A DNA stretch of 63,976 nucleotides, the filler included, from Chrysochromulina tobinii (Eukaryota), in the NCBI GenBank assembly GCA_001275005.1. It is 9 parts of 9 records of this genome, joined end to end, with 100 filler letters (N's around TTAATTAATTAA, not from the genome) between each part and the next. Parts side by side here need not be neighbours in the genome. Positions count along the whole stretch, not along the records: positions 16,807 to 27,983 come from JWZX01000143.1; 8 more parts are not named here. One strand, 5' to 3'. Below are positions 1 to 63,976 of the stretch, piece after piece. Under the pieces are notes generated by a model. The model was not told the origin of the DNA. It did no database searches and saw only the letters and a list, made by a program, of their open reading frames with translations. The position numbers and the translations under genes were made by a program. Within the stretch, counting starts at the first letter, position 1. The number at the start of each line of letters is the position of its first letter.

Positions 1-310
1 CTCTCGCGCCGCCGCCTCCCGCGCCGCCGCCTCCCGCGCCGCCGCCTCTCGCGCCGCCGCCTCCCGCGATGTCGCCGCCGCCTCCCGCGCCGCCACCTCT
101 CGCGCCGCCGCCTCCTTCGCCGCCGCCTCCCTGACTGCCGCCTCTCTATCCAAGAGCTCTCTTTCGCTCGCCTTCCTCAGAACCGCCTCCCTCGCCGCTG
201 CTTCGGCCGCCACCGCCTCCCGCGCCGCCGCCTCCCGTGCCGCCGCCTCCCACGCCGCCGCCTCTCGCGCCGCCGCCTCCTTCGCCGCCGCCTCCCTCGC
301 CGCCGCCTCG
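1..310 (-). repeat. 15-nt coding tandem repeat encoding (EAAAR/K)n
   Basis: Degenerate units of ctcccgcgccgccgc on +, reading GAG GCG GCG GCG CGG on -. Confidence 0.9.
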
Positions 311-1121
311 GCTGCTGCCTGTCGCGCGGCCTCTTCGGCGCGCTGTTGCGCCGCACGTGCCTGCTGCTCCGCCCTTTCTCGGGTCCGCCGCTCCGCCTGT
401 GCCTGCTGCTCCGCCCTCTCTCGGGTCCGCCGCTCCGCCTGTGCCTGCTGCTCCGCCCTCTCTCGGGTCCGCCGCTCTGCCTCAAGCTGCGCCTTGTGCT
501 CCGCGCTCTGTCGCGCGTGCTCCTGGGCGGATCGGCCCGCCTGCTCGGCAGCCAGTCTGCGCAGCTGCTCGACCTCGCTCATGGCCGCCTCGCGCCGTGC
601 CGCCTCGGCACGTCGGAGTGCCTCGAGCTCCGCCGCCAAGGTCGCCCGCGCCGCCTCCGCGGCAGCTTGCTCGGCGAGCGCTGCCGCGGCGCGCACCTGA
701 TACGCTTCCACCTCCTTCGCCATCTGCGCCTTCGAGCTCGAGTGCTGTGCCGCGGCGACCGCCGAGGTCTCGGCCATCGCCTTCGCCTCCGCTCGAGCAG
801 CCAAGGCAGCTTGCTCGGCGGCCACTGCCTTGGCTGCCGCCGCCTCGGCTATGGCCTTCTCCTTGGCGAGTGCACGCTCGAAAGCAGCGGCCGCCTCTGC
901 ACGTACTAGCTCCGCTGTCGTGGCGGACTGACGCCGCACATCCTCGATCGCCGCGGAGGTCGTCCGCTGCGCCTCCGCTTGCACCTCCAAAACAGCGCGC
1001 TGAGCCGCCTCGAGCGCCGTACCGAGCGCCGCCTGCGACTGCGCCTCCGCCGTGCGCATCGCCGCCTCCGCCACCGCCGCGCGCTCCGAAGCCGCCGCCG
1101 CCGCCGCCTCAGCTGCTGCCA

Positions 1122-1166
<45 letters not shown>

Positions 1167-4100
1167 GCTGCTGCTGCTGCTGCCACTCCTGCTGGGCACG
1201 TCCCTGCTCTGCGAGTGCGACCCTCCGGGCCTCGTCAGCGGCTGCGTGTTCGCGTGCGGCCTCGGCCGCTGCCTCGGCCGCTGCCGCCTTGGCCGCCGCG
1301 GCCGCCTCCGCCTGCGCCCGCGCAGCCATCTCAACCTGTGCACGCGCGGCCACCTCCGCCTCCAAGCGCGCCATAGCCTTGGCCGCCTGCGCCTTGGCAT
1401 CCGCCTCGGCAACCATGGCCGCCTGTGCCTCCGCCTCCGCCGCCTCCCTTAGCGCCGCCTCCAGTTCCGCCTCCTTCTTGGCCTCAAGCTCAGCGGCCGC
1501 GAGCTTCGCCGCCGCCGCGGCCTCTGCCTCGCGCAGCGCCGCCGCCACCGCTGCCTCGACGGCAGCGCGCGTCGCCTGTGCCTGCGCCTGCGCCTGCGCC
1601 TGCGCCTGCGCCTGCGCCTGCGCCACCGCAGCGATGCGCGCCATCACGGCCTCCTTCTCCGCCGCCGCTGCTACCGCCTCCCACTCCGCATTCCGCTGGG
1701 CGGCCGCCTCGGCGGCGGCCGCAAGCTCATCCGCCTGCGCGCTCACCGCTGAAGCCACGGCCTCTGCGGACTGCGCCGACCGCCCCGCTGTCTCTTGGAG
1801 CTCTGCCGCCTCAGCTCGAGCCGCCTCGGCCGCAGCAGCCGCTGCTCGCATCTCGTCGAGCAGCTGCAGCAACTCGAGGCGCTCGCATTCGAGGCGCCAA
1901 AGCTCATTCGCTCGGTCGCAGAGTCGCCGCCATGCTGCCCAGGCGAGACGCTGGCCGAGCTCGAGCCGACGAGATTCATCCGCACGGAACTGGGCCGCCG
2001 CATCGTCAGCGAGCACGAAGAGCATCTCCAATGCGCGCCGCTGCGCCGCCCACGTGCACAGCCGCTGCCAGCCCGATCGGAGCGAGGCGCGGCGGGAGTG
2101 TGTCAGAGTGCGGAAGGTGACATCGGAAGCCGCCACCGCCGCCTCTGACGCGGCCGCTACGCACCGCCACACACGACGCACAAGGAAGAGTGACGCGACT
2201 CCGTGGACCATTGTACAAAGCGCTCGCACGTCGCTCGCCACTCGCAGGGCCACCAGTACCCGCCGCAGCTGCCGCTGCGTGTGGCTACCCGCCAAGGCGG
2301 CGGCCAACGCGTCCCGGTGGGCACTGTACACGGCAACGCGGCGGAGGCGTCGAGCCGACGCTCGCCATGTGAGCAAGCCACGACGGAGAGCGATGGCGCA
2401 CCGCTGGGCCGCCCACTGGCACAGCCGCTGCCAGCCCGATCGGAGCGAGGCGCGACGGAAGTGCAAGAGAGTACGCAAGGTATAATCCCTGCCGAACTCA
2501 TCCACCGCCACTGGCGCCTTAGAGGCGGCAACCACGCATCGCCACACACGGCGTGCGAGGTAGAGAAAGGCGATCTGGTGGCTCAACTCCTGCAGGGCTC
2601 GCGCATCCGCCGCTGCCCGCAGCGCCACCGTCGCGCGCCGCAGCTGCGCATCGTCCCGGCGGTGTCGCATCATGCAAATGAGCGCCGTGTGCTGCCCCAG
2701 CTCTAATGCACGGCCGCCGGCTGCCCGCAGCGCCACCGTCGCGCGCCGCAGCTGCGCATCGTCCCGGCGGTGTCGCATCATGCAAATGAGCGCCGTGTGC
2801 TGCCCCAGCACTACTGCGCGGCCGGCGTGGCCCACCGCCGCGCGCTGCCACACGGCGACGGCATGAAGAGCGAACAGTGCGCCCATGTGCCGCACGGCGC
2901 GTCGCGCGTGTCGAGCCACCTGGCACTCGAACCACCAGCGGCCGCGGCAGACGCTCTGAAGCGAACGGCGGCGCGCATGCATCGAGGCATTCTGCCGGAG
3001 AGTCGCCGCACGCTCTCGCTCGGCTGCGTCAGCGCGTACAGCATGAAAGGCGCCCGCAAGGGCGCGAATGCGGTAGTGTATCGCACTGCTGGCGAGGAGG
3101 CGGGTGCGTGCGCGAGCCGCGTTGGCGAGGGCGTGCAGCGCGAGGCGCAGCGCACGACGAGCAACTGGCTCGATGGTGGCCTCGCCTAGAGCCGCCGCCA
3201 CCTGTCGTGCCCGCTGCAGCGTCTGCCGTCCCTTGAGCGCTCTTGCCGCCCATCGCCAGCGCACAAGGCACCGACGCAGCCGAGGCGGTAGCCGCGCCGC
3301 CCGTGCGCCCATCCGCTCCACAGCTGCCAGGTGCCGCCACGTCGACAGCGCCGTCGTAAGGGCTGCAGGCCGCCGCACGGCGATGGCGGCGGTGCATACA
3401 ACGGGCTTGGCGGCGGCGGCATGTCTGTTCCACCGACGCCATTGCCAGCGAAGACGGCCGAGCCCGCTGAGACGTGCAAGGTGCTGCTCTCGTGCCACCA
3501 CGTCGCGACGATGCCACCAGAGCGCGAGCGTGCCACATAGCGCGGCCACCCGACGCGAGAGCGCGTGCGCCGCCGCCAAACGTGCAAACAGCGCGCCGCT
3601 CTGCTGCCGCTCGTGGAAGCGCGCCCGCCAAGCGCGCCAGCCCTGCCGCCGACCCCATCGAGCACGTATGCGCCACGCGCGCAGAGCCAGCTGCGAGCGC
3701 GGCCAGCGCGCGAGCAGCGCCCCACCGACACGCCTCCAGTGGCGCAGCGCGCATTGGACGGCGTGGCGTGCGAGCAGTGGCGCACGCATCGATCTCGCCA
3801 TCGATCTCGCCCGAGCCGCCGAAGCCATCTCCGTGGCAGGCGGTGCGGCTGCGGGCGCGGGAGTTGCTGCCGCAGCCGCGTCGGTGTTCAGCGCCGCCGT
3901 GCTCGTCACCAGAGCTTCGAGGGTCTCTCGGTCCGCTCCCTCTGGTGCATCGACTCCACTTTCACGCAGTGCCGCGCGAAGCTGCGCCGTTGTCATGTGG
4001 CGAGCGCGCTGCACCGGCGCCGAGAGGGTGCTGTTCGATGTCCGAAGCGAGCTCGGGCTCCCAGATGTCCGAAGCGAGCTGGGGCTCCCAGATGTCCGAA

Positions 4101-7100
4101 GCGAGCTGGTGCAGCTGGCACTGAGGAGGCTCGGCAAGCTTGAAGTGAGGCTTGTGCTACTCGAAGTGAGGCTCGGCAAGCTGGACACGACGCTGCTCCG
4201 GCCGCTGCCGCGGCTGCTGCGCTGCTGCGCGTGCGCATGGGTCCACCATCGCTGCATCGCCGTATGCAGCGCGACTGCACGGGCAAGTCGCACACTGCCC
4301 TTGACCTCAACGGCCCGAACGCGCTCCCGCCGCCAGCGCGCGAGGGCCGCGAGGCACTGACGGGCGCTGGCCAGCTGAGCCGCAGTGGCCCACATGGAGC
4401 GTGTATGCGCGAGGTCGTGCCAGCGCCCAAGGGCACACGCGCGCGACCAGCCGCGCCGGTGCGCGCTCGCAACGCTGCGCAGGAAGCGCTGCCGACCCAA
4501 CTCGCACGTCAGCCGGCCGAAGGCTGCGGCAAGGATGCGAGCGACGCCAACGGCGCAGCCAGCGTGCATCAGGCCAGCCGCGGCCCGCGCATGGCGCTGG
4601 TGGCTCTCACGCCAGCTGTGAAGGCTCTCACGCCAGCTGTGAAGGGCGGCCTGGAGGTTGAGAGCGATGCCAACGTCGCGGCCGGCAAGCAGCAGACCCG
4701 CCGCCGCCGCCTCGCGTATACGCGCCTCGCTCCAGCGCGCCCACGTCGCACCGAGCGCCATGGCCTCTGCGAGTAGCACGGCAGCGATCCAACGGCGGCT
4801 CGGCCAGCGGCGCCAGGCGCGCCGGTAGTCAACGAGCCTCTGCTGCTCGAGAAAGGCAGCTGCCGCGCGGAGCAGTGCTCTCGACGAGCTGTTCAGCAGC
4901 GTCCAGCTGACCCACAATCGCAGGGCGAGCTCCGATAGGGCCCGCACTGCGAGCCCAGACAGCTGGCGCTGCGCCAGGGCGAGCATGGCCACGGACGCGA
5001 GGCCGCGCAGCCAACGCTGCCAGCCGTGCTGCACGCACACGCCCAGTGCCAGCTGGTGCAGCGAAACGCTCAGCACTTGCGCTGCCGCCGCCGCAATTAG
5101 AGCGGTCAACCCGCGGGCGGTGCGATGATGTGCCGCGCACTCGTCGGCGCGGGCGCGCGCGGCGTGCGCGAGCCAGCGCTGCAGCCGCCGTTCGCCGACC
5201 GCCGCGGACCATCGACGAAGCGCGCTGATGAGGGTCGCGTGAGGCCAGTGCACGGTGGCTGCTCGCAGGACGCGCTGGCGCAAGAGCCGATTGCGCACAT
5301 GCTGCGCCCACCGGCACAACGCACGCCGCAACACTGTCAGATGAGGCTCGAGCGCCTCTGCCCACTCAATCGGCGACATTAACATCTGCGTCCGCGAAGC
5401 CGCCAACTGAATGAGCTGTTCCCACGACGCCTCGTACGGCGGCGCGTGCGTCGTCGTCGGCGGCAACGGTGCAAGGCTCTGTGACGCGGAGGGTGAGGGC
5501 ACGGGCGTCTGAACCGTCGAGCCGTCGTAATTAGCCGCATCTGAATCGGCATCTGAGCCGGAGACCTCGGACGCGACACGAGAGAAGCCCGCATGCACGA
5601 CGGCGCCAGCCTGGGCGAGCTGCGTCAAAGCTTCCCACTGAGACTGGAAATTGCCATGCATGCCGACGGGCGCGCCAATGGCGGTAGGGCCGAGGGGAGA
5701 CCCCGCGGCTGCCTCTGCTGGCGGTCGCGCAGGCTCGCCTTCGCGAAGCCCATCGGGGCCCATGCCATGGCCATCGGCACTCGGGCCGTTGCCATCGGCC
5801 ACGCTCGCGTTGGCGAAAGGCGCGACGTACATCCACGAAGGCATCGAGCGCTCTTCGTACTCCCAGAGTGAGGAGGAGAGCGCGGCGGAGAGGGAGGGCA
5901 TGCGTGGTGACGTGGCTGGTGACGTGGCTGATAGCGTGGCTGGTGACGTGACTGGCTCGTCGTAGGCTGGCCCTCCGAAGTCCAGAGCGCCAATTTCATC
6001 TGTTTCGGCTGGCCCTCCGAAGTCCAGAGCGCCAATTTCATCTGTTTCGGCTGGCCCTCCGAAGTCCAGCGGCCAGATGGCCCTCCGAAGACGTGCAGGT
6101 TGGCCTAATATGGAAGGACGAGCAGGGTTGCCTCCCTGAGCCAACGCTGGCTCGGACGCTACCGCCTCTCTCACTGGCGGAGCGTCCGCTGCCCTTGGTG
6201 CCAGCTCCGATGCTGCCTCCGATGCTGCCTCCGATGCTGCCTCCGATGCTGCCTCCGATGCCGCCACCGCCGCCCTGTCCTCGCCCTCGTCCACTGACTT
6301 CGTGCCAAAATCGAGGGTGATGAGGCACTCCAGCGAGTGCCCCGAGGTGGGTGTCGCCGCGAGCCTCACGCTCGGCAAGTAGCTGCTCGGCGTGGTCGCG
6401 AGCGCTCCTACGGTGGACGCGGAGCGTACAGCGGCCGACGGCGTCGCATCTGGCGCTGGCGACGGCGTCGAGGGCGGCGACGAGGGCAGCTGCCGCAGGA
6501 GCGCCTCATCTGAGAAACCTGGCAAGCTTGGCGCCTCGTCAGGTAAGCTCGATAAGCTCGGCACGCTGGATAAGCTGGCGGCAGATGCAGGGCGAAGGAT
6601 CCGAGCTGCAGGCGGCGGCGTCGGCGCATCTGAAGATCTCACGCCGTGCAAAATCTCTGGCGACATCGGCGGTGGTGGCGGCGCAGGTGGCGAGGCGGCC
6701 GCGCTCTCCTGGCAGCCAGAGTACACGCATCGCGAGCGTGCCGCCGGAAGCATCTTCACCGACGAGCGCGAGAGCGGTGACAGCAGCAGCGCCGCCGATG
6801 AGCGCCCTGGCGAGCGCGATGGCGACGCTGGTGGCTCCTCCTCCACTGCGGCTGCAGACGCCGTCTCGGGCTCCTCTTCGGATTCGTCAACCTCCTCCAT
6901 TGCGGCTGCAGACGCCGTCTCGGGCTCCTCTTCGAATTCGTCAACCTCCTCCATTGCCGCGAGGTACGAGGAGCGCTTCGTGCCCGGCGCGAGCACCACC
7001 GAGGTATCGAGCTGATCTCCCGCATCGAGCTCCATCTCGAGGGCCTTCGCCTTCTTTCGCGCCGCACGCTCACGTTGCTCCGCTTCGAACTCGCTGATGC

Positions 7101-8476
7101 GCTGTGAGAAGGGGGTGGTCGGAGGCACTCAGAGGCACTCAGAGGCACTCAGAGGCACTCAGAGGCACTCAGAGGCACTCAGAGGCACTCAGAGGCACTC
7201 AAAGGCACTCAGAGGCACTCAGAGGCACTCAGAGGCACTCAGAGGCACTCGGACCTGTAGGAATCGTCCCTCGCGCATTTGACCTCTGAGCTGATGATAC
7301 TGGTCGCGCACCTCGCGCAGCTCGCGCATCATCGGAGGTGTGCACCCCTGGGCGGCGGGATCAAGCGCGTTGTCTCGCTGGAGCGCCACGGCCGCGGAGA
7401 GTTTGGGCGGCAGTAGCGGCGTGGTCAGCAGCACGGCGCGCAGAAGGCGCTCGGCGGACGGGATGCCCCGACCGTCAGCGTCAATGAGGGAGGCTTGCAC
7501 GAGTGCCCGCTCACCTGAGGACAGAGCCACTCAAAGGAATTCAGCGGCGCTCAGACGCCATCAGGCGCCATCAGGTGCCATCAGGTGCCATCAGGTGCCA
7601 TCAGGTGCCATCAGGTGTCATCAGGTGTCATCAGGTGTCATCAGGTGTCATCGCTCACCTTCCCGCAAGACTACCGGGTGTCTCACGCGCAGCGCACGGA
7701 TGGCCCACGGCTGATCGCCGCGCAAATGGACTCCCCACAGCGGCAATTCCACAGCGAGCCCGGCGGCACACCTGCCATGAGACGCCATCGAACGCAATCA
7801 GAGGCCATCAGTCGCCATCAGTCGCCATCAGACGCCATCACACGCCATGAGACGCCATCGAACGCAATCAGAGGCCATCAGAGCGTTCCACAGCGAGGCA
7901 CGCCCTCAAACTCAAACCCCATCAAACCCCCTCAAAGGCCATCACACGCCATCACACGCCATCACACGCCATCACACGCCATTAGACGCCATCAGACGCC
8001 ATCAGACGCCATCAAACCCCCTCAAAGGCCATCACATGCCATCACACGCCATCAGACGCCATCAGACGCCATCAGATGCCATCAAACCCCCTCAAAGGAC
8101 ATCACACGCCGTCAAACGCTATCAGAGGCACACCCGACGATCGCGCGTACAGAATTGCCACTCGCCGCCACCACCGAGCCAAACGGGATGAACGACGAGC
8201 CCTCGCCGAATGCAGCCTCCGCGTCGTCCTGGGCGTCCTCATCGACCTCCGCATAGCTCGCCGCTGCGCCGCGCGCGCGCCGGGCCATCCCACCGGCCGC
8301 CCCGCCCGCCGCGCTGCCGCCGCACCCGGCCGCCGGTGCACTCGTCGCTTCCCATCGCCGAGGCCACAACGGTCTGGCCGAGAGCGCATGCGGTAGGCAC
8401 ATGGCCATTCGGAAGCCATTGGTGGGCTCGACGATCATGTTACGGTCCGCGAGCAGAAGCAGCACAAGCTCCTTGA
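1..8476 (-). CDS. Giant Sfi1-like (Trp-repeat, putative centrin-binding) and coiled-coil protein; partial at both ends
   Basis: Exons (minus) 8476-8134, 7771-7659, 7514-7255, 7101-1 join in frame through GT-AG introns. The last exon has no stop in the frame of codons 3k+1..3k+3 (about 2367 aa) and runs off the window. It carries many L/A-x-x-W-R motifs (LRRCLVRWRW, LTTALSTWRH, RQGWRAWRAR, ALRHWRR), then Ala/Glu coiled coil, poly-Q and (EAAAR)n. The Sfi1 assignment rests on motif resemblance only. Confidence 0.75.
7102..7254 (-). repeat. Intron filled with (GAGTGCCTCT)n, about 13 copies
   Basis: CAG|GTCCGAGTG donor and CTCACAG acceptor; removal restores the frame (FLQ|RISEFE). Confidence 0.85.
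7515..7658 (-). repeat. Intron filled with 10-mer (TGGCACCTGA/TGACACCTGA)n; AG|GTGAGCG at both junctions
   Basis: GGAAG|GTGAGCGatg ... ctcAG|GTGAGCGggc; phase-1 join. Confidence 0.8.
7772..8133 (-). repeat. Intron filled with (CGTCTGATGG/CGTGTGATGG)n; GTGTGCC at both junctions
   Basis: GTCGG|GTGTGCCtct ... ggcAG|GTGTGCCgcc; phase-2 join. Confidence 0.75.
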
Positions 8477-8576
8477 NNNNNNNNNNNNNNNNNNNNNNNN
8501 NNNNNNNNNNNNNNNNNNNNTTAATTAATTAANNNNNNNNNNNNNNNNNNNNNNNNNNNNNNNNNNNNNNNNNNNN
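8477..8576. other. Artificial contig spacer (same 100-nt linker at 16707-16806, 27984-28083, 30855-30954, 38337-38436, 52790-52889, 56049-56148, 62604-62703)
   Basis: N44 + TTAATTAATTAA (stops in all six frames) + N44, identical eight times. Confidence 0.99.
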
Positions 8577-11500
8577 CGATGGCAGCGGCGGGAGGCCCCT
8601 CGGGTCAAGCGGCATGCTCGCGTTGGTTTGCGCAGGGGACTGTGGAGTACTTTTGGTATCGGCTGCTACTCGCACTCGACTCACACGCCCTCGCTTCGCA
8701 CTTGCTTGCCGTGTGGGCGTCACGCCTGTGGGAGGCGGCGGGTGACCCAGCGGCGGCGGCGGGCGACCCTTCGTCGACGACGTCGTCGGGGTTGGCTGAG
8801 CTCGAGGTCGAGATCGAGATCGAGGACGCACGAGATCGCGAGCAATCAGTGATGCGCTGCTGCGTGCTCGCCAAGTTTGTAGGGCTCCTCCTCTTTGCCC
8901 CCGCGTGGGGTCAACCTGCCCACGCGTACGAGCGCTCCACCCACGCCACTGCCGCCGACGCCGCCTTCACCCCAAGGGGGCTCCGCCCCGATGCCCTCGT
9001 GCTCACGGCGGCACGTCGCGGCCGACTGGCGCTCTGCTTGCCCTGGCTGGTGCGCGCCGCCGAGCCACACCCCGTGCAACGGCAGCAGCACCGGCGTCGG
9101 CCCTGGCCTTAGCTCCGCGCATGCTCTTTTGCCCTCCCGTTGGCGGCAGTGGCTGGATGCATGCACAGCTCCGCCATGCTCCGTTGCCCTCCCCCGCGCC
9201 CTCCGCCAGGCTCACTCGCACGTGCTCGGTGCTCGTTTGGCAGAGTGGGCTGTTGCGTATGCTCGTAGACGACCCAAGCTCGCTGCGTCTACCAGTCTAC
9301 AAGGAGGCCGTGCGTGCCATCGGCTCCCTCGCAGGCTCACCTGCACTGCTTCCACTGCCCTCGCCCGACGACGCGCCCGATACGGCGCGCAACGAGGCGT
9401 CCGCCGCGGAGGCGCGTGTGCGCTTCGGCCTCAGCCTGATGGCGCAGGAGCTCATAGTCGCGTTCCGACTGCCGCACCCGCGCCCTCGGCACCAGCGACG
9501 CGCCCCCGGAGCGGGCGAGCCACAAACAAGGCAGGTATCACAAGCAAGGCAGTTTATCCGTGGAGCGAGCGAGCCCGCCGCAGCGGGAAAGGCCGCAGCC
9601 GTGACGGCGGTGGCAGAAGGGCTCGAGGCGGCAGAGGATGCGGAGGCGGCCGAGGAGCCCCTCCAGCTCCAGCTGACAGCTGAAACAGTCGCCACGCTAA
9701 GTGCGCTGCTCATCGACCGGCGGTGCGTTGGCATGGCTTGCCCTTCACTCGCCGAGCTGCGTGCGCTCCTCAAGCTCGTGGGCCAGCGGCGCACCTTTCG
9801 CGAGATGGTGCCTGCGCTCGGCGCTCCCGACACCGCCCTCGCCCCAAATAAGGCAGGCATCCCCGGCGGTTTCTCTGGTGTGAAGGCGCACGCGCCGCGC
9901 AAGATCACGCCTACGTGTACTGCCCAAGGAGCTACCGCGGCGGCGTCCGCATCATCCGCGCTGCTCGCCACCGCCGCCCCGGGCGGCTTCGGCGCTGGCT
10001 TCGGCGCTGGCGGCGGCGCAGGCGGTAGTCTAGGCGGCGGCTCCCCAGACTCTCCCGCCATCTCGCCCACGCTTGCTCGCATCCTCTCGAGCAGCCGGTG
10101 GCTGCCCGCATTCCCACAGCCCGACGGCACACCCTCCGCCCTCGGACCGAGTGCCGCTAGGGAGGCGACGCCGAGCGCAGGCCGCGCGTCGTACGGTGAG
10201 GTGAGCGCGGTCGAGCGGCTGCAGGAGCTGCAGCACGCGCCGTTTTGGCGCCAGCAGCGTGAGCTCTTTGGAGCGGTCAACGCGCTGCTCGAGCCGCTCG
10301 TGCAGACCGTATGCACCGACGCGACTCTCGCTCTCGCTCAACGGTTACCGAGCCTCGCCGTACGCCCTGGGTGCCTCCCTCCCTCACAGCGCGCACTGCT
10401 ACAGGCCGCCCTCACCGAGGCCCATGCGCACGCAGGCGCGCGCCTCGATACGGCGCTGCGCGCGCTGCTGCCGCGGGGCGCTCCCTCCGAGGTGGCGCTG
10501 CATGCGGCCTCGCAGCTGCTACCGCTTGTGCGCCTCTCGATCAGTCGGCTGCTACCGCTGCGTGCCGCCTCGCTGCTGGCCAAGATGCCGCCGGACAGCG
10601 CCGCACGCTCGCAATCTGCCCTGCCCAACGCCCACCCCTCCACACCGGCCTTGGCGGTCGCACCTCCCGTAAGCCGACGCGAACTCTTCTCATCGGGAGC
10701 CGAGACGGCGCCCGAGACGGCGCCCGAGACGGCGCCCGTGACGGCGCCCGTGCCGGATTGGGAGCCGGTGGCCGACGCGGAGTCCCCTGCTGGCCGCGGC
10801 CACGTGGCATTGGGCGCCACAGGTGCGGCGCCCACAGGTGCAGGGGACCGAGGGGTCCAAGGGGACCTAGGGGGCGGCAATGCGGTGGCAGCTGACTACC
10901 GCGCCGTGAGCCTTGCTGCCGCCACCGAGCGAGCATGTGCTCTGCTGCTGCCTGCCCCTCAAGCTGTGGGGACCGAAGCGGCGGAGGCGGCGGAGGGGGC
11001 GGAGGCGGCGGTGGCGGGGCCAGCCTATGCGGCCTATGCGGCCGAGGCCGCCGAGGCCGCCCGGGCGCTGCACGACTGCATCGAAGCGGATGAGGCGGCC
11101 AGTGCGGCGGCCGCATGGCCTTCGGTGCTCGCGGCTCCATTCCCATCCTCGCCTCTGCCCGCCCTCGCATCGCCTGCAGCGCTCATTGCTCCCGGCGTCC
11201 CTCCCGCACCACTCTGCTCGGCGATCGCGCTGCCCTCGAGCTGCACGCCCGCCCTCGCGGCCGCCCTCACCGCCGCATGCTACCTCGCCCTCCGCCGCGC
11301 CGTAGGCGAGTGGGCCGCCGCCACACAGGCCGCCGCCACACAGGCCGCCGCCACCCAGGCCGCCGCCACCCAGGCCGCCGCCACCCAGGCCGCCGCCACC
11401 CAGGCCGCCGCCGCCCAGGCTGCCGCCGCCCGGGCACGAGGGGCGGCCGCGTTCGCGCCTGGCGGGTGGCAGCATGCGATCGATGGTGGGAATGGCGTGG

Positions 11501-12003
11501 CGAGCTCGGTGGCATGCTCGTCCCCTTGGGCGTGCTCGTCCCCATGGCTGCGCATGCTGCGCGCGCTCTCGCGCATCGATTGTGAGGGACGGGCGGCGGC
11601 CGGGGGGTGGGCACGGCCCTCCCTCGGTGAGCGATTGGCGGCGTGCCTGCTGCGGGTGCACGTCGCTGCATCGGTGGGCACCAACGGCGCCTCGCGCGAC
11701 GAGGACGCGTGGCGAGGCGCGTGCTCGAGCGCACTCCATACGTTGGTCAGCGTGGGGTTGCTCGCGGGCGACGGGGCGGTTGCGACCGTCCACGTAGCTC
11801 TGCTCGATGCCGCTCCGGAAGCTGAGGCCGCGCTGCTCCGGCTGGCGACCGACCTGGTCGTGCATCGCGCGCTCGATGCCGTCCCCACGTCACGGCCGAC
11901 CGAGCGGCTGGCCATGTATGCCATCCGACGGGCCGAGGAGAGGGGCGAGGCGCCACTCCGCGAGCAGCTGCTTGATGCAATGGGGTGGCGCGCCCTTGGG
12001 TAA
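8577..12003 (+). CDS. CDAN1: Codanin-1 homolog, 5'-partial
   Basis: Exons 8577-9049 and 9244-12003. Motifs FWYRLLLALDSH..HL, VLAKFVGLLLF, GRLALCLPWL, CPSLAELRALL, RKITPT, LQHAPFWRQQ occur in the order I recall for codanin-1 (LAKFLG, VPWLV, CPYIGELRKLL, RKITPT). Confidence 0.8.
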
Positions 12004-13052
12004 GAGGGCCCCAGTGTGGGGTCAACAGGGGCCCCTCTGCGGTGGGGTTATAGAATGAAACGTAATGCGCAGGTCAGGACCGAACTAAGAACAGATATAG
12101 ATCTAGGTAATTGCTCATGCGCACAGGTATGAGGTAAAGCACAGGTAAGCGTCATAAAGACGCACAGTAGACGTCAGAGATGAATGTAAAAGGGGATGTG
12201 GCTGTACGGTCGGGTTGTCGCGCGAGCCGAGCTGCATGTGTATGCGGCCGGGGCGGTCTCGGTACACATGCCCATGCTTGGAGATCGCGAGGCTCATGCA
12301 GCTCCCCGGTTCTGACGTCCCTCTGCATCGTTAGGGAGGCGTGCCCACGCCGGCGTCGGTCGCCTCCCTCCTCTGCATCGTTAGGGAGGCGTGCCCACGC
12401 GGGCGTGGTTGCCTTCTTAAGGACGCGAGCTCAACATGGGCGGGTCGGCGATGTCACGTTGTGTATGTTGTATATACTACGTTGCTTACACTGTGTTACT
12501 CAATTCTCGGCAGCATGCACGGCCTTTCGCTTTTCACACCCTACACCACGCCGCCGGGAGACGCCTTGCACAGGTCTTACACGGAACTGGTCCCCCACTC
12601 GAGACCACACTGTCTGCACATTATGTGAGTCGCTTACTCGCCACGAAATCATGTGCTTGGCCGCCCGCGGTGCTGTAACAGTCCAGCCAGACCCATGCCC
12701 CCCACACTCTTGCCTGCGCCGCGCGAACGCGACGAGTCATCGAGACGAGTCATCGAGACGAGTCAGCCTCTGACCGCATGAACGCTCTGTTCGCCCCGCA
12801 GAGAACGACGGAGCGCGTCGCGCAGCGGCGCAACAGCTCAGCACTGGCGATCGCCGCCGATGACATGGAAGGCCTAGCGCCACTCAAGCCTGTGCCAGTC
12901 GAGCGCAGCACCAGCAGCAGCGGCGACAGCAGCGTGTTCGCGAGCATCGCCGAGGCGATCAGCAAGTACGACAAGCCACTGGTGCACCTCGAGGACGACG
13001 AGGATGGCTCTGCGGTGTGTGCCTCCTCTCGCCGAGCTGAGCTGCCCGCGAG

Positions 13053-14592
13053 CTACGCCACTTTCTCGTCAACCTTCTGGTTCACCTGGGCGACGGTGGT
13101 CTCGAGGTTGAGGACCCGGGCGCTCACGAGTGCGCTCGACGCGTTCACGACGAGCATCTTCTTGAGGTTGGAGTTCGCGACGCCCGTGATGCGGTCGCCC
13201 AGCTTCTCATTCACCGCCGCTTGATCCTCCACCGACGCTTGAAGCTCGTTGATGTGGGCGGCGATGTTGACGTTGTTCTGCGCCGACCACTCGTAGACTT
13301 GGTTCACGCTGCGCGCGAGGAAGTTGTCCTTGGCCGTCTGCTGCTTCTCGTTGTCCACCTGCTTCTTTTCGAGCGCCTCCTGCTTCTTCGTGAGCAGCGT
13401 GAAGATGTGGCCAAGGACTGCCCAGAGGCGGTTGAGCGACATTTGGATCGAAAGGAGGAATGCCCAGAGGTGGTCGAGCGACTTTACGATCGTGAGGTAC
13501 TTCTGCTCCGAGTCGTTGACCTTCACGACCGCGTCGTTGACCTGCCCCTGGAGCCCCTGGAGCCCCTCGGTCGCCTCGTCCTGGCCCTTGGCAATGCCGG
13601 CGACCTGGTCCTTGAGCGCGACGACGGCATCGCCCTGCAGAATCACCTCATCCTTGAGCTCCACGACGTCCTCCTTGAGCTCCCCGACCTGCTCCTGAAG
13701 CTGCAGGATCGCGGTGTGCATGAAGCCCTTGTCGAACTCGAACGTTTTGAGGACCTTGCCGATCGTCTCTTTGGTGAAGATCTTGCCCTCGCCGAGGTAT
13801 TTCGAGTCAACGAAGACCTTGTCGAACGACTGGGTGATCGCGAGCTTGTCCAGGATGATGTTGATCTTCGTCGCATTCTTGCTGGTCTTGATGGTGCTCG
13901 ACATCATGAGGATGAAGAGGAACGCAGTCGCGACCTCGTACGAGATCGCATCGCCCGTGTACTTCATGTCGACGATGCATTTGTCCAGATGGTCGAGGAT
14001 GTGGTCGAGCACTTTGGTTGACCAGTTCATGAACGAGGCGTCGTGGTCCTTGTTGTGCAGCTGGACCATGTAGTTCTCGAACAGGTGGAGGTTGCCCATG
14101 GTCTCGAGGTCGATGACGTAAACGTCGATGTCGTACGCGGCGACGTGGAAGAAGAGGATCCCGTCATCATTGGCTTCATCCTCGCGCGTGCGCATGCGCT
14201 GCTCGAGGAAGGACTGGATGGCGGACCAGCGCACAAATCTGCGCACGCAGAGCAGTCGAAACGTCAGAACTGGGTGGCACACGGTTCGCAGGCAGTGGCA
14301 CGCACTGGCACCACCACTGTGAGTCCTTCGTCGAGTGTGGGCCTGGCGCGTAGCCGCCGGATATAAGCTTCTCGTCGATGGCGACAAAAACAGTCGCCGT
14401 GCCATTCTTCAGCAACTTGGCCTTCTCGCGCCCGCCGGAGCGCTGCTGGAAGAGGTCGTACAGCTTGTTCGAGGGCGCGTTGCGCATGGCCTCTTCGACT
14501 CGGGCCATCAGAATCGCCTCCCGGGTCTTGATCGTCCGTTGTCCACGCGGCGAGTTCGACGCGTTCAGCGAGAGGTTCGAAAGGACGCCCAT
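13053..14592 (-). CDS. Unknown Lys/Asp-rich protein with a long C-terminal heptad coiled coil
   Basis: Exons 14592-14318 and 14238-13053 (predicted intron 14239-14317). Strong C/G third-position bias; heptads LQEQVGELKEDVVELKDEV. Confidence 0.65.
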
Positions 14593-14971
14593 CTGGAAGG
14601 TGAATACCTAATTAGGATGGGAGCTCGCCCCTCCCAAATTAGGATGGACGCTCGCCTCTCCCAAATTGGGACGCCTTCCTTCCGCATAACTTCCACAGAG
14701 CATTAAACAGCGGTCTCCCAGCACATCTTACCAAAAAAGCGGGCTGGCGAACGTCGACAGACGACACTGCGTGTCGAGTTAGACACGGAGGTCGGAGATC
14801 TGCGAGCCAGTTCTACTTCGTGTACTCTGCAAGTGTTCTATAGTCGCGGTTTTGAAGACACTTGAGAAGACGATTCTGAGTACTGAGACAGAGTGACTCT
14901 ACTGTGACTCCAGGGACCCCCGTCGCCCGAGCTGCTCGGCATCGGAACGTTCGACGGAGCCCGCCTTTCGC

Positions 14972-16706
14972 CTATCGGCCGGCCCGGCGTCCCGTCGGCA
15001 TCGTGCGATACGGTCGTGTGGGCGGTGGCGCTTGGAGCGGGCGGGGCGAGGGCGGCGGCGAGGGTGGCGAGGGTGGCTTCGAAGGCGGTGCGGGCGGCGA
15101 GGGTGGTGCGGGCGGCGTGCCAGGCGGCGTCGGGCGGCAGAGGAAGCAGAGGTGGTCAAAGGCCTCGGGGTCGACCCCAATGAAGTCGAGCACAAACCTG
15201 CGCGCGAGAGAGAACGCCGAGGGGCGGTGAGCGTGCGTGGCACGAGCAAGCGCCCCAACCGGAGTGCCGAGTCGGCTGGGTGACCGGCGCGCGCACCGCA
15301 TGACGCACTCAGCGGGCACCTCGAGCATGGTCACCGGCGTTGACGAATTCGGCGCCGCTGCCGCTGCACCTGCGACCTGCGCCACTCCCCCCGTCGCCAC
15401 GGCAGCAACGCGCCCAGTCGGCATGGGCAGCGCCGTAGACATCGGTCGCAGCGTCGGCGCCGCCGCAACGCCCGCCGCGTTCGTGCCGGCGCCTTCGCCT
15501 CGCGGCTTGGCATTCGAGTTGGCATTCGAGTTGGCGTTGGCAGGCTCGTCGACGACCGAGCGGAGATACGCGGCGAGCCACGCCTCGCGGAGGTCGCTCG
15601 GGTACGTGTGGTGGGACGGGTAGCTCACCTCGTTGACACGGAGCATCCGGTGGGGGTGGCCCCCAAAGTAGTCGAAACGGAACCAGTCGGCCCCAAAGAA
15701 GGAAGCGAGCCGGCGCACGTACGCTCGCACCTCCGGGAGCGAGCGCGCAAACTGCAGTGTATACTTGCGGCACGTGAGCTGCGGGTTGGGGCAGTTGGGC
15801 GTGGGCAGGCAGTCGTGCGAGCCATTGGCATGCAGACGCACGTCGAAGCAGCCCGCGCCCTTGGCCTTTGGGATCTCCTGCACCCGCATGTGCACCGGCT
15901 CGCCCAGGTGCGCGAGCACGTTCATCTCGGCGAGCCCATGAGGCCAGCGCAGCCCGCGCGGCGCCCCCTCGGTGTACAGCGACTGCACGACGACACCGCG
16001 TTGCTCATACCACTGCCCCCACGAGGAGCGACCCTTGAAGAGGAAGCGCTCCACCATCGTCGCCACGAGCGCCTCTGTCCAGTTCTCACGCCGCCAGCGC
16101 TCGGGCGTCATCACGAGTAGACCGTAGTTGGTGCCGTCCGAGGCGGGCTTGGCCACGAAGCCTCGCCGCGGCCCGAAGCCGCCGCGCGCAAGCACCGCGC
16201 ACAGCTCGGCGCGCGAATACGCGGGCCACTCACCCAGCCTCGTGTATGCGAAGCCGCCGTAGACCACCTCCATCGCGGGCAACCCGAGCCGAGTCAGTGC
16301 AGTGGACGCGAGCAGCTTGTTCTCGAGTACGCCAAGGGTGCGCGCAGCGCGGTAGTTGGTCATCATCAGCCGCAGCCGCAGCGCGTGCGAGGGCTGTTGC
16401 GGCCGGCTGTGGGACAACCTCTCGTAGCTGTCGTCGTAGCTGCTGTCGTCCTCGAGCGAGCGAGCCGCCGCCACGAGCCCTCCCTCCTCTGGCATCTCCT
16501 CTGATACCTCCTCTGATACTTCCTCGACATCCGCCGCGCCGAGGGCCGCAACGTCCAGTTCCGCGTCCGCGTCCAGCTCCGCGTCTGTGACTGCGTCTGT
16601 GACCTCGTCTGTGACAGCGCCCAGGCGCCGAGCGGACCTCGGGAAACGGTCGCCGCCGTCACCGCCGCGGCCGCCGCGGTCGCCGCGGTCGCCGCGGTCG
16701 CCGCGG
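14972..16706 (-). CDS. ATP-grasp protein, TupA-like; 5'-partial; Pro-rich tail
   Basis: LENKL, FVAKPASDGTNYG, WYEQRGVVVQ, RLASFFGADWFRFDYF and RVNEVSYP follow ATP-grasp motif order. Frame open to the contig end; probable in-frame intron 15198-15296. Confidence 0.7.
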
Positions 16707-16953
16707 NNNNNNNNNNNNNNNNNNNNNNNNNNNNNNNNNNNNNNNNNNNNTTAATTAATTAANNNNNNNNNNNNNNNNNNNNNNNNNNNNNNNNNNNNNN
16801 NNNNNNGATCGATCCGATCGAGGACGAGGCGGGAACATAAAAAGTTTGTTTGGAAGGCAAGTCAAGTCAAGTCAAGTCATGCCTGCGTCTGTCGGTCAGG
16901 CGTCTGTCGCTCAACTTGACTTGTCTTGTCTTCGACTGGGAATATCTCTGGCC

Positions 16954-17388
16954 ATGGAGTCGCTGCCGACCGCGCCGCCGACCCCCCATGGGATCCTCTT
17001 CGTGCTCTCCCACGAGCAGGCTGAGCACGCCATACACAGAAACGTCTGTAGCATGGGACGCTTAGCCGAGGGACGCAGCGGCGTCGTTGCCGGCCAGCCA
17101 GTGTTCATATTCGACGCGGATGAGCGCTGTTTGCACGGGCCGTTCGCAGCAGTCAACCTGGACCCCACGGGAAAGGGAACGATGCCCGCGGCGCAGCTGC
17201 GTTTCGCTCCCGTCGTGCGCTCGTTTGCTCCGCTGCCCGAAGACATCGCAGCCGACGTCCTCGCATTCGATCCGGGTACGGATAGCTCTGGCCGCCGTTG
17301 CCCATCATCGCGTGTGGATTCAAGTGTCGTCGCACCTCTACTACTGCTCTTCGTGCTGCGCCACCATCGACTCCTCGATCTAAACTGA
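16954..17388 (+). CDS. DCD (development and cell death) domain protein
   Basis: GILFVL..., GQPVFIFD..ERCLHGPF, AQLRF, PLPED and LLLLF resemble the DCD pattern (G.IF.C, PG.PLFLF..+LHG.F, PAQVR, PL.E). Confidence 0.65.
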   Translation: MESLPTAPPTPHGILFVLSHEQAEHAIHRNVCSMGRLAEGRSGVVAGQPVFIFDADERCLHGPFAAVNLDPTGKGTMPAAQLRFAPVVRSFAPLPEDIAADVLAFDPGTDSSGRRCPSSRVDSSVVAPLLLLFVLRHHRLLDLN

Positions 17389-17933
17389 TCGCAGTGCATC
17401 GTGCTTGAATGCGGCATGTGGGGGTTTTGGTTGAAAGTGGGGCTCGAGCGGGGTGCATTTCGTGTTCTTGATGATTTGGGCGACTAGAGTCACACTAACT
17501 TTAGGTACAGCTCTTTTGCATCCGGTTCCGCGTTGTACTTGCCGCACGTCACATGTGAGCGTCCGCCATGCACTGATCACGCGCGCCTAGTCCCCGCACT
17601 CGACCGGTGTGACATTCGTCGTCGTCACGATTATCAATGCACGATATATACATTTATCGTATTCCACAGGTCCACCGTGTCGTTTCTCGTTAACGGTGTG
17701 TGTCTCTCTCTGCACGTCTGCACTCGACTCTTCTCTCCGCAATTCAGGGGGTCCCGCCAATTGGTAGGGTAGTTTGTTCAGTTACAAATATCTCTCTCAG
17801 TCTGCTCCCTGTTCTTCCGGCGACGTTCTGGACACGCGGCGGTGTGACGCCTGATCTGACTCAGCGATTGATCGTGTTCCCCGTGGCATGCGACACCAAC
17901 ACGCATCATGAGCATGAAAGGGCGGTTCAGGTC

Positions 17934-18488
17934 TCAGGAGGCGGCCCTCTTGGCCGCACTCGACTTCGCCATGGCTGAGAGACGCACGGCGGCAAGCACC
18001 GCCTTGGCGGCGGCAGCAACGCCCGTGCTGCCACCGATCTTGTCGATGAGCTCGTGCGGAAGCTCGGTCATGGGCGCGATGGTCCCAAACTCGAAGACGG
18101 CCCCGTCGCGGAAGATGGCCCACGAGCTGGCGACCCCGCACTCCTTGGCAAACTCGGCAGCCTGCTTCTCTGCATCGGACGCGTCGGCCTTGGCCGCCTG
18201 CGCGTTCGCCAATAGTACGGCTTCCTTACCTTCGAAGGCTTTGCCCACGAGGCCGCTGCCGGCCTTATATTTGATCCGGCTTTCCGTGATCTTCTCGCCG
18301 TACGGGCCATATGCTCTGCCACCGAGATTGATTTGGCAAGAGAGTTCCTTGAAAGCGCCGCAGTACCAGACGATGTAATAGCAGAAGTTGTTGTCCTTGC
18401 AGTACTGCTCGAGGTCCATGTAACCAAGGCGGCATGTTAGTTCCACCTTCGATTGCGGCAGCTTTTCTACTCCTTCGAGATCAGCCAT
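17934..18488 (-). CDS. Small stand-alone GAF-like protein (bHLH-MYC_N/NLP-type)
   Basis: YYIVW ... GSGLVGKAF ... FAKECGVASSWAI ... GAVFEFGT resembles YAIFW / G.GL.G+A / A...GI.T...IP / GV+E+G. Confidence 0.6.
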   Translation of the reverse strand: MADLEGVEKLPQSKVELTCRLGYMDLEQYCKDNNFCYYIVWYCGAFKELSCQINLGGRAYGPYGEKITESRIKYKAGSGLVGKAFEGKEAVLLANAQAAKADASDAEKQAAEFAKECGVASSWAIFRDGAVFEFGTIAPMTELPHELIDKIGGSTGVAAAAKAVLAAVRLSAMAKSSAAKRAAS

Positions 18489-18957
18489 CGCGGACAGGCA
18501 ATCGCAAGGACGCCATCACCATCCCGTCCCGGATTTGCCGAGTCATGTTTCGTCAGTTTTTCGGAAGTTTTTTGTACACGTACTGTTCAGTGAAGAGGTT
18601 GCCTGTTGTTCATGTAGGAACTGAACATTTGTGAGAGGGTGTGTAATGTCACCCTGTCACCGTGGCAAATGCGAACGCGACCAGACCAGACCCAAACGCC
18701 AAAAGGGTGCAAAGAAACGTCAGAACTCGTCAAGTTGATCGTGCCCGGAATGTTAACCCGGAATGCCGGAAAGCGAAAGGGAAGTAGGAAGAACCCGATT
18801 GGAAGAACCGCGAAGCGAAGCAACCACAAGCAACCGACGACCGACGTGCGACGCGCCCGCGCGCAATGCGGCCCGCGACGGTGCACAGACGCACGAGCAC
18901 ACACACACCGACCACGGCCCGTTGAGACCGGACGGAGACCCGGGCGTATCGGTTACT

Positions 18958-19563
18958 TTAGTTTGCTACCCCTTTCGCCTTTGGCAAGCTTCGCTTACGA
19001 GCACTCACTAGAACAACCTCGAAGAGTCGGTGTCGCGCGACGATGCCAAAGAGTGTGCTGATGATCGTGAGGAAGAGCCACGCGCCGCGACCGATGGCGC
19101 CACTCGCGTGCAGCTCGTCACGCTGACGCCTTGCGTGATCGGCAAACGGGCGCAGCACGCGCGGGCCGATGGGCTCGATCGCGAGCGTCTCGAGACCAGC
19201 AGCCTCAAGGGCTGCGGCGTACCTGATGAGGGATGCCATCAGAGGTCATCAGGGTCATTCAGAGGCAATCAAGCCATCTCAAGGACTGCTGCGTACTCCT
19301 TGGCGCCATGGAGATTGGACGCAATCAGACGCAATCAGACGCAATCAGACGTAATCAGATGCAATCGAACGCAATCAGACGTACTCCTTGGCGCCATGGA
19401 GATTGGACCACGGGATGTCGCAGAGCCGCGCGATCAGCCGGCGCAAGACCGCGCGCCATAAGCGGCGCCAGCCCCGCCGGTAGCGGCCGAGGCGGCCACG
19501 GCGGCCCGTGTGCTCCCCGCGCCGCCACCACCACTGCAGCAGCTGCTGCTGCTGCTGCTGCTT

Positions 19564-19603
<40 letters not shown>

Positions 19604-20223
19604 GTCGCGACGATCAGGTCTGCCGCCGCGAATCGCCCCTCTGGACGAAGCAGCGGCGCAGCGTGATCACGCAAAAACACAGCGCGCGTTGAAAAGTGGT
19701 AGGCACAGTCGAGGCAGAGCACAACGTCAAAGGAGGGCTCGCTCGAGCCGACGGCGGCGGCCAGAGCGGTGGCCGAACCATGGATCACGTCGACTGCGCC
19801 GGAGCCGCCCAGTGATCCGTCGCGCTGCGCCCTGTGCGCAGCCTCCACATGGGTCAGCGACGCTTCGACGGCCACAACGCGGCGGACGCCAAAGCGCTCG
19901 ATCCAGAAGTTTGTCTGCTCCGCGTAGCCCACGCCCACGTCAAGAACCTCGTCGTGTGCGCCGAGCGACGCCGCCTCTCCCACAGCCGCAGCGAGCGACG
20001 TGCACGCCTCTTTAAACGAAGTCCTTGCCGCCTCATCAGCTGACGCAGGCCAAAGGCCGAGGTTGCACCAGCGCGAGGTGAGACGCCACGCCGACGAGGA
20101 GGGCTGACAGTGTTGTTGGGCGCTATCTGCGGCGGCAGCGCCCTCGCCGGCCTTGCGCCGCTCCAGGTTGAGGAGCAGCGGCGCCGATTCATAGGTGCTG
20201 CCGACGATGAGGAATGCATCCAT
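18958..20223 (-). CDS. Class I SAM-dependent methyltransferase
   Basis: Exons 20223-19385 and 19222-18958. WCNLGLW, VLDVGVGYAEQ, FDVVLCLDCAYHF, LLRPEGRFAAADL, YAAALEAAG; contains a poly-D/poly-Q insert. Confidence 0.9.
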
Positions 20224-20448
20224 TTCACGCTTTCAATCCCTATGAATACGAGTTCAAGTCAATGTACATGTATTGATTTCACTTGACTTTGTTCTGGGGT
20301 CAGTCCCCTGGATGGTTGGATGGGCACGGACAGCAGGACAGGGTTCGGGAAACTTGACCTAGTTAGGAAGTTCTTGCTCGCTCGTGAATGGAGCACAAGT
20401 GCAGAGCCACTTCTGCGCGAGCGAGCACGGCACCTCGCTGCATCAGCA

Positions 20449-23400
20449 ATGGGCTGCGCTAGCTCGAGCCCAGGCAAGGCCGCTCGGCTGCCGCCGCCTG
20501 GCGGTGGCGGCGGCGGCAGCACGCAGCAGACGGATGAGGATGGCTACAACCCGCTGACGCAGGAGGAGATCCATTCACGCATCCAGTGCAGCGAGAGGGC
20601 GCTCCTGTTCCCGCTCGGGAAGACGGGTGTGACATTGCGCTATGCGTACCTCTCGCAGCGCGGCTACTATCCCGATGACCTTTACAAGGCCAACCAGGAC
20701 GCGTTCAAGATCGTCGAGAGGTTCAATGGCCGGGACGACCAGATCTTTCTGGGCGTGTTTGACGGCCACGGCTCGGACGGTCACTCGTGCTCGTATTTTG
20801 TGCGCGACTCGATCGAGGCCGAGCTCAAGCGCCAGATGGCCAAGTACCCGAACGACTTCGAGAGGGCGTACCGGCTCGCGTTCGAGACCGTCAACCTGCG
20901 CATGCACGACCAGTACTTTGACGACTCAATGAGCGGGACGACGGCGATCACTGCGTTCTTCACAGGCACGACGTTCACAGTGGCGAACATTGGCGACTCA
21001 CGCGCGATGGTGGGCGAGAAGAAGGGCAAGCGAGTCATTGCCTACTCGCTCTCCATTGACCAGACGCCCTACCGTGCGGACGAGCGGGAGCGCGTCAAGG
21101 CGGCAGGTGCGGTGGTCATGTCGTGTGATCAGCTCGAAGGAGTAGTACCGTACCATGAGAATTGGGGCGTGAGTCTGGGCGAGGAGCTCGATAACGGCGG
21201 CGACCCGCCGCGCGTGTGGGCGCCCGGGAAGAGCTTCCCAGGCTGCGCGTTTACGCGCTCGATTGGCGATTCGGTCGCGGAGAGCATTGGAGTGTACTCC
21301 GAGCCCGAGTTGCTGCGCAAGGAGCTCGCTGACGGGGACCAGTTCCTTGTGCTCGCATCGGATGGCGTGTGGGAGTTTCTGACGAACCAGTCGGTCGCGG
21401 ACATCATCACGAAGTTCGACGACCCGCTCGACGGTTGCCGCGCCGTCGTGGCTGAGTCGTACCGGTTGTGGTTACAGTACGAGGTGCGGACGGACGACAT
21501 CACGATGATCCTCGCTTTCGTCGACCGTGCCAACGGCCAGAGCGGCAGAGAGCAGCCTAGGTCGGGCTCCCTCTCCACGTTGCGCCACGGCTCCCCCGAC
21601 CAAATGTCGGCCGGGCTGGGCGTCGTCGGGCGCGCTGGCGGCGAGAATCGCCCAGTACGGCGCGCGCTCTCGAAGGAGAAGAAGTCGCAGATGTCGATCT
21701 CGTCGACGTCGGCGGAGGCGGAGGACTTATCTGATTGGGTGATGGAGACGATCCCAAAGACCCGAGCGGAGCTCGCGCGCATCAAAGGCGCCGTCAAGAC
21801 CAATTTCCTCTTCCAGCACCTGAACGAGGCTCAGCAGCAGCTCGTGTTTGACGTGATGAAGCGGGTGGAAGTTAGCCGAGGCGACGTAGTCATTCGGCAG
21901 GGCGACCCGGGGGACTGGTTCTACGTCGTCGACTCGGGCGAGTTCTCAGTCTGGATGAGCCAGAATGGCAAAGAGCATCAGATCCTCAGGTACGCTTGAT
22001 GGCTGATCTCGACTGATCTCGGCTCACTGCAGATTGCCTCTTGAGTGCCTTTGAGTCCCTCTGGATTGCCTCTTTGATCAGGTACACGACCGGCGGCGGC
22101 ATCAACCCTTGCTTTGGCGAACTGGCCCTCATGTACGGCAAGCCGCGCGCGGCCACAGTGCGCGCGGACACGGTCGGCGCACTTTGGGCAATGGACCGCA
22201 AGTCGTTCCGCTCGATCTTGATGAAGTCGTCCTCGCTCACGCTCACGCGCACGCTACGCGCCGTGGCGGTCCTCAAGAGTCTCTCCGTCGGTCAGCTGCA
22301 GCGCCTGCAGGACCTGCTGACGGAGGTGACTTTCAGCCCTAATCAGAAGATCATCACGCAAGGCGAGGCGAGTGACAACCTGTACATCATCGCAGAGGGG
22401 CGCGTGCGCATCACGAAACACGAGAATGGGGGGGAGAAGCACGTCATGGACCTCGGGCAGGGAGCCTACTTTGGCGAGCGTGCCCTACTTTACTCGGAGC
22501 CACGCGCAGCTTCGGTGCATGCCGCTGAGTGCCCCCGAGTGCCTCTGACCGCCTCTGCTCGCCCCCGATCGCTTCTGGCCGCCTCTGACTGCCTCCGTCA
22601 TCAGGTGAGTGCCTCGACTGCATGCAAGCTGCTCTACATCTCCAAAGGCGCATTCGAAGAGGTCCTGGGCTCGCTGCAGGGGATCATCGACGTTGACCGG
22701 CAGACGCGCGAGGGGATCGCCCATCAGAAGGCCCTCGTCCTTGAGCAAGAGGGCCTAGCACACGTGCAGGTGCCGCACGTGTGGGAGGGCATCGAAGGCG
22801 TCGCGTGCGCGTCCGAACCCTTCCAGTACACTTTAGCGAAGCTCAAAGGGCGCGAGTACACTGTCCGGGTCGCGTCTAAGGATAAGATCGTCCAGTCTGG
22901 ATTGCATGCGCGGGTGATGGCGGAGAAGGAGCTCGTCTCGACCCTCGTACAGGAGCATCGGATGGTGCCACTTGCTCTCATGACGCTCCAGGACGAGAGC
23001 ACGCTCTTCACTGTGTACAAGCCCCGCGTCGCCATCGACCTCGCCAGCTTGATGGGGGAGAGCGGCTTCGACGAGGCGACTGCGCGATTCTACACGGCTG
23101 GGGTGCGCTGCTTTTCAGTGCCTTATCAACGGCCTCTTGATTGCCTCTGGATTGACTCTACATGGATCCTTGTTTGACTCTTGATTGCGTATCTCATCAG
23201 GTGTGCCTCGGGCTCGAGCACTTACGCGCCGAGCACAGCCGCATCATCTACCGCAACTTGACGCCCGATGCGATCATAGTCGATGCCTTGGGCTATCCGC
23301 AGCTGATGGACATGCGCTACGCCGTCAAGGTGGATTCCGCGCCCACGGACTTTTGCGGCTATGCGCATTACCTCTCGCCCGAGCAGGTGCTGGGGCAGGG

Positions 23401-23854
23401 GCACGGCTTCGCGGCAGACTTCTGGGCGCTCGGCATCCTAACGTACGAGATGTGCTGCGGCGGCGCCAACCCTTGGCTCACAGGCGACTCTGTCGAGGAC
23501 AGCGAGATGGGCATCTACGCGCGCATCTCGGCGCATTCTCACGAAGGCCTCAAATACCCCGAGGGCTCCAGCCCGTCCAAGGAGCTCGTCGAGGTGCTCG
23601 ATGGCCTGTTGCACCCCGTCCCAGGCAGCCGGCTCGGCGAGCGCGGCATGGGGCCCAAGGAGCTGCGCCACGCCAAGTGGTTCAACGGGCTTCATTGGGA
23701 CAAGCTCGAAGCGGGAAAGCTCGACTCGCCGCACAAGAGGCAGGCGCACGAGGCCGAGAGCGCCGCGCTCAGGGGAAGAACGAAACCCGACGGGCTCGGG
23801 TCCAGATACTCAGGCGAGGCGGGCCTTTTCAGCGGTTTCAGCAGCATCTTCTGA
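20449..23854 (+). CDS. Protein phosphatase 2C + two cNMP-binding domains + degenerate AGC-like kinase domain
   Basis: Exons 20449-21989, 22082-22514, 22605-23102, 23201-23854. PP2C: NQDAF, GVFDGHG, ANIGDSR, TRSIGD, LASDGVWE, DDIT. cNMP: FGELAL..PRAATV and FGERAL..PRAASV. Kinase: YRNLTPD, DMRY, YLSPE, ADFWALG. N-terminus MGC. Confidence 0.92.
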
Positions 23855-24592
23855 TAAAGGGCGCCGTGGTGGGCGTGTGCGCGCCCTCGCCGGCCATGGC
23901 CATCACGTTTCGCCGAGCATCGTGGGCTGAGGCCCCGTCAGTTACACTTGTCTCTTCGTCTCCTCTCGTTTCAACGCGGCTCCAGGGCTGTACTCATTCA
24001 ATTCCCAAACAGGTGAGAGGTGTAGGGTTGGGGCCTCGTATAAAGCATGAAAATAGTAGACCACTCCCCCTCGTTGGGTCAACCGTCACGCCATTCAATT
24101 ACGCCCAAACAGGAGAGAGGAGTAGCGGGCGCGGGGTTTCGGGTTAGGCGGCCTGCCCCCGACCGCGGTCGAAGACCGCGGTTTCATTCTTGGGAGTGGA
24201 GTCGGCTCCGGGTCGTTCGTGCGGTTCCGTCTGGTTCGCCCCGCACGCGCCACCGGCGCGCGGCCTCGACGAGGCACAGGCCAGCGCCGGAGCTTGAAGC
24301 GTAGTAACCGACGCGAAGAATAGCGGCTCGTCTTTCCCGTCCGCGTCCCCGCCCCGCTCACCCGTCCCGTCCGGACCGTCCGACGGGGTCGGCGGGGAGC
24401 TCGGTCCTCTCTCCCCGCCCCTCGGCCGCTTTCGATTGACATTGCGCGCGAGGCGAGACTCCACTTTTACTGAGCCCGGTTTCTAATTTCTAAAGCGAAG
24501 CCTATCGTATCCGGCGTAGCCGCTCGCGCTGCAGTACCGTACAGTAGACTGCGCCTCGCAGCCGAGCCTGTGGAAGCGGAACCAGCCCCTCG

Positions 24593-25044
24593 CTACGTGA
24601 ACGCGCTGTAGATGAGTGCTCGGCAATCGCGCAGGCAGCCACTGGTGCATGGCGTGGTTCGAAGCATCGGGGCAATTGGCGAGTTGCAATCCCAGGACGC
24701 GTTTTGGTGCCTGCCCATCGACGTGTACAAGCGCACCTTATTGAGTAGCCACGCCGCGGCTGACGCATACCTGAACGACTTCGGGGAGCGCCACAGTTTA
24801 CCGTCGCACGAGCGCAAATGCGCCGACGAGGCGAAGCTCGAGTGCTGCGCCCCCCATCGAAGGATTGCCCCAGACGATGCGAGCAGAAGCCAGTCGAGGA
24901 GCAACGCATCCCTTCCGCTCAGCGTCAGTGTGCCACCGAGCGTCGCCGTCCCACCCAGCGTCACCGCCCCCTGCGGCGCACTGGATATCAACGCGGCGTC
25001 ATTCATGCTGCTTCCTCTGCCGCCGCTACCGGCGCTACCGGCGC

Positions 25045-25096
<52 letters not shown>

Positions 25097-26206
25097 GCCG
25101 CCGCTGTTGTCGCCGCTGCCACTGCCGCCGCTGCCTCCGCCTGTGTTGAGTATCGCGTCGTTCCGATGCGCCTCGCTATGCTCCCGGACAGTGGCGAGCG
25201 AGATGGCATGCACTTGCCCCGGGCACAGCTGCCGCCACATGAGCACCGCTGCACGCGCGTCACTCGCGACCCAGAGCGATCGCTGCTCGACACCGCGCTT
25301 GCACACCTTCCGTGCGGACTCGGTGTACTCGCTCGCGTTCACTCGCACCTCCCACGCGTAGAAGGCGAGCGCCGCCTGCGCGTCAGGAACGACGGTGCGA
25401 GGGATGCCCATGTCGACGCCAAAGGTGCGGGTATGCACGCCGATAACGACGTGCGATGTCGGCGGTTGCGGCGCGCTGCCGGCAGAGGCGATTACGTGTA
25501 TGGGAAAGGCCTGTGGCGTCGGCGGTGGCGACTCGGCACCGTCGCCATGCCGACCAGCGAGCAAGCCGGCGCGTGCGCTCGCGTACTCAATCGCGAGGCG
25601 GCTGTGCGGCCTCGGGGTCGTGAAGAGGCGCCCGATACACGCCTGGAAGCCCGGGCGGTGACGGAGCTGCGATGAGCATGTTGGTGCCTTGGTGATCACG
25701 TACATCGCCTCGCGCGTAAAGTTGAGGAAGACGTGCGGATGCTGCGCGGGGCCGCGCTCACGATCGAGCCAATGCAGCAGCAGCGCGCGGTACTCGGTGC
25801 GATTGGCACCTTTCAGCGCGATCGCGCGCGTCACTTGAAAGGGGTCCTGGAGGCTCTCGGCTCTTGGCTGCGCCAGGTACGCCTCAATCGAGGGCGTCGC
25901 CCACGTGCGCGTGCCGCCGAGGAGAAGGGAGTCGGTGGGCAGATAGGCACGATGCGGATACACAACCAGGCGGCGACCTAGGCCGGCCGCAAGCTCGTGC
26001 AAATTGCGCAGGTAGCTGAAGGAGTTGCCCCAACCACGAGCGGCTCCGTGAGCGCCCTCCCAAACAACGCCGAGCGTGGCTTCCAGCGAGACGACCCACG
26101 TGCACTGCGACTCATCGCAGCTACTGCCAGCGCTGGCGGTGCTGTAACAAGTTCTGTGCGCTGCCGACGACGGTGGGAGGCTGCGGCACGGATCGCACGT
26201 CTGCAT
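24593..26206 (-). CDS. GT-B fucosyltransferase-like protein (alpha-1,2/1,6/O-FucT superfamily)
   Basis: GWGN near the N-terminus, motif I VIGVHTR, motif II LWVASD, motif III LLDWLLL..SSF; Gly/Ser insert. Confidence 0.7.
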
Positions 26207-26786
26207 CGAAGTGGAAACTCCGGTGTGTGAATTTCCCGATGCGATTCCTCAATTGAACAAGTGAATTTGGCAGGGATGCTCGCGTCAGTTAATGATGAGT
26301 GAATGAGCAGTGCTGGGTTAGAGTTTTGCGCCTCGACGCTCCGCGTCGGCCGTCGCGGGCCACTCGGGTCCTCACGATTCAAGCTCCGCAGTGGCTTAAA
26401 GTGGCTTGCGCTATGCGCAGTGGGGTTCCAGCGAGGTAAAGGCGGGGGGAGTAGTGTATCAGGGGTGCCGGTACACAGGAATATCATATTGACAAGCCTG
26501 CCCCGCGACAAACCACAGTGCACAGGCCCGGCTTGCGGCTATACACAGACCACAGAGCTCGAGAGCGCTCACAAAACAAAACAAGAGCCGCTATCTGGGC
26601 TATGAAGCGCTCCCTCTGGGCTCCGCGGTCTTAAGATATCCCTGCGCGACGTCGTTCTTTCGCGTCATCATCATCATGGCATCGCACTCTGCGCACACCC
26701 CTCGTGGCTGACAGGTGCGGAGGAGCCACCGCCACCCTGCCGGGAGAGTCAGGCTGGCGTGAGCTCACAACCGAGGCTACGCTCGC

Positions 26787-27404
26787 TTAGGGCGGCGCGC
26801 CAAGGCCGGTCTGCCACTTCATCGAGTAGCAGCCGGGCTTGCCCTTGAGGCCCCACTTGGGCGACTTGGCGAGGTCGTCGAGCTTCACCTTCTCCTTCTG
26901 CATCTGATCCCAGCTCACGTCGGGGCGGAGCGGCGACTTGTAGCCGCGCGACTCGCCGGGGAAGCAGCCGTTGGTGTCGCACTTGGCGCCGTCGCCGTTG
27001 CGCTCGAACGGGTTGAAGTTGGTGTAGGAGCGCGGCTTCTCCGGGTCCCACGCGTCGAAGCACGCCTTCTGCGCGTCGAAGTTCCAGATGTTCTTCCAGG
27101 GCGAGACGTCGAACATCTGCGGGGCCGACGCGCGGACCTGCACCGAGGAACGGAGTAGGGGATGGAAGGTTGTGAGTGAGCAGTGTGGCGAGAGCTTATG
27201 TGAGAGTACGTTGGCCATGGGATTAGCGCGCGGGCGCGCGTGCGTCTTGCGGCCGCGCGCAAGCAAAACGTGTGAGAAGACGAAAGTGAGGTTGGCCAAT
27301 CTTCTGGGCGCGCATTGTCGGATGGGGCTGCGACGACGCACCTGCGTCTTTGGCGCCGAGAGGCCGACCTGGAGGGCAAGGGCACCGATGGTGGTCGCGA
27401 GCAT
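26787..27404 (-). CDS. Small plastid-targeted protein of unknown function
   Basis: Exons 27404-27342 and 27137-26787 (204-nt in-frame intron). Presequence MLATTIGALAL..APKTQVRASAPQM; mature part WDPEKPRSYTNFNPFERNGDGAKCDTNGCFPG..YKSPLRPD; extreme codon bias. Confidence 0.75.
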   Translation of the reverse strand: MLATTIGALALQVGLSAPKTQVRRRSPIRQCAPRRLANLTFVFSHVLLARGRKTHARPRANPMANVLSHKLSPHCSLTTFHPLLRSSVQVRASAPQMFDVSPWKNIWNFDAQKACFDAWDPEKPRSYTNFNPFERNGDGAKCDTNGCFPGESRGYKSPLRPDVSWDQMQKEKVKLDDLAKSPKWGLKGKPGCYSMKWQTGLGAPP

Positions 27405-28187
27405 TCTCGACAGAGGTTTTGTGATGTGATCGCGCGAGAAGGAGAATCGGTGATCGGATTGAGATACGAGATGACGATTGAAGGGAAAAACCCGAGCGCA
27501 ATCTCCCGGGAGACTGTTCTTCCGATTTCACGTTGACGACATGAGGAAGGTGGTTTCGTATTTGCCCTCATGGTGAAGACACATTTTAGACGGGGAATCG
27601 CGGCACCCGATGTTTGAGTTTCACTTGAGTATGAGTTTCACATGCCAACCAAACATGGCGCCCCCATTCGGTTCCCAAAATTCGAAACCAAAATGGGCAA
27701 GCATGCTGTGAATGAACACATGATCCTCCTCGCGAAGAACACAGTCGAGTGGAAGCACTTTTTGGGCACATTGACCGATTGAGCTTAGAATTTGATGGTG
27801 TGTTCGTAATTGTTGATGTTGTCCCCACACCCCTCACCCGGCACCCGCAGTTTGGCGAGCAAGCAGTGCAACGCGGAGCAAGTGCTTTGTTTTAGCTTCA
27901 AGTGCGCGCTAGGGGACTTGCGTTGCGAGACACTCTCGGGTACCCTCTCACGAGCCCGCCCCCCCCCCCCCCCCCCCCCCCCCNNNNNNNNNNNNNNNNN
28001 NNNNNNNNNNNNNNNNNNNNNNNNNNNTTAATTAATTAANNNNNNNNNNNNNNNNNNNNNNNNNNNNNNNNNNNNNNNNNNNNTTAAGACTCAGTGTGGG
28101 GGGGGGCGACCGATACGGCGCCTTCCCCACTTTTTGGCATCACAAAGCAAGACAGGTGAGGCAGGCTTCTCGGAGCTCGCGCGCGCG

Positions 28188-29330
28188 ATGGATGTTTTGC
28201 CTAGTGCCAAGCGCCCAAGGCTGGAGACCGCGGTGCGCGCGAGACCGGTGCCGTTCAACCACCGACGCGTGGTCGGTCCCATGGTCGGCGCATCAGACCT
28301 CGCATTCCGCTTGCTCTGCAGGAGGCATGGCGCTGATGCTATCTATTCCGAGATGCTCTTCAGCGATAGGCTCGTTACGGACACAAGCTATCGCGCGAGA
28401 AAGCTGCAGACGTGCCCTCACGACAGGCCGCTCGTCATCCAAATATGTGCAAACAACGCCGACGAGGCTGCAGCTGCCTGCAAGACGATTGAATTCTGCT
28501 GCACGAGCGCAGATGCCATCGACCTCAACCTGGGTTGCCCGTTGCCGCAGGCTGAAGCACAGGGCTTTGGCGCCTATCTTCTGGACCGTCCGCATTGGAT
28601 CCGCGTCGCAGCGATCGTCCGCGCAATGTCTGCCGCATGCGACCTGCCCATCTTTTGCAAGATTCGTTTGCTGGAGACTGTCGAAGACACGATTGAGTTC
28701 TGTGAGCTGCTCGTGGCCTCGGGCTGCTCCCTGATCGCCGTGCATGGCCGACGCCGACCTGCTGCGCAGAGCCATCGCGGCCAACGGCAGCGCGAAGCTG
28801 CGGATCTGGATGCGATCTCGCAGCTCGTGCGAGCGGTGCGGAGCGTACCCATTCTGACGAACGGGAACACGCAGTGGCCCGAGGATGTGGCGAGGAATCT
28901 CGAGCACACCGGCGCTGCTGGGCTGATGGCTGCCGAGGGCGTGCTCATCAACCCACTCCTGTTTGAGGCGCATGCAACGGCGGCGAGTGTGCCCGGCCAA
29001 AGCTCCGATGCATGCTCCGAGGGCTTGCCTAGTGTCTGTGCAGCAGGACCGGAGGATGTGCAAGAGGAGGCTGGGGCAGGCAGCATGTCACGCCGACAGA
29101 TCGGCCACGTGGCGCTCGAGTACTTGAAGCTCGCGGAAGAGTATCCTCCCGAGAACCCGAGCATCATCCGAAGCCATCTCATGTGGATGCTTGGTCGGAG
29201 TGGCAAGGGGCACCATTGCAGATTCGCATGGCGCGGCCCCTTCTCACACGATCAGCTTCGCATGGCACTGGTCGATGCGGAGCAGCCCGAGGACTTTGAG
29301 CGCATCGTCCGGCTCACGTTGTTAGAGTGA
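28188..29330 (+). CDS. tRNA-dihydrouridine synthase (DUS1-like)
   Basis: PMVGASDLAFRLLCR, DRPLVIQ, DLNLGCP, GAYLL, CKIRL, IAVHGR, TNGN, GLMAAEG..NPLLF. Confidence 0.93.
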   Translation: MDVLPSAKRPRLETAVRARPVPFNHRRVVGPMVGASDLAFRLLCRRHGADAIYSEMLFSDRLVTDTSYRARKLQTCPHDRPLVIQICANNADEAAAACKTIEFCCTSADAIDLNLGCPLPQAEAQGFGAYLLDRPHWIRVAAIVRAMSAACDLPIFCKIRLLETVEDTIEFCELLVASGCSLIAVHGRRRPAAQSHRGQRQREAADLDAISQLVRAVRSVPILTNGNTQWPEDVARNLEHTGAAGLMAAEGVLINPLLFEAHATAASVPGQSSDACSEGLPSVCAAGPEDVQEEAGAGSMSRRQIGHVALEYLKLAEEYPPENPSIIRSHLMWMLGRSGKGHHCRFAWRGPFSHDQLRMALVDAEQPEDFERIVRLTLLE

Positions 29331-29334
29331 AGGT

Positions 29335-30854
29335 TGTTAGACTCAGAGAAAATGTGTACGAGAGTGAACGCGTTGGCGGTGAAGTACCGTAGTCAATGAC
29401 CGTAGTACCTCCGAGCCGTCGCGCCGTAACGGCTCCCACCCTTACATTGTAACGGGGCGTCTTTATAACGCAACGCGCCGCCCGACCGCGGACCGTACGG
29501 TAGCGCACTACGTGCACGCCGCGCCGAAGGCGCAAGAGGGGAAAAGTGTCTCTACTTCGTCCGAACGCGGCACTAGTGTGTGTAGAGTATCGCACGGCCC
29601 GATGTCGTTTCAGTAACGCACGGTAGGGACCGGTAGGGTTTTGTGGATTCAAGCAGGCACTCGACCTCTTCAGTCCGACGCCGTGCGCTCCGACCGCACG
29701 CGCATCGACGTGGCATCGGTGGTTAGTCCGTTCCTCCGCAAGCTCCCTCGTCGCCGTCATGTCCACACCTGACGACGATAGCACGCTATCCGACACCATC
29801 ATCGACAAGCTCGCACCAACCACCGCAGACGGTACTCCTCTCGTTTGGTCAAGCGACAATGAAGCCCACCTCGATGGTCTCCTCTTTGAGGTCGGCAAGT
29901 TCTACAAGCGCAAGGGCCTCTTCCAGGCCTTCTTCAAGAACCACGCCGCCGTCCTCTCCAACGGCAAGCTCGCCGTGGACGCCCTCGAAAGTGCGTACAT
30001 CATGTCTGAGAAGATCAAGGACAGCTACAGCTTCGAGAAGCCTTGCCCACCAACAGCCCAGCGCGTGGCCAACTACGACGCCGCCACGCTTACCGTCGGC
30101 TCGCCCCTCCACGGCAAGAAAGCGGTACCGAAGAACCTCACCGAGATTCCCGCCGAACTCAAGGCCACCACCGTCCTGTCCGAGCACGCCGTTGAGGCGG
30201 AGGACAGCAGGCTGCTCACGTCGCTCACGCACACGTTCGGCAAGTCGATCTCGTCCGATGAGTTGATCGACGCCGCCGACGGGAGCGGCTACAAGCTCCT
30301 CGAGCTCCTCCGCGCCCGCGCCAAGAGCGCCAACACCAAGGACAAAGCGCTCGTCGCCGCCCAGTATGCCCGCATCATCCGCGACGGCGTTCCCCACGGC
30401 ACCGAGCTCAAGCTTCAGTCCCTCAAGGACTACATCAAGGAGTACAAGGCCGTCAAGCGCAACGTGCCGGAACTCTCCCGCCAGACCGACGCAGCCGAGG
30501 TCGACATGATCGACCTTATCGCCGTTAAAGACCCGTCGGTCCGCGAGATCTACGACATCAAGCGGACGGCGACGCCGCCGACCAACCTCGACTCCGCGGT
30601 GGGCCTGCTCTCCTCCATCCTCCGTGGGCGCGCGCGCTGCGAGGAGATCGACGAAGTCAATGCGGCCACCGCGTCTCCCGCCAAGAGCCTCGGCCTCGTC
30701 GCCAACCGCATCGCCCCGAACCAGGACAAGGCGCTCCAGCAGCTCCTCTCCACCATCGGCACGTCGGACGGGCGCCTCTCCGCCCTCATGTCCACGCTCC
30801 AGGCCGTGGCCGACCCCGCCAAGACCAAGGCCGGCGAGGACAAGGACAAGAAGC
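29335..30854 (+). mobile_element. Possible LTR-retrotransposon 5' end with gag-like ORF 29759-30854 (truncated)
   Basis: TGTTAG start 5 nt after the DUS stop; intronless ORF with different, C-rich codon usage (DGTPLVW..N.AHLDGLLFEVG...HAAVLSNGKLAVD) that I recall resembling N-termini of haptophyte copia-type polyproteins; contig breaks inside it. No PBS, second LTR or pol is visible. Confidence 0.45.
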
Positions 30855-31093
30855 NNNNNNNNNNNNNNNNNNNNNNNNNNNNNNNNNNNNNNNNNNNNTT
30901 AATTAATTAANNNNNNNNNNNNNNNNNNNNNNNNNNNNNNNNNNNNNNNNNNNNCACACCGTCATCGACGATGCGCAAAAGACCCTTCGCCCCCACGCCC
31001 CTTCTCAACAGCTAACCCTGCGTGCCCCACGTGAATTCCGAGTAGGCGGAAGTTTAATCAGACCGCTTGTTTCGTAAATTTCCATATGCGGGA

Positions 31094-32749
31094 ATGCGAC
31101 GGACGCACAGATCTGCGACGAGCGATGCGCGGGACGCGGCAGAAGATGCTTCTGACCCACGCAAGTCTCGTAGGCGCAGCAGCACCCTCCTCTTGCTCAT
31201 GCTCCTTCTGCTCGCGCTCGCTGCCATCATTGGCCTCAGTGGCCACCTCGTGCTCGTAGCACGCGTAACCACCCGACTTGATCCGATCACTGCGAGAGGC
31301 CAGGATGCTGCAGCCGCCTCAGCGCTGGCGCCATCGCTTGCATCGACGACGCCTCCATCGTCGCCACCAGCCGCCGCCACGTCCGACGAGCCGCGCGACG
31401 ATCGCCTCGCCGCCTGCACGCACGCCGCCCTAATCGGCAAGGGCGCGTGCTCGCCTCGGCGCATCGTCTTCGTAGGCGGCCTGCAGCGCTCGGGCACGTC
31501 GACGCTGGCCGAGCTGCTCGGCGTGCTGCCGGGTGTGTCGCCACTCCACTTCGATGCGCGGTCGGCGCGGCACATGGAGGCTGCTCCGTGGAAGAGCCTC
31601 GTGGACGTGCACACCGGCCGGCGAATGAAGTGGGCTTACTTCCGCGAAGTCGTGTCGACGGGTGGCGCGGAGGGAAAGCTGCTGCAGTCGGTGTTCCCGT
31701 ACCGCTACGCTGTGTGGGACGCCAAGTTTGGGCGGCTGCCCGCGCTGCTCGCCCATCCAAGTCGCCTCTCCCCACTGCTGACCAACGCAACGCGCGAGCA
31801 GTTGTGGGACGAGTGGCGCCAGTTCTGGTCGACACGGCCGGCGCGCGTGCTGCTGGACAAGAGCCCCGAGAATGTGCTGATGGCGCCCTTTCTCGAGGCG
31901 CTGCTCGGGCGGCGGCGCGTGGGGTTCGTCTTCGTGATGCGCCATCCGCTCAGCTGGGCGCTCGTCGCGGCCAAGTGGGGTTGCGTGTGGCAGTCGATGG
32001 TGGCCGCGGACCCTAGCCATGATGGAGGCGAGGGCGGCGACGGCGGCGACGGCGGCGACGGCGGCGGCGGCGACGGCAGTGTCGACGGTGGAGGAGACGG
32101 CGACGGTTACGGCGACGGCGCCGACGGGTCCTCTCCTCGCCCCAAGTCGGCGCCTCTTGGCTGCTTGGAGCATCTGATCGATGTGTGGCTGGCGGTGCAC
32201 GAGCAGGCAGTGGCACAGCTGCCCTTCCTCACTGCGGCGGCACTGGTGCCCGCCGAGTCGGACGCATGGCTTGCGTCTCCATCGTGGCTGGGCCGCGTGG
32301 GCGGCGGCGAGCTGCCGTATGCACTTCCCGCCGCGGACCGCACACGCTGGGGTCGTATGCAAGCAGCTTTTCGGGAGGGTAGCCATGCCTACGTGCACTG
32401 CTTCCTTCGCGGCTACGCGCCCAGGCGGGCACGCGTGCGCAACGGGCGTGACTGCGCCGAGGGCGGCGGCGTGCGGGAGACGTCGAGCGCAAGTCGGCTC
32501 GCTTGGCTCCGTCGCCTCAAGGTGTCTGTTGGCGCGCGCGTGCGAGCGCTCGGTTATAGCATGCATCTGGGGCCGACGGTCGGGCGGCACTGCTGCAACT
32601 CGTCGTGGGACTTGTGGCGTGCCCCGGCCGAGGAGGAGATGTTCACAAGCTTTGCCGAGGCGAGGCCGCCGGTGGAGACCGCTTTGCACGAGGCGCTGGT
32701 CTCAACCGACGGCGGTGGCGAGGGCGGCGGCGGCGGCGGCGGCGGCGAT

Positions 32750-32780
<31 letters not shown>

Positions 32781-35700
32781 GTGGCGACGGTGGCGACGAC
32801 GGCGAGGATGAGGCGTGGTTGCTGCCGCGGGCACCATCATACGAGGCGCATGCAGACGGCGGCGAGGGCCTCGGGCTGCATGCAGGCGCTTCGGCGCTCG
32901 TGGTGAGCTCAAACTTCCTCTCGGGCTTCAATGGCATGCAGCAGCGGGCAGCACAGTTGAGCGCTGCACTGGGCAAGCTGGGCTATGCCATCCACTACGT
33001 GGCCGCCGGTCCGCTCAACTCGACGGCGGCGTGCGCGAGCGCGACGCCCGCCGTTATCTGCCACGGCGAGGGCGACACGGACGCCCAGTACGGCGCGTAC
33101 GCGGCCTGGGCCAAGGCGACACGTGCGACGCCTACGCTGGCAGCGGTCGCGTTCACCTCTCTCACCCTCGAGGTGTCGCGCGCGCTGCTGCGGCTGCCGC
33201 GCGCCGCCTTTGGTAAGTCGACTGCATGCCCAACTGATTGCATGCCCAACTGATTGCATGCGCGCCGCCTTTGATAAGTCGACTGCATGCCCAACTGATT
33301 GCATGCCCAACTGATTGCATGCCCAACTGATTGCATGCCCAACTGATTGCATGCCCAACTGATTGCATGCCCAACTGATTGCATGCCCAACTGATTGCAT
33401 GCCCAACTGATTGCATGCGCGCCGCCTTTGGTAAGTCGACTGCCTAACGTGGGGTGCGACCCGCTGGATTGCATGCTGATAACCTCTGATGGCGCCCCTC
33501 ATCAGGTAAGTGGACGGTCCAGGGAGGGTACGACCCTTCCCACCTGCCCAAGGCACATCGATGCCTCCGACTGCTCGGCACGATCGCGGCAGATTTCCCC
33601 ACAGCGCACCTCGTCCTCTTCACCGACGACATCCACTTTGAGCGCACGCGGTACATCCTGCGCCTCGCGGGCAAGGAGGCGCTGTTGCGGGCGCCCGATA
33701 CGACGCGCGTCCTCGCGGGCGCCAAGCGCCTCGAGCTCGCGACGTACGCACGCGCTCGACTCGTTCTCCTCATCTCGGAGCAGGTGGGATTGCCGCTGAT
33801 GGCGTCTCGGATGGCCGTGTGAGCACCGCTGATGGCGTCTCGGATGGCGTCTCGGATGGCCTTTCTGAGTGCGTCTCCTTCTCCTCTCGGCACAGGATGC
33901 GAGCACGCTGCGCCAGGCGATGGGCGCCCGATACGGCGCTCCGGACGCGCCGACGGACGACGCGCCGGCCGACGCAGAGGCGGCAGATGCGCCGCCGGTC
34001 GCGAGCACGACAGAGGCGGCGAGGTCGACGGCGGCGGCTGAAGCGACGCCGCACCTTGGTCTGATGCCCTTCGGCGCCTCGCCACTCCCGCCTTCGGAGG
34101 TGGCGGCCCTCAGTGCGCGCGTGGCCGGCACGATGCTGTACGTGGGCACGTGCCACCCGGTGGCCAAGGCGAGTGTGACGTGGCTGGTGCGGGAGGTGCT
34201 GCCGCGGCTCGAGCGCCGCCTGAAGCGCGCGTCGGCGCTCAGGACGACGCCGCAGCTGCGCCTCGCGGGCACTGGCTGGCTGTCCCTCGCGTCGGAGGCA
34301 CCCTTTGCGCAGTTGGTCGAGTCCGGCACGCTGGTGGTGCTCGGCAAGCTCTCTGTGGCGGCGCTGGCGCAAGAGTATCAGCGCGCCACGCTCTTCATCT
34401 CGCCCCTCCTCAACGCCACCGGGATTGCGACCAAGAACTTTCATGCGATGGCGGCTGGACTGCCGGTGCTCACCACGCCGATGGGAACGGCGGGGCTGCT
34501 GCTGCCGGCCGCGCCGCTCATTGCCTGTTGCACGGGCGAGGACGGCGAGGACGGCGAGGATGGAGAGGATGGCGAGGACGGCGAGGATGAAGAGGATGAC
34601 CATGACGGCGAGGACGGCGAGGACGGCGGGGACGGCGAGGAGGATGTCGCGGTGACGGCGGCGAAGGCGCACGAGCACGGTGAGGCGGAGGAGATCGGTG
34701 GTCGAGCCTCAGCTGCTGCGGCAGGGCCGGCTGCTGCCCCCCTTCAGTGCACGGGCGGCACTTCCATCTTTGGGCCACCTGCCGAGCCGTTTGCGCCCCC
34801 GCCGTCGCTTGCAGAGAGCTGCGCGCTGCAGCCGATGAGGATGGAATGTGCCGCGTGGGAGGCTGCCAAGGCGGCCAGCGGCCTGCCGACGCGCCTGGCC
34901 GGAAGCGCGGTCGAGGCCATGGGAGACGCCAGAGGAGGCGGCGGTGGCGGCATTGTTGGCGGTGGCGGCAGGAGAGGCGGCGGCAGGGGCGGCGGCAGGG
35001 ACGGCAAGCGCGGCGGCAAAAGCCAAGGCGGCGGCGGCGGCAGCGGCGGGAACAAGAGCGCGAAGCCTTCCAAAAGAGGCAACCGCGGCGGCGGGTCAAA
35101 GCACGGCGGTGGTTCGTCAGGTTCGTCAGGTTCGTCAAAGCACGGCGGCGGCAGCGCCACGAGGCAGTTGCTCTTCTCCGTGTCGCGGAGAGGTACGGTG
35201 CCTTCGCCCCACCACCCGTCGTCCCTCCACCCGTCGCTGCATTCGTCGGGGGTGCTGTGGGTGGCCGAGGGCCCCGATGCCTTTGCCGACGCTGCGATCG
35301 ACGCACTGAGCAGCCCCGCCCTCTGGCAGCGCGTCTCGCGCCGCGCGCTGCGCCATCAGCGTATGCTGAGCGCGAGTCGCCAGAGTGCGGCGTTTGGAAG
35401 GCTTCTCGCGTCCGGTGCAGTCGGCGCGAGGCTACCGGCCGAGCGTGCGTGCGTGCTCGTCTGCGACTCGTGCGAAGGCGGCCGCCGCCGGCGGCGGCTG
35501 CGCGCCGTCTTGGGCGCGCTGCTGCGGCTGCGGATCGCGGTGCATATGATCGTGCTTCCCCGCGGCTCGGTGCCACACTCCGAAGCTCGTATGATCGGAT
35601 GGCTGCAGGCTCAAGGGGTCTTCTTCTACGATGGCTCTCCCCAGGATCAGGTGAGCCTCGTTAATGGCCTCTTGATGGCCTTGGTTGCGTCCTGAGTGCA

Positions 35701-36733
35701 TCCTGATTGCATCGTCACTCACTTATAGGGCCCTCCCCGTGAGCAGTGGAGCGCGCTGATCGCCGCGCAGCCGTACCCGCAGCCCTCTTTCGCCTTGGCG
35801 ATGCCGCACTCGCTGCGCGACGTCGTGCGCCAGCTTGGTGCACCCTCGTGCGCTCCAGCGCGCGCCACGACAGCGCGCTGCTTTTGGATCGGCGGAGCCG
35901 GCGCCGGCGAGCGCGAGCGCGAGGCGGGGCGGCGCTCGGGGCGGCATCCGGGGCGGCGCTCACTCGCTGTTGAGGATGCAGACGTGGCGGCGGCGAGGCG
36001 CTTGGTTCCCTCTTTGCTCCGCAATCAAGGCAATCAACGCGATCAAGGCGATCAACGCGATCAAGGCAATCAAGGCAATCAACGCGATCAAGGCGATCAA
36101 GGCGATCAACGCAATCAACGCAATCAAGGCGATCAAGGCGATCAAGGCGATCAAGGCGTGGATCCCTCTCTGCTCCGCACCGGTGACGGCGGTGGTGTTA
36201 GAATGGAGCCCCATGCCACCGACGCACCCGCCAGTGCTGTGCTCGGATCACCGCCCGCGAGTGGCGTGCACCTTCTGCAGCTGCTCAGATGCATGCGCTA
36301 CGACGCGTCGCTCCCCCTCGCCCTCGTGCCCGAGCCACTGCACGCCCAATACGGCGCGCTCGACGCCGGCGGTTCCACAGGAGGCGAGCCCGGGCCAGCG
36401 GCGCGCGACGCGCTGCGTCGGCTGGTGGCGCGATACGAAGGGCAGATACTCGCGCTCGCGACGGCGCTCCTGGTTAGCGGCGGGAAGGCGCATGCGGCGG
36501 CGCTGCGCGAGGCGCCCGTGACGGGGCCGGACGGAGAAGGGCGCGCAAGGGCGCCGCCGCGCGCAGAGCCGCCGCTGGTGCTCGAGCTGCCATTAACGAA
36601 ACTGCCAGCCACGAAACGGCCATTAACGCCGCTGGTGCTCGAGCTGCCTTCGGAGCGCCTTAGCCCGCGCGCCACGGACGCGGCGTGGACGGCGGTGCTC
36701 GTGGAGGTCCTCGGGCTGCACGACACGACGTGA
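31094..36733 (+). CDS. Type II membrane protein: sulfotransferase domain fused to GT4-like glycosyltransferase
   Basis: Exons 31094-33212, 33506-33783, 33896-35650, 35729(or 35747)-36733 join in frame. TM helix LLLLMLLLLALAAIIGL; 5'PSB FVGGLQRSGTSTL, DKSPEN, 3'PB FVMRHP; GT: GMQQRA..L..LGY, FTDDIHFER, ELATY..LISEQD, SPLLNATGIATKNFHAMAAGLPVLTT. Confidence 0.8.
33213..33505 (+). repeat. Intron with 16-mer (GATTGCATGCCCAACT)n and two internal copies of its own donor junction
   Basis: gcgcgccgcctttg(g/a)taagtcgactgc occurs three times; ends in cassette B (cccctcatcag). Confidence 0.85.
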
Positions 36734-37401
36734 TTCGAGACCTCGGCCACAGGCAGTTACAGGCAGTTACAGGCAGTCAGGCAGTTAGACTCGGGCGCCT
36801 CGGCCACAGGCAGTTACAGGTCGAGTTACAGGAAGGTACCTGTAGTTACAGGCAGTTAGATTCGGGACATCGGCCACATGCAGAAAGCTAATAAGGGCAT
36901 ATGCAGCAAAATTAAACTTGAAGGAAGACTGCCCAGGAGCCCGAAACCAACTCGCCCATCGTGCATCGGATGGAAAACGTACCCACGACAAATCGTTCGG
37001 GCGGCCCGAAACGCTCCACCGGAACGACGTCGCGTTCGTTTCGGAAAATGGACAGATTCCTTTAACGTTTAAGTGGAGGCTTTCACCCAATGAAATTCAA
37101 CCCAAGGACACGAACCCAAGAAGGACACGAATCGAACCCAAGGAATCGCGAACCCAAGGACACGAACCGGCCGGCCACAAGCGGCCCGGCCGACAGCGAC
37201 TTCGACAGCAACACACATCTCTGTATGATCTCTCTGACATGATGCGAGATCTCGAACGCACGTCACGACTCAACACACAAGTACGTAGGCGGAAGGGGAA
37301 CCCTATGCACAAGCACCCGACCGACGCGAAACATCGGACCGTCCCCACAGCACCTCCATATTGTACCGCAGCTGCGTCCACAGCTAGACACGACCGTGCT
37401 G

Positions 37402-38336
37402 TTAATCCCACGCCATTACCCACCCTCCGCCGTCATTCTTCCAGTAGGCCACGCCAGTCTCGTCGCAATCACTCAAGGCAAGACCATGCTCAGGCATCAG
37501 CCAGCTCACCATGCGCATGTAGGCCATGTAGTTCTCTCTAGGTGGCAGCGTCGGCAGGTCCGATCTCCAGTTGACGGCCACCAAGCGGCCAAGATGATCG
37601 ACTGCGGCGCCGCCGCTGCCTCCGTTGTGCAGCACGACCGATGCATGCAACAGCCCGTGGCTCTTGGCCGCCAAGGTGAGCGCTTGGGGCGCGAAGAGCG
37701 TGACTTCCCCCGCGGGTGAGAACCATCCGAAGACGGTGATCAGGTCTGCATTGACCTGGAGCGCGTCGGGATCTCCGAGCTGGAGCCCGCAAGGGAGCGG
37801 CGAGCTCGCCCCAGCGAGGCTGGCCATCGCTGGATACTTCGCGACGACCGAGTAGTCCATCCTGAAGCCTTGGAAGACGTCAGGCGTGAGCTCGAGGCGG
37901 CCGCAGATGCGAAGCACGGCCAGATCAAGCATTTGAATCATGCTGAGGGGTGCATGGGGACTCTGCGACTTTTCCTGCAGCGTGGCGAGGGGGGTGACGA
38001 GCTCGGCCCACCACATCCATCGTGAGGGCTGATCATCCGCTTCCCACATCCCAATCGCCAGGATCAGCGGCGCCGCATCGGACGTCCAGTCGATGGCTGC
38101 GGGATATCCGAACTTGGTCCAGATCGGTTCGAGGTAGTGCGGGTTACCCTGTGTAAAGTCGTGTGTCAAGTCCTGTGTACAGGCGACTGGATCGACGAAG
38201 AGGTGGGCCACGGTGAGCACCTGGTTCCGAGGCGCACCCGCACCGGCGTCGATGATGGTGCCGGATCCGAGCTCGAGGAGCCGGCACGTGGCGCGGTCGA
38301 GGAGGCCAATGCGCACGCTCGCCCGCTTCACCCCCT
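37402..38336 (-). CDS. Trypsin-like serine peptidase domain, 5'-partial
   Basis: LGSGTII, catalytic triad motifs LTVAH, DLAVLRI, HNGGSGG, then GRLVAV. Confidence 0.8.
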
Positions 38337-38436
38337 NNNNNNNNNNNNNNNNNNNNNNNNNNNNNNNNNNNNNNNNNNNNTTAATTAATTAANNNNNNNN
38401 NNNNNNNNNNNNNNNNNNNNNNNNNNNNNNNNNNNN

Positions 38437-38949
38437 CGCCGGCTTGATGACGAAGCGCGCCGCGTCGTAGAGGGTGACGGTGCCGGGTGTCCTTTGCTTG
38501 CCACTCTTGTCGGCCCACCCCTCGGGCTTGCATCGCCGACAAATGTGCGAGCACACGCGCTGCAGCTGTGCGCCAGTGATGGCCCGTTTGGCAGTCTCCG
38601 CGATGGTGCAGCCGCCGCGCTGAGCACCGTGCAGGTCGGCAAAGTCCTCGGCGGCCGGCGGCCTGACGTGGACAAAGCTGCTCGCATAAAAACCTTTGCG
38701 CCACTCGTCGATTGTAATGCAGCCATCCGAGTCGAGGTCGAGCTCGCCCATCAGGGTTGCGAAAACCACGTCGTCGTAGCCTTGCTTTTGCAATGCGCTC
38801 TTCAACTCATCGCAAGAGATGGTCTGATCGCTGTCGACGTCGATCTCCTTGAAGATCCTCGTCGGGTCTTGCCACTGGAGCGTCTCCGGCGTGCGCACCT
38901 CGACCCCATCGTCAGGATTTGGCGCCACCTTCGTGACGGAGCCGCCCAT
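38437..38949 (-). CDS. EF-hand pair protein, 3'-partial; possible N-myristoylation
   Basis: DVDSDQTISCDEL and DLDSDGCITIDEW are canonical EF loops; starts MGGSVT. Confidence 0.85.
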
Positions 38950-39276
38950 CCTCGAGTGAAGGAAGGTCCTGTACACTGAACAGCACTGTGCTTGTTCCCA
39001 GTGAAATTAAGAAGCAGGGTTTCGTCAATGGATCTGCGTCGGACGTCGCCGACGTCACGGCCGACATTATGTTGTAATAACCCGTACCGGGGTCGTTCGA
39101 CATTCACAGGTTCTGACCATTTCTGCTTCTGTTCACACACGCTCACTTTCGACTTGGTTTGGGGTCGCCAGATTCACCCGAGGAACTGTGCTTCACATGA
39201 AACGGGGAGCGTTGCACATCGCGCGTGAACCCGTGAAGATCTCATCTGAGTTCCTTTGGCTAATATTTCTACATTT

Positions 39277-42080
39277 TCAGAAGTTGGCGTCGCAGAGCGC
39301 TTCGAGCCAAGGCGCGCTCTCGCCATGACGGATGCCTCGCACCTCGCGCAGCAGCCGTCGTATGAGCACATCCTCGTGCATTTGGAGCGCAAAGTACGCG
39401 GTCCAGCCGTGCCGATCGCCGGGGTGTGTGAAGAACTGGTCGGGTCGCATCGCCGGCGGCGCACCCTCTCCCAACCGAGGCCCACCGGCTCGGCGCACGA
39501 TTTCCTCAAACCACGCGTCGTCCTGAGCGCCACCCTCGCCCGCGTGGACGCTCGCGTTGCGCGCCGCGTCGTCGTGGCGGAGCGCGCCATGCTGGGCGCA
39601 TGCTGTTCGGAGCAGACGGATGTCGTCAGCGACCGTTGGATCCGTCGATGGCGCCGTGCTGGGCGCCCGGGGCGGCGCCTGCCCGGCCGCCTGCCCGGCC
39701 ACCTCGGACCGCCCAGCACGGCGCGTGTGCTTCGTGTGTGCATGCGGAGGCGAGGCCGCCGCACACAGCGCCGCCCGGACACGGTTGCAGCCGGCGGCAC
39801 GGCCGGTGCGCTGAAGGACGCTCGGAGAGCGCGGTCGCGCCGTGAAGACGTTTCCGGCGGCGTCGGTGGGCACCACCCCCGCCAGGGCGGCGCAGCCGGC
39901 GGTGGCACACGAGCGTGCGATGCAGCAGGCGACGCAGCTGCCGGCGCCGTGTCGGGCGCGCGGTGCGTCGAGTCGTCGGCGCCGTGTCGGGCGCGCGGTG
40001 AGCAAGGAGCTTCGTGAAGAAGCGTCGGATGATGGGAAGGGGAAGGCGCCTGCATGCAAGTGCTCACCACGGCGCCATGGCGATGGGAAGAGGTCAACGG
40101 CCGCCGGGCACGGTGCACCTGCTCGGCACGGCGCGCACCTGAAGGCGGGCTCGAAGGCGGCGCACGCGTCCGGGGTGGAGGTGGCGTTCTGGACGGGAAC
40201 CAGCGCAGAGCACAGGACCGGCTGCGCAACGCCCTCCCAATCAAACGCCCGGCGCAAGTCGGCTTCACGCTCGTCGTCGCGCCGTCGTGGGCGCAGCCGT
40301 ACAATCTGCGACACGCGCCCAAGCCGACCGGTCCACGTACCTGTGGGGAGCGCGCGCGCCGTGCTGAGCACTTGCATGCGCACGTGAGGGACTGTGACAC
40401 GCGCCCGAGCCGACCGGTCCACGTACCTGTGGGGAGAGCGAGCGCCGTGCTGAGCACTTGCATGCGCACGCGAGCACTGACACGTGCCCGAGCCGACCGA
40501 CCCGCTTACCTGGAACCGCTGCCCTCACCGCCGTGTCGACAAGCAGCACCTCCGGCGGCAGCATCAGGCCCGTGTCGACCAGCTGCACGTCAAACCGAGC
40601 AAAATGCGAGCGCATCAGGCAATGCGTAGGCATCGACCAGCCGTCCATATCGGGGAACTCTGCTCGGTAGCGCGCGTTGCAATTGCGTGGGCATGCCAGC
40701 CGGACCGGCGTCATCGCTCCGCCGCTCGCGCCGCCGCTTGTTGCGCCGCCGCTTGCTGCGCCGCCGCTTGCGCCGCCGCTTGCGCCGCCGCTTGTTGCGC
40801 CAGCCACGTTCGTCGGCGCCCGCATGGTCTTCAGAACCGGCCAGAGCGCGCGCGGCACGAGCAGCAGCACATCATCCTCACTCACGATCGTCTGCGGGCT
40901 GAGCCTCGCCGCCATTGTCGCCAATCGGCCCCCATCGGCGACCGGTACCTTGAAGACTTGATCGGTGCGCACCTAATGAGGGAGGCAATCATACTGATGA
41001 GCCAGGCAATCAGCCTTCGGCCACCGGTAACTTGGAGACTTGATCGGTGCGCACCTTGAGCATCGCGTCGTAAATGTACGGCGCGCCCTCATCCTCGTGC
41101 TCGGCCCGGCGCGCACCACCACGCTCGGCGCGGCGCGCCTCGTACTGCTCGATGAGCTCGACGCAATCTGCCCAACGGCCAAATTGGGCAGTCGAGGGCA
41201 GCCCGCAACTAATGGGCTCCGGCACCGTGCGCAGGCGCACTCCGAGAGGGCGCAGGCCGGTGAGCGCCGTGCCGAGCAGCTCCGCGTGCGCCGCGGGCGC
41301 CTCCCACGGCCCCGCCGCCTGCCGCTGCTTGGTGGATCGCCAGCTAAAAGACTCGCGCCATTGACTTGGTGGGAAGAGATCCGACGCATCTGTGTAGCGG
41401 TGCGAGCGCGCGGCGGCGCCGTAGGGCGAGTCCTCGGGCCCGGTCGAGAGCACGACGAAGGCGTCGAGGCCCGGCTCGGCGCGCGCGCCGTGGGTGCGCC
41501 CGAGCACATGCTGCTCGATACTCCTCCACACGGTCGGGTGCACGAGACTGCGCGGCATGCCCGCGATGCATACGGCGACGCGCGCTGCCCGAGCCGAGGT
41601 TGGCGCGGGCACGGGCGGCGGCGGTGGCCGTCGCTGATGGCGCTGCTGCACCTGGAGCCACGGGAAGTGCGACGCGTTGCCGATGCGCGGCCGAGGCTGC
41701 CGACGAAAGTGTGGCCGCTCGTGGCTGCCTCGGAGCGGCTCCGGCATCAGGCAGTGCTCTGCGCACGGCGGCGCGAGCAACACGCCGGCCACGCAACCGC
41801 TAGCTGGGTGGGCTCGATGCAGTGGCAGGTGCATCTTCATGCAGCATCGCGACGCGATGGGCGGCGACGCCACGGGCAAATACGGCGCGTTGCACACGGC
41901 CGTCACATACGTCCACGCGAGGCAGCCGAGCGTGGCTGCGCAGAGCTCGCAGCACTCGTCTGCGGTCGACACGGGCTCACACGGGCCAAGTTGCGCGGTT
42001 GGCCGTAGCCAGCTGCCGTCGGGATCGCGCGCCGTCGGCGTCAACCACGAGGCGTTGGATGTGTGCGAACAGGCCTCCAT
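39277..42080 (-). CDS. PAN/apple-like domain + putative glycosyltransferase-like domain + Cys-rich C-terminus
   Basis: Exons 42080-41055, 40972-40510, 40340-39277. TADECCELCAATLGCLAWTY..CCMK (PAN); RVAVCIAG.PR, DAFVVL, QF..W..C, YDAMLKVRTD (GT-like). Confidence 0.65.
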
Positions 42081-45000
42081 GGCATGAAATACATGTTCTC
42101 TTCTGTACGGCCGTTCATGTGTGAACGTTAACACGACACACGTGTAAACCTCAACCTGAAAAACTTTGGATCTAATTTCTTACTGCACATATATCTATGC
42201 ATCTAAGGGATAACCCTGTAGCTCCCTGTATGAATGCACATCATGATGTTGAGCACAGAGGGCTTCTGCAGCTGGAGGTAAAAACTATAGCGGTGGTCGG
42301 CAGGGCGCCGCGGCTCCTCGTGTGCCCTCCACTTCTAAGCCGCGCGCACTGAGATCTTCAGAAGCGCGGCGGCGGCGGCCCAGTCGCCGGCCTGGCCACG
42401 GCGGTGGCTCCCGGCCGAGGCGAGGCGTAACCGCCGTAACCACCCCCCGGGGGTGGTGTGTCCATGCCGCCCGGCGCTGGATACCACGGCGGCTGCGGCG
42501 GCTGCGGCGGCTGCGGCGGCGGCGGCGGCGGCGGCGCGTATCCATGCGAGGCGCGGCCGGCCGCGGAGGCAGAGGCAGTGCACGCGCGAGGCGACTTGGG
42601 AGGGGTGCCCGGGGCGGCGCCCGGGGCGGCGCCCGCCCGAGGCGGTGGCGGCCGTCGCTGCGGCGAGGCGAGAGCGACCTGCCGATCGGCGAGGAGGAGC
42701 GATGCGAGGTGCACGAATGAGGCAGGCAATCAGCATGCAATCAGAGATCATCAGAGCGACCTACCTGGAGTGACTCGAGCTCCTGCGCGAGCTGCCCCAC
42801 CTCATGGAGCGCCACCTCGCGCTGCGAGGTCACTCGCTCCGCCGCGAGCTGCTGCGAGCTCCGCTGCATCTCGGCGTGATCTCGCTCCTCCTTGAGCACC
42901 GCGTACGCCCTCCGGATCTCGGCGAGATCGCGCTTGGCGGCGACGAGCGCCGCCTTGGCGGCCTCCTCTCGCCGCCTCGCCTCGTCGGCTGCCTCCTTGG
43001 CCTGCGCGAGCGCCTGCCCCGCACCCTCCTTCTCCTGTCGTATTTGGGTCGCCTGCCGCTTTTCAGCCTTGAGTCGCTGTGCGGTCGCCTGGTGCGCAGC
43101 CGTCTGTTCCCTGAGCTCCTCGCGCACCTGATGAGGGAGGCGATCAGAGGCCATCAGAGGTGATAAGAGGCGATCAGAGGCGATAAGAGGGCATCAAAGG
43201 TCGAGAGCTTCACACGCACAGCCGCGAGCGCCTTGGCGAGCTTGCGCGACTCGCGATGCGATCCCATGAGCTCATCCGCCTCCGCCTCGGACACGTCCGC
43301 CGGCCGGCCGAGAGCGACGAGCGCCCACCGGTGCAACGCGCGCGCACACCTGTGGGGAGAGCGCGCCGTGGTGAGCACTTGCATGCATACGACGAGCGCC
43401 CGCAGGTGCGACGCGCGCGCGCACCGGTCGCGACGGATCAGAGGCAATCAGAGGCAATTAGAGGACAACTAGAGGCAATTAGAGGCCAATTAGAGGACAA
43501 TTAGATGACAATTAGAGGCAATCCGAGGCAATCAGAGCGCGCGCGCACCGGTCGCGACGGACGCCACAGCGGAGGAGATGTTCGAGACGGGCGGCGCCCG
43601 CAAGCCTTCGGGCCTGCTTGCCAGCGTCGGCATGGGCGAGCACCTGTGAGGGGTTCGTCAACGGCACTCAGAGAGAGGCACGCAATCAGAGAGAGGCATG
43701 CCGAAAGGCGAGCACCTCGCCGCGCTCGAGCGCCGTCTCGGTCATCTCGAGGGCCTTGCGCGCGTGCGCCTCGGCGGCATCCGCGCGCGCGCTCTCGGCG
43801 TCCTTGTCCGTCTTGAGCTTCTCCATCGCCGCGCGGTGCAGCCGCGCGCGCTCGAGCGCGGCTGCTTCCCGAGCGGCGGCGTCCTTGCGATCGGCCTTGA
43901 GCTCGGCGATCTCGCGGAGCAGCGTCGAGCGCTCCTGTGGGGAATGGAGGGGGGGGGCGCTGTGGTGAGCACCTGCATGCAAGGGCAGGGCTCGGCGATC
44001 TCGCGGAGCAGCGTCGAGCGCTCATCACAGCGCGCCGTTGGGGACGTCGCTGCTTCGCGTTGCCTCGAGCGCTCATCACAGCGCACCTTTTGTGACGTCG
44101 CCGCCTCGCGTTGCTTCGCCTTCTCGCGCTCGATGGCCGCCTCGGCGTCGGTCTTGCCCGCCTTGAGCGCCTCGCGCGCCTCGCGCAGGCTGCGTGCCAA
44201 TCCGAGGCAATTAGAGGCAATTAGAGGCAATTAATAGAGGCCATCATCAGAGGCCATCATCAGAGGCCATCATCAGAGGCCATCATCAGAGGCCATCATC
44301 AGAGGCCATCATCAGAGGCCATCAGAGGCCATCAGAGGCCTTCAGAGGCCTTCAGAGGCCTTCAGAGGCACTTGGAGGCACTCACCTGCGTGCCAATCCG
44401 TCGCGCTCGGCCTGCAGCGTCGCCACCGTCTTGCGCAGCGACCCCTCCTCGAGCGTGCCCGACACGGCGCGCTGCGCCTCGGCCTGGGACGTGGCGAGGG
44501 AGGCCGCGAGGGCCGTGCGCTCCTCGCGAAGCGTCGCGAGGCCCTTCTTGAGCGCCTTCTCGCGCTCGGTCGCCGCGTCGCGCTCGTACCGGAGACGTTT
44601 CGATTCCTCGAGCAGCTCCTGCATGCAATGAGGGAGGCCATCAGAGGCGCACTCAGAGGGGCGCGCGCTCAGGCGCACTCAGGCGCACTCAGGCGCGCTC
44701 AGGCGCCTTCAGGCGCGCTCAGGCGCGCTCAGGCGCCTTCAGGCCCTCCATGAGTCGATCGAGACGGAATCGAGATCGAATCGAGATCGAATCGAGATCG
44801 AATCCGAGGGTTTCGTCGCGCACCTTGGCACCGAGCAGCCGGGCGGTTTCGCGCCACGCCCAGAGCACACGGAGGCACGAGCCGCCCCCAAATGGAGAGA
44901 GCCACACGACGCGCTGGAGCTCGAGCAGCCGTGCGGTGCGACGCCCGGCGGCCTCGACGGTCGTGGCCTTTAAGCCGCCGGCGCCGGCGCCGCCACCGTT

Positions 45001-48000
45001 TGCCATCGCGGCGGCAAAGGCGCTGTTGGCGGCGGCGAAGGCGGTGGCGCCCCCGGGCTGAGCGCCGTACTGAGCGCTCACGGCACTCGCGCTCGAGAGC
45101 GTCGTGCTGAGCGCTTGGCGTTCGGGCACCGGCTGCAGCGCGAGCGCCGTGCCGAGCGCGTGGTTCGGCGGCGGCGGCAGCGACGCGCGCGTCGACGGCG
45201 GCGCACGCGGCGGCGGCGAGAGCGAGGGCGAGGTGACGGGCGGCTTGTCGCGCTCGTCGCGGCGCTCCTGTGCCGTGTGGAGGGTGTGGAGGGTGTGGAG
45301 GGTCCGTCGGAAGGGGCAATTGGGCTCCGGCGCTGTGGTGAGCACTCGCATGCAAGGGAAGGTCATCAGTGGCAATCAACGTACCTGGAGGGTGCGTCGG
45401 AAAGGGAAGTTGGGCTCGGGCCCACTCGAGGCGTAATAGACCCATCGACGGAGCGCCTCCCCCGCCACACAGAGCCAGGAGGCGGTGAGGCACGCGTCCA
45501 ACCGGCGCGCCGCCGCGAGCAGCTCCGACTTGCTCAGTTGCTCCTCTAGAGAGGGTACCTCGGCAAGCACCTGATGACGAGGGAGGCCATCGAGGGTGTG
45601 AATTGAGGCCATCATCAGAGGCCATCATCAGAGGCCGATTCAGATACCATCTCCCGAGAGCGCATCTCCCGAGATCGCACTTCCCTGGCCCTCAGCTTAA
45701 GGGAGATCGAGGGCACTCAAGGGAGATCGAAGGAGATCGAAGGAGATAGAGGGAGATCATGGGAGATCAGGGGAGATCGCACCTCCTTGGCATCCCTCAG
45801 CTCGCGCCGTGCCGCGAGCGCCTCCGCCGCCTTGGCCTTCGCGTCCTCCCGAGCGCCCTCCGCCTCCCGCGCCGCCCCCTCGAGCTGCTCGCGGAGTGCG
45901 GCTTCGCGTGCTGCCGCGGCCGCGCGCGTCGCTTCGTGTGCACGATCTCGCTCGAGCTCCTGCGCGGCGCTCGCGGCCTGAGGGCGCTGTGGTGAGCACT
46001 CGCATGCAAGGGCAGGTCATCAGTGGCCATCAACGTACCTGGAGGGTGCGCAGTCGCTCGTGCTCCGCCGCCGCCGCCTCCTCGAGCTCCGCCCGCAAAG
46101 CCGCACGCGCCTCCGCCGCCGTTGCCGCCTCCGCCGCCGCCGCGGACCAACGGTCGCGCATCTCGTCCACCTCGCGCTCGACCGCGCTCAACTCGGCGCT
46201 CAGCGCCGCGCGGACGGCGTCGGCGTCGGCGAGCGCCGAGTTGAGCGCGAGGTTGCCGAGATGGCGCTGCTCGTCGCGCTGGCGGAGCGCCGTACCGAGC
46301 GCCGACTGGAGCCGCTGCGCCTCCATTTGCGTGGCGCCGAGCTGTCGCTGCACCTCCCTCTGCATCGCCTGCAGCGCCGCGTGCTGCTCGAGCTGCTTCT
46401 GAGAGCCCTCCACGAGCGTCATCGAATCGAGCAGCTGGGCTCGCAGCTCCACCTGCAGCCCATCTGCGTGGATCCGAGCCTGCGCCACCTCCACCTCCAC
46501 CTCGCCGAGCGCCGTGCTGAGCACGCGCTGCGACGCCTCGAACGCGCGCACGTGCGCGCTCATCTCGGCGACCAGCTGGGCGCGCGCCGTCTCGGTGCGC
46601 TCCCGTTGGGCGCGCGCCTCGAAGGTGAGCGCCTCCATCGCCTCGTCCGCCGCCGCGCGCGCCGCCTGCGCCGTCTCGAGTGCGCGCGCGCCCGCCTGGA
46701 GTTGATGGCGGAGGTGGCCGAGCTCACCACGGCGCGGCAGCTCGGGGTGATTCTCGAGCCGCTCGAGCGACCTGTGGGGAGGTGAGGGCGCCGTGGTGAG
46801 CACTTGCATGCAGGTAGCTCGGGATGATTCTCGAGCCGCTCGAGCGACCTCCACGCGCGCTTTGCCGTTACGAGCCATCCCTGGCTCGTCATTTGGGTCG
46901 TCGTTTGGTCATGGCCGATTGGTGTGGCCTTGGGCCGCGGCCGATCAGCCGCCGCCGCTGCGCCCGCCGCAGCGCCGAAGCCACCTATCTTTGCGGCGGC
47001 GGGCGGGGCGGCGGGCGGGGCGGCGGGCGGGGCGGGGCCGTCTGCGCTGCTTCTCGCGCTTGCCGCGGGGGTGGGCGTCGTCTTGGGCACCAGGCGTTCC
47101 TCGAGGGCCGCGAGGCCCTCCGCGAGGTCGTCGAGCGCCGAGGCGGCCGCGTACCTAATGAGGAAGGCAATCATCCTAATGAGGGAGGCAATCATGATAA
47201 TGAGGGGGGCCATCGTCCTAATGAGGGGGGCATCCATCCTAATGAGGGAGGCACTCCTCCTAATGAATGCCTCACTCCTCCTAATGAATGCCTCACTCAT
47301 CCTAATGAGTGCGCCACTCAATCCTCCGCGAGGTCATCGAGCGCCGAGCCGGGCGCGTACCCGTCTTCGAGGCGCAGCGCCGCCGCGAGCTCGAGAGCAG
47401 CCGCATGTCGACGCACCTGTGGGGAGGCGATGGCGCCGTAGTGAGCACATGCGTGCTTGGAGAGGGCAGCCGCATGTCGACGCACCGCATGCCCCTGCTC
47501 GGCCGCCGCCTCCTTGGCCACCGCCAGATCGCCCTCGAGCTGCGATCTCGCGGTCTCGAGCTGCGATCTCGAGGCCGCCAGATCGCCCTCGAGCTGCGCC
47601 GCGCGCGCGCGTGCCTCTTCGACCTCGGCGGAGAGCGTGTCGATCGTCTGGTCCGCCACCAACAACGACTCCGCCACCTGATGAGGAAGGCAATCAGAGG
47701 TCATCAGAGAGGTCATCAGAGGTCATCAGAGGTCATCAACAACGACTCCGCCACCTCGGCCGCATCAGTCTCGGTCTTGAGACGCAGCTGCTCTTCGGCC
47801 GCACAGGCGGCCGCCTTGGCCGCCGCGACCTCCTTGGCAACACGCAGCCGCTCACGTAGCGCCGCCCCTTGCGTCTCCTCGGCCCCGATGGCAATCTGCA
47901 CCGGCGCGCGAGAGGGGAGGTGAGCAGCAGTCCAGATCACTCAGCGGTCACTCCGAGGTCACTCCGAGGTCACTCCGAGGTCACTCCGAGGTCACTCCCA

Positions 48001-51000
48001 GGTCACTCCGAGGTCACTCCGAGGTCACTCCGAGGTCACTCCCAGGTCACTCCGAGGTCACTCCGAGGGCACTCCGAGGTCACTCCCAGGTCACTCCGAG
48101 GTCACTCCGAGGGCACTCCGAGGTCACTCCCAGGTCACTCCGAGGTCACTCCGAGGTCACTCCGAGGTCACTCCGAGGTCACTCCGAGGTCACTCCGAGG
48201 TCACTCCGAGGTCACCCCGAGGTCATCAGAGGTCGCGAGCACACCTGCACCGCCGCGAGTGATGTGAGCAGTTGGTCGAGCGAGGGAGGGAGCGCCTCGT
48301 GCAGCGGCGGCAGCGGCGAGGTATGCGTGAGCGGCACGAGGCTCGCGTGCACCTGATGAGGGGGGCAATCATGAGTGTCATCAGATGCGGGAGGCTGACG
48401 AGGGAGGCTGATGAGGGAGGCAATCAGGCACGAGGCTCGCGTGCACCGTCCCAAGCAGCTCGCCGATCTCGAATAATTGGACTAATTGGGTCTCCTGCTC
48501 GAGCTCGAGCAGAGATTGCTGGAAGTGCCACTCGGACTCGGCCGCGCGCGCGAGCTCCATCTGCGCCTGCGCCTGCGCCTGCGCCAGCTGCGCCTCCGCC
48601 TGCGCCCTCGACAGCACCTCCGCCGCCGTCTCATACGAGAGGGGTTCTCCCCCGTGCATGGGAGCGTCATAGAGCGTCTCGTCGAGCAAGTGGAGCCCCT
48701 CCTCCCCCGCCTCGGCATGGGGCGACGCATGCAAGTGCCCACCACGGCGCGCGCGAGAGGGGAGCCCCTCCTCCCCCGCCTCGGCATGGGGCGACAGCGG
48801 CGGCTCGCGGTGCTCGCGACGGCGCGAGGCCAATGGGGGGGGGCGCCGTACCGGGCGCGTGCTGCGGCGACGGCGCGGGCGGCGGATGCGAAGGCAGCAG
48901 CTGCGGCAGCGGCGAGGGACCGTGCGTCGGGAGCTGTGCGGGTGCCCAGGACGGCGCCACGTGCGAGTCGCGCCGCAGCTGCGTGGCGCCCAGTACGGCG
49001 CCCTCGAGGCGCCTCTGCCGTTCGCGCTCCTCCATTTGAGTCGCCCTCGCCATGCGCGCCTCCGCCTTCGCGCGCTGCTCGGCCAACGCCTGGAGCTGCC
49101 CTTGGACGCTCGTGTGGAGCTGCCCTTGGACGCTCGTGTGGAACTGCCCTTGGACGGAGCGAGAGTGCACCTGGCCGGCGCGAGATTGCATCTGGCGCTC
49201 GTCCGCTGAGCGAGATTGCATCTGGCGCTCGTCCGCTGAGGCATCGGCGCGTGCGCCCATCAGCTGCGCCTGCGCACATTCAGCGTCCCGGCGGGCCGCC
49301 ACCGCCGAGTCCGACGCCGACGCTCGGAAGTCTCTCGGAAGTCTCTCGGAAGTCTCTCGGAAGTCTCTCGGAAGTCTCTCGGAAGTCTCTCGGAAGTCCG
49401 ACGCCGACGCCGAGAGAGTCTGAAGTCGCTCGGAAGTCTCTCGGAAGCGGGCCAGCGCCGCCTCCGTCTCCGGCGCACCCGCCGATGCGAAGTACGGGGG
49501 GGCGGAGGCGTGCGGCAGCGTCGAGTTGGGCGGAGGCGCGACCACCGAGAACTGTGCCGAAAGCGAGCACGCGGCACGGGGGGCGCCCGCCACGACGCCC
49601 GGCGCACCGCCCGCCACGACGCCCGGCGCGACGCCCTGTGAACGGTCCGTTGGCGAGGCCAGGTGTGAACGGCCCCCTGGCGAGGGCCGGTGTGAACGTG
49701 TGCCCGAGCTGCGAGGCGGCGACATGAACTCGTCGGTGGGCGTCGTGGTGGGCGCGGCGCTGCCTGCTGGCGGTTCCGGGGGTGAGGTGTTCGGGGGGGA
49801 GGTGTTCGGGTAGGTGGGTTGGCGTGGCTCATAGCACTGAGGCGCGGGCTGTGGCGAAGGGGGGAGCGCATCGACTTCATGCGGGACGCCGAGCCGCGCC
49901 TCTCTCCCCCTCATCGGCCCGCCGCCTCCTCCCACCCCAACGGCAGCCGCGCTACCCGCCAGCACGGCGCCAGCGGAGCCGCCCGCCACGATGCCCGCGC
50001 CCGAGGCCGCCAAGTTGCGCTCGACACAGCGCTCGGGCCCGCGCGCTGGCGACGAGGAGTTGACGAACCCCCGTTCGGGGTGGCAGGCAGGGACAATGCG
50101 AGCGCCCGCCGTGCTGCGCGTGGCCGACGGCGCCGTGCCGGGCGCGGTGCGCGCCGTGCCGGGCGCGGCGGCGCCCGCCTCCGCGCCAGTCGCGCGCATG
50201 GGGCGGCTCGGCTTCGGTTGTCGCGCCGCCGCCGGGTCGACGCACTGCGGGCGCTCCCAGTGGACCTCGGCCGCGTACCCGCCGCTCGTGCCGCAGCCGC
50301 CGCCCACTCCGATGACGGAGGGGGGCGCCCAGTTGGGCGCCCACGACGGCGCGGGCGCCAGGGCCGCTCCGCGCGCCAACGGCAGCCCATTCACAGGCTG
50401 ATTCACAGGCTGGTTCACCATATGGGCCGGCGCCGAGTTGAGCGCCGGCGCGAGTGAATGGAGAGTGGGCGGCTGGGCGAACCGGGGCGCCGAGTTGAGC
50501 GCCATCGAGCGTGCCGCGCTGGGCGCCGTCGTGGGCGCATCCTCCGGCGGCGAAGGCGGCGGCGACATGGGATTCGAACCGCACGGCTCGAACGGCGCTA
50601 CTTCCATGCCGTGCAGTAGTTCGGGCTTCCGATCGGGCGCTGTCGTGGGCTTCCGATCGGGCGCTGTCGTGGGCTTCCGATCGGGCGCTGTCGTGGGCTT
50701 CCGATCGAGCCACGCCTCCGACCAGCGTTCCACAGCTTGGCCCAGCAGAGCCTCGCGACGCTCCTCCGCGCGCTCCGCGAGGCGCCCACGACAGCGCTCC
50801 GCGTGCTCGGCGAGTCGGCGCTTCTCGGCCTGCCGCGCACCTGTGGGGAGAGGGGCGTGGTCGCGCCGTGGTGAGCACTTGCATGCGGCGCGCGGCGTAC
50901 GCGTGCTCGGCCGACCGCGCCGTCGTGGGCGACGCACCGTGCTTGAGACGTTCCGCCTCCGCCGCGGATGTCTGCGTGTCGTAAAGTTGGGGCGGCGGCG

Positions 51001-51765
51001 CCCGCATGAGCTCTTCACAGCCCTCGGCTGCGCCGTGCATCGCCGCTTCCGCCGCGATCACGACGCCGTAGACGGCCGCAAAGAGATCCGAATCGTTCAT
51101 CGCGCCGTGGTGAGCACTTGCATGCGCAAAGAGATCCGAATCGTTCATCGCGCCGTGGTGAGCACTTGCATGCGCAAAGAGATCCGAATCGTCCCTCGCC
51201 GCCGCCGCCGCCTCGGACTGCGGACTTGGCGGCCGGTCGAGGGTCACCCCCTGTGGGAAATGGAGCAAGGGCAGCACCCTGCAGGCGGGCACGCTGCAGG
51301 CGCCCACGGCAGCGCTGCAGACGCCCGCAGACGCGGCCGGCTCCGCGGATGACGACGACCCCGCGTGTGCATCGAGGGCGTTGGTCCTTGACGAACCTTG
51401 ACGAACCTTGACGGACCTTGTCGGCGACCCCGCGTGTGCATCGAGGGCGTGAGGGAAATGGGAGGAGGCGTCGGCATGCGATGTGGCGGCGGGCGCGCTG
51501 TGGTGGGCATGCGCGCTGTGATGGGCATGCGCGCTGTGGTGGGCATGGGAGGAGGTGTCGGCATGAGATGTGGCGGCGGGCAGAGCGGCGGCGCTGTGGT
51601 GGGCATACGCGCTGTGGTGGACATGCGCGCTGTGGTGGGCATGAGCGCTGTGGTGGGCATGCGCGCTGTGGCGAGCATGGGCGCTGCGCCATAGTTCGAG
51701 CTCTGCCTGCGCGGCTGCCAAGCTGTCCCTGGCAGTGAGCAACTCCTGTGGCTGCTGCTGCCGCA

Positions 51766-51800
<35 letters not shown>

Positions 51801-52481
51801 TGCTGCTGCTGCTGCTGCTGCTGGACAGCGCCTGCGAGCGGTGCCGCCGTGGTGGGCATGTGCGCCGTGGTGGGCATGTGCGCCGTGGTGGGCATGTGCG
51901 CCGTGGTGGGCATGGGAGTACTCCGCGGCCGCGACGGCGTCGCGCCGCTCAGCCACGCCGCACGCGCCATGGCCGCCGGACCGAGAGGATCTGGACTCGA
52001 CACGTGGTTGCCTAATTTGGTATCCAAACTCGTTCCAACGACGGGGGCCGTTGCAACGGAGGTAGCTGCCACGTGGCAGCCTGACGTAACGGAGGTAGCT
52101 GCCACGTGGCAGCCGGACGTAACGGAGGTAGCTGCCACGTGGCAGCCTGACTTAGCTGGCAGCGCTGGCGGCAGCACGGGCGGCGATGGCGAGGAGAAGT
52201 GTGGCTCGGCCCGGGCGAGGACGACGCGCGCTGCATCGAGCAACGCCGCGGCGCTTGAGAGCGAAGGTGACTCGCGCGCCGGCGCGCCGCCGTGCTCGGC
52301 GGCGTGCACGTGGGCAAACGCCTGTGCGAATGCATGCACGTCGGGCACGCCGCTGCTGCCGGTGCCGCCGCCGCGCGCACGGCCGCCGCGCTGCTGCCGC
52401 CGCTGCTGCCGTTGATGGCGCTCCTCGTCCTGCGCTCCTCGTCCTGGGGAGGAGAGGGCGCCGTAGTGAGCACTTGCATGC
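40052..52481. repeat. Dispersed cassette A family GCATGCAAGTGCTCACCACGGCGC, about 14 copies, both orientations
   Basis: Copies near 40052(+), 40357, 40443, 43364, 43957, 45329, 45983, 46787, 47433, 48727(+), 50863, 51101, 51149, 52457; all in this one contig. Confidence 0.9.
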
Positions 52482-52737
52482 TGCTGCCGTTGATGGCGCT
52501 CCTCGTCCTGCGCCTGAAGCCAGCGCTGCTGCTGCTCGAGCTGCTGAAGCTGCTGCTGCTGTTGTAGCTGCTGCTGAAGCTGCTGCTGCTCGTACGCGTG
52601 CTCGTCCTCCTCCTCACCCTTGAAGAGATTCGATCTCATCGGCTGAGATGCGATCTCCTCCTCACCCTCGGGGAGCCGATGGCGGCGCCGTGAGCTCAGG
52701 CTGGGAGGTGGCGGAGGCGGCAGGTGCGGCGGTAGGT

Positions 52738-52789
<52 letters not shown>
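42358..52789 (-). CDS. Very large low-complexity/coiled-coil protein, 5'-partial, about 18 exons
   Basis: Predicted introns 50841-50937, 48353-48446, 47896-48244, 47678-47754, 47417-47485, 47155-47360, 46772-46848, 45978-46038, 45571-45782, 45268-45384, 44619-44823, 44190-44385, 43935-44086, 43644-43715, 43350-43548, 43128-43219, 42679-42764, all GT-AG and phase-compatible. One unexplained frame change near the G-run at 48835-48843. Confidence 0.75.
47937..48230 (-). repeat. Intronic 11-mer array (AGTGACCTCGG)n
   Basis: About 26 units of ccgaggtcact on +, inside intron 47896-48244. Confidence 0.9.
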
Positions 52790-53231
52790 NNNNNNNNNNN
52801 NNNNNNNNNNNNNNNNNNNNNNNNNNNNNNNNNTTAATTAATTAANNNNNNNNNNNNNNNNNNNNNNNNNNNNNNNNNNNNNNNNNNNNTGTGTGAATGT
52901 GAGTGTCTGTGTTCTAACGCGGGTAACGAACCCTGCAGCCAAACTTCTCGCGCACTCTCGCGAAAGCGCGTGTGGCCCGCGCGAGCATGGCTAGGATTCC
53001 TATGGAATACTTGAGCGGGCAGTTGATCTTAAACGAGCGCGTTGACGTGCGGGCCGTCATGCTCCACGGTGTCATCGCTAAGGACCGCGGCACGTGTCAC
53101 ACCCTCTATACGTACACACGCGCCCACACCCTGTAACACCCGGTGCTCTCCGGGCGGCATATGCGCGGGGTCTGGTCATATCCGGCACGTCGTCATCGCC
53201 CATCCAGCGCCCATCGAGATTGGTTTCGGGC

Positions 53232-54524
53232 TCAGGTCATATCCGGCAGGTCGTCGTCGTCGCTGTCGTCGGGTGCGTCACGTCTCGCCTGCTCCGCTGC
53301 CGCGACGTCCTTCGCGAGCATCTCCTTCCAGCCTTTGTTCACCGCCTCGCGGAGGAGTAGGATCGCGGGCACCGCACGCGGGTACTTCAACCCTTGTCCC
53401 AGCTTGAGGTTGGCGGTGAACATTTGGAGCACCTTATCGGTCTTTGGGCTCACGTTCCCGGCGGCACTTATAAGAGGGCGCATAAGTAATGTATCAGATC
53501 CGCCGATTACGAGATGATAGAGTAGGAATTGACTCGCCCCAGCAAAGCCAATGCGAGTAGCGTCGGAACCATCGTGCAACCACACGAGGACCTTGGGGCT
53601 CGTGCCCTCAGCGAGCGCCTTGGTACCACCGCAGTCTGGCAGGAAATCCTTTGTTGGATCAACACGCCCTGCACTGACCTCCTCTGGCCTCCACTCCTGC
53701 GAGATGAACTCCTCCACGTCGGCGTGGCTTGAGGCGAGCGAATACGAGAGCCCCGAGGCGAGCTCAGTCTCGAAGTCCGTGACGACACTCGGCGTCGGCG
53801 GCGCGACGGGCGCTGGGGCGGGCGTCAGCTTCGGGCGTTTTGCAGCTCCCTGCTGTGCACGTGAAAGAGATTCACGAACCTGCAGCACCAGGTGGTCACC
53901 GTCCCTAGCACCTCGAGATGAGGACGCTAGTACATTCTGGTAGCCCAACATCTTCAGCCAATTCTCCGCCTTCAGCCTGCAAATTGCCATTGGGCAACGC
54001 AACGATTGCAGGGTTGTATGCCGAGCCTACCTTTCCCAAGCCGCCGGTTCCGACCCCAGATGCCGCAGCACGTCCTGCAGCAAGGGCAGCAAGCCTGGGA
54101 GGCACCTGACAAGGTCTTGAGCTTCCGTTATGTTCGCCGCGGAAAGAGTGCGGATGGATTGCAACTGCGACTTTAGGGGCCCTGTGAGGCTATCGTAGCC
54201 AAAGTAGCCACCCTGACTTTTCCCGCTCCCTCCGGGCAGTCTCAGGAAGCCTGATTCGTCGCGGTTCGCAGGGTCAAGCATGTACTCGGCGAAGGTCCTG
54301 GCGCTCGCCGGTGGGCATCGGCACGACCATACTCCCACATTCGCATCGAGGTAGAGTGCTGGTGTCGATGTTGGCTCCAGGCTGACAGAATACGGTGCCG
54401 CGATGATGTGAAGGCTGAGCGCCAATGCTGATGGTGTCGTCTTCTGGAGTGCTGCAATAGCTTTCTCATTCCTTTGGTTGCTCGCAGCCGCATCGTCGAA
54501 GCGCTCTGCGTAGTCAGCGAACAT
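53232..54524 (-). CDS. Hypothetical protein, two exons
   Basis: Exons 54524-54031 and 53976-53232; a 54-nt GT-AG intron removes the single in-frame stop. Lower GC and weak codon bias; no family recognised. Confidence 0.6.
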
Positions 54525-54578
54525 CGCGTGAGTCGAGAGGAAAAAATCCGGCCCTTTTGCACATTTTTTTCCACACAA

Positions 54579-54657
54579 GGGTTTTTCCAAATCTCCCAAA
54601 TTCTCTCTGGAGATTTCAAATCTCCATGGAGATTTTGGGAGATTTAGGGGAAAACCC
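54579..54657. repeat. AT-rich imperfect inverted repeat between divergent genes
   Basis: tggagattt-c-aaatctcca core, aaatctcccaaa/tttgggagattt arms, gggttttt/aaaaccc ends. Confidence 0.85.
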
Positions 54658-54850
54658 GGTAAACAGCTATGCACGCAACGCGAAATCAAAATATGACGGG
54701 CGCGTGCAAGCGCACGGTCAGCATGTTAGCCTTCGATCGCCATCACGAAACAGACAGGAAACTGGCTATGACCGCTACGCGAAAACGCAAAGTTAGTCGG
54801 GAAAAAAACGGAATTCAGGCGGGCGCGCGGGCCCAAAGCGCCCGTCCAGC

Positions 54851-56048
54851 ATGCCGTTGTCGCAGGTGCCTGACCCTCCTCCATGGATGTCGATGGCCGA
54901 CACAGATGGTGCTTGGTATCCCGACCAGCATTGCATGGAGGCCTACTTGCAACTCGAGGCAGCCGGTGCCCCTGCTCGTCACCGCTTACTCATGAACATG
55001 CTCTTGTTGTATCCAAGCGAGACGAAGGTTGACACCGCGAGGAATCAGGATATGCTGGACTTCTACATGGAGAAGACGGGCTCAGTAAGTGCAGAGCACC
55101 TCCAGCACAAGTTGCAGCTGTACAATGACGCGACCGATGAGAAGCGACGCGACGACGAGTACATGTGTGACTTGACGAAAGAGTTTCAGTCAGGAGCAGA
55201 GCCGACTGCTGTGGTCAATGAAGGCAGAGCTGGCAGTACAGAATACTTCGAAAGATGGGTTGACGATGACGAGGACGAGCACCGACGGGATTCCAATGCG
55301 CTGTGGGAGGAGAACTCGCGCAGCGCGGCAGAGGAGCAGCGTTTGGCCGCCGAGCGCAATGCGAGCGCTGCTACCAGGACAAATCAAGATGACGGCGAGA
55401 CGACGGGCGCACCCGACGGCGCCGACACCGCAGCATCGAAGCCGCCGGTCGAGCCCACGCAGCCACCATCGGCGCCTCCCTTTGCCGCCACATCCATCAT
55501 CGCTATTCCCGAGGTGGTTCTTGACGCTGTTCGAGAGACAAAGCACGGCGAGACGACGGGCGCCGAACTCGACGGCGCCGACACCGCAGCATCGATGCCG
55601 CCGGTCGCGCCCCCGCAGCCAGCACCGTCGGAGCCTCCCGTCGCCGCCGCACCCGTCGCCGCCGCTCCCAAGACAAACGAAGAAGATGATGACATGCTGC
55701 CGCCACCCAAACCCGAGGTGGTTCCTGACGCTGTTCAAGAGACAAAGCACGGCGAGACGACGGGCGCCGAACTCGACGGCGCCGACACCGCAGCATCGAT
55801 GCCGCCGGTCGCGCCCCCGCAGCCAGCACCGTCGGAGCCCGAGGTGGTTCCTGACGCTGTTCAAGAGACAAAGCACGGCGAGACGACGGGCGCCGAACTC
55901 GACGGCGCCGACACCGCAGCATCGATGCCGCCGGTCGCGCCCCCGCAGCCAGCACCGTCGGACGAGGTGGTTCCTGACGCTGTTCAAGAGACAAAGCACG
56001 GCGAGACGACGGGCGCCGAACTCGACGGCGCCGACACCGCAGCATCGA
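54851..56048 (+). CDS. Acidic hypothetical protein with about 42-aa tandem repeats, 3'-partial
   Basis: Near-identical 123-126-nt units (EVVPDAVQETKHGETTGAELDGADTAASMPPVAPPQPAPS) from about 55508 to the contig end. Confidence 0.65.
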
Positions 56049-56148
56049 NNNNNNNNNNNNNNNNNNNNNNNNNNNNNNNNNNNNNNNNNNNNTTAATTAA
56101 TTAANNNNNNNNNNNNNNNNNNNNNNNNNNNNNNNNNNNNNNNNNNNN

Positions 56149-56261
56149 CATGCCCTAAATCAGAGGACGGCGCGTGCGACACTGACGTGCAATCCCTCGG
56201 CAAGCCCACGGAGAGGGCGCACGCGGCGATCCCACAGTCGATGATGCTCATGTGAACAAAA
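56149..56261 (+). repeat. Identical copy of the 3' end of the GT25 gene (=57741-57853)
   Basis: 113-nt exact match including the stop codon. Confidence 0.9.
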
Positions 56262-56365
56262 AAAGACTGTACACAACTTTCCCCACACGTTTCGCTGGGC
56301 CATTTTTTTTCTGCCTGAAACGCGGGATCGCGCAGTCATGAGAGAGGGCTTTTCGTCGCCGCAAA

Positions 56366-57847
56366 ATGTGGTCACGGCCGAGTGAGACAGCCGAGGACGT
56401 TCCTCGGTATCGCGATTCGCCACCGCGCCAGCAGCCTCACGACGACGACGGTTACCGCCGGGATGAATATCACCACACCGAAGGGCCCTCAACCTCGTCT
56501 CACCGCGCGTACGAGGGCGACAGGAGCAGAGGCGACAGGAGCAGAGGCGACAGCAGCCGAGCGCACAGCAGCCGAGCGCACAGCAGCCGTAACAGCAAGC
56601 ATGCGATGAGGAGCATGCAGAAGAAGACGGAGACGCTGAAGCGCGAGATTATCAAACTCGATGGCGAGTTGCAAGAGCTCGAGTCCAAGCGCAAGAAGGC
56701 AAAGCACGCCGCTCATAAAGCAGCGGAGGAGGTAAAGGTCGAGTTCTTGCGCAGCGCCGCCGTCATCCAGAGGCAGCTGGATGCCGACGCCGACGAAACG
56801 GAGCAGATAAAGTCTGCAGTCGCGCGTGACGAGCGTGAGCTCGAGGAGCTGCGCCGAAGGCTGCGTGAGCAGAACGAGCAGCAAGCGGAGCACCGCGCGC
56901 AGCTCGAGCGAGCGACGCAGGACAAGCTCGCAGATCTGCAGGGTGAAATAAGGGTGCTACGAGACTGGAGGCCACCGCAAAGTTCGAGTGTGCCCACCTC
57001 CAGCAAACCCGCGTTCGACCCAGGCTCCTCACATGTGAGGAGCCTCGATGAGCAACCCGAGCACGGTGTGAACACAGTGCTCGGGTTGCTCATCAACCTC
57101 GACCGACGTGCCGACCGGCTTGCCAAGATACGCGCGCTGAGGCTGCCCTTGGAGTGGGAGCGGCTTGAGGCGGTCGATGGACGCACGCTTTCGTGGGCGA
57201 AGCTTGGCCAGGATCAAGTTTTGCATCCGGACGCCCTCACCGAAGCGCAGTGGGCCGAGGCGCATTCGCTGCCTACGATTTGCCGCGAGACGGGCTCATT
57301 TTCACCGCATCTCACCTATGGCGCGGTCGGCTGCGCGCTCTCGCACCGCAAAGCATGGCAAGCCCTGCTCGATAGCCCGCCGTACAGAGAGTGCGCTCTG
57401 ATCATGGAGGACGACTTGTCAGGGGTCGCGCGTCAATTTGATTTGCAGCTCGGTCGGCTCCTGAGCGAGCTGCCGAACACATGGCACATTGTCTTCCTGG
57501 GGTACCACGAGTCGTCGGGGAGGCTGCTCCCCGTCAAGCAATCGCCACGCCATTTCGAGCAGCCTCCTGCAATGTGCTTAACCGGCTTGTACGCGTATCT
57601 GCTCCACCGACGGGGAGCACAGGCACTGCTGCAGCCGCAAGCCGTCTTCCCACTTCGTCATCAGGTGGATGTCGCGGTGAGCCTTTACCCTTGGCCTGCG
57701 GGCAGCCGCTTCATCCTCGACCCGCAGGCGGTGCTCGCGGCATGCCCTAAATCAGAGGACGGCGCGTGCGACACTGACGTGCAATCCCTCGGCAAGCCCA
57801 CGGAGAGGGCGCACGCGGCGATCCCACAGTCGATGATGCTCATGTGA
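56366..57847 (+). CDS. Glycosyltransferase family 25 protein with N-terminal coiled coil
   Basis: LINLDRRADRL, LEAVDG, GAVGCALSH..W, LIMEDD, WHIVFLG, AYLLHRRGAQALL. Confidence 0.9.
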   Translation: MWSRPSETAEDVPRYRDSPPRQQPHDDDGYRRDEYHHTEGPSTSSHRAYEGDRSRGDRSRGDSSRAHSSRAHSSRNSKHAMRSMQKKTETLKREIIKLDGELQELESKRKKAKHAAHKAAEEVKVEFLRSAAVIQRQLDADADETEQIKSAVARDERELEELRRRLREQNEQQAEHRAQLERATQDKLADLQGEIRVLRDWRPPQSSSVPTSSKPAFDPGSSHVRSLDEQPEHGVNTVLGLLINLDRRADRLAKIRALRLPLEWERLEAVDGRTLSWAKLGQDQVLHPDALTEAQWAEAHSLPTICRETGSFSPHLTYGAVGCALSHRKAWQALLDSPPYRECALIMEDDLSGVARQFDLQLGRLLSELPNTWHIVFLGYHESSGRLLPVKQSPRHFEQPPAMCLTGLYAYLLHRRGAQALLQPQAVFPLRHQVDVAVSLYPWPAGSRFILDPQAVLAACPKSEDGACDTDVQSLGKPTERAHAAIPQSMMLM

Positions 57848-58172
57848 ACAAAATTGATTAAGGGCTGCACCGGCCGTGCGACGAATGCCGTCAACGAATA
57901 TTTATGTCGCTGTGTGTGGGGGTCGGGGGTCGTGTGCGGGTGTGCGGCGTGTTGTGGGGTTTACTATGATCTGGACCGTGTCTCGTCCGTGTGTGTTGAG
58001 TTTGGTGAGTCACCGCGGCAACGTGTCGCCGCAGGGCTGTACCGTGCGCGTGTGGGGACCTCTCGGCGTCTCGGGTGTGCGTCTCGACTCTCGAGCGTGA
58101 CGAACCATTGAAGGTGTGTGAACATGACAATGCAAGGTCCTTAGGGAGAGGCAGAAAGCGCTCTATTCCCAA

Positions 58173-61100
58173 ATGATTCGGCCAGTCAACTCGCCGCTGG
58201 CCTTCCTGCGGGACGCGCTCCAAACGGTTGCGCTGCAGGGTCGCCAAGGCGTCCGCGTCGACGCGCTTTGGCCGTTGCTGCCGAGCGTTGGTGACGTGCG
58301 TCCTGCAGGCGACCAGCACGTGCGCCGATGGCTGTGGACGCAGCTCAAGGCCCATGAAGAGATGAGTGTCAGCCTCGCAGGGCACACGGTAGAGCAGATC
58401 AGGGCGTTCACGCTCGAAGAGGCTGGTGGAGTGCTCATCACTGCGAGCGAGAGGGCGCGCATGTGGATGTATGGGGTGCGAGACGGCTCCGATGAGAGCC
58501 TGAATCCATCCGAGGACATGATGAAGGTGATCGAGGAGCTCGCGCGGGCGGGGCCCCGCGGCATGCTACAAAACCAGCTAACAAAGGCGGTGAAGATCCC
58601 GGCGAACAAGCTCGCGTACACGCTCAGCGTGCTCGAGATGGACCACGTCATCGAGCGCGAGGCCGTGTGGATCAGCACGGCGAGCCTGCGCGCCGACCCC
58701 GCCGCCGCCACCATCCCCCCGCCGCCGCCAAGCTTCAACAAGTACGTCAACCCGATCCTGAAGACCAACTTGGTCACGTTGCTTGCGCTGCGCCCGGATA
58801 TCCCGATGGCGCCGCTCACTGCGTACAAGGGTCACTCGCATGGAGATGGGGGCTTGCTCGAGCGCATGGTGCAGCTGCTGGCTGCCTCGCCTCATGGACT
58901 GCTCCCGTTCTTCAAGCTGCGCATCGACCTGGGCATCGCGACGCGCGAGGACAAGGGGGTATGGAACCGGCTCAAGGAGCGCGCCCTTCAAGACGGACTC
59001 ATCGAAGAGGTCAGCTTCACAGTCGGAGGGGCCAGCTTCACAGTCGGAGGCGCAGCCGCTGGCGCAGCAGCTGGCGCGCTCGGTGGTGCGGCTGGGGCAG
59101 TTCCCGATGCGAGTGGTTACCGGCCACGCGCAGTGCGCCGTGGCATCCGGCTGGTGCGCCGCACGCGGCCCGACAGTGTCGACGGCAGCGGCGAGGCCAG
59201 CAGTAGCAGCAGCGCGCCACCGGCGCTGCTCGACCACGCCCCGTTGCTTCAGATGCAGAGCCACCTCGAGCTCGCCCGATCTGCCGGGATGCTCGGCGTG
59301 AGCTTTAAAGAGAAGCTGCTGCTCCACCCGAAGCACGTGACGAAGCGCATCGTCGACCTCGTCGATGCCCACGGCGTCTTACGCCGTTCAGAGCAGCTCG
59401 GACGTACCAAGGCCTTCCGCCTCTTTGCGCTTGGGACCGCGCCTGCTGGCGGTGCAGCCGGCGCGGTGGGCGGTGGCAAGCGCTCCGGCATGACGAGGCT
59501 CGTGAGCGACCAAGGGCGCACGCTGCAGCAGCAGCAGCGGCGCCAGTGGCTGCTCGACCTGGTGACTGCCGAGGGCGTCGTCGCCACGGAGACTCTCCGA
59601 TCCTTTCTGCAGCACAAGCAGAACGCCGCGGCAGCGGCAGCCGAGGCGGCCGCGGCGGCCGAGGCGGTCGAGGCGGTCGAGGCGGCCGAGACGGCCGAGG
59701 CGGGTGCGGGCAGCAGCAGCAGCGTTGGCATGCTCGGGCCGCTCGGAGGGCCACTCTTAGGGCCGCTCGCAGGGCCGATCGCGCCGCTCACGCCTCACCC
59801 ACCGCCGCCTCGGCCGCCGCCGCCTCGGCCGCCGCCGCCTCGGCCGCCGGCGAGTATCATCGACCGAAAGACAGTGCTGCGCATGACGGATGAGATGCTC
59901 TCAGAGGGCCTTCTGACCACACTCATCGTCGACAACCCTCTCGCACAGGGGCAGGCTGCCTCGGGAGCGGCGCCCTCTGCCAAGCCCACTATGGTGGGCG
60001 ATCGATCGAAGCTCGTACTGCTTGCGATGCCGGGCGTCACAACCGATGGGCCAGAGGTCGCCCGGCTACTCCAAGCGATCAGTGCCGCGGGCAGCTGGAA
60101 GGTCTTCACGACGCGCTCCATTGCGGCTCGTGTGCCCGAGAGCCAAGCCATCCGTCACAAGGCACGGCCGCTCCAGATCGCCGGACAGCTCGAGCGGAGC
60201 TCGGAGCAGCAAGGGCGCTTCCAGGGGGGGCATGCCCTCGCCCTTGCGCACGTCGGAGGCGGCGACGGCGGCGGCGCGGCGGGCATTGGTGAGACAGCGG
60301 AGCGCGGTCGCGGTTCTGGGCGCGGGCGCGGGCGCGGCCTCCAAGTCTCAGCAGAGGGTCGCCTGATTGGTAGCTTGGGCCGCGGCAAGGGCATCAAGCG
60401 CGAGCGGGACCCACGTACCGACTCGGCCGTTACAGACTCGGCCGTTGCCTCTGCGGGGGCGATGCACGAATTGGCAGGTGGCGGTGGCAGCGTCACCGGC
60501 CCTGGCGCTCACAACAGCGCTGGCGTAGCGACGGGTGCCGGCGGCTCACTGTTCGACGGGAGCGCTGTTGTGAGCGCCCAATCAGCATGCAATCAGAGAC
60601 AATCAGGCGGCTCACAACTGTTCGACGGGAGCGGCACCGTTCTGCCTGCGACCTTTGACTTCCCGTCTGATGGGCACGATCTCGACGGCATCGGCCAGCT
60701 GCAGCTTCGGTTTGGGTACGTGTGATTGCATCGGATGGCGTCTGATTGCGCCCCTCATCAGCTTCGGTTTGGGTACGTGCCCGGGCGCGCGTGGCGAGTG
60801 TCTCTGATTGCATGCTAATTGCCCCCCTCATCAGGTACGTGCCAGGGCGCGCGTGGCGTGCGGAGCGCCTGCATGGCATCGTGCTCGACATGGCGCGCGC
60901 CTCTCTTGCCGATCGGGCGGGGGATGCCGAGGCGGCGACGGCGGTGGCCTGTTCCAAGCTGCCTGGTGGCGCTGTTGGGCTGTGGGGAGAGCACGAGAGG
61001 CCTGTCCCCAGCGCTGGTGCGCCGACTGCCGGCGACGTGATGGCAACGTCGGCGGAGATGGCGACCTACGCCGCGCCGCCGCCGCCAAGGGTAACGACGG

Positions 61101-62603
61101 GCGCGGCACCTTTTGCCATGGCCATGGCCGTCGACGCCGCGGAGGCCGCAGCCGCGACGGCGGCGGCTATGCCCATGGCCATGACCGTCGCCGTCCCCGC
61201 TGACGCACCGTCTCGCGGCGCCGTGCCGGGCACCCTGGCCGCTCGCATAGAGACGAGCCAGCTGCTTCGGTCACTGCTGGTCACAGACTATCTCGCCCTG
61301 TGCGGTCTCGGCGCCCTGCCGCCGGACTCGGCCCGCTTGCTACACGAGTGCCGCCGCCCCGCAGGCGTACCTGCCGCTCGCGTGCTCGATCTCCCCTCGG
61401 AGATCGAGCGCTTCCTCATCGGGGACGGTCCTCAGAGCTCGAAGGCGTCCCAACGGCTCGGCCAGCTGCTAGGGCTCCTCGAGAACCTCGGCCTCCTCGT
61501 CTGCGACTCGAGCGCCGTCTCGAGCGCCCCGCCCGGCCACCACCCCACCGCCTTCTACGTGTACACTCACGCCGGACACGCCACGTGGCACGGCGGGCTG
61601 CCCGCCGAAGGCACCCCTGTCGGCGCCGTGTCGGGCACCCCAACCGAAGGCGGAGGGCCATCTGTGGCGTCGGCCGGCGCTGTGTCGGGCACCCCAACCG
61701 AAGGCGGAGGGCCATCTGCGGCGTCGGCCGGCGCTGTGTCGGGCACCCCGACCGAAGGCGGAGGGCCATCTGTGGCGTCGGCCGGCGCAGAGCCAGCACC
61801 AGAGGGCGTGGAGCCACCGGTGAGCACAACCTCCGCGAGCTCTGTTTCGTCATCGACCGCTCACTTGTGGCGGCAGTTTGATCTTTGCGAGCCGAGCGAG
61901 CGCGCTGCCTATTGGGTCGCCCTCAAGGCCATCTGCGCCGACGAGCTGCCTAAACGCGGCTACCGCGGCCGCGGCGCCGTGCGGGGCGGCGCCCACGCCA
62001 GCCACGCCATGCACGCCGATGTGAGCGGCAGCCGCGACGCGCCGCCACCAATCGCCAAGGCGGCGCTCCCTCCACACTTGCCCGCGAGGGCGCATGCCGT
62101 CCTGAGCCAACTTAAAGAGGCCCAATGGTCCACGAACCGACCCCTCACTTCGCTTCAAAAGTTCCGGCTTTCGCAGGCAAACCCGAGCGCTCTGGCCACG
62201 TCATCGTCAGCCGAGCTCGTCGCGCGCGCCGACGAGCTTGAACTGCACCCGGAGCAACTGCTCCACTACGTGCAGTCGCTGCCGAGCCGCTTGCCCAAGC
62301 ACACGAGCACTGCCGAAGGGGGGCTGGCGCAGGCGGCGCCTCCCAAGCGGCGCAAGTCCGCAGCTTCGTCAGTTTCGTCAGTTTCGTCCACCATGGGCGG
62401 CATGGGGCGCGGGAGCGAGGGCCCTACGGAGGATGCGCCCGAGGAGCACCTCGAGGGCGGTGTGAACCATTCACACCTCGAGGGCGCGAAAGGGCCCATG
62501 GCTCCGCCCCCGCCGGCGGTACACATGCGATTTGGGCCACCGGCAAGCACCAAGCGCAAGCGGGTGAGCAGCGGCGCGGGCGGCGCTGGCGGCGCTGGCG
62601 GCG
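58173..62603 (+). CDS. GTF3C1: TFIIIC B-block-binding subunit (GTF3C1/Tfc3-like), 3'-partial
   Basis: Exons 58173-60715 and 60835-62603. VALQGRQGV...LW, ITASERAR, IEELARAGPRGMLQNQL..L..L (winged helix), IDRKTVLR, FGYV..R..RLH. Confidence 0.75.
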
Positions 62604-62703
62604 NNNNNNNNNNNNNNNNNNNNNNNNNNNNNNNNNNNNNNNNNNNNTTAATTAATTAANNNNNNNNNNNNNNNNNNNNNNNNNNNNNNNNNNNNNNNNN
62701 NNN

Positions 62704-63894
62704 CGCGGGCACGAGCAGCCCATAGACCGAGGGGTAGTCACGGCCGATGAGGTAGAGGCGTGAGGCAGTGACGCGGTCTTGCATTGCCACCTCACCCGCG
62801 TAGGCTATGGCGTCGATCATCTCGCGCCCCTGGACGTCCGAGTCGAAGGAGTGCGAGCGCAACGCCGACGGAAGGAGTTCCATCGACGCGGCAAAGGCCG
62901 CGAACTGCCGAGCGAGCGCCGCATTGCCAAGGGTCGGGAACTGGGCCAAAGCCCCGGCCTTGAGCGAATCGGCCACCTCTCGGATCAGAGAGTCCGGATC
63001 ATCCCGCGCGTCCTGGGAGCAGCGATCGGGCGCGACCGCGCTAGTCCGAAGGAAAGCCTGGAACGGGAAGATGGAGGTCGGATCCACGCGTGAGCCGAGC
63101 CGCACTTTATGAAGCCAGTCCAGCTCGATCGGCGCACGCGCCGGCGCGGCAGCGATCGCCGCCCTTGGCGCCACGGCAGGTACCGCGGGCATCGCGCGCA
63201 CGGCGCGCACGGCCGGGACGGCGGGCACCCCTACCACCGCGGGCACCGCGGGCACAGCAGGCCGCCTGCCACGGGCAGCGACGGCCGCCCGCGCAGGCAC
63301 GGGTCGCACCGCAGGTATCGCCGGCACTCCCGCCACGCCTAAGACGGCAGGCACCGCGGCGATGCCTGGCGCACCGGCGACCGCAAGCGTGGCCGGCACT
63401 AAGAAGGGAGAGGGCACGACCAGCTCGCCTGCCCCCAACTGGAAGGGGGAGGGCTGAGGGCAGCGTGGCAGCGCCATCTCCAGCGCATCCAGGTGGGCCC
63501 GAGTAGAGTTGTAGGCCCGACCGAACACCCCGAGGCCCTCCTGCGCATCCGCGAAGCGAGCGAGCGGTCCCAAGTCCACCATCGTCAGCAGCTCTGACAG
63601 CTGCAGCATCGCGTCCGCTGCGGCCGTTCCCCAGTCTAGGTACATCGGCGCGCATAGCACACTTTGCAGAGCAAGAGCAGGGGCCGCAGCGTGCCCGGGA
63701 AAGACGCCTGACACGTCCACCCATCCGAGCGCGGGAAAGGCACGGTAAACGCCGCAGCCCATTGGCACGCGGAGGTAGTCCAGCAGAAGATTGGCTCCCG
63801 CCGGGGAGCATCTAGTGAAGAGGTGTGGCACCGCAGGCGGGAGGAGAGGAGCGAGCGGGAGCGGCACCGGCGCCGCAGGTGGTAATGCAGCCAT
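62704..63894 (-). CDS. Hypothetical protein with central (A/P-A-V)n tract, 3'-partial; possibly retrotransposon ORF1
   Basis: Open frame of about 400 aa, intronless, relaxed codon usage, breaks at a contig end; no catalytic motif visible. Confidence 0.5.
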
Positions 63895-63976
63895 TGATCT
63901 GCGCAGATGAAAGAGCAAAGCTCGAGGCGCGGAAGCACGTGAGCGCGCTAGTCTTGCTTATGTCCCTATGCACGAC

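What the first reader, a model, noticed from the sequence alone, without database searches (positions are those of the whole stretch)
7102..8133. Intron fillers are a strand-biased family of 9-16-mers carrying branch-point-like CTRAY motifs
On the sense strand, fillers across the window read GAGTGCCTCT, TGGCACCTGA, CGTCTGATGG, GTCTGATTGC, CTAATTGCCT, TGATGATGGCCTC, AGTGACCTCGG and CTGATTGCATGCCCAA. Most are variants of CTGATTGCCT, the 5' half of cassette B. Related but locus-specific units, in the same orientation in genes on both strands, suggest a common short template plus local expansion (a telomerase-like or repair-polymerase process; speculative).
Basis: partly seen in the sequence, partly recalled or inferred. 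Interest (0 to 1): 0.7.

Follow-up and report, generated by a model that had tools for sequence, protein, structure and literature searches.

The report
Algal introns copied from other introns
In a haptophyte alga, many introns are stuffed with one family of ten-letter repeats that almost always run in the gene's direction, and new introns likely arise when DNA repair copies a piece of an existing intron into a new spot, which would be a way to multiply introns without a conventional transposon.

Summary
Mostly confirmed. The three arrays at 7102-8133 lie in introns that RNA contigs splice, in a Prymnesiales-like haptophyte. Fillers form one family, CTGAT(T/G)(G/A)C(C/A)T: 19 of 20 window arrays run sense, on both strands; in 132 related loci the acceptor cassette's strand carries Pfam genes 17:1. 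CTRAY is common, not universal (6 of 8 units; none in 7102-7254). A single telomerase-like template is unlikely: introns start with a 10-43-nt copy of the next exon (69 of 127 against 0.2%), and three carry pieces of another intron, joined by 10-15-nt homology. Arrays then gain or lose units between strains. Sense units hold stops in all frames; rare antisense inserts survive in-frame, so the bias is likely selection. Best model: homology-guided repair copying from existing introns (0.45); RNA-templated insertion is the main rival. The scan noted the duplication footprint before on other DNA of this genome; introners are known in haptophytes, and directional 10-11-nt intron repeats are recalled from Emiliania. 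New variant of a known kind.

The parts
7102..7254 (-). Intron, 153 nt, filler (GAGTGCCTCT)x12.9 at 7122-7250; no CTRAY
   Evidence: RNA joints in X13, X14
7515..7658 (-). Intron, 144 nt, filler CTGATG(A/G)CAC; begins GTGAGCG like the next exon (9 letters fit both sides of the joint)
   Evidence: RNA joint in X14
7772..8133 (-). Intron, 362 nt, mosaic filler CTGATGGCGT and variants; begins GTGTGCC like the next exon (8 letters fit both sides)
   Evidence: RNA joint in X15
19223..19384 (-). Predicted compound intron in a methyltransferase gene: filler GTCTGATTGC between 29-nt direct repeats, then exon-start copy, filler, cassette B
   Evidence: not tested with RNA
21990..22081 (+). Intron 1 of PP2C-cNMP-kinase gene, decayed filler and B-like end
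   Evidence: best splice model against homolog P0121; no gaps at junction
22515..22604 (+). Intron 2 of the same gene, decayed filler and B-like end
23103..23200 (+). Intron 3 of the same gene, decayed filler and B-like end
33213..33505 (+). Predicted intron with the 16-mer CTGATTGCATGCCCAA x12 and cassette B
36005..36160 (-). Antisense 9-mer filler (TTGATCGCC/TTGATTGCG) inside a plus-strand ORF, 156 nt (52 codons) between diverged direct repeats, frame open
   Evidence: whether it is spliced was not tested
45268..45384 (-). Predicted recipient intron: copy of the intron at 45978-46038, sharing 12 nt of upstream exon, followed by a diverged 32-nt duplicate of its own upstream exon
45978..46038 (-). 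Predicted donor intron: filler joined to cassette A, no duplication
47678..47754 (-). Type example: 18-nt copy of next exon start + CTGATGACCT filler + cassette B
47937..48234 (-). 11-mer array CTCGGAGTGAC x27, the most derived unit (6 of 10 to consensus)
48408..48426 (-). Exact cassette B core TGATTGCCTCCCTCATCAG, inside predicted intron 48353-48446 with a 20-nt exact exon-start duplicate
48692..48760 (+). Antisense cassette A insert with 35-nt direct repeat, 69 nt, frame open
60548..60616 (-). Antisense filler plus an inverted copy of nearby sequence (60562-60579 mirrors about 60504-60521), 69-nt repeat spacing, frame open
60716..60834 (+). Predicted nested intron of the TFIIIC gene with two B-like ends and exon-start duplicates

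Best explanation
The fillers are the repeat body of a large family of spliceosomal introns that likely spreads when DNA break repair or a replication template switch copies filler plus acceptor cassette from an existing intron into a new site. Step 1 (inferred): a broken 3' end pairs by 1-15 nt of homology with one of the many existing introns, copies through filler and cassette, and rejoins upstream at AG, duplicating 10-43 nt of exon (duplication shown). Step 2 (shown for six introns by RNA or homology): the first copy's GT and the cassette's AG splice the insert out without changing the mRNA. Step 3 (inferred): sense inserts that are not spliced carry stops in all frames and are purged, antisense inserts cannot form introns and persist only as rare in-frame pieces, giving the strand bias. 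Step 4 (copy-number differences shown, slippage inferred): arrays expand and contract locally, fixing private units. The cassette's CTGAT, 20 nt from the end, is the likely branch point; the filler likely serves as spacer and spare branch sites (both untested).
For: Intron start copies the next exon start in 69 of 127 distinct cassette sites against 0.2% of 2521 swapped controls; length 10-43, median 19.5, in 68 of 217 sites, no 3n bias; duplicate begins exactly at the AG in 54 of 66. Donor-recipient pairs: L094 carries 10 non-repeat letters plus filler of L051's intron behind a 14-of-15-nt homology; L114 begins with 17 letters of L046's exon start and shares its rare unit; flanks otherwise unrelated. 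Three non-repeat matches of 17-19 nt among 216 x 145 comparisons, none over 16 nt in 287 control exon windows. Window pair 45268/45978 shares upstream exon letters, so that template was not an excised intron. 5' junction microhomology 0.89 nt against 0.43 in swaps (largest of 2000 swaps 0.93; 27 of 68 sites scorable). Antisense exonic inserts are 69, 69 and 156 nt, all 3n. Unit-number differences in four orthologous pairs. Longer duplicates go with shorter inserts (rho -0.43, p 0.003, n 47; -0.30, p 0.07 in the 38 under 110 nt).
Against: Only two clear inter-locus pairs and one in-window pair; the third match (L063/L013) has another geometry, and detection favours cases with homology. Most junctions show 0-2 nt of homology. 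Inverted local templated inserts, a polymerase-theta mark, are not enriched (4 of 151, all cassette copies, control 2.5); the one at 60562 stands alone. No presence-absence polymorphism or empty site was seen. A fixed 3' end, variable 5' end and variable duplication fit reverse-transcriptase priming equally well. Nested arrays inside introns, where selection should be weak, are also nearly all sense (218 against 6), which may point to a strand-aware mechanism. Short-read assemblies can miscount repeat units.
Confidence: 0.45

Rival explanations
1. Target-primed reverse transcription: a LINE-type enzyme copies intron-containing RNA (excised intron or pre-mRNA) into nicked AG sites, as a tailless retro-copy with 5' truncation and a variable target-site duplication.
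For: Precise 3' joint (54 of 66), variable 5' end and duplication, targets follow AG even where no GT follows (G 12 of 12, A 10 of 12; one locus counted twice), near-absolute sense orientation also for nested arrays. LINEs are present in Phaeocystis genomes (PMC12480563, passage); one Pavlovales introner family is classed non-LTR, co-opting its 5' and carrying its 3' site (PMC12130899 supplement 8).
Against: Homologies of 10-15 nt at the 5' joint imply that the donor was chosen there, by a sense-strand end that needs an antisense template (inference); one copy includes upstream exon; some inserts end inside filler, not at AG; no poly(A) or fixed tail; no RT found or searched genome-wide.
Confidence: 0.25
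2. A non-autonomous DNA element (introner; Replitron- or Helitron-like HUH mobilisation) with cassette B as fixed end and a fuzzy other end taken from the parent's flank.
For: Replitron-1 inserts in one orientation, with variable duplication and parent-derived fuzzy end (PMC10288648, passages); one Replitron protein was recovered from Chrysochromulina tobinii. Cassette B is identical at 132 or more places.
Against: Replitron target is RG-3' on the strand of the fixed end, here it would be AC or CT; no terminal direct or inverted repeats or constant body; two cassette types and inserts lacking either; no transposase seen.
Confidence: 0.15
3. No copying between loci: local tandem duplications of AG|GT segments make introns, and selection for splicing signals drives fillers to converge.
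For: The A of CTGAT deviates in 2 of 292 inner units against 7-33 at other positions, and all 7 changes at position 3 keep CTRAY.
Against: A 22-nt exact cassette at many loci and foreign non-repeat segments cannot converge; position 5 changes break CTRAY 18 times.
Confidence: 0.07
4. One reading: a telomerase-like enzyme adds repeats from one short ncRNA template at breaks.
For: Constant cassette followed by stuttered units on the antisense strand resembles repeat addition; units recur genome-wide (DNA depth 14,000-22,000 on the first array against about 85-100 beside it; summed contigs, not a copy number).
Against: Many unit types of 9-16 nt; foreign exon pieces; haptophyte telomerase makes TTAGGG; no Rfam match in the window.
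Confidence: 0.06
5. Assembly artefact: duplications and fillers are mis-joins of repeats.
For: Short-read contigs break at the arrays.
Against: RNA joints remove exactly these stretches, an independent DNA run spans their borders, orthologous introns recur in other assemblies, duplicates carry substitutions.
Confidence: 0.02

Closest known systems
Introners of haptophytes (Gozashti et al. 2022, PMC9860276; 2025, PMC12130899)
   Same: Families of related short GT-AG introns without TIRs; Chrysochromulina MAG family 5 (618 copies, mean 72 nt) has TSDs; E. huxleyi fam24 co-opts its 5' and carries its 3' site, noted '10bp terminal direct repeats'.
   Different: Reported TSD is 4 nt with the 5' site carried; here 10-43 nt, variable, and the body is a mosaic VNTR. 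C. tobinii is listed with 0 introner families. The cassette motifs were not found in the supplement text searched (one file cut, two not searched), which may not hold sequences.
Introner-like elements of Symbiodinium and Polarella, classes 4/5 and 6/8/10 (bioRxiv 10.1101/2020.10.14.339549)
   Same: Element carries the 3' splice site, the 5' site comes from the TSD, one orientation favoured.
   Different: Fixed 4- or 8-nt TSD and, in Symbiodinium, inverted repeats; none here.
Intron gain by double-strand-break repair (Daphnia) and intron transposition in fungi (reviewed in PMC3488318)
   Same: New introns with short flanking repeats; families of similar introns in unrelated genes (passages).
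   Different: Daphnia introns had no obvious source; here sources are other introns. The passages read mention no long exon duplication for the fungal copies.
Emiliania huxleyi intronic 10-11-bp tandem repeats (Read et al. 2013, Nature; recalled, text not held)
   Same: From memory: repeat-rich introns with 10-11-bp units and a positional and directional bias, in a haptophyte.
   Different: From memory the paper proposed roles in splicing or Z-DNA and no origin by copying; unit sequences could not be compared.
Replitron-1 of Chlamydomonas (PMC10288648)
   Same: Fixed end at target, parent-derived fuzzy end, variable TSD, one orientation.
   Different: Kilobase elements with terminal direct repeats, hairpin and HUH transposase; RG target.

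Membership tests
Spliceosomal (U2-type) introns | Removed from RNA at GT..AG | tested here: met
   Three joints in RNA contigs; three more by homology
Spliceosomal (U2-type) introns | Branch-point A used in a lariat | not testable with these tools
   CTGAT lies 20 nt before the end of cassette B; intron 7102-7254 has no CTRAY
Introner (TE-derived intron family) | Related intron sequence at unrelated genes | tested here: met
   22-nt cassette at 132 or more places, in genes of many Pfam families
Introner (TE-derived intron family) | Insertion footprint supplying a splice site | tested here: met
   69 of 127 against 0.2%
Introner (TE-derived intron family) | End-to-end similar copies with defined termini | tested here: not met
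   Only the 3' cassette is constant; 5' part is local or foreign exon plus variable filler
Introner (TE-derived intron family) | Empty site in an allele or relative | tested here: inconclusive
   No empty site among the overlapping loci inspected; homolog P0125, on record on a 17-kb contig, aligns without gaps at all three PP2C introns, but how it was predicted is unknown
DDE DNA transposon / MITE | Fixed-length TSD | tested here: not met
   10-43 nt, continuous
DDE DNA transposon / MITE | Terminal inverted repeats | tested here: inconclusive
   None visible in the listed inserts; no formal scan
Non-LTR retro-copy (TPRT) | Fixed 3' end, variable 5' end, variable TSD | tested here: met
Non-LTR retro-copy (TPRT) | 3' tail shared with an autonomous LINE | not testable with these tools
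   No genome held; no tail seen
Polymerase-theta end joining scars | Junction microhomology | tested here: met
   0.89 against 0.43 nt, n 27
Polymerase-theta end joining scars | Inserts templated from nearby DNA, inverted | tested here: not met
   4 of 151 against 2.5; one case at 60562
Telomerase-added repeats | One unit matching the telomere template | tested here: not met
   Many units; haptophyte telomere TTAGGG
Replitron | RG-3' target, terminal direct repeats, HUH partner | tested here: not met
   Target is AG on the gene strand ahead of the duplicate; partner not searchable

The most novel reading that the evidence does not exclude
Introns here breed introns with no element-encoded enzyme: host repair finds an existing intron by 10-15 nt of homology to its exon-derived start, copies it, and the duplication it leaves becomes the homology handle for later rounds, a self-feeding intron factory whose donor-recipient chains can be traced across the genome.
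Probability: 0.35. Interest if true: 0.82.

Novelty: new variant of a known kind. Interest (0 to 1): 0.58.

Why it matters
How new introns arise is still open. Most mass gains are laid to transposons with fixed footprints, and repair-born introns have lacked a visible source. Here the source looks traceable: intron to intron, with long variable duplications. Standard introner searches, which need end-to-end similarity, would likely miss this family (C. tobinii is listed with none). A cultured haptophyte with RNA data makes the DNA-versus-RNA template question directly testable. It would also give an origin for the directional decamer repeats recalled from Emiliania introns.

Tried and rejected
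No whole genome is held, so no census, RT, Pol theta or template-RNA search. Laying contigs on 38437-52789 was swamped by repeat-driven joints; none of the 15 joints shown (313 hidden) was a usable splice. Cassette B and a filler 25-mer gave 0 hits in viral contigs. No Rfam match. Local spreading within a gene: unit sharing 8 of 154 against 546 of 14983, no clear excess. Avoidance of intergenic DNA: 0 of 20 arrays, but only 13% of the window is intergenic, so uninformative. The broad foreign-segment search was dominated by poorly masked cassette letters and its control was too lax; only one search is used. The codon model called 181 arrays sense, 24 antisense, 7 conflicting, 94 not at all (of 306); antisense margins were weak (0.10-0.19), so Pfam was used instead. 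Filler depth relative to flanks is lower in RNA than in DNA runs, a weak hint against an abundant template RNA, not used as evidence. The filler matrix was seeded on CTGATTGCCT, so its conservation profile is not independent evidence for a branch point. Species could not be named. No locus overlaps the window, so that the loci come from the same species is likely, not shown. Ten literature searches listed no paper describing this family; most subscription papers are not held.

Full report
Setting. The window is nine eukaryotic contigs joined by N linkers, about 65% G+C. A PP2C-cNMP-kinase gene at 20449-23853 has Haptolina brevifila (72%), Calcidiscus (66%) and Diacronema (54%) as closest named relatives, so the host is a Prymnesiales-like haptophyte; the species was not determined. 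No whole genome is held.

The observation. The finding's stretch holds three arrays. RNA contigs skip 7102-7254, 7515-7658 and 7772-8133 with GT..AG ends on the minus strand, while DNA run X12 shows no such skip; the spliced frame is open. Three plus-strand introns with decayed fillers in the PP2C gene are the best splice models against a homolog and give a 1041-residue protein without gaps at the junctions. All eight quoted units are present, each on its gene's sense strand only; six hold CTRAY, none CTRAC, and the first intron has no CTRAY at all.

Strand bias. A matrix trained on 313 tandem units from these loci, seeded on CTGATTGCCT, finds 20 arrays of three or more units in the window: 19 sense, 1 antisense, none in 30 resamplings; at two or more units 32 sense, 4 antisense, 1 outside a gene. 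In the loci, 300 of 306 distinct arrays run with the nearest cassette, 218 of them not attached to it. For 61 of the 80 long loci (duplicates and short ones left out) the longest ORF on the cassette's strand had a Pfam hit in 17, on the other strand in 1, about 750 nt away. The bias is real on both strands.

Anatomy. Most inserts read exon-AG, copy of next exon start, filler, cassette-AG, exon. The intron start matches the next exon start in 69 of 127 distinct sites against 0.2% of 2521 swapped controls. In 68 clean cases of 217 the duplicate is 10-43 nt (median 19.5; under 10 not scored), the span is a median 79 nt and shows no 3n bias; it begins exactly at the AG in 54 of 66. Targets follow AG even where no GT follows, some being older acceptors. 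A second cassette (A) joins the same fillers and can take its acceptor side from a duplicate of the upstream exon.

Source of the fillers. L094's intron carries ten non-repeat letters and the following filler of L051's intron, behind a 14-of-15-nt match between otherwise unrelated exons; L114's intron starts with 17 letters of L046's exon start and shares its rare unit. A strict test gave three non-repeat matches of 17-19 nt among 216 introns by 145 exon starts, and none over 16 nt in 287 control windows; the third has another geometry and is not counted as a pair. In the window, 45268-45384 repeats the intron at 45978-46038 together with 12 nt of upstream exon, so that template was DNA or unspliced RNA. 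Templates thus appear to be other introns, not one short RNA. Average 5' junction homology is small but above chance. Against a polymerase-theta reading, inverted local inserts are not enriched, and neighbouring introns do not share units more than distant ones.

Local expansion and selection. Four orthologous pairs differ by whole units or blocks, 10 to about 94 nt, with the caveat of short-read assembly. Sense 10- and 11-mers carry stops in all three frames, antisense none; three antisense inserts inside ORFs measure 69, 69 and 156 nt (not checked in RNA). Selection can therefore produce the bias, though nested arrays being almost all sense leaves room for a strand-aware mechanism. The A of CTGAT is the least variable position (2 of 292), and longer duplicates go with shorter inserts, which fits branch-point and spacer roles without showing them.

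Mechanism. Most likely: homology-guided copying from existing introns during DNA repair or template switching, then splicing-based selection, then slippage (0.45). Rivals: target-primed reverse transcription of intron-containing RNA (0.25), a non-autonomous DNA element with Replitron-like footprints (0.15), convergence (0.07), telomerase-like addition (0.06), artefact (0.02). That copying between introns occurs by some route is about 0.85.

Known systems and what was read. PMC9860276: passages, section 7, supplement rows. PMC12130899: passages, supplement rows, two files not searched. bioRxiv 10.1101/2020.10.14.339549: parts 1-2 of 4. PMC10288648, PMC3622300, PMC3488318, PMC7407515, PMC12480563, PMC4580454, PMC8379373: passages. 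Read et al. 2013: nothing seen, recalled; its supplements and the introner sequence files, which I could not see, may already hold these units. The family works like an introner that carries its 3' site and takes its 5' site from the duplication, but fails fixed TSD and end-to-end similarity. The CTRAY branch consensus and the TPRT and template-switch signatures are from my own knowledge.

Verdict. Real feature, first reading partly supported, new variant of a known kind, interest 0.58.

Noticed in passing
window 16854-16879; L002 and L004 near their starts: An AAGTC pentamer repeat outside genes recurs in the window and in unrelated loci, beside indels between strains: a second, non-intronic repeat family.
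   Followed up: no
window 36749-36860: ACAGGCAGTT arrays after the stop of the plus-strand gene, between short direct repeats; the minus strand reads CTAAC-containing units. Relation to the filler family not tested.
   Followed up: no
window 1-8256, minus strand: The finding's gene has a 7.1-kb exon (2367 codons) with no Pfam match and no filler intron, while the gene at 42285-52789 has many; intron density is very uneven.
   Followed up: partly
window 56149-56260 and 57741-57850: The 3' end of the glycosyltransferase-25 gene is repeated at the start of its contig, suggesting a tandem array or an assembly overlap.
   Followed up: no
window 43128-43217, minus strand: Predicted intron with a GC donor and a cassette B acceptor.
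   Followed up: partly
fillers of 47 simple introns in loci and window: CpG is depleted (o/e 0.54 against 1.24 in exons) and TG+CA enriched (1.52), as methylation-driven deamination would give.
   Followed up: partly
L077:1380-1850, L074:1200-1600, L016:1100-1500: Whole cassette B copies in the opposite orientation next to sense introns.
   Followed up: partly
L072 and L123: Two unrelated introns share the non-repeat leader CTGCCACTCCC before the same filler and cassette, a possible common donor.
   Followed up: partly
window 38437-38954: Many letter differences among DNA and RNA contigs and about threefold DNA depth, suggesting a multi-copy gene.
   Followed up: no

Follow-up and report, generated by a model that had tools for sequence, protein, structure and literature searches.

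The origin of new spliceosomal introns is an old question, and the views on it fall into two camps: one attributes new introns to specialised transposons (introners) and the other to accidents of break repair. In the model of Rogers, an intron is reportedly created by tandem duplication of an exon segment that holds AGGT. Neointrons of Daphnia pulex have exon/intron repeats of 4-12 bp, include a 'staggered-then-staggered' class and are explained by repair of staggered breaks in the available text of the report (PMC4202315). Introners are intron families derived from transposons, and the accessible parts of two reports place them in Micromonas, Aureococcus, Symbiodinium, a Chrysochromulina MAG and others (PMC9860276, PMC12130899). 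Breaks with 3' overhangs that are filled in and joined have been shown experimentally to yield tandem duplications of < 100 bp, according to the available text of PMC8355091.

The inserts that we found in the alga Chrysochromulina tobinii resemble the Daphnia neointrons as these are described in the available text of PMC4202315. In both, a direct repeat of the neighbouring exon lies on either side of the insert, with one of its copies in the intron; the intron grows by later events inside it, which leave repeats there; and an enzyme encoded by the element is unnecessary. However, the repeats are 14-95 nt in the alga (19 and 29 nt at the methyltransferase locus) instead of 4-12 bp, and the filler nearly always consists of fragments of the same few intron modules, whereas that text describes no recurring family for Daphnia. 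Because the filler of the alga consists of recurring intron-module fragments, the process copies introns.

Like introners, as far as the available parts of PMC9860276 and PMC12130899 describe them, the inserts of the alga are present in many similar copies at intron positions, and one splice site lies in the insert while the other comes from the duplicated target; inserts that carry the 3' site and inserts that carry the 5' site both occur. Introner families can add codons according to the same sources, and the inserts of the alga that consist of a core only are likely to add in-frame codons. However, introner duplications are given as 3-9 bp, fixed within a family and often accompanied by inverted termini in the available text of PMC9860276, whereas those of the alga are long and variable, lack inverted termini and vary at both ends of the insert. 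The tandem duplications made by fill-in are tens of bases long, as in the alga, their length is set by the spacing of nicks, and repeated rounds give compound products; unlike the inserts of the alga, they were induced in mammalian cells and contain no captured filler in the part of PMC8355091 that was available. We found no description in the literature, supplementary tables aside, of long exon-derived repeats with recurring intron cassettes in haptophytes.

The methyltransferase locus is a clear example of a type of history that is already known, successive staggered insertions. The genome-wide process appears to be a new variant that lies between break-repair intron gain and introners. The scars of the alga are like those of Daphnia but are long enough (19-60 nt) to be read event by event, and, since the same set of intron modules is inserted again and again, introns are copied as a mobile family would be.

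The window, that is, the whole stretch of 63,976 nt that was analysed, is GC-rich (about 59-75% GC in 2-kb bins). It contains eight blocks of 44 N, 12 bases and 44 N (8477-8576 and seven more), with no read alignment across them. The methyltransferase gene lies on the minus strand and is predicted to have the following parts:

19385..20223 (-): exon 1 of a SAM-dependent methyltransferase gene, with ATG at 20223 and the end ...GCC AAG GA; 281-aa open frame to ...HGAKEY
19223..19384 (-): predicted intron of 162 nt in phase 2, GTACGT...CATCAG, placed by sequence and by a frame that runs on into the conserved C-terminus
18958..19222 (-): predicted exon 2, 87 residues plus the shared codon, with stop TAA at 18960-18958; aligns with the C-termini of homologues

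The product of exon 1 matches Pfam Methyltransf_11 and Methyltransf_25, both exceeding the cut-offs. Homologues of exon 1 comprise 46 database proteins (E <= 1e-5), and the named matches are from the haptophytes Chrysotila, Prymnesium and Calcidiscus (36-41% identity) and the bacterium Gemmatimonas sp. (39%), a weak hint at a haptophyte-like algal host. Past exon 1 the unspliced frame reads GTC TGA, a stop after one codon, and the frame from 19222 reads (G)TAC GCC GCA... and continues for 87 codons to TAA. The predicted excision of 19384..19223 would join AAG GA|G TAC and give ...AKE|YAAALEAAGLE...; with these borders the GT..AG rule is obeyed and the frame is restored. In the alignment, all eight homologues that reach the C-terminus are gap-free over the junction ...NLHGAxEY|xAxLxxAGL.... 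Since they are gap-free there and exon 2 aligns to their ends, removal of the intron is needed for the full-length protein, and there is no deficit of residues for a micro-exon to fill. More distant homologues encoded on contigs of genomic size, such as P0004 from a 16,850-nt contig, are uninterrupted at the intron site. Within exon 1, at 19534-19607 (-), runs of GTC and CTG triplets encode an Asp/Gln stretch, whose length and order differ between the window and P0002, a closely similar protein from another assembly.

The intron can be divided, together with its margins, into two direct repeats and two inserts; the relative ages given here follow the history that we propose below:

19380..19408 (-): upstream copy of repeat 1, 24 nt of the exon-1 end plus GTACG, which is the working 5' splice site; exact 29-nt repeat
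19321..19379 (-): putative younger filler of 59 nt, six TCTGATTGCG-type decamers with no AG and no 3' splice signal
19292..19320 (-): downstream, intronic copy of repeat 1, exact, and present in a DNA contig of run X11; left part of the putative junction fossil
19278..19296 (-): upstream, intronic copy of repeat 2, a 17/19 copy of the exon-2 start; right part of the putative fossil
19223..19277 (-): putative older insert of 55 nt, termed cassette B, with branch-point-like CTGAT-type decamers, a pyrimidine-rich stretch and the 3' splice site ...GGCATCCCTCATCAG
19204..19222 (-): downstream copy of repeat 2, the first 19 nt of exon 2, which reads GTACGCCGCAGCCCTTGAG

The order on the minus strand is thus GTACG, 59 nt of decamers, a copy of the 29-nt repeat, 14 nt and the 55-nt cassette. 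The 29-nt repeat (19292-19320 and 19380-19408) is exact and reads GTCCAATCTCCATGGCGCCAAGGAGTACG on the minus strand. Its intronic copy is followed by CAGCAGTCCTTGAG (14 nt), which completes the copy of the exon-2 start: GTACGCAGCAGTCCTTGAG at 19296-19278 and GTACGCCGCAGCCCTTGAG at 19222-19204 are 17/19 identical. The two repeats share GTACG, and by this overlap the 43 nt from 19320 to 19278 equal the end of exon 1 joined to the start of exon 2 with 2 mismatches, a match that has a chance probability of about 1e-22 at a given position. The intron at 19223..19384 therefore does contain a copy of its own exon-exon junction, as the original prediction stated, and the two repeats bear out its reading of 19278-19320 as about 24 plus about 19 nt. 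The filler unit named there, GTCTGATTGC, is the TCTGATTGCG repeat read in another register, and there are six units, three of them exactly TCTGATTGCG. Decamer arrays of this kind are present elsewhere in the window and in the fetched loci described below, and cassette-B-type ends recur in the window.

Splicing would drop exactly one copy of the duplicated exon stretch and restore the message, as in the model of Rogers. Unlike that model, in which both splice sites are derived from the exon, the acceptor CATCAG, the pyrimidine tract and the branch-point-like motif lie in the inserted cassette. In a repeat search at the locus no inverted termini were found, and inverted matches were confined to duplicated exon sequence. 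Rfam gave zero family matches anywhere in the window, so that the cassettes are not a described RNA.

The piece between the two fillers is present in DNA beyond the window's own assembly. A 123-nt contig from X11, an independent DNA run, covers 19220-19342 at a depth of 48, the single-copy depth, and spans exon 2, cassette B, the middle piece and the first decamers with zero differences; because of this match the middle piece is real DNA. A second X11 contig covers 19330-19516. No single contig bridges the decamer array to fix its number of units. At the RNA level, the spliced joint 19385|19222 was absent from the contigs of five RNA runs (X12-X16), in which cover is thin, and a contig from X15 (19101-19291, depth 2.3) is unspliced and extends from exon 2 through cassette B into the middle piece. 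In the haptophyte E. huxleyi intron retention is reported to be common (PMC4028052). Splicing of the 162-nt intron is thus predicted from reading frame and homology.

The same X15 contig might be taken as a sign that the middle piece is a micro-exon, a possibility that the original prediction had itself raised, and the fact that decamer arrays break short-read graphs might suggest an assembly artefact. Both are extremely unlikely. The RNA contig is continuous through cassette B, hence it represents unspliced RNA or DNA and not an exon edge. There is no AG between the 5' splice site and the piece, a stop lies one codon beyond exon 1, and the eight homologues have no extra residues and leave no room for them. 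An artefact is opposed by the X11 contig described above.

A gene on the plus strand next to the methyltransferase (20287-24147), with PP2C phosphatase and cyclic-nucleotide-binding domains, has three introns that are seen spliced in RNA contigs of two runs (about 21990-22081, 22515-22604 and 23103-23200). The intron at 22604 ends ...CGTCATCAG|GT, which is a cassette-B variant. Since this intron is spliced in RNA, introns with cassette-B-variant ends are removed where predicted. The three introns of this gene retain just 4-8 nt of repeat.

The junction copy is probably the overlap of two target duplications that two successive insertions left at one site through break repair. The first event would have joined a 55-nt piece of an existing intron, consisting of branch-point-like CTGAT decamers, a pyrimidine-rich stretch and CATCAG, into an uninterrupted ...AAG GAG TAC GCC..., and 19 nt of the target would have been duplicated concurrently. 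Since the 19-nt duplication starts with GTACG, the upstream copy plus the insert would splice out exactly, as an intron of 74 nt. Later, a second event would have placed the 59-nt decamer filler between two copies of a 29-nt stretch that reaches from the exon-1 end 5 nt into the older intron. The upstream 29-nt copy would keep a working 5' splice site and the downstream copy would become intronic. There it would lie next to the copy of the exon-2 start left in the intron by the first event, and the two would read as the spliced junction. The decamer filler has no AG and could not make an intron alone, so that cassette B must have come first. The divergence of the repeats (2/19 mismatches for that of cassette B versus 0/29 for that of the decamers) has the right direction for this order, and at the methyltransferase locus alone the difference in age is not significant (Fisher P = 0.15).

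The original prediction had also offered an mRNA-templated patch, in which a piece of spliced mRNA or cDNA is pasted into the intron during repair. The 43-nt match to the spliced junction would agree with it. However, the left half of the piece is exact, whereas the right half (GCAGCAGTCC versus GCCGCAGCCC in the exon) has the sequence of the diverged copy in the intron instead of that of exon 2 today; the piece is bounded by the ends of the two fillers; and a patch fails to explain single-insert introns in which the exon-2 half alone lies at the 5' end. Since the duplication begins at the splice site and the DNA before insertion had the same string as the mRNA junction, the match is no evidence for RNA. 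The patch is unneeded and fits poorly, and we give it hardly any credence.

The two-step history predicts that an allele free of the younger insert would read exon 1, GTACGCAGCAGTCC..., cassette B and exon 2, with no decamers. P0002 is a 98% identical protein that ends ...KEYAAVLETA (...SNLHGAKEYAAVLETA). Translated in frame, the middle piece plus the start of cassette B gives SNLHGAKEYAAVLEMA*, which matches the end of P0002 at 15/16 residues. This indicates that the P0002 allele would read from exon 1 into the diverged copy and the cassette, and would lack the decamers and one 29-mer. P0002, which is known as a protein, could represent the intermediate, a secondary deletion between the 29-nt copies or, less likely, an assembly collapse; under all three readings the younger unit behaves as a separate indel. 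The sequence thus reveals the order of events at this locus, whose intermediate seems to survive in a related assembly.

The insertion that duplicates its flank likely recurs across the genome and creates new introns. Our survey covered 845 kb, namely the window plus 141 fetched loci (781 kb). These loci came from one metagenome pattern scan, which gave at least 141 loci and has zero overlap with the methyltransferase gene; the scan demanded ...CATCAGGT, and its centre matches are hence biased towards spliceable copies. In the window we looked for AG|GT sites whose next bases recur 30-1200 nt upstream, with 30 shuffles as control. The scan found 13 repeat-flanked AG|GT introns with repeats of 12-56 nt against a shuffle mean of 0.33, and it missed the methyltransferase intron because the seed spans a mismatch.

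The inserts belong to recurring types. Cassette B consists of CTGAT-type decamers that end ...TGCCTCCCTCATCAG, and cassette A of GCATGCAAGTGCTCACCACGGCGC, then pyrimidines, then CCCCACAG; at least 367 distinct cassette-B ends and at least 120 distinct cassette-A cores are present in the 845 kb. With flanking repeats scored from 14 nt up, such a repeat was found at 128 of 315 cassette-ended AG|GY sites: 97/252 for B at AG|GT, 11/25 for B at AG|GC and 20/37 for A at AG|GT. The figures at non-cassette sites are 315/4388 (AG|GT) and 862/8848 (AG|GC). The median length of the repeat is 27.5 nt for cassette B (n = 108, range 14-95) and 34.5 nt for cassette A (n = 20, range 14-54), and 13 of the 128 repeats are perfect. 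Rows from a broader scan (494 'unique', 156 candidates) are rich in coding tandem repeats and were excluded as counts.

Among the 128, 15 were flagged as having a junction copy in that the 14 nt preceding the intronic copy recurs upstream. Inspection of the rows classed them as nine true two-insert introns, five whole-unit arrays and one plain tandem duplication. Introns that hold their own junction, which the original prediction had proposed to count across the genome, thus number 9/128 among the repeat-flanked cassette-ended introns of the 845 kb. Three of the nine lie in the window:

19223..19384 (-): the methyltransferase intron
60716-60834 (+), window: two-insert intron
43548-43350 (-), window: two-insert intron
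Fetched loci L033, L074, L078, L098 (at 115), L118 and L129: the other two-insert introns

At 60716-60834 (+), a 36-nt piece of cassette B is flanked by repeats of CAGCTTCGGTTTGG|GTACGTG and is followed by 28 nt copied from the start of exon 2 and by another cassette. At 43350-43548 (-), two copies of TCCGTCGCGACCG|GTGCGCGCGCGC enclose 99 nt of CTGAT/CTAAT decamers; then come 35 nt copied from the start of exon 2 and a cassette A that ends CCCCACAG. In most of the nine introns the upstream filler has no acceptor. The older repeat has 1-6 mismatches and the younger is exact over 14-51 nt, although the search favoured exact younger repeats. The younger repeat comprises 9-43 nt of exon and 1-12 nt (median 5) of the older intron. 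One idea for this clustering of its end just past the 5' splice site is that the old intron and an incoming 5' fragment share GTRCG. The clustering counts against random breaks, which do not predict it.

The 162-nt structure might instead have arisen in one complex event with four template switches, from the target to a decamer donor, to the upstream target, to a cassette donor and back. Both fillers belong to one decamer family, and short shared bases are present at some junctions elsewhere, as such an event would allow. In Daphnia, internal repeats occur in 55/90 new versus 100/617 old introns, and breaks at the time of formation are discussed in the available text (PMC4202315). A single event is, however, improbable. 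It does not agree with the unequal divergence of the repeats, at the locus (0/29 versus 2/19) and in all nine two-insert introns with the search preference just mentioned, nor with P0002, in which the younger unit is a separable indel. The alternative in the original prediction, a fossil of the pre-insertion site after two events, is supported: each filler has its own flanking direct repeat, the repeats differ in age, single-insert introns of the same layout are common, eight further two-insert introns are alike, and P0002 ends like an allele without the younger insert.

The ends of the inserts bear on the mechanism. Repeats of >= 12 nt lie on both sides of 94 of the 120 distinct cassette-A cores; 25 of the 94 are the bare 24-nt core, 27 extend to AG and 42 have other ends. 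The composite of GTACGTTGATTGCCACTGATGACCTGCCTT and the core has 15 matches, and in 4/15 the end of exon 1 is duplicated at the 3' end of the intron and supplies the AG. These four (L030, L053, L022 and L067) form a mirror class: the insert has GTACGT, decamers and the cassette-A core and thus carries the 5' splice site, and the duplicated exon-1 end of 21-32 nt, ending AG, is the acceptor. The inserts are thus pieces of a minimal intron that are truncated at the 5' end, at the 3' end or at both, and they have no fixed ends. Because they are truncated at either or both ends, staggered-break repair with intron-derived filler is favoured over a transposon with fixed ends.

The length of the unit (repeat plus insert) is a multiple of three in 16/25 core-only units (P = 0.0016), in 13/28 intron-like units and in 15/41 of the rest. 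The excess in the core-only class fits the survival of in-frame products in coding DNA. At 51102-51173 (-) and 48726-48800 (+) in the window, bare 24-nt cassette-A cores lie between direct repeats of 24-43 nt in apparent coding DNA. The units are 48 and 69 nt, multiples of three, and one of the copies runs antisense to the cassettes around it. They resemble insertions that keep the frame more than they resemble introns.

We propose the following repair process. Staggered breaks would be repaired with their overhangs filled in, to give duplications of variable length, 14 to about 60 nt; the filler would be fragments or copies of pre-existing intron modules; and selection would retain the products that splice or stay in frame. 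The variable lengths of the repeats, the variable ends of the inserts and the lack of inverted termini fit break repair, as we infer it, better than they fit a transposase or simple target-primed reverse transcription. Strict microhomology is 0 nt at all four junctions of the methyltransferase intron and 0, 0, 0, 1, 2, 2, 2, 3, 3 and 4 nt at 10 cassette-A junctions. Beyond the methyltransferase locus, junction microhomology is suggestive only, and its absence at that locus counts against repair. For templated insertion of the polymerase-theta type, which copies inserts from nearby or related templates, no donor copy was identified.

The large number of conserved copies raises the alternative that the cassettes are non-autonomous mobile elements (introners), moved by a nuclease or reverse transcriptase that cuts the target with a stagger both long and variable. 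Excised intron RNA could, for instance, be copied in by target-primed reverse transcription; under this alternative, too, two overlapping target-site duplications would account for the junction copy. In many copies the 3' end is constant at the splice acceptor, while 5' starts and duplication lengths vary, as in LINE-type insertion. Cassette A has a preferred 5' edge at GCATGC, which counts against repair and is more reminiscent of a discrete element. Introner families of unknown mechanism have been recorded (PMC12130899). We nevertheless consider mobile elements unlikely. Inserts that are truncated at the 3' end or at both ends are common (the decamer filler, the 25 core-only inserts and the mirror class) and are not predicted by priming at an RNA 3' end; neither inverted termini nor poly(A) is present; and duplications of 14-95 nt are far from the 3-9 bp of introners in the accessible part of PMC9860276.

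We put forward, tentatively, break repair as a route by which the alga may multiply its introns without a transposon. Intron fragments (5' splice site plus decamers; branch-point core; pyrimidine tract plus acceptor) would be the recurrent filler at staggered breaks that duplicate 14 to about 60 nt, and the edge of the duplication, where it reads GT/GC or AG, would give the missing splice site. Repair alone may thus account for the birth of introns, for their growth and for their arrays, and the filler might be derived from excised intron RNA. If this wider reading is true, the alga would be a natural system for timing the birth, growth and loss of introns, repeats of this length should also favour precise deletion, and it would be possible to test whether repair polymerases or intron RNA feed the process.

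Tandem arrays of units made of a repeat and a cassette are present at L010 9980-10056 (-), L046 1140-1427, L073 10001-10290 and L033 9118-9338. Their periods are 38-73 nt, and each unit starts with GT and ends with AG. They look as if they had formed by unequal exchange promoted by the flanking repeats, or by repeated insertion. The layout of repeat plus cassette is also found with GC in place of GT (GCATGT, GCAAGT, GCGAGC) at L011 about 4783 (+), L048 about 10522 (+) and L074 (-), which suggests that GC-AG introns are made by the same route as GT ones.

Among cross-sample locus pairs, a comparison of the DNA gave no pair of a filled and an empty site. The difference is a GCT microsatellite among L012/L057/L093 and 60-nt coding repeats between L033/L044. 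L087, a locus of another sample with 95-98% identity to the window, has about five decamer units more than the same intron at 43137-43190, so that the length of the filler is polymorphic; polymorphism of whole inserts was not found among these loci.

Long decamer arrays of the intron-filler family are located in the window at 7122-7250, 7557-7652 and 7774-8126, with as many as 36 units, each of which reads GCCATCAGAC on the plus strand and GTCTGATGGC on the minus. The window also contains a direct repeat with a 654-nt period (45362-46038), whose ends of 38-56 nt hold a 5' splice site, decamers and a cassette-A core; it is possibly a duplicated exon-intron unit.

What the first reader, a model, noticed from the sequence alone, without database searches (positions are those of the whole stretch)
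42679..50937. Candidate intron-generating system: variable-length exon duplication plus a stereotyped 3'-splice cassette
Seen: most of the 17 predicted introns in this gene, and most introns in five other contigs, begin with a copy of the downstream exon start or end with a copy of the upstream exon end (7-45 nt, 0 to several mismatches). Many finish in one of two shared cassettes: A GCATGCAAGTGCTCACCACGGCGC..CCCCACAG or B TGATTGCCTCCCTCATYAG. Known: introner elements usually have short fixed TSDs and often TIRs; tandem duplication of AG|GT and double-strand-break repair are separate proposed routes to intron gain. Inference: here a staggered-break or templated insertion supplies branch point and AG, the duplicated host sequence supplies GT, and splicing restores the original reading frame. 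Duplicate divergence spans perfect to decayed, suggesting ongoing activity. I cannot tell from the window whether this has already been described in this lineage.
Basis: partly seen in the sequence, partly recalled or inferred. Interest (0 to 1): 0.92.

Follow-up and report, generated by a model that had tools for sequence, protein, structure and literature searches.

The report
New introns copied from neighbouring introns
In a freshwater alga of the Chrysochromulina group, many introns consist of a 12-46 base duplication of the gene's own sequence plus a short piece shared with other introns; those tested are spliced out, and some are present in one population and missing in another, likely because DNA-break repair copies splice signals from nearby introns, which would be a way to multiply introns without a known transposon.

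Summary
All 5 introns in the stretch laid against RNA are spliced at the predicted GT-AG ends. With 17 introns removed the gene reads as one frame, apart from a one-base assembly slip. Across 257 cassette-A sites from the window and metagenome loci, 177 are flanked by long direct repeats (controls 13 of 1475 and 102 of 800; median 26 nt). Exact empty sites exist in near-identical populations and in a close relative. The inserts are variable pieces of existing introns, not a fixed element. Both ends vary, copies resemble near neighbours far more than chance allows (39 of 190 sites), and some carry host sequence from a donor intron. Unspliceable inserts are mostly in frame (14 of 17), while spliceable ones are random (35 of 108). 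Best reading: staggered breaks repaired by microhomology-primed copying from a nearby intron, then filtered by selection. The enzyme, and whether the template is DNA or RNA, are not shown. It fails the standard introner definition, and my literature searches found no description of it.

The parts
42358..52789 (-). Host gene: long, low-complexity, coiled-coil-like protein, 5' end cut by the contig end; 17 introns; one frame apart from a one-base slip at 48835
   Evidence: ORFs after splicing; table 4 (DNA run X1 lacks one base at 48835)
50841..50937 (-). Intron, cassette A, decayed duplication
   Evidence: not shown by RNA
48353..48446 (-). Intron, cassette B, 21-nt perfect duplication
47896..48244 (-). 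Intron, long 10-mer array, 13-nt copy of upstream exon end (insert brings donor)
47678..47754 (-). Intron, cassette B, 20-nt perfect duplication
47417..47485 (-). Intron, cassette A, 25-nt duplication, 1 mismatch
47155..47360 (-). Intron, cassette B array, 39-nt duplication, 3 mismatches
46772..46848 (-). Intron, cassette A, 35-nt duplication, 1 mismatch
45960..46038 (-). Intron starting with the long form of the cassette (own donor, B-like units, A core); likely related to 45268-45384
45571..45782 (-). Intron, arrays plus B end, 6-nt junction overlap
45268..45384 (-). Intron with long-form cassette inside a 32-nt duplication; shares core variant and upstream bases with 45960-46038
44619..44823 (-). 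Intron, arrays plus B end
   Evidence: an RNA contig stops at 44617 with 84 other letters
44190..44385 (-). Intron, B array, 15-nt perfect copy of upstream exon end
   Evidence: RNA loose end at 44204 continues at about 44402
43935..44086 (-). Intron, cassette A with 34-nt internal duplication; spliced from an upstream GT
   Evidence: RNA joint in X19
43644..43715 (-). Intron, B-like filler, 11-nt duplication
   Evidence: RNA joint in X19 and loose end in X15
43350..43548 (-). Intron holding a B array and cassette A (nested events), 13-nt junction duplication
   Evidence: RNA joint in X15
43128..43219 (-). Intron, cassette B, decayed 15-nt duplication
   Evidence: RNA joints in X14 and X19, retained in X15
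42679..42764 (-). Intron, B filler; L039 has an extra 82-nt tandem unit here
   Evidence: RNA joint in X17, retained in X14
48692..48795 (+). Cassette-A core inserted antisense to the gene inside a perfect 35-nt duplication; 69 nt added, in frame, no splice signals
51075..51192 (-). Two tandem 48-nt units of duplication plus cassette-A core without an acceptor; read in frame (approximate ends)
52404..52513 (-). Cassette A in a 32-nt duplication, 78 nt added, read in frame

Best explanation
These introns are insertions made of a 12-46 nt duplication of host exon plus a piece of sequence shared with other introns, and they likely arise when a staggered DNA break is repaired by microhomology-primed copying from an existing, often nearby, intron. 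Inferred steps: two offset nicks leave single-stranded overhangs, and filling them gives the duplication. Before the ends are joined, one end pairs over a few bases with a cassette-bearing intron and copies 10-60 nt, usually from the acceptor back through the branch region. It then rejoins, again over a few matching bases. Repeated priming would give the 10-mer arrays of type B. Each new intron can serve as the next donor. Selection then keeps inserts that complete a GT-AG pair with the duplication, or that add a multiple of three bases. A polymerase-theta-type host pathway is my first guess for the enzyme. The template could be DNA or the gene's nascent RNA. Shown: anatomy, splicing, empty sites, local similarity, frame bias. 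Inferred: the break, the enzyme, the nature of the template.
For: Duplications: 177 of 257 sites against 13 of 1475 shuffled pairings and 102 of 800 random positions; 62 of 161 are perfect and 13 are more than 10% diverged. Splicing: 5 of 5. Five cassette-A introns in DHX37 (L014) sit inside conserved helicase motifs that splicing restores. Empty sites: L011 lacks an 81-nt insert (34-nt duplication plus 47-nt cassette) present in L073, and L046 lacks a 42-nt insert present in L098. P0281 and P0283 (98% identical to P0121) read through DHX37 intron 4. P0122 lacks introns 3, 4 and 5 and an in-frame core insert, yet translates cassette A elsewhere. Local donors: 39 of 190 sites have a neighbour within 5 kb more alike than in all 200 random draws, expected 1.9 (two of the 39 are one ortholog pair, and many are reciprocal). 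The new L073 insert is identical to the intron about 480 nt away. At L045, bases that are duplicated host exon at 10001 reappear as filler at 12535, with 5 matching bases at the junction; L091 and L092 show the same pattern. Filter: 14 of 17 unspliceable inserts are multiples of three (p 5e-5) against 35 of 108 spliceable ones. Five of 139 orientable sites are antisense, none with the acceptor layout. Templated, microhomology-primed, iterative insertions are the described mark of polymerase theta (PMC12426944, passages), and breaks with 3' overhangs give small tandem duplications (PMC8355091, passages).
Against: Generic repair should copy any nearby sequence. Among young repeat pairs with spacers, 135 have A or B fillers, 24 have other short arrays and only 59 have unique fillers, although loci were fetched by an A match. 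Unspliced and antisense core inserts show the preference is not only selection for splicing, and this is unexplained. Polymerase-theta insertions are generally under 25 bp and copy sequence flanking the break, whereas these are longer and donors lie up to several kb away. A coarse test showed little local excess in tail identity (0.67-0.69 against 0.66). Some copies share extensions with distant loci. The formal microhomology test had only 4 usable cases (mean 1.75 against 0.47 bases). Direct repeats also allow precise loss, so a single empty site does not fix the direction of change.
Confidence: 0.55

Rival explanations
1. A retroelement enzyme (non-LTR or Penelope-like reverse transcriptase with its endonuclease) makes the offset nicks and reverse-transcribes intron-containing RNA in trans, recognising the conserved core. 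The inserts would be truncated retro-copies of pre-mRNA or intron RNA.
For: Variable-length duplications, truncation and tandem units are typical of non-LTR and Penelope-like insertions (PMC9977147 and PMC8557442, passages). It would explain the preference for one template and a fairly narrow duplication size. Local similarity is flat with distance on the same strand (8 of 77, 9 of 79, 2 of 29, 3 of 20) and absent across strands (0 of 11), as expected if the gene's own transcript is the template.
Against: Both ends of the insert vary, and some inserts hold only the 5' or middle part. No poly(A) tail or shared extension beyond the acceptor was seen in 37 sites without a duplication. No reverse transcriptase, transposase or nuclease family was found in 134 ORFs near cassettes, though that is about 1% of a genome. 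The cassette does not fold better than shuffles (z -1.7 to +1.2).
Confidence: 0.25
2. A copy-and-paste single-strand DNA transposase (Replitron- or Helitron-like HUH enzyme) mobilises a minimal element around the palindrome at the start of the core, with fuzzy ends taken from the parent copy.
For: Replitron-1 insertions carry parent-derived flanking bases and variable duplications, and one Replitron locus was reported in Chrysochromulina tobinii (PMC10288648, section 9 and passages). The long form of the cassette holds a 12-bp perfect palindrome (seen in the sequence).
Against: There is no fixed end or terminal direct repeat. Tail-only (L098) and 12-nt core-only inserts exist. The paper calls those signatures non-canonical. 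B arrays are not explained.
Confidence: 0.08
3. Ordinary slippage and tandem duplication around old introns, with gene conversion making neighbours alike; no real gain of new intron positions.
For: The genome is rich in tandem repeats (102 of 800 random positions score 12 or more). Arrays and whole units do change copy number between populations.
Against: Empty sites occur in close and distant relatives at the exact positions. Introns lie inside conserved motifs. The filler is absent from the empty allele.
Confidence: 0.05
4. Assembly artefact.
For: Short-read contigs in a repeat-rich genome; one homopolymer slip was found at 48835.
Against: RNA joints at the predicted ends, unbroken DNA contigs and an independent ortholog.
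Confidence: 0.01

Closest known systems
Introners (Gozashti et al. 2022, 2025; PMC9860276, PMC12130899)
   Same: Related sequence in introns of unrelated genes; one splice site carried and one taken from the target; recent gains.
   Different: Similarity does not reach both intron ends; there is no fixed length, TIR or fixed-size duplication; duplications are 12-46 nt; donors are often neighbours. The 2025 table lists Chrysochromulina tobinii GCA_001275005.1 with 0 introner families. The marine Chrysochromulina sp. introner has a 4-bp duplication and carries the 5' site.
Intron gain by staggered double-strand-break repair in Daphnia (PMC4202315)
   Same: Direct repeat of the adjacent exon at the far end of the new intron; internal repeats; presence/absence in populations.
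   Different: Daphnia repeats are 4-12 bp and the filler source is mostly unknown. Here repeats are much longer, form about a third to a half of a short intron, and the filler is traceable to other introns.
Tandem genomic duplication of AG|GT (reviewed in PMC3443670)
   Same: A duplicated exon segment supplies a splice site, and splicing restores the coding sequence.
   Different: Only 4 of 161 sites take both sites from the middle of the duplication; nearly all have a filler that supplies the branch region.
Polymerase-theta templated insertions (PMC12426944)
   Same: Microhomology at junctions, local templates, iterative patchwork.
   Different: Usually under 25 bp, copied from sequence flanking the break and paired with deletion; no known preference for introns.
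Replitron-1 and Penelope-like or non-LTR insertions (PMC10288648, PMC8557442, PMC9977147)
   Same: Variable target duplications, parent-derived or truncated ends, tandem units.
   Different: No defined element ends and no coding partner found here.

Membership tests
Introner | Similar sequence in introns of non-paralogous genes | tested here: met
   257 core sites in loci with many unrelated Pfam families
Introner | Spliced out, restoring the coding sequence | tested here: met
   5 of 5 RNA joints; DHX37 motifs restored
Introner | Absent at the orthologous site in relatives | tested here: met
Introner | Similarity reaches both intron ends with consistent boundaries (criterion read) | tested here: not met
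   The 5' part is a site-specific duplication; filler before the core is 0-33 nt and tails are nearly all unique
Introner of DNA-transposon type | Fixed short target duplication and terminal inverted repeats | tested here: not met
   Duplications 12-46 nt, median 26; ends vary
Introner | Autonomous partner element | tested here: inconclusive
   None in 134 ORFs or viral contigs; whole genome not held
Break-repair intron gain (Daphnia type) | Direct repeat shared by intron end and adjacent exon above background | tested here: met
Break-repair intron gain (Daphnia type) | Repeat of 4-12 bp with unrelated filler | tested here: not met
   Longer repeats and shared filler
Tandem genomic duplication | Both splice sites from the duplicated segment, no foreign filler | tested here: not met
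   4 of 161 take both sites from mid-duplication, and these still hold a core
Polymerase-theta templated insertion | Template found near the break | tested here: met
   39 of 190 sites, but at 0.1-5 kb rather than immediately flanking
Polymerase-theta templated insertion | Microhomology at junctions | tested here: inconclusive
   Clear single cases; formal test n=4
Polymerase-theta templated insertion | Dependence on POLQ | not testable with these tools
   Needs a mutant
Non-LTR or Penelope-like retro-insertion | Variable-length target duplication | tested here: met
Non-LTR or Penelope-like retro-insertion | Fixed 3' end with 5' truncation only | tested here: not met
   5'-part and core-only inserts exist
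Replitron | Terminal direct repeats and one fixed end at an RG target | tested here: inconclusive
   No fixed end seen in listings; target rule not tested formally

The most novel reading that the evidence does not exclude
A self-propagating intron lineage with no transposon: host break repair, possibly using the gene's own nascent RNA, copies the branch-point and acceptor region of one intron into a staggered break nearby. Each new intron seeds the next, and thousands of introns accumulate in a genome that standard introner screens score as empty. The 10-mer-rich introns of other haptophytes (recalled, not tested) could be older products of the same process.
Probability: 0.45. Interest if true: 0.93.

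Novelty: new variant of a known kind. Interest (0 to 1): 0.84.

Why it matters
Where new introns come from is a long-standing open question. The current view is that only transposon-derived introners explain bursts of gain (PMC12130899), while break-repair gains lacked an identifiable source sequence (PMC4202315). Here the source, the target, the empty allele and the selective filter can all be read from sequence, in an alga that grows in culture. That makes the mechanism directly testable. It also shows a class of young introns that all-against-all introner screens are built to discard.

Tried and rejected
Thirteen loci were dropped before counting: 12 redundant or orthologous, and the viral L001. 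The first RNA lay at 92% likeness was swamped by repeat matches. Summed depth at cassette sites is high there but is not a copy number. Prokaryotic genomes hold no cassette-A match. One viral contig holds it at its very end, after a duplicated, array-bearing stretch that looks like algal DNA joined to a phage-like contig; it was not used. Rfam gave only sub-threshold matches. Folding gave no special structure. A GC-based test for genic against intergenic placement was uninformative (20 of 155 sites against 18% background below 60% GC). Opposite-strand pairs were too few (11) to separate RNA from DNA templates. Earlier scan notes concerned other genomes and other intron types. Junction duplications for introns in the window's other contigs, and a random GT-AG control for the 17 introns, were not computed.
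Full report
Setting. The window is nine contigs joined by spacers. A phosphatase-kinase gene in it has haptophyte best hits (Haptolina brevifila 72%), and a window protein falls in a 90% cluster with a Chrysochromulina parva protein. The host is therefore in or very near the C. parva / C. tobinii group; the exact species was not determined. No whole genome was held.

The observation. On the minus strand of contig 38437-52789 I placed 17 GT-AG introns. After removal there are two long overlapping frames, of 1341 and 1539 codons. They join if the G run at 48835 is one base shorter, as it is in DNA run X1. Eleven of 17 introns have a 9-39 nt copy of the adjacent exon at the junction. RNA contigs from four runs were laid on 42600-44250 at 99% likeness. 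They skip all five introns there with CT..AC ends: 42679-42764, 43128-43219, 43350-43548, 43644-43715 and 43935-44086. A loose end supports 44190-44385. One extra joint was a base off, and two contigs kept an intron, one of them while splicing its neighbour. These libraries may hold DNA or unspliced RNA. A DNA contig spans 42728-43930 unbroken, and an ortholog from another metagenome (L039, 77 mismatches in 3910 bases) shares the introns but differs in array length.

More than chance. A scan of metagenome contigs gave 135 stretches, kept as 129 loci. After dropping 13 loci, 257 cassette-A sites remained, window included. Of these, 177 have a flanking direct repeat scoring 12 or more, against 13 of 1475 shuffled pairings and 102 of 800 random positions. 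For the 161 single sites, length is 12-46 nt, median 26; 62 are perfect and 13 are more than 10% diverged. An unbiased search for repeat pairs with spacers found 83 with A, 79 with B and 172 others, many of them protein repeats or further 10-mer arrays.

Anatomy. Of the 161 sites, 108 have a donor at the start of the duplication and an acceptor at the end of the insert, and 25 are decayed forms of this. Seven have the donor in the insert and the acceptor at the end of the second copy, 4 take both from the middle of the duplication, and 17 have no usable sites. In 47 of the 108 the host already had AG before the donor; in 61 the insert must supply at least part of it. All layouts are pieces of one intron-like sequence of about 75 nt: donor, B-like units, conserved 23-nt core with a branch-point-like motif (consensus recalled), variable pyrimidine tail, acceptor. 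The tail is unique in nearly every copy. B fillers are arrays, mostly of period 10 (36 of 58), and occur in the same layouts.

Gains are recent. L073 has an 81-nt insert, a 34-nt duplication plus 47 nt of cassette, that the 98% identical L011 lacks exactly. L098 has a 42-nt insert, a duplication plus only the last bases of the tail, that L046 lacks. In DHX37 (L014), five cassette-A introns interrupt conserved motifs, and removing them restores gap-free alignment at the junctions. P0122, 93% identical and evidently called from unspliced DNA because it translates cassette A, reads through positions 3, 4 and 5 and lacks an eight-residue in-frame core insert. P0281 and P0283, 98% identical, keep intron 5 but read through position 4. 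P0124 has none of the five. These protein readings assume ORF-type gene calls; their DNA was not seen. Long direct repeats also permit precise loss, so direction is inferred from the duplication and from absence in more distant relatives.

Where the filler comes from. Of 190 sites with a neighbour within 5 kb, 39 have a neighbour more alike than in all 200 random draws (expected 1.9). Two of these are one ortholog pair and many are reciprocal, so the number of independent pairs is about half. The new L073 insert is identical to the intron about 480 nt downstream. At L045, sequence that is duplicated host exon at 10001 is filler at 12535, joined over five matching bases; L091 and L092 behave alike. 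In L014 several copies, including an antisense one, share a private extension or core variant. Donors lie upstream or downstream. Some copies share extensions with other loci, so distant donors exist too. A coarser test on tail identity showed little local excess.

The filter. Spliceable inserts are a multiple of three in 35 of 108 cases, as chance gives; unspliceable ones in 14 of 17 (p 5e-5). Five of 139 orientable sites are antisense, none with the acceptor layout, among them the perfect 69-nt insert at 48692-48795. So insertion does not need splice signals, but survival in exons does, unless the frame is kept.

Mechanism. Long variable duplication, few-base matches at junctions, local templates in both orientations and iterated short units fit repair of a staggered break with templated synthesis (PMC12426944 and PMC8355091, passages). 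I put this at 0.55, with a polymerase-theta-type enzyme as first guess. What it does not explain is the strong preference for intron ends as templates. A reverse transcriptase acting on the gene's own RNA would explain that and the flat distance profile, and I give it 0.25. No such enzyme gene was found in 134 nearby ORFs, a small sample. A Replitron-like enzyme is a weaker rival.

What is known. It works like an introner but fails the membership criterion that similarity reach both intron ends. The 2025 survey lists C. tobinii with no introner family and Emiliania huxleyi with three small ones, one noted as co-opting the 5' site with terminal direct repeats. The marine Chrysochromulina introner of the 2022 paper has a 4-bp duplication. 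Daphnia break-repair introns have 4-12 bp repeats and mostly unknown sources. Ten searches found no description of this system.

What I read. Passages of 10.1101/2022.06.06.494994, PMC4202315, PMC3443670, PMC8469720, PMC8355091, PMC9977147, PMC8557442 and PMC12426944. Parts 1-2 of 7, passages and supplement rows of PMC12130899 (files 13 and 14 not searched). Supplement rows of PMC9860276 (file cut when stored; three cassette motifs not found in it). Section 9 and passages of PMC10288648. Part 1 of 5 of PMC11282704. The nuclear genome papers of C. tobinii, C. parva and E. huxleyi, and the dinoflagellate introner paper by Roy and colleagues, did not come up and were not read; they or their supplements may mention these repeats. 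That E. huxleyi introns are rich in 10-11 bp repeats is recalled, not checked.

Verdict. A real, recently active route of intron gain with readable donors. It is a new variant joining break repair, exon duplication and intron copying; the enzyme is open. Interest 0.84.

Noticed in passing
window 48835: One extra base in a G run relative to DNA run X1; it splits the host gene's frame and is probably an assembly slip.
   Followed up: yes
window 40030-40090 and 60549-60633: Further antisense inserts in other genes: a cassette-A core adding about 51 nt and a B array adding 69 nt, both in frame by eye.
   Followed up: partly
window 40340-40510 and 40935-41056: The neighbouring gene has a tandem pair of cassette-A units and a B intron with a 40-nt duplication.
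   Followed up: partly
L014 2433-2513 (DHX37 intron 5): A 12-nt piece of the core is inserted inside the duplicated part in most populations but not in P0276, a second, tiny insertion event.
   Followed up: partly
L127 323, L072 5269, L012 9006, window 43980: Duplications that start with GG or GA before a good acceptor; at 43980 RNA shows an upstream GT is used instead. Others untested; GC donors were called at 13 of 108 sites.
   Followed up: partly
loci L005, L014, L015, L046, L054, L059, L064, L070, L072: Long direct repeats also flank 9-12 nt arrays of other sequences than B, so the array-making process is wider than one motif.
   Followed up: partly
window 20449-23854: PP2C, cyclic-nucleotide-binding and kinase fusion gene with three B-like introns and only short junction overlaps, perhaps older gains; P0005 is a full-length ORF on a 17-kb contig, a hint of an intronless ortholog.
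   Followed up: partly
window 29759-30854, 37405-38334, 62704-63957, 53235-54725: Long ORFs without Pfam match that look like mobile-element proteins by eye.
   Followed up: no
L001 2750-3060: An IMG/VR phage-like contig ends in algal-looking DNA with a duplication, an array and cassette A; probably a chimeric contig.
   Followed up: no
window 56149-56260 and 57743-57852: The first 110 bases of contig 8 repeat the end of the glycosyltransferase gene, suggesting a tandem gene copy.
   Followed up: no

Follow-up and report, generated by a model that had tools for sequence, protein, structure and literature searches.

The origin of new spliceosomal introns has been a question for a long time. Among possible sources, introners have the best support, but how they are mobilised is mostly unexplained. 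The duplications of the described introners are short and of fixed length, as is typical of DNA transposases, and a study of introners was reportedly made by Huff et al. in 2016. The family analysed here is one of introners with unusually long, variable target duplications. According to excerpts of Gozashti et al. (2022; PMC9860276), introners are reported in Micromonas, Aureococcus, Symbiodinium, Chrysochromulina and others. The same excerpts describe features that the present family shares: hundreds of near-identical short elements serve as introns in unrelated genes, the target is duplicated, one splice site comes from the element and the other from the duplication, both arrangements (3' site carried and 5' site co-opted, and the reverse) occur, and presence or absence varies between strains. 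In these excerpts, the duplications measure 3-9 bp, with one fixed length in each family, whereas those of the present family are 20-57 nt. The present elements measure 31-60 nt and are half-introns, a daughter carries its mother's duplication, and neither the terminal inverted repeats nor the fixed short duplication of MITE-type DNA introners is found in them. Among the excerpts reached by the literature search, no report of introners with duplications of tens of bases was found. The cassette words gave 0 matches in 12 of the 14 supplementary files of PMC12130899, and six taxon or habitat words gave 0 matches in supplementary file 8, which may nevertheless list a family with long duplications.

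Other routes of intron gain share single features with the locus. In gain by tandem duplication, as excerpted from a review (PMC3443670) and two further papers (PMC3265369, PMC4974935), an exon piece containing AGGT is duplicated. The duplicate starting AG/GT serves as the 5' splice site of the gained intron, so that the spliced message is exactly the same as before the gain, as here. In those cases, however, the intron consists of duplicated exon only (PMC3443670, in excerpt), whereas here the two copies enclose a foreign high-copy cassette. From this cassette come the branch region, the pyrimidine tract and, in most cases, the AG. In Daphnia, according to the same excerpts, introns are gained in the repair of staggered double-strand breaks (PMC3443670). 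Direct repeats flanking the new intron, and fill-in of a staggered break together with filler, are common to both, but the Daphnia repeats are short and the filler unique, whereas here the repeats are long and every filler is a fragment from a single intron family. Fungal introner-like elements and intron transposition by reverse splicing are treated in excerpts of PMC9860276 and PMC11146597. The mobile unit would be spliced intron RNA there too, but reverse splicing predicts no target duplication, whereas duplication is the rule here.

The family also resembles retroposed elements. Target-primed reverse transcription of SINE and LINE elements leaves target duplications that differ in length. 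The 3' edge of such copies is fixed and the 5' edge varies, and short microhomology is found where the 3' end joins the target. The variable duplication and the 3' microhomology correspond to this pattern, and the variable 5' edge and fixed 3' edge of the type A elements described below may correspond to it as well. In contrast to SINE and LINE elements, the present elements have no A-rich or LINE-like 3' tail and no known partner enzyme; they end in a pyrimidine tract and CACAG, so that the 3' end is a splice acceptor, and the mirror type B has a fixed 5' edge.

The locus lies in the window, which is the whole stretch of DNA that was analysed (63,976 nt, filler included), and its features are collected in Table 1. 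For the PP2C-cNMP protein, the closest clusters in a protein atlas were eukaryotic (Streptophyta, Bacillariophyta).

Table 1. Features of the intron locus, in positions of the window
Feature	Position	Strand	Remarks
77-nt GT-AG intron	46772..46848	-	5' site GTCGCT at 46848-46843; 3' site CACAG ends at 46772
Intronic (upstream) copy of the 33-nt duplicated target	46816..46848	-	Supplies the 5' splice site; direct repeat and shuffle control
Cassette A, 44 nt	46772..46815	-	ACCT, 25-nt core (46787-46811), pyrimidine tract and CACAG
Exonic (downstream) copy of the duplicated target	46739..46771	-	Encodes (R)SLERLENHPEL; sole copy in empty alleles
Upstream exon, KRAWR frame	46849..47152	-	Upstream limit approximate; GC3, P0001 alignment and RNA contigs
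Downstream exon, SLERLEN frame	46038..46771	-	GC3 0.91, GC2 0.48
61-nt intron, mirror type B	45977..46037	-	GTACGTTGATGGCC..., core and CTCAG

The initial annotation had described the 77-nt intron as a near-perfect copy of 33 nt of exon joined to cassette A, with a length not divisible by 3, and both statements are confirmed directly on the minus strand. The order is GGAG, GTCGCTCGAGCGGCTCGAGAATCATCCCGAGCT (46848-46816), ACCT (46815-46812), the core GCATGC...GGCGCC (46811-46787), CTCACCTCCCCACAG (46786-46772), and then the exonic copy GTCGCTCGAGCGGCTCGAGAATCACCCCGAGCT (46771-46739). The single mismatch between the 33-nt copies is T/C at 46824/46747. By repeat search, a direct repeat of 38 nt with 95% identity and a spacing of 77 was detected (46736-46773 and 46813-46850). 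The flank-to-flank local alignment scored 66, and 1000 dinucleotide shuffles gave a mean of 15.5 and a maximum of 28. Chance is excluded for the 33-nt repeat, because none of the 1000 shuffles reached 66. Among 27 equivalent 77-nt cuts with identical product, only the cut 46848..46772 gives GT...AG. Its 5' site is atypical; the family mostly has GTGCGC or GTACGC (GTRCGY). The core of cassette A contains the branch-site-like motif CTCAC, the putative branch site. As the cassette from a foreign repeat family occupies 44 of the 77 nt, the intron is not duplicated exon alone. The inverted-pair list of this locus contains no terminal inverted repeat joining 46772-46785 with 46802-46815, and the cassette ends ACCTGCATGC and CTCCCCACAG are non-complementary by eye. 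An Rfam search on 39500-53000 with E up to 1 returned just two chance rows far below threshold; by this comparison, the cassette matches no known RNA family or ribozyme.

Both exons show a coding signal in the frames given in Table 1. In the upstream exon, stops interrupt every frame except the KRAWR frame, whose GC3 is also the highest (0.81). This frame is conserved in relatives, the exon aligns with the N-terminal part of the predicted protein P0001 from a related contig, and RNA contigs lie on it at 46825-46945 (run X18) and 47043-47147 (run X15). The downstream exon is 100% identical to P0008 (over 119 residues) and 87-88% identical to P0001-P0005. Its product is coiled-coil-like, and no Pfam family matched it. 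At the 61-nt type B intron that follows, no flank duplication was found. An RNA contig of run X14 skips its 61 nt with the joint 45976->46038, showing CT..AC at the cut +1.

The excision of the 77-nt intron is seen in an RNA contig of run X18 (record 19, 198 nt), which lies on 46945-46825 and 46747-46671 and spans 77 and 121 nt on either side of a joint skipping exactly 77 nt. Shifted by 24, the joint shows CT..AC on the plus strand, i.e. GT..AG at 46848/46772 on the minus strand. The RNA basis is this one contig of depth 2.6, which comes from a single run among the five RNA runs and differs at one letter (46710). A DNA-trace origin is conceivable because the contig is single, of low depth and mismatched at 46710; it may derive from an empty-allele strain in that library. 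In the RNA runs X14, X15, X16 and X19, no contig covers the 77-nt junction in either the spliced or the retained form, which speaks neither for nor against splicing. In the DNA runs X1, X2 and X11, contigs cross both intron borders in the filled form only. Since the depth of the flanking bins equals the depth of those single contigs, a joined DNA contig is regarded as absent from these three runs. The initial annotation had named these splice sites and suggested RNA across the junction as a check. The X18 contig is joined at these sites. The further statement of the annotation that splicing is required holds for the KRAWR frame only, since, without splicing, an ATG at ~46878 (MARNGKARVEV...) opens a frame that runs on across the 77 nt and joins the downstream ORF.

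The age of the intron was approached through related sequences. Six predicted proteins from related contigs (P0001-P0005 and P0008) run uninterrupted through KRAWR/SLERLENHPEL, reading ...AKRAWRSLERLENHPELPRRGEL.... Because these predicted proteins are continuous across the junction, the six contigs represent empty alleles, known at the protein level. P0001-P0005 and P0007 keep the 61-nt intron and read through it. P0001-P0005, which run into this retained intron (...LQVR and then a stop), therefore look like unspliced DNA. Strain differences are found in both directions, as P0006, P0007 and P0008 carry introns absent from the window (protein level). These results support a recent gain of the 77-nt intron. 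The youth claimed for it beforehand is borne out by the 1/33 difference between the copies together with the empty alleles, which had been suggested as a check in related strains.

The cassette belongs to a large family. Its core has 14 matches in the window at <=3 mismatches versus 0.00 expected, and it occurs in at least 136 metagenome stretches; the contig-collection scan for the core returned 0 stretches. The DNA depth of run X1 is ~34000 in the cassette bin versus ~45-50 in the flanks, and in the DNA runs the cassette depth is ~700x the flank depth, a rough value from summed contig depths. Among the matches listed, a flank duplication score of >=30 was reached by 104 of 155 copies versus 5 of 155 with mismatched flanks. 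When the window copies were added and the copies clustered, a locus-specific flank duplication was present at 119-120 of 172 approximate loci among the matches listed; these loci are drawn from several assemblies, and strain variants of one site may remain among them. In the window itself, 11 of the 14 copies have a duplication. The median length is 31-33 nt, and the 43 high-quality type A cases range from 20 to 57 nt, so the length is variable and not fixed; 12 of these 43 duplications are 100% identical. The element end (CACAG) overlaps the target by 0-4 nt, and no clear motif was found at the far end of the duplication. Longer elements have shorter duplications (Spearman -0.45, p = 0.002), and the duplication makes up ~40% of a family intron, which measures 65-95 nt.

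The family has two mirror forms. In type A, the element brings the branch region, the pyrimidine tract and the AG, and the GT comes from the duplication. In type B, the element brings the 5' part, and the 3' site comes from the duplication. Among the matches listed, the duplication is present in 64 of 87 type A copies (median 33 nt). It begins at (A)G/GT, resulting in a GY..AG pair exactly one period apart. At the exact period, this pair is present in 46 of 51 ungapped type A copies, versus 26, 12, 28 and 4 of 51 with a shifted period, and also in 13 of 15 type B cases. These pairs are indirect, sequence-level evidence that the family copies are spliced as introns. The 3' end of type A is constant, ...CCCCAC(AG), and a variable stretch of 0-38 nt lies 5' of the core. 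This stretch between duplication and core is heterogeneous, and ~8 of 43 resemble simple 5' truncations of one master. In a third class, neither end is intact; among the matches listed it comprises 64 loci, 42 of them with a duplication. As these copies lack both intact ends yet have duplications, selection on the element ends is conceivable, and the position of the ends at splice sites could partly reflect it.

Two pairs of loci appear to be mother and daughter. An inner stretch of 71 nt in L126 matches the 71-nt intron of L070 at 67 of 71 positions. The homology begins precisely at GT and stops precisely at AG, with unrelated sequence on either side. L126 retains the exon-derived first 16 nt of L070 and has its own fresh 12-nt flank repeat. 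In the second pair, L083 holds 18 nt that in L116 partly belong to L116's own duplication. From these pairs we infer that copying acts on a whole intron, from its own 5' to its own 3' splice site, or on a shortened part of one.

With a probability of about 0.65, the 77-nt intron arose from a 5'-shortened family intron, probably copied from spliced RNA into DNA, at a staggered break that duplicated 33 nt. The donor of the 44-nt 3'-half-intron cassette would be a 5'-shortened copy of another family intron, probably spliced intron RNA turned back into DNA, the RNA intermediate being presumed. Insertion may have occurred by target-primed reverse transcription, or by capture of RNA or cDNA at the staggered break, and fill-in of the break would have duplicated 33 nt of the exon. 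The branch site (CTCAC) would then come from the cassette, as would the pyrimidine tract and the AG, and the GT would come from the upstream copy. The cassette alone is probably too short, and the upstream copy would add the length needed for a workable intron size. In exons, an insertion would survive only if its duplication contains a splice site that can be used. A Pfam search of 94 ORFs of the window found no reverse transcriptase, endonuclease or transposase.

A wider reading is offered tentatively, with the odds somewhat against it. In such 'retro-introners', excised GT-AG intron RNA, often shortened at one end, would be copied into DNA at staggered breaks, and the 20-57-nt duplication would join the new intron. 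The duplication would replace the lost splice site, and every generation would hold a fossil of its mother's target. The long, variable duplication builds ~40% of the intron and would also provide the splice site that is missing, along with the length required. L126, as a GT-to-AG copy including its mother's duplication, makes the old idea of intron spread via spliced RNA directly testable. The material suits such a test because strains still differ in which copies they carry, and in 12 of 43 duplications the two repeats are still identical. If the wider reading is true, this would be the first sequence-level evidence of spliceosomal-intron retroposition with target duplications, and the 77-nt case, if copied back from a spliced intron, would show the birth of new introns. 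Repeats of this length also predict that precise loss occurs easily, so that gain and loss should be traceable in cultures.

It is unlikely that the elements are non-autonomous DNA transposons of the classical introner or MITE type, mobilised by a transposase with unusually long staggered cuts and left with intron-shaped ends through the purging of other insertions. According to excerpts of PMC9860276 and PMC11282704, most known introners are DNA elements and take a splice site from the target duplication, and duplications are here found in the third class (42 of 64 loci) and at an antisense copy at 48727 (34-38 nt). However, the spread of 20-57 nt departs from the fixed 3-9 bp in the excerpts of PMC9860276, the elements lack terminal inverted repeats and have a variable 5' edge, and no transposase was found among the window ORFs. 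The 16 nt from the mother's exon in L126, with exact GT and AG bounds, also argue against a transposon.

DNA-templated repair, or template switching in replication, was judged quite improbable. A broken or stalled end would copy an intron piece from another genomic site and return behind its start, leaving a tandem duplication with an insert. The layout L-T-E-T-R (flanks outside, target copies around the element) with 0-4 nt of junction microhomology fits such events, as do the tandem arrays of duplication and cassette at 40355/40441, 51101/51149, L012, L088 and L091. Three features are left unexplained by it: the exact AG end in 46 of 51 type A copies, the start of L126 exactly at GT, and the hundreds of copies of one 25-nt core indicated by the depth ratio.

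The tandem expansions and the long direct repeats, which favour precise deletion, could also suit an old intron that relatives lost precisely by recombination or slippage between the 33-nt copies, so that the empty alleles would be losses. Such a history is very improbable, as the copies differ at just 1 of 33 positions, and five of the six related proteins lacking the intron (those at 87-88%) retain the 61-nt neighbour. Because all six lack it, repeated loss would be needed. That the 77 nt are a retained insertion, translated from the ATG at ~46878 as a read-through peptide including ...ATCMQVLTTAPSPPHR..., is hardly credible despite the open frame, since the X18 RNA contig lacks the 77 nt, the ORFs of relatives extend upstream in the KRAWR frame, and multiples of three are not in excess among the intron lengths of the family (26, 20, 18 by remainder).

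A perfect 14-nt reverse complement of the cassette core is located in the exon at 46722..46735 on the minus strand, 3 nt past the downstream copy. An inverted cassette fragment beside the target was considered as a general guide of insertion and rejected, as a fragment of >=13 nt lies nearby in just 3 of 182 copies; the one found here is regarded as a peculiarity of this locus. In the predicted RNA fold, 46722-46735 pairs with the core (z = -4.9). The segment encodes PRRGEL, which is present in the empty alleles too.

The 77-nt segment occupies 46848-46772 on the minus strand. The layout claimed for it in the initial annotation, namely GGAG, a 33-nt exon copy, the cassette and 33 nt with one mismatch, matches the sequence exactly. 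A direct repeat search gave a pair of 38 nt with 95% identity and a spacing of 77, and the flank-to-flank alignment score is 66, against a maximum of 28 in 1000 dinucleotide shuffles. Among the 27 equivalent 77-nt deletions, GT...AG ends are present in only one, 46848..46772. The donor of this intron, GTCGCT, is unusual for its family.

Features of the 77-nt intron, its neighbour, the window linkers and the two element types
Feature	Position	Strand	Remark
GGAG, then 33-nt segment (upstream copy)	46848-46816	minus	read from sequence
ACCT between upstream copy and core	directly 3' of 46848-46816	minus	read from sequence
25-nt core	46811-46787	minus	read from sequence
CTCACCTCCCCACAG after core	last base 46772	minus	read from sequence
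Second 33-nt segment (downstream copy)	46771-46739	minus	one T/C difference from the first
61-nt type B intron, GTACGTTGATGGCC... + core + CTCAG	45977-46037	minus	skipped in a contig of RNA run X14
Eight linkers, N44-TTAATTAATTAA-N44	8477-8576, 16707-16806, 27984-28083, 30855-30954, 38337-38436, 52790-52889, 56049-56148, 62604-62703		stop in all frames
Type A element: core + pyrimidine tract + CCCCACAG			duplication starts at (A)G|GT
Type B element: ACGTTGATTGCCACTGATGACCTGCCTT + core			duplication ends CAG(G[T/C]); downstream copy gives the 3' site

The SLERLEN frame of the downstream exon shows a strong coding signature (GC3 0.91, GC2 0.48), and the KRAWR frame is the sole stop-free frame of the upstream stretch and also has the top GC3 (0.81). 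A 198-nt contig from RNA run X18 covers 46945-46825 and 46747-46671 and leaves out 77 nt. When the joint is moved by 24, it reads CT..AC on the plus strand, which corresponds to GT..AG on the gene strand. At the T/C position, the contig carries the C of the downstream copy, as predicted by splicing at 46848/46772. This support is a single contig of depth 2.6 that has one further difference (46710 G>T), from one of the five RNA runs examined; no contig across the intron site was found in X14, X15, X16 and X19. In the DNA runs X1, X2 and X11, the contigs 46012-46799 and 46785-47194 are free of differences and span both intron borders. The depths of the bins 46698-46758 and 46820-46880 equal those of these single contigs, and therefore no joined DNA contig is present there (15 of the 35 DNA joints were listed). 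The 77-nt stretch is a spliced intron, removed at the GT-AG sites that the initial annotation had named. Translation from the ATG at about 46878 through the segment was also considered. It is ruled out because the N-terminal parts of P0001-P0005, predicted proteins from related contigs, align to the KRAWR frame, which settles the real upstream frame.

The window contains 14 matches to the core, where 0 are expected. Twelve of the 14 copies lie on the minus strand at 40-52.5 kb, and flank duplications are present at 11. In X1, the depth rises from 45-50 in the adjoining bins to about 34000 in the bin of the cassette, which suggests that the family has hundreds of copies, a rough figure since the depths of all contigs are summed. 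At least 136 stretches were detected when metagenome contigs were scanned for the core. Among the matches listed, the flank alignment is at least 30 in 104 of 155 unique copies, against 5 of 155 with flanks paired across loci. Together with the window copies, and with each cluster of strain variants counted as a single locus, the matches listed give about 172 loci, 119-120 of them with a duplication.

Among the matches listed and the window copies, 87 are of type A (64 with duplication, median 33 nt), 29 are of the mirror type B (19 with duplication, median 25 nt), and 66 have neither end intact (42 with duplication). Two type B copies, L062 and L040, take a GC donor from the target. The following figures hold among the matches listed. 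Of 51 ungapped type A cases, 46 have GY..AG exactly one period apart, so that splicing would restore the target; when the period is shifted by -2, -1, +1 and +2, the numbers are 26, 12, 28 and 4 of the 51. In 40 of the 46 cases, the donor is located 0-4 nt past the first base of the duplication, and the top type A donors are GTGCGC (8) and GTACGC (6). The duplications of high-quality type A copies are 20-57 nt long, and 12 of 43 are 100% identical. Family introns are 65-95 nt long, with no excess of multiples of three found, and the longer the element, the shorter the duplication (Spearman -0.45, p = 0.002).

What lies between duplication and core differs from copy to copy (0-38 nt in high-quality type A copies among the matches listed), and two cross-locus pairs explain this. 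The type A intron of L070 is 71 nt long and begins with a 16-nt copy of its own downstream exon. These 71 nt recur in L126 at 67/71 identity; the homology is bounded exactly by GT and AG, the flanks are unrelated, and L126 has a 12-nt flank repeat of its own, GTG[C/G]TCGCGACG. L126 thus descends from an L070-like intron and bears the target fossil of that intron. In the second pair, L083 and L116 share 18 nt upstream of the core, 11 of which lie within the own, diverged duplication of L116. Both pairs indicate that the copied unit is a whole intron with its two splice sites as ends, or a truncated portion of one.

The most likely route would be from spliced intron RNA to DNA and insertion at a staggered break. 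The RNA, often shortened at one end, would be converted to DNA, which would enter the break, and fill-in would yield the duplication. For the insertion step, target-primed reverse transcription is one option and the capture of RNA or cDNA during repair another; the former is general background here, as are Penelope-like elements. Copies keeping the AG end would require a target beginning with GT (type A), and copies keeping the GT end a target ending in pyrimidine-rich ...AG (type B); the remaining exon insertions would be purged. A less likely rival is a DNA transposon. The variable duplication length, the 0-4 nt overlap with the CACAG end of the element, the lack of terminal inverted repeats in the repeat search and the GT-to-AG bounded daughter L126 fit a DNA transposase poorly and suit the RNA route. 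On the other side, no reverse transcriptase was found among the window ORFs in the Pfam scan, the element lacks a 3' tail, there is a mirror form (type B) as well as a class in which both ends are defective, and the mother-daughter pairs are only two; these points count against the RNA route. DNA template switching is a further rival.

A protein search with the downstream exon returned nine proteins. P0001-P0005 (337-352 aa, 87-88% identical) and P0008 (141 aa) read unbroken ...AKRAWRSLERLENHPELPRRGEL... across the intron site. By tblastn, residues 19-137 of P0008 are placed on 46773-46417 with 100% identity and residues 2-30 on the upstream exon in another frame, so that P0008 is colinear with the spliced form. 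P0001-P0005 end with ...LQVR because the reading runs into the retained 61-nt intron (GTACGTTGA), and P0007 reads straight through it. The contigs therefore look like unspliced DNA in which only the 77-nt intron is missing. Since the 61-nt intron, which has no flank duplication, is present in the ORFs of P0001-P0005 and P0007, it is older than the 77-nt intron. The young age proposed initially, and the empty allele sought in related strains, are borne out at the level of predicted proteins, and the two copies differ by one T/C. Judged from these sequences, the 77-nt intron is a recent gain; precise loss in the relatives is the less favoured rival. P0006 and P0007 start within an intron at a CAG|GTGGAG site near 46455 (minus), and P0008 ends within one after ...DSMT at about 46417 (minus). 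Both introns are absent from the window, and thus strains differ in the introns of one gene. Just upstream of the 77-nt intron, the window has ...TTTQMTSQ... (46880-46925, minus) where the number of MTNQ/MTTQ units varies among P0001-P0005; this is a short coding repeat of variable length.

Three bases past the downstream copy, the exon contains a perfect 14-nt reverse complement of the core (46722-46735 against 46788-46801). The fragment encodes PRRGEL, and since this peptide is kept in the empty alleles, the fragment predates the insertion. RNA folding predicts that it is paired with the core (-80.4 kcal/mol, z = -4.9). Such a fragment as a family rule was rejected, as it is present in 3 of 182 copies among the matches listed and the window.

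Introners were reportedly treated by Huff et al. in 2016. The family of the 77-nt intron is itself an introner family. Introner duplications are given as 3-9 bp or 3-5 nt, and splice-site co-option occurs in both directions (Gozashti et al., 2022, PMC9860276; 2024 review, PMC11282704). The sources include DNA, LTR, non-LTR, Helitron and Crypton elements, and families of unknown mechanism (2025 survey, PMC12130899). In the portions of this literature covered, including a small part of the 2025 family table, neither duplications of tens of bases nor half-intron elements were found, and literature searches brought up no paper on either. A 2012 review (PMC3443670) treats AGGT tandem-duplication and staggered-break models of intron gain; the AG|GT duplication that gives a splice site resembles the former, and the long flanking repeats the latter. 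With its introner character, the family unites traits of all three models. Our verdict is that the 77-nt intron is young and belongs to a family of introners whose target duplications are long and variable, and the family is a testable case for RNA-mediated intron spread.

Copy 48727 (48689-48795), one of those with neither end intact, is core-only, lies on the plus strand and has a flank duplication of 34-38 nt. It interrupts an ORF of the minus strand in antisense orientation, adding 69 nt (23 codons) in frame. One period apart, GT-AG is absent, and the copy may be exonised. Tandem arrays of duplication plus cassette at 40306-40512 (periods 83-86) and 51078-51204 (period 48), with similar arrays at the loci L012, L088 and L091, are probably expansions by slippage between long repeats. 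Further short repeat units on both strands at 47150-47335 and 44215-44330 (…GATTGCCTCCCTCATTAG…; LIRM/PLIAS/SEAIIRGHH in ORFs) look like other intron repeat families ending ...TTAG or ...CAG, and a (GGGGCGGCGGGC)n run is located at 46993-47041.

The window has a high GC content (0.59-0.75) and eukaryotic character, and according to the sequencing-run index it occurs in 'mixed culture' and freshwater libraries. Nine contigs are joined by the linkers, in the manner of a binned metagenome genome, so distant parts need not be neighbours or stem from a single organism; the 77-nt intron sits in the piece 38437-52789. Pfam domains in the ORFs comprise a gene with PP2C, cNMP-binding and protein-kinase domains, EF-hand, TFIIIC, glycosyltransferase and methyltransferase. 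The consecutive ORFs at 20287-23851 (plus), with a PP2C phosphatase, three cNMP-binding stretches and a protein-kinase domain, probably belong to a single multi-domain gene that short introns interrupt. At 1-7128 (minus), an unbroken open frame of 2376 codons without a Pfam family runs off the window start.

Follow-up and report, generated by a model that had tools for sequence, protein, structure and literature searches.

A reversed cassette A copy between perfect 35-nt duplicates suggests recent insertion of an intron-making element into a coding exon

Introduction

How does a short stretch of DNA that elsewhere closes introns come to lie backwards inside a coding exon, between two identical copies of 35 nt, and what becomes of it in the transcript? 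The segment 48692-48795 of the window (the whole stretch of DNA that was analysed, 63,976 nt with filler included) raises this question. Introners are the best candidate for bursts of intron gain and their movement is mostly unexplained.

Results

Structure of the segment

The segment is made of three parts:

48692..48726, no strand assigned, first copy of the target duplication, 35 nt; its minus strand encodes SPHAEAGEEGL, which is single-copy in the related open reading frames P0004-P0007
48727..48760, plus strand, cassette A copy lying antisense, a variant with GCCCAC; its minus-strand reading is PSRARRGGHLHA, absent from P0004-P0007
48761..48795, no strand assigned, second copy of the target duplication, 35 nt, identical to the first

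Direct sequence comparison bears out the initial annotation, which had described perfect 35-nt repeats around a 34-nt cassette. The two flanks, each GGAGCCCCTCCTCCCCCGCCTCGGCATGGGGCGAC, agree at 35/35 positions, and the direct repeat reaches 38 nt with one mismatch if begun at 48689/48758. The 34 nt between them are GCATGCAAGTGCCCACCACGGCGCGCGCGAGAGG, giving a period of 69, and the minus-strand frame runs through all three parts as SPHAEAGEEGL-PSRARRGGHLHA-SPHAEAGEEGL. The longest exact direct repeat at a spacing of 40-120 was 11-13 nt in 10 Markov-1 simulations of the window. Both junctions are present in DNA unitigs of run X1 (48697-48756 and 48737-48790), and the 35-mer forms a separate X1 unitig at about double depth (85 vs 38-56), so the structure is not an obvious misassembly; run X1 may be the window's own source data, and its agreement is not independent support.

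The cassette at 48727-48760 has one mismatch to the 24-nt core of its family, and a tail, GCGCGAGAGG, replaces the pyrimidine tract and the CACAG of other copies. The stretch 48727-48763, including the unusual tail GCGCGAGAGGGGA, is identical over 37 nt to positions 301-337 of L099, another cassette locus, where the same variant sits inside a tandem cassette intron; RNA and DNA contigs with a foreign, L099-like context also map to the cassette stretch. The final 3-5 nt of the insert (GGA / GGGGA) overlap the start of the duplicate, so that the right boundary of the insert is ambiguous by short microhomology.

Cassette A copies in the window

The 24-nt core, GCATGCAAGTGCTCACCACGGCGC, occurs in the window in 14 copies at four mismatches or fewer, 12 on the minus strand and 2 on the plus strand, and its 16-nt head occurs 13 times at two mismatches or fewer, against 0.11 expected. 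In most copies the core is followed by a C/T-rich tract ending in CCCCACAG. The sense copies in the window are flanked by direct repeats of 25-39 nt with periods of 69-90 nt; the upstream repeat begins at AG|GT, and the downstream repeat begins right after CACAG. Similarity between cassettes extends to the 3' intron boundary only, and the 5' part of each intron is a locus-specific duplicated piece of exon. By reading of the ends, the cassette termini, GCATGCAAG... and ...CCCCACAG, do not form an inverted pair. The other copy on the plus strand, at 40052 (a 12-nt repeat with period 51), was set aside, as no coding signal was seen nearby on either strand.

The host gene runs on the minus strand

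RNA contigs from four runs give six junctions between 43.3 and 52.7 kb, all of them GT..AG on the minus strand. The six introns are 43644-43715, 43935-44086, 44619-44823, 45571-45782, 48353-48446 and 50841-50937, and all six have the donor G|GTGC and the acceptor CAG. The features that frame the insertion, together with one further cassette intron, are:

48447..50840, minus strand, large coding exon holding the insertion, with RNA-supported introns 48353-48446 and 50841-50937 at its ends
48353..48446, minus strand, spliced 94-nt intron of another cassette type; joint 48332/48427 in runs X14, X16 and X17
50841..50937, minus strand, spliced 97-nt intron; joint 50835/50933 in X14, X16 and X17
43935..44086, minus strand, spliced 152-nt intron; one X17 RNA contig joins 43933 to 44086

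Intron 48353-48446 carries a 21-nt duplication at its two ends, and the 21 letters at the joint fit either side. The 3' end of intron 50841-50937 is a sense cassette A (core 50863-50886, ending CACAG), and intron 43935-44086 likewise ends in a sense cassette A (core 43957-43980). The CACAG of the cassette is thus the 3' splice site in 2/2 RNA-supported cassette introns, which shows that sense cassette A supplies the acceptor end of real introns; CTCAC in the cassette core would be the branch site.

Exon 48447-50840 encodes a repeat-rich, low-complexity protein whose C-terminal part is coiled-coil-like, and is colinear with the uninterrupted open reading frames P0004 (688 aa) and P0005 (262 aa). 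Codon log-odds, from a model trained on the spliced flanks of family copies, favour minus-strand frames from 48400 to 49330, and, as the deciding evidence, the frames P0004-P0007 are uninterrupted through the homologous region, on the strand that matches the window's minus strand. With six minus-strand GT..AG junctions and these homologous frames the gene lies on the minus strand, and the cassette, being on the plus strand, is antisense to it, as the initial annotation had read it. A gene with PP2C, cyclic-nucleotide-binding and kinase parts shows a eukaryote; in the nearest Atlas cluster Haptophyta are the commonest phylum, on 3 members of known phylum only, which is a weak lead.

The site is empty in relatives

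The relatives are four open reading frames on other contigs, of which P0005 (262 aa) and P0006 (287 aa) are close and P0004 (688 aa) and P0007 are diverged. Compared at the protein level, the target is single-copy and the cassette absent in 4/4. Alignment of P0005 with the frame-a translation of the window leaves one clean gap, exactly 23 residues long; on its flanks the two differ only by Val/Gly inside the target and by Pro/Leu five residues downstream of the target. P0006 has this gap too, again of 23 residues. In P0004 and P0007 the HAExxEEG segment occurs once, and the gap, in more diverged sequence, is of 26 residues. A search by tblastn with P0004 and P0002 against the metagenome loci that carry the core gave no match.

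The single target copy without cassette in P0004-P0007 indicates that the ancestral state was one copy and no cassette. At a position that is Val in all four relatives, both duplicates in the window have Gly, as expected of a recent duplication. These comparisons strongly support, from sequence, a recent gain of 69 nt in the lineage of the window, consisting of the cassette and the duplicated target. The proposal that the cassette is an inserted unit with a target duplication, rather than a splice signal that evolved in place, holds up against all four single-copy relatives and the clean gap in P0005. The net gain had also been described as 69 nt in frame; it is exactly 23 codons, in the conserved frame, and equals the gap in P0005.

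Long duplications are the rule of the family

On metagenome contigs the exact 24-nt core was found at at least 134 loci in at least 157 copies, at least 150 of them unique by their flanks; 5 of the 150 listed unique copies were left out for short flanks and 145 were analysed. With a flanking repeat defined by a score of at least 30 and a period of at most 140, such a direct repeat is present in 98/145 copies among the matches listed, compared with 18/400 random window positions. The repeats of these 98 listed copies are 17-57 nt long (median about 30), with a median period of 79; the duplication of 35 nt and the period of 69 of the 48692-48795 copy lie within the range of the family. Long flanking duplication is the rule of cassette A. 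The listed copies sit at unrelated sites with unrelated flanks, cassette A has no poly-A tail, and the 5' edge of the conserved sequence is sharp, 0-5 nt from the core in most of the copies listed. Four of the 145 listed copies carry 27-31 nt of a 31-nt 5' module (GGTGCGTTGATTGCC...) with its own GT, and in copies with this module the duplicate's end can supply the AG.

GT and AG lie exactly one period apart in 69 of the 93 copies with a period of 110 or less (again among the matches listed), an arrangement by which splicing would restore the message as it was before insertion. Each new cassette A intron is therefore a duplicated piece of exon plus the cassette. The duplications are perfect in 28 of the same 93 listed copies. 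The periods of the 69 excisable listed copies divide 18/27/24 over the three classes modulo 3; those of the listed copies that GT..AG would not excise divide 10/9/5 (n=24), with no clear bias. A subgroup picked post hoc from the matches listed (acceptor module lacking, with a tail of at most 6 nt, period of at most 70, all sense) has 6/8 periods that are multiples of three (48, 51, 54, 57, 60 and 63, against 55 and 68), which is suggestive at most.

Orientation of the copies

Adjacent copies more than 150 nt apart within a locus are co-oriented in 32/33 pairs (32:1), counted on cores with at most three mismatches and on loci that were not de-duplicated. The RNA-supported stretch from 43.3 to 52.7 kb holds 10 sense copies and 1 antisense. 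A census of antisense copies was made on the 145 listed metagenome copies with a strand classifier based on codon log-odds, which in cross-validation called 42/51 known-sense copies sense, with none below -15. Its calls on these 145 were 58 sense, 7 antisense and 80 ambiguous. The 7 antisense calls are probably misclassified; they show ordinary sense splice architecture or tandem cassette arrays, and none resembles 48692-48795. Classifier and inspection together gave no second convincing antisense exonic copy among the 145 listed.

The 48692-48795 copy is a rare exception, which shows that reverse insertion can happen. The broader statement of the initial annotation, that insertion is not strand-restricted, has this one clear copy in its favour, but is overstated, with neighbours co-oriented 32:1 and no second case among the 145 listed.

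Reading frame at the insertion

The reading frame of the exon departs from that of its close relative at one further feature:

48835..48843, no strand assigned, run of nine G (C9 on the gene strand), at which the window frame is +1 relative to P0005

Frame b of the window agrees with P0005 at every residue up to GTAPPP, and frame a does so from PPPLASRRREH onward. The run lies about 40 nt (13 codons) upstream of the insertion. Either a homopolymer error or a genuine frameshift underlies the shift; in the second case translation does not follow the conserved frame, or this strain's copy of the gene is in decay.

A decaying allele, broken by the +1 shift at the G9 run and free of coding constraint, would leave the 69 nt a multiple of three by coincidence, with the insert transcribed and either untranslated in the conserved frame or read in frame b to the stop at 48667-48669. 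The shift relative to P0005 at 48835-48843 and the X1 contigs, which have no indel there, speak for such an allele. So do the open frames: in this GC-rich DNA all 6/6 are open across 48692-48795, so that the absence of stops carries no information on selection, and one length in three is divisible by three in any case. But the downstream coiled-coil part still matches P0005 without a difference for about 80 residues, RNA is made from the gene and spliced at 48353-48446, a homopolymer of nine bases is a classic site of assembly error, and X1 may be the assembly's own data. We regard decay of the allele as unlikely.

Insertion or break repair

A reversed copy at the DNA level with a target duplication speaks against an origin by reverse splicing into a transcript. 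Break repair in place of transposition is a rival reading: a staggered or resected double-strand break in the exon would be filled in at its overhangs, giving the 35-bp duplication, and abundant intron sequence would be captured or copied into the gap. Several features of the family agree with this. The element is very small (34-50 nt) and without inverted ends, and the duplication length varies (17-57 nt among the matches listed), as does the captured extent, which may be the core only, the core with the 3' module, or the 5' module with the core. At 48692-48795 the right junction has the 3-5 nt microhomology (GGA / GGGGA), shared with L099, and the 37-nt identity to L099 would fit templated repair synthesis too. 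What sets repair back is the regularity of the family. At least 150 independent sites have the same 24-nt core with a sharp 5' boundary, subfamilies of tails are common to unrelated sites, and the pattern looks like a dedicated and repeated process, not like sporadic capture of filler. Repair in place of transposition is, on this evidence, decidedly improbable.

Fate of the insert in the transcript

RNA covers the site in part: an X16 contig spans 48616-48696, depth is 0 on 48783-48869, a gap that counts neither for nor against retention, and the RNA pieces on 48723-48773 bear foreign flanks and so come from other cassette loci such as L099. These RNA runs consist of k-mer contigs, broken at the 35-nt repeat, and in none of them is either junction bridged within its genomic surroundings. 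On the minus strand the 48692-48795 region has no GT..AG pair that would remove a multiple of three at a realistic length. The sole sizeable candidate intron runs from GT 48795 to AG 48711 (85 nt, GTCGCC..GAG); it is unlike the confirmed introns with their G|GTGC and CAG, which makes retention likely. That the reversed insert created a new minus-strand intron here, from GT 48795 to AG 48712-48711, and so offset the +1 frameshift can be dismissed as highly improbable: 85 is 1 mod 3, exactly what joins frame b to frame a, but the donor GTCGCC has no preceding G, the acceptor GAG has no pyrimidine tract, all six confirmed introns use other ends, and no such joint occurs in the RNA contigs with their break at the repeat.

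From the sequence, then, the insert is likely kept in mRNA and protein, with its translation in the conserved frame less certain than its retention in mRNA.

Discussion

A recent insertion of a reversed cassette

We consider it reasonably probable that a mobile 3'-splice-site cassette was recently inserted in reverse into this minus-strand exon with duplication of 35 bp, and that the insert, likely retained, would add 23 residues to the protein. The cassette would enter the coding exon at the DNA level, and the 35-bp duplication would arise by fill-in of a long staggered break, with a stagger that is presumably variable, given the 17-57 bp duplications of the family. In a sense copy, the 5' splice site would be the GT with which the duplicated target begins, and splicing would restore the original message. 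A reversed cassette offers no usable signals to the spliceosome, hence its likely retention in mRNA; once retained, it would be translated as 23 extra residues, and this insert may be tolerated in a fast-evolving, repeat-rich part of the protein. The sense bias of about 30:1 would come from selection against copies that cannot be spliced rather than from the insertion machinery; with one antisense case only, selection and machinery cannot be told apart as its source. Besides the break of the RNA contigs at the repeat, the six open frames, the one-in-three chance of a multiple of three, the +1 shift upstream and the 37-nt identity to L099, two more observations weigh against this explanation. 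The window and the matches listed hold only one clear antisense copy, and the cassette at 48727-48760 is a variant without pyrimidine tract and CACAG.

Cassette A among known routes of intron gain

The tandem-duplication model of intron gain starts from the duplication of a piece of exon with AGGT in it. As in that model, a cassette A intron begins at the GT of the first duplicate, ends at the AG exactly one period downstream and is excised without scar; unlike it, a foreign cassette between the duplicates provides the pyrimidine tract, the AG and probably the branch site. Elements that move by target-primed reverse transcription (SINE/LINE) have duplications of variable length and an element extent that varies from copy to copy. 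Cassette A varies in both respects too, but it has no poly-A or simple-repeat tail and its duplications are longer than usual for such elements.

The introner elements of Micromonas pusilla and Aureococcus are reportedly MITE-like DNA transposons (Huff, Zilberman and Roy, 2016). Like them, as far as the accessible descriptions go, cassette A is short and presumably non-autonomous, makes introns in bulk and co-opts a splice site from the duplication. In those same descriptions the elements have duplications of 3-8 bp, terminal inverted repeats and lengths of about 100-200 nt, none of which holds for cassette A. Typical introners are likewise described, in the accessible part of a review, with duplications of 3-8 bp and inverted termini (PMC11282704). 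Of the features by which introners are known, cassette A shows many near-identical intronic copies, splicing in 2/2 cases and a target-site duplication; terminal inverted repeats of the MITE type were not seen when its ends were read.

The closest comparison is with introners of Symbiodinium microadriaticum, which, in the accessible parts of the report, bring the 3' splice site with them, gain the 5' site from a duplication of 4 bp and have inverted termini (Gozashti et al. 2022, bioRxiv 10.1101/2022.06.06.494994 / PMC9860276). So far as that account extends, cassette A resembles them in being multi-copy at unrelated gene positions, in giving the acceptor, and in drawing the GT from the duplicated target such that splicing restores the message. 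Against their 4-bp duplication and inverted termini, as described there, cassette A has duplications of 17-57 bp and a length of about 34-50 nt, with no inverted termini seen. Copied exon makes up about a third to a half of each new cassette A intron, and the 48692-48795 copy is reversed and likely not an intron, both unlike the S. microadriaticum introners in the parts of the report available. The same parts describe an Aureococcus introner family by which the transcript gains 12 bp (4 codons) (Gozashti et al. 2022, PMC9860276). Our locus is like that family, as there described, in the extra in-frame coding sequence and in having been found by comparison with an isolate lacking the insertion. 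While the Aureococcus element is, by that description, spliced and leaves 4+8 bp behind, here the whole reversed element with its 35-bp duplication (69 nt) would remain.

Searches of the literature on introners and intron gain, which took in part of the supplements, returned no description of the cassette A family. The core motif is absent from the visible part of the PMC9860276 supplement and from 12/14 supplement files of PMC12130899, and a literature search for the motif as text gave unrelated matches only. In their architecture, cassette A introns are a hybrid of the duplication and transposon models.

Implications

The locus is a natural experiment, as a filled site with perfect 35-bp duplicates can be set against an empty site in a near-identical relative. 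The reversed element indicates that the DNA was broken with an unusually long stagger. Should the insert be translated, a peptide spanning EEGLPSRARRGGHLHASPHAE is expected, and the locus would show how an intron insertion that failed turns directly into 23 new amino acids. If our reading is true, this intron-making element goes into DNA both ways round. A form of intron creation in which a piece of exon is duplicated and joined to a cassette is absent from the introner descriptions compared here, in the parts accessible. A wider and more tentative view, to which we give somewhat less than even weight, is that this alga makes introns with cassettes of about 40-50 nt that go in at staggered breaks of long and variable overhang (17-57 bp), with up to half of each new intron copied from adjoining exon, that integration takes no account of the direction of transcription, as the reversed in-frame copy at 48727 would show, that the bias arises by selection through splicing, and that failed introns become protein. 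If true, the transposon and tandem-duplication models would be fused in one mechanism of intron gain.

Long, core-only and plus-strand forms of the cassette

Beyond the common form, in which the core is followed by a pyrimidine tract and CACAG (the acceptor module), cassette A occurs in a long form, in which the 24-nt core is preceded by a further module, and in core-only and plus-strand copies.

45330-45385 and 45984-46040: long element form, with a 31-nt 5' module before the core
51077-51204, minus strand: tandem array, 2.6 copies of a 48-nt unit (24-nt cassette core plus 24 nt of flank)
40052-40075, plus strand: second cassette copy on this strand, with a 12-nt flanking repeat at period 51

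The long form is also carried by four metagenome contig loci with the exact core (L130, L049, L013 and L105), and its 5' module (GGTGCGTTGATTGCCACTGATGACCTGCCTT) brings its own GT donor upstream of the core. At L130 the acceptor AG of the long form is supplied by the end of the duplicated target, an arrangement that is the mirror image of that of the common cassette form.

In the tandem array the core lies in sense orientation without an acceptor module, and the 48-nt unit is in frame within a long ORF (...HASAHHGAMNDSDLFA...). Comparable core-only copies at metagenome loci, among the matches listed, present periods (the distance between flanking direct repeats) of 48, 51, 54, 57, 60 and 63, as against 55 and 68. 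The plus-strand copy at 40052-40075, which adjoins minus-strand cassette copies at 40356-40465, is not classifiable as exonic because no coding signal was found around it.

Surroundings of the antisense insertion

At 48835-48843, upstream of the antisense copy (48727-48760) in gene direction, the window has a G9 homopolymer (C9 on the minus strand, which is that of the gene), and there its coding frame shifts by +1 relative to P0005, the near-identical 262-aa ORF that lacks the insert. This shift, which lies in an expressed gene, is either a homopolymer assembly error or a frameshift specific to this strain.

Short tandem repeats are dense at 47937-48234, at 49323-49398 and at many other sites in the window; their units include 11 nt (27 and 7 copies) and others of 24, 30 and 48 nt. 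Many of them sit within the long minus-strand ORF, the relatives of which differ by whole repeat units. Another gene, elsewhere in the window, encodes a row of domains.

20287-23851, plus strand: successive ORFs with PP2C phosphatase, cyclic-nucleotide-binding and protein kinase domains

These ORFs are a fused signalling gene of a kind typical of protists.

End duplications and insertions at other loci

An intron adjacent to the coding exon that holds the insertion is of a cassette type other than A.

48353-48446, minus strand: RNA-confirmed 94-nt intron, ending ...CTGATGACACTCATGATTGCCCCCCTCATCAG

A 21-nt duplication is present at both its ends, and the intron at 43644-43715 has an end duplication of 11 nt; long end duplications are therefore not confined to cassette A.

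The 37-nt insert variant (GCCCAC core plus the tail GCGCGAGAGGGGA) recurs exactly at another locus, on a metagenome contig (L099:301-337), inside a tandem cassette array. Among RNA/DNA contigs, one more has the variant in a further context, with GGAGCCCCTCCTC after it, and may represent a paralogous locus. L038, a contig of another metagenome, matches window 43013-43811 at 92-97% identity and also has the cassette insertion found at 43363-43386. This insertion is therefore present in more than one strain and predates the one at 48727.

What the first reader, a model, noticed from the sequence alone, without database searches (positions are those of the whole stretch)
51077..51192. Sense cassette A without an acceptor tail, inserted twice and translated (HASAHHGAMN)
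A 20-nt target (ACGATTCGGATCTCTTTGCG) occurs three times, separated by two truncated cassettes lacking the CCCCACAG tail. The 48-nt units stay in frame: DSDLFA-HASAHHGAMN-DSDLFA-HASAHHGAMN-DSDLFA. This looks like a failed intron.
Basis: seen in the sequence. Interest (0 to 1): 0.7.

Follow-up and report, generated by a model that had tools for sequence, protein, structure and literature searches.

The report
Intron fragment stranded inside an exon
In a freshwater haptophyte alga, two copies of a short piece of the genome's common intron-end sequence sit between copies of their landing site inside a coding exon and are present in the RNA, so they likely add 32 amino acids to the protein, and they are likely a misfire of the same copy-and-fill process that seems to have made many of this alga's introns.

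Summary
On the minus strand, 51077-51192 is target-cassette-target-cassette-target (20+28 nt), in frame with a stop-free exon. RNA contigs from two runs hold both cassettes. One runs from the cassette through the spliced neighbouring intron, and no GT/GC..AG register can remove the repeat. The host is a Chrysochromulina parva-like haptophyte. 'Inserted twice' is probably wrong: the units are identical, and another population shows one unit (assembly collapse not excluded). One insertion plus one tandem duplication fits better. The cassette is the branch-point part of a motif found 14 times in the window, 11 of them between direct duplications of local sequence. Where the duplicate starts with GT and the filler ends in AG, an intron results, of any length (2 of 10 are multiples of 3). 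Where it cannot be spliced, the unit is always a multiple of 3 (8 of 8, hand-classed). This suggests a splice-blind insertion process filtered by selection. No empty site was found, and translation is inferred. The scan had already noted this intron class elsewhere in this genome (e1-2577349); the exonic misfires are what is added here.

The parts
51173..51192 (-). Target copy next to the upstream exon flank (20 nt; 27 nt to 51199 if two mismatches are allowed)
51145..51172 (-). Tail-less cassette, first copy (28 nt; holds the CTCAC branch-point-like core, no acceptor tail)
51125..51144 (-). Middle target copy
51097..51124 (-). Tail-less cassette, second copy, identical to the first; likely a tandem duplication of the 48-nt unit
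   Evidence: (one-unit contig in X15)
51077..51096 (-). Target copy next to the downstream exon flank
50938..52789 (-). Host exon (open to the contig end) of a low-complexity gene with no Pfam match; one stop-free frame
   Evidence: RNA pieces over 50938-51154, 51158-51414 and 51254-51569
50841..50937 (-). Neighbouring 97-nt GT..AG intron ending in the full cassette with CCCCACAG; spliced; its cassette is the longest exact match (27 nt) to the exonic one
   Evidence: (joint in X1, X4, X12)
51356..51450 (-). Second exonic duplication-plus-filler event (26-nt duplication, antisense filler of another repeat family, 69-nt unit), covered unspliced by RNA contigs
   Evidence: records 5, 11, 27
52402..52513 (-). 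Duplication (34 nt) with a cassette that has an AG tail but no GT in the duplicate; 78-nt unit, in frame; splicing status unknown
52607..52668 (-). Duplication (14 nt) with a third filler family; 48-nt unit, in frame
48692..48795 (-). Antisense cassette between 35-nt duplications; 69-nt unit
46772..46848 (-). Intron-type event: GT-starting copy of the next exon plus full cassette (77 nt); splicing predicted, no joint among the rows shown
47417..47485 (-). Intron-type event with full cassette (69 nt); splicing predicted
43350..43424 (-). Intron-type event with full cassette, the 3' part of a longer intron; RNA contigs stop at its acceptor
   Evidence: records 10, 19, 27
40341..40509 (-). Two tandem intron-type events with full cassette (86 and 83 nt) in the next gene; one RNA contig covers part of this unspliced
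   Evidence: record 16

Best explanation
This is likely the footprint of one repair-type insertion that duplicated 20-27 bases of a coding exon and copied in a fragment of the genome's common intron 3'-end motif, likely followed by a tandem duplication of the whole 48-base unit; the repeat is present in RNA and has no splice sites, and is predicted to be translated as 32 extra residues. Shown: the anatomy, the presence of both units in RNA, the lack of a splice register, the open frame, and the same duplicate-plus-filler anatomy at many nearby sites. Inferred: a staggered break or template switch is mended with microhomology (2-4 nt at each junction). The flanking bases get copied twice and the filler is templated from an existing cassette, possibly the one in the intron 240 nt away. 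The process does not look at splice signals. When the duplicate begins at a GT and the filler brings branch point and AG, splicing restores the exon exactly and an intron is born. When the filler is truncated or antisense, or the duplicate has no donor, the event survives only if its length is a multiple of three in a tolerant, low-complexity protein region, as here.
For:: 78-nt contigs at 51077-51154 in X1 and X4. One search shows these need two or more cassettes (48 of 48 31-mers; 38 with one, 0 with none). Their depth over the flank is 1.5 and 1.7, against 1.79 expected for two copies. X4 record 25 is spliced at 50841-50937 and runs unbranched into the cassette; X12 record 11 joins upstream flank, target and cassette; no GT/GC..AG register removes 48 or 96 nt, and the frame is stop-free and joins the next exon in its only open frame; 11 of 14 motif copies (9 of 12 without the two in question) lie between direct repeats scoring 20 or more, against 5.1% of 2842 random positions; 8 of 8 unspliceable events are 3n (7 of 7 in the host gene), against 2 of 10 GT..AG events (Fisher p=0.001, hand-classed); of 24 mechanically found GT..AG self-duplicated stretches, 11 end in the shared filler tails, and 4 of those 11 are 3n; in another strain the neighbouring intron starts with a cleaner copy of the next exon (ARQA..ARQA); the nearest intron's cassette is the longest exact match among the 12 other copies. 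PMC5730883 (passages): end-joining of staggered breaks gives tandem duplications, sometimes with in-cis templated inserts.
Against: No empty allele or cassette-free orthologue was found, so 'insertion' rests on anatomy alone. The RNA data are assembled contigs at depth 2-7. The same kind of library shows unspliced pieces over predicted introns (records 2 and 16), so pre-mRNA or DNA contributes. The upstream flank is not covered in X1 and X4. The one-unit contig in X15 could be an assembler collapse. X12 record 8 stops exactly at the target's first base, which could mark a second form there. The bare count of GT..AG self-duplications (24) is no higher than controls with other dinucleotides (8 to 49); the signal is the shared filler tails, not the count. 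The 3n sets were classed by hand. Ordinary end-joining does not explain why a few motif families recur genome-wide as filler. No peptide evidence and no enzyme were identified.
Confidence: 0.65

Rival explanations
1. The cassette is a short non-autonomous mobile element moved by target-primed reverse transcription (SINE-like, or copied from excised intron RNA). This gives variable-length target duplications and variable 5' ends; this copy would be an internally primed, truncated one.
For: Duplication lengths vary from about 14 to 40 nt and the 5' ends of the fillers vary while 7 of 14 copies share the same 3' tail. Motif depth in X15 is 317-1741 against 3-12 in neighbouring bins, so copies are very numerous. 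A longer shared version with its own GT occurs twice in the host gene.
Against: This copy and at least two others lack the 3' tail that such a mechanism inserts first. There is no poly(A) and no Rfam match at gathering score. At least four unrelated filler families, including arrays of 10-16-mers, show the same duplication footprint. No autonomous partner could be searched for.
Confidence: 0.2
2. Two independent insertions of the same tail-less element into the same 20-nt target.
For: The T-C-T-C-T layout is what two rounds of insertion with target duplication would give.
Against: The units are identical over all 48 nt, including both junctions and the two bases that differ from the upstream target copy, whereas other copies differ in core and ends. 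A one-unit contig exists in X15. Other repeats in the same gene vary in unit number between strains (record 8).
Confidence: 0.05
3. The repeat lies in an intron or is removed by non-canonical or alternative splicing in most mature mRNA, and the RNA contigs reflect pre-mRNA or DNA.
For: Unspliced pieces over predicted introns occur in these libraries. X12 record 8 ends at the target boundary. The cassette holds a branch-point-like CTCAC (recalled consensus yUnAy).
Against: No splice register exists. A spliced contig continues unbranched into the cassette in X4, and no joint skipping the repeat was listed for the 3 RNA runs (4 rows hidden). The frame is stop-free and unit lengths are 3n.
Confidence: 0.07
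4. The motif is simply a strongly selected 3' splice signal, and the exonic match arose by ordinary local slippage or gene conversion with no general insertion process.
For: The window is full of tandem repeats, and self-duplicated stretches are common with any dinucleotide ends. The best donor match is the adjacent intron.
Against: Selection for a splice signal does not put a copy of the next exon's start at the intron's 5' end, nor place antisense motif copies between 35-nt direct repeats.
Confidence: 0.05

Closest known systems
Introners that carry the 3' splice site and take the 5' site from the target duplication (Symbiodinium; Polarella glacialis classes 4/5 and 6/8/10; Aureococcus) - 10.1101/2020.10.14.339549, PMC9860276
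   Same: The inserted sequence supplies branch point and acceptor, the duplicated target supplies the donor, and splicing restores the exon. Some families add codons to the protein (Aureococcus, 12 bp).
   Different: Those have fixed 4- or 8-nt duplications (3-9 bp in general) and often terminal inverted repeats, and copies are alike end to end. Here duplications run 14-40 nt and vary, about half of each intron is site-specific, filler ends vary, and several filler families share the footprint. The copy in question is not spliced at all.
[quoted passage not shown]
   Same: Filler flanked by direct repeats of variable length, short junction microhomology and a possible in-cis template.
   Different: Known fillers are one-off sequences (local or organellar). 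Here the same few motifs recur at very high copy number and bring a ready-made acceptor.
Intron gain by tandem genomic duplication of an AGGT-containing exon segment - PMC3443670
   Same: The new intron begins with a copy of the following exon, and imprecise events add coding sequence.
   Different: In that model both splice sites come from the duplicate and there is no foreign filler.
Chrysochromulina sp. introner family 5 (Tara MAG) - PMC9860276 Fig. 2C
   Same: Same genus; intron creation that borrows a splice site from the target.
   Different: It has a 4-bp duplication, carries the 5' site and borrows the 3' site, the reverse of this case.

Membership tests
Introner (DNA-transposon type) | Many introns alike over their whole length | tested here: not met
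   Only the 24-45 nt 3' part is shared; the 5' part copies each site's own exon
Introner (DNA-transposon type) | Short target duplication of fixed length (3-9 bp) | tested here: not met
   14-40 nt and variable; 20-27 nt at this site
Introner (DNA-transposon type) | Terminal inverted repeats | tested here: inconclusive
   None seen at cassette ends by inspection or among the 25 of 390 inverted pairs shown; many introner families also lack them (PMC9860276)
Introner (any type) | The inserted copy is spliced out | tested here: not met
   Not met for 51077-51192; met for the sister copy at 50841-50937 in 3 of 3 RNA runs
Introner (any type) | Presence/absence polymorphism or an empty orthologous site | tested here: inconclusive
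   No empty site in 4 of 4 contigs, 4 runs or the 2 homologous proteins found; neither protein spans the site
Break-repair duplication with templated insert | Variable-length direct repeat flanking a filler copied from elsewhere | tested here: met
Break-repair duplication with templated insert | Microhomology at both junctions with the template | tested here: inconclusive
   2 nt (5') and 4 nt (3') with the neighbouring intron copy under the 27-nt reading; one site only, no genome-wide test
Break-repair duplication with templated insert | Dependence on polymerase theta or cNHEJ enzymes | not testable with these tools
Non-LTR retroelement / SINE | Constant 3' end with A-rich or repeat tail | tested here: not met
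   This copy has no tail; 3' ends vary among the 14 copies
Non-LTR retroelement / SINE | Derived from a structured RNA, or an autonomous partner with a shared 3' end | tested here: inconclusive
   Rfam gave 2 weak hits, both far below gathering score; a partner could not be searched
Tandem genomic duplication intron gain | Both splice sites come from the duplicated exon segment, no filler | tested here: not met
   The acceptor comes from shared filler tails in 11 of 24 stretches; none at this site

The most novel reading that the evidence does not exclude
Freshwater Chrysochromulina runs a genome-wide, splice-blind insertion process that copies a handful of intron-end and minisatellite motifs into new sites between 14-40-nt target duplications. 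It yields clean new introns where the duplicate supplies a donor and new in-frame peptide elsewhere: one mechanism for both intron gain and protein expansion, invisible to introner screens that need whole-intron similarity. This locus is one of its exonic misfires.
Probability: 0.45. Interest if true: 0.72.

Novelty: new variant of a known kind. Interest (0 to 1): 0.45.

Why it matters
The locus itself is minor: a predicted 32-residue insert in a low-complexity protein with no known family. Its value is as a control. Exonic, tail-less and antisense copies with the same duplication footprint as the spliced ones suggest the process inserts without regard to splice signals and that selection sorts the products (3n if unspliceable, any length if spliceable). 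If that holds genome-wide, it gives a testable route of intron gain that differs from fixed-footprint introners. It would also explain why C. tobinii and C. parva, which were in the survey list of PMC9860276, were not seen among its introner-positive rows in the part of the supplement held. Practically, the motif will put recurring false or real peptides (HASAHHGA, MQVLTTA, CKCSPRR) into gene models of this genus.

Tried and rejected
No own genome is held, and the long contigs behind L002-L004 could not be searched, so no genome-wide count was possible. Searches for an empty site or outgroup orthologue found none: three word-index protein searches and one full HMMER search returned only P0001 and P0002. 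Both start at or after the site; P0002 begins MYDSDLFA, which suggests it also carries a cassette. The motif had no match in prokaryotic genomes and one match in viral contigs. Pfam found 0 families for the three host-gene ORFs, and Rfam had nothing at gathering score. The second read lay (39500-47860) showed one clean joint, for a different intron (43128-43219, 3 of 4 runs). No joint was listed for the nine other cassette copies there (24 rows hidden, low depth, duplicates blur joints); this is absence of cover, not evidence. The mechanical GT..AG duplication count was not enriched over control dinucleotides. The idea that reverse transcription stops at the lariat branch was dropped because cassettes extend about 12 nt upstream of the presumed branch A. 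The E. huxleyi genome paper is not held; its reported 10-11-bp intronic repeats are recalled only. Look-ups of earlier scan notes by sequence and by relatives found nothing.

Full report
Setting. The window is nine contigs joined by N-linkers, and the finding lies in the contig 38437-52789. No whole genome is held. A dihydrouridine synthase encoded on another contig of the window falls in a 90%-identity cluster with a Chrysochromulina parva protein, so the source is taken to be a C. parva-like freshwater haptophyte (inference across contigs). The host gene runs on the minus strand and encodes a low-complexity protein; 0 Pfam families were found for the 3 host ORFs given.

Observation. 51077-51192 reads, on the minus strand, T-C-T-C-T with T 20 nt and C 28 nt, and the two 48-nt units are identical. 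C contains a 24-nt motif found 14 times in the window (0.01 expected). Seven of the 14 continue into a CCCCACAG tail, two into a shorter AG tail, and five, including these two, do not. The reported peptide lies in the only frame without a stop over 50938-52789 (0 against 8 and 4). After removal of the 97-nt intron 50841-50937, that frame joins the only open frame of the next exon. Four of four metagenome contigs with T have three copies; they are near-identical to the window and are not independent.

Is it spliced? Eighteen runs hold part of 50700-51500, 14 on record as RNA; four were laid on 49700-52700. The neighbouring intron, which ends in the full cassette, is spliced in 3 of 3 RNA runs and shows no joint in X15 (kind not on record). 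For the repeat, X1 and X4 each have a 78-nt contig at 51077-51154. All 48 of its 31-mers exist only if two or more cassettes are present (38 with one, 0 with none). Its depth over the adjoining contig is 6.7/4.4 and 7.15/4.2, near the 1.79 expected for two. X4 record 25 is spliced at the neighbouring intron and runs unbranched into the cassette. X12 record 11 joins upstream flank, target and 15 nt of cassette. No register that removes 48 or 96 nt has GT/GC..AG ends. Against: these are contigs at depth 2-7; the upstream flank is uncovered in X1 and X4; 4 joint rows were hidden; unspliced pieces cover predicted introns (records 2, 16); and X12 record 8 ends exactly at the target's first base, which may mark a variant or empty form that I could not resolve.

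Once or twice? X15 has a 190-nt contig that skips one 48-nt unit and carries strain differences; an assembler collapse of the loop is not excluded. Independently, the two units share both junctions and the two bases by which they differ from the upstream target under a 27-nt reading, while other copies differ in core and ends. Other repeats in this gene vary in unit number between strains (record 8; P0001). One insertion and a later tandem duplication is the simpler account.

The wider pattern. Eleven of the 14 motif copies (9 of 12 without these two) lie between direct repeats of local sequence scoring 20 or more, against 5.1% of 2842 random positions. A scan of the window listed 43 duplication-plus-filler events. 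At least four filler families show the same footprint: this motif, a CCTCATCAG-ending family, and two further repeat families. In ten hand-picked events the duplicate begins at GT and the filler ends in AG just before the second copy, so splicing would restore the exon exactly; 2 of these 10 are multiples of 3. In eight hand-picked events with no such ends (tail-less, antisense or donor-less), 8 of 8 are multiples of 3 (Fisher p=0.001). Seven of the eight are in the host gene. The eighth (40052-40075) rests on a 9-nt repeat in a gene of uncertain frame. Left out were events nested inside introns, events whose donor lies in the filler, and events with no recognised filler or unknown context; several of these are not 3n. 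A mechanical check found 24 GT..AG self-duplicated stretches, not more than controls with other dinucleotides (8-49). Eleven of the 24 end in the shared tails and 4 of those 11 are 3n. In another strain the neighbouring intron starts with a cleaner copy of the next exon (ARQA before and after). Splicing was directly seen for only two introns (50841-50937; 43128-43219 in 3 of 4 runs); the rest are predicted.

Mechanism. Variable duplication length, variable filler ends on both sides, both orientations and several filler families argue against a transposase with a fixed footprint. They fit repair synthesis at staggered breaks or template switching with microhomology (PMC5730883, passages: tandem duplications from protruding ends, sometimes with in-cis templated inserts). 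At this site the longest exact match among the 12 other copies is the cassette of the intron 240 nt away (27 nt, reaching into both junctions), which is suggestive for one site only. Target-primed reverse transcription is the main rival: it explains variable duplications and the reuse of one motif, but not tail-less copies. The enzyme is unknown. The direction of change is inferred, because no empty site was found.

Comparison with what is known. It works like introners that carry the acceptor and borrow the donor (10.1101/2020.10.14.339549, first of four parts read; PMC9860276, passages and section 7), but fails whole-length similarity and the fixed short duplication, so I do not file it as one. 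It shares flanking repeats with repair-type intron gain and the copied exon start with tandem-duplication gain (PMC3443670, passages). In the PMC9860276 spreadsheet (searched; cut when stored; the SI Appendix PDF could not be read and may bear on this), C. tobinii and C. parva appear only in the list of genomes surveyed, and an 8-nt piece of the motif has 0 hits. Eight literature searches (listings seen) and passages of PMC12130899, PMC12480563, PMC4580454, PMC8469720 and PMC11282704 gave no description of this footprint in haptophytes; subscription papers were not searched. It agrees with the intron side and gave me the lead to the dinoflagellate paper; I did not check its counts.

Verdict. 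The feature is real, present in RNA and very likely coding; it is one insertion plus a duplication rather than two insertions. Alone it is a small indel in an orphan protein. As an exonic by-product it strengthens the case for a splice-blind duplicate-and-fill process behind many introns of this alga. New variant of a known kind; interest 0.45.

Noticed in passing
window 48353-48446, 47678-47754, 40973-41054, 60773-60834, 33431-33505, 19223-19296: A second filler family ending in CCTCAT(C/T)AG forms GT..AG stretches that also begin with a copy of the next exon; more common in the window than the cassette studied.
   Followed up: partly
window 45330-45396 and 45984-46050 (- strand): Two introns of the same gene share 12 nt of upstream exon, their GT donor and about 55 nt including the cassette, suggesting one was copied from the other or that a longer master version with its own donor exists; RNA contigs of other loci match this longer form.
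   Followed up: no
window 44190-44400 (- strand): Reverse arrangement: the filler array supplies the GT donor and the 15-nt duplicate supplies the AG acceptor.
   Followed up: no
window 19292-19408, 33199-33443, 43413-43561, 49308-49410, 35095-35148: Arrays of 9-16-nt units sit between 15-29-nt direct repeats of unique sequence, as if the minisatellites were synthesised at the insertion site.
   Followed up: no
window 47868-48285: About 38 head-to-tail copies of an 11-nt unit inside a predicted intron of the host gene.
   Followed up: no
L006 (G001) 1-1560: A record classed as viral carries a 504-codon open frame with a P-loop motif that looks like a phage primase/helicase (recalled, not scanned), with a filler array and a full cassette at its end; perhaps phage-like DNA resident in a haptophyte genome, or a chimeric contig.
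   Followed up: partly
window 50970-51096, X12 record 8 and P0002: A freshwater population has a 12-nt in-frame duplication (EGCE twice) just downstream of the finding and fewer DRKPTTAP repeats in the next exon; the gene tolerates frequent in-frame length change.
   Followed up: partly
window 52402-52513: Cassette with an AG tail whose duplicate offers only GA or GC as donor; a precise 78-nt GA..AG removal is possible on paper, RNA gave no answer.
   Followed up: partly
window 28188-29330, 56366-57847, 22131-23177, 41010-42080: Ordinary genes on the window's contigs: dihydrouridine synthase, glycosyltransferase family 25, a cyclic-nucleotide-binding protein and a weak PAN-domain match.
   Followed up: no
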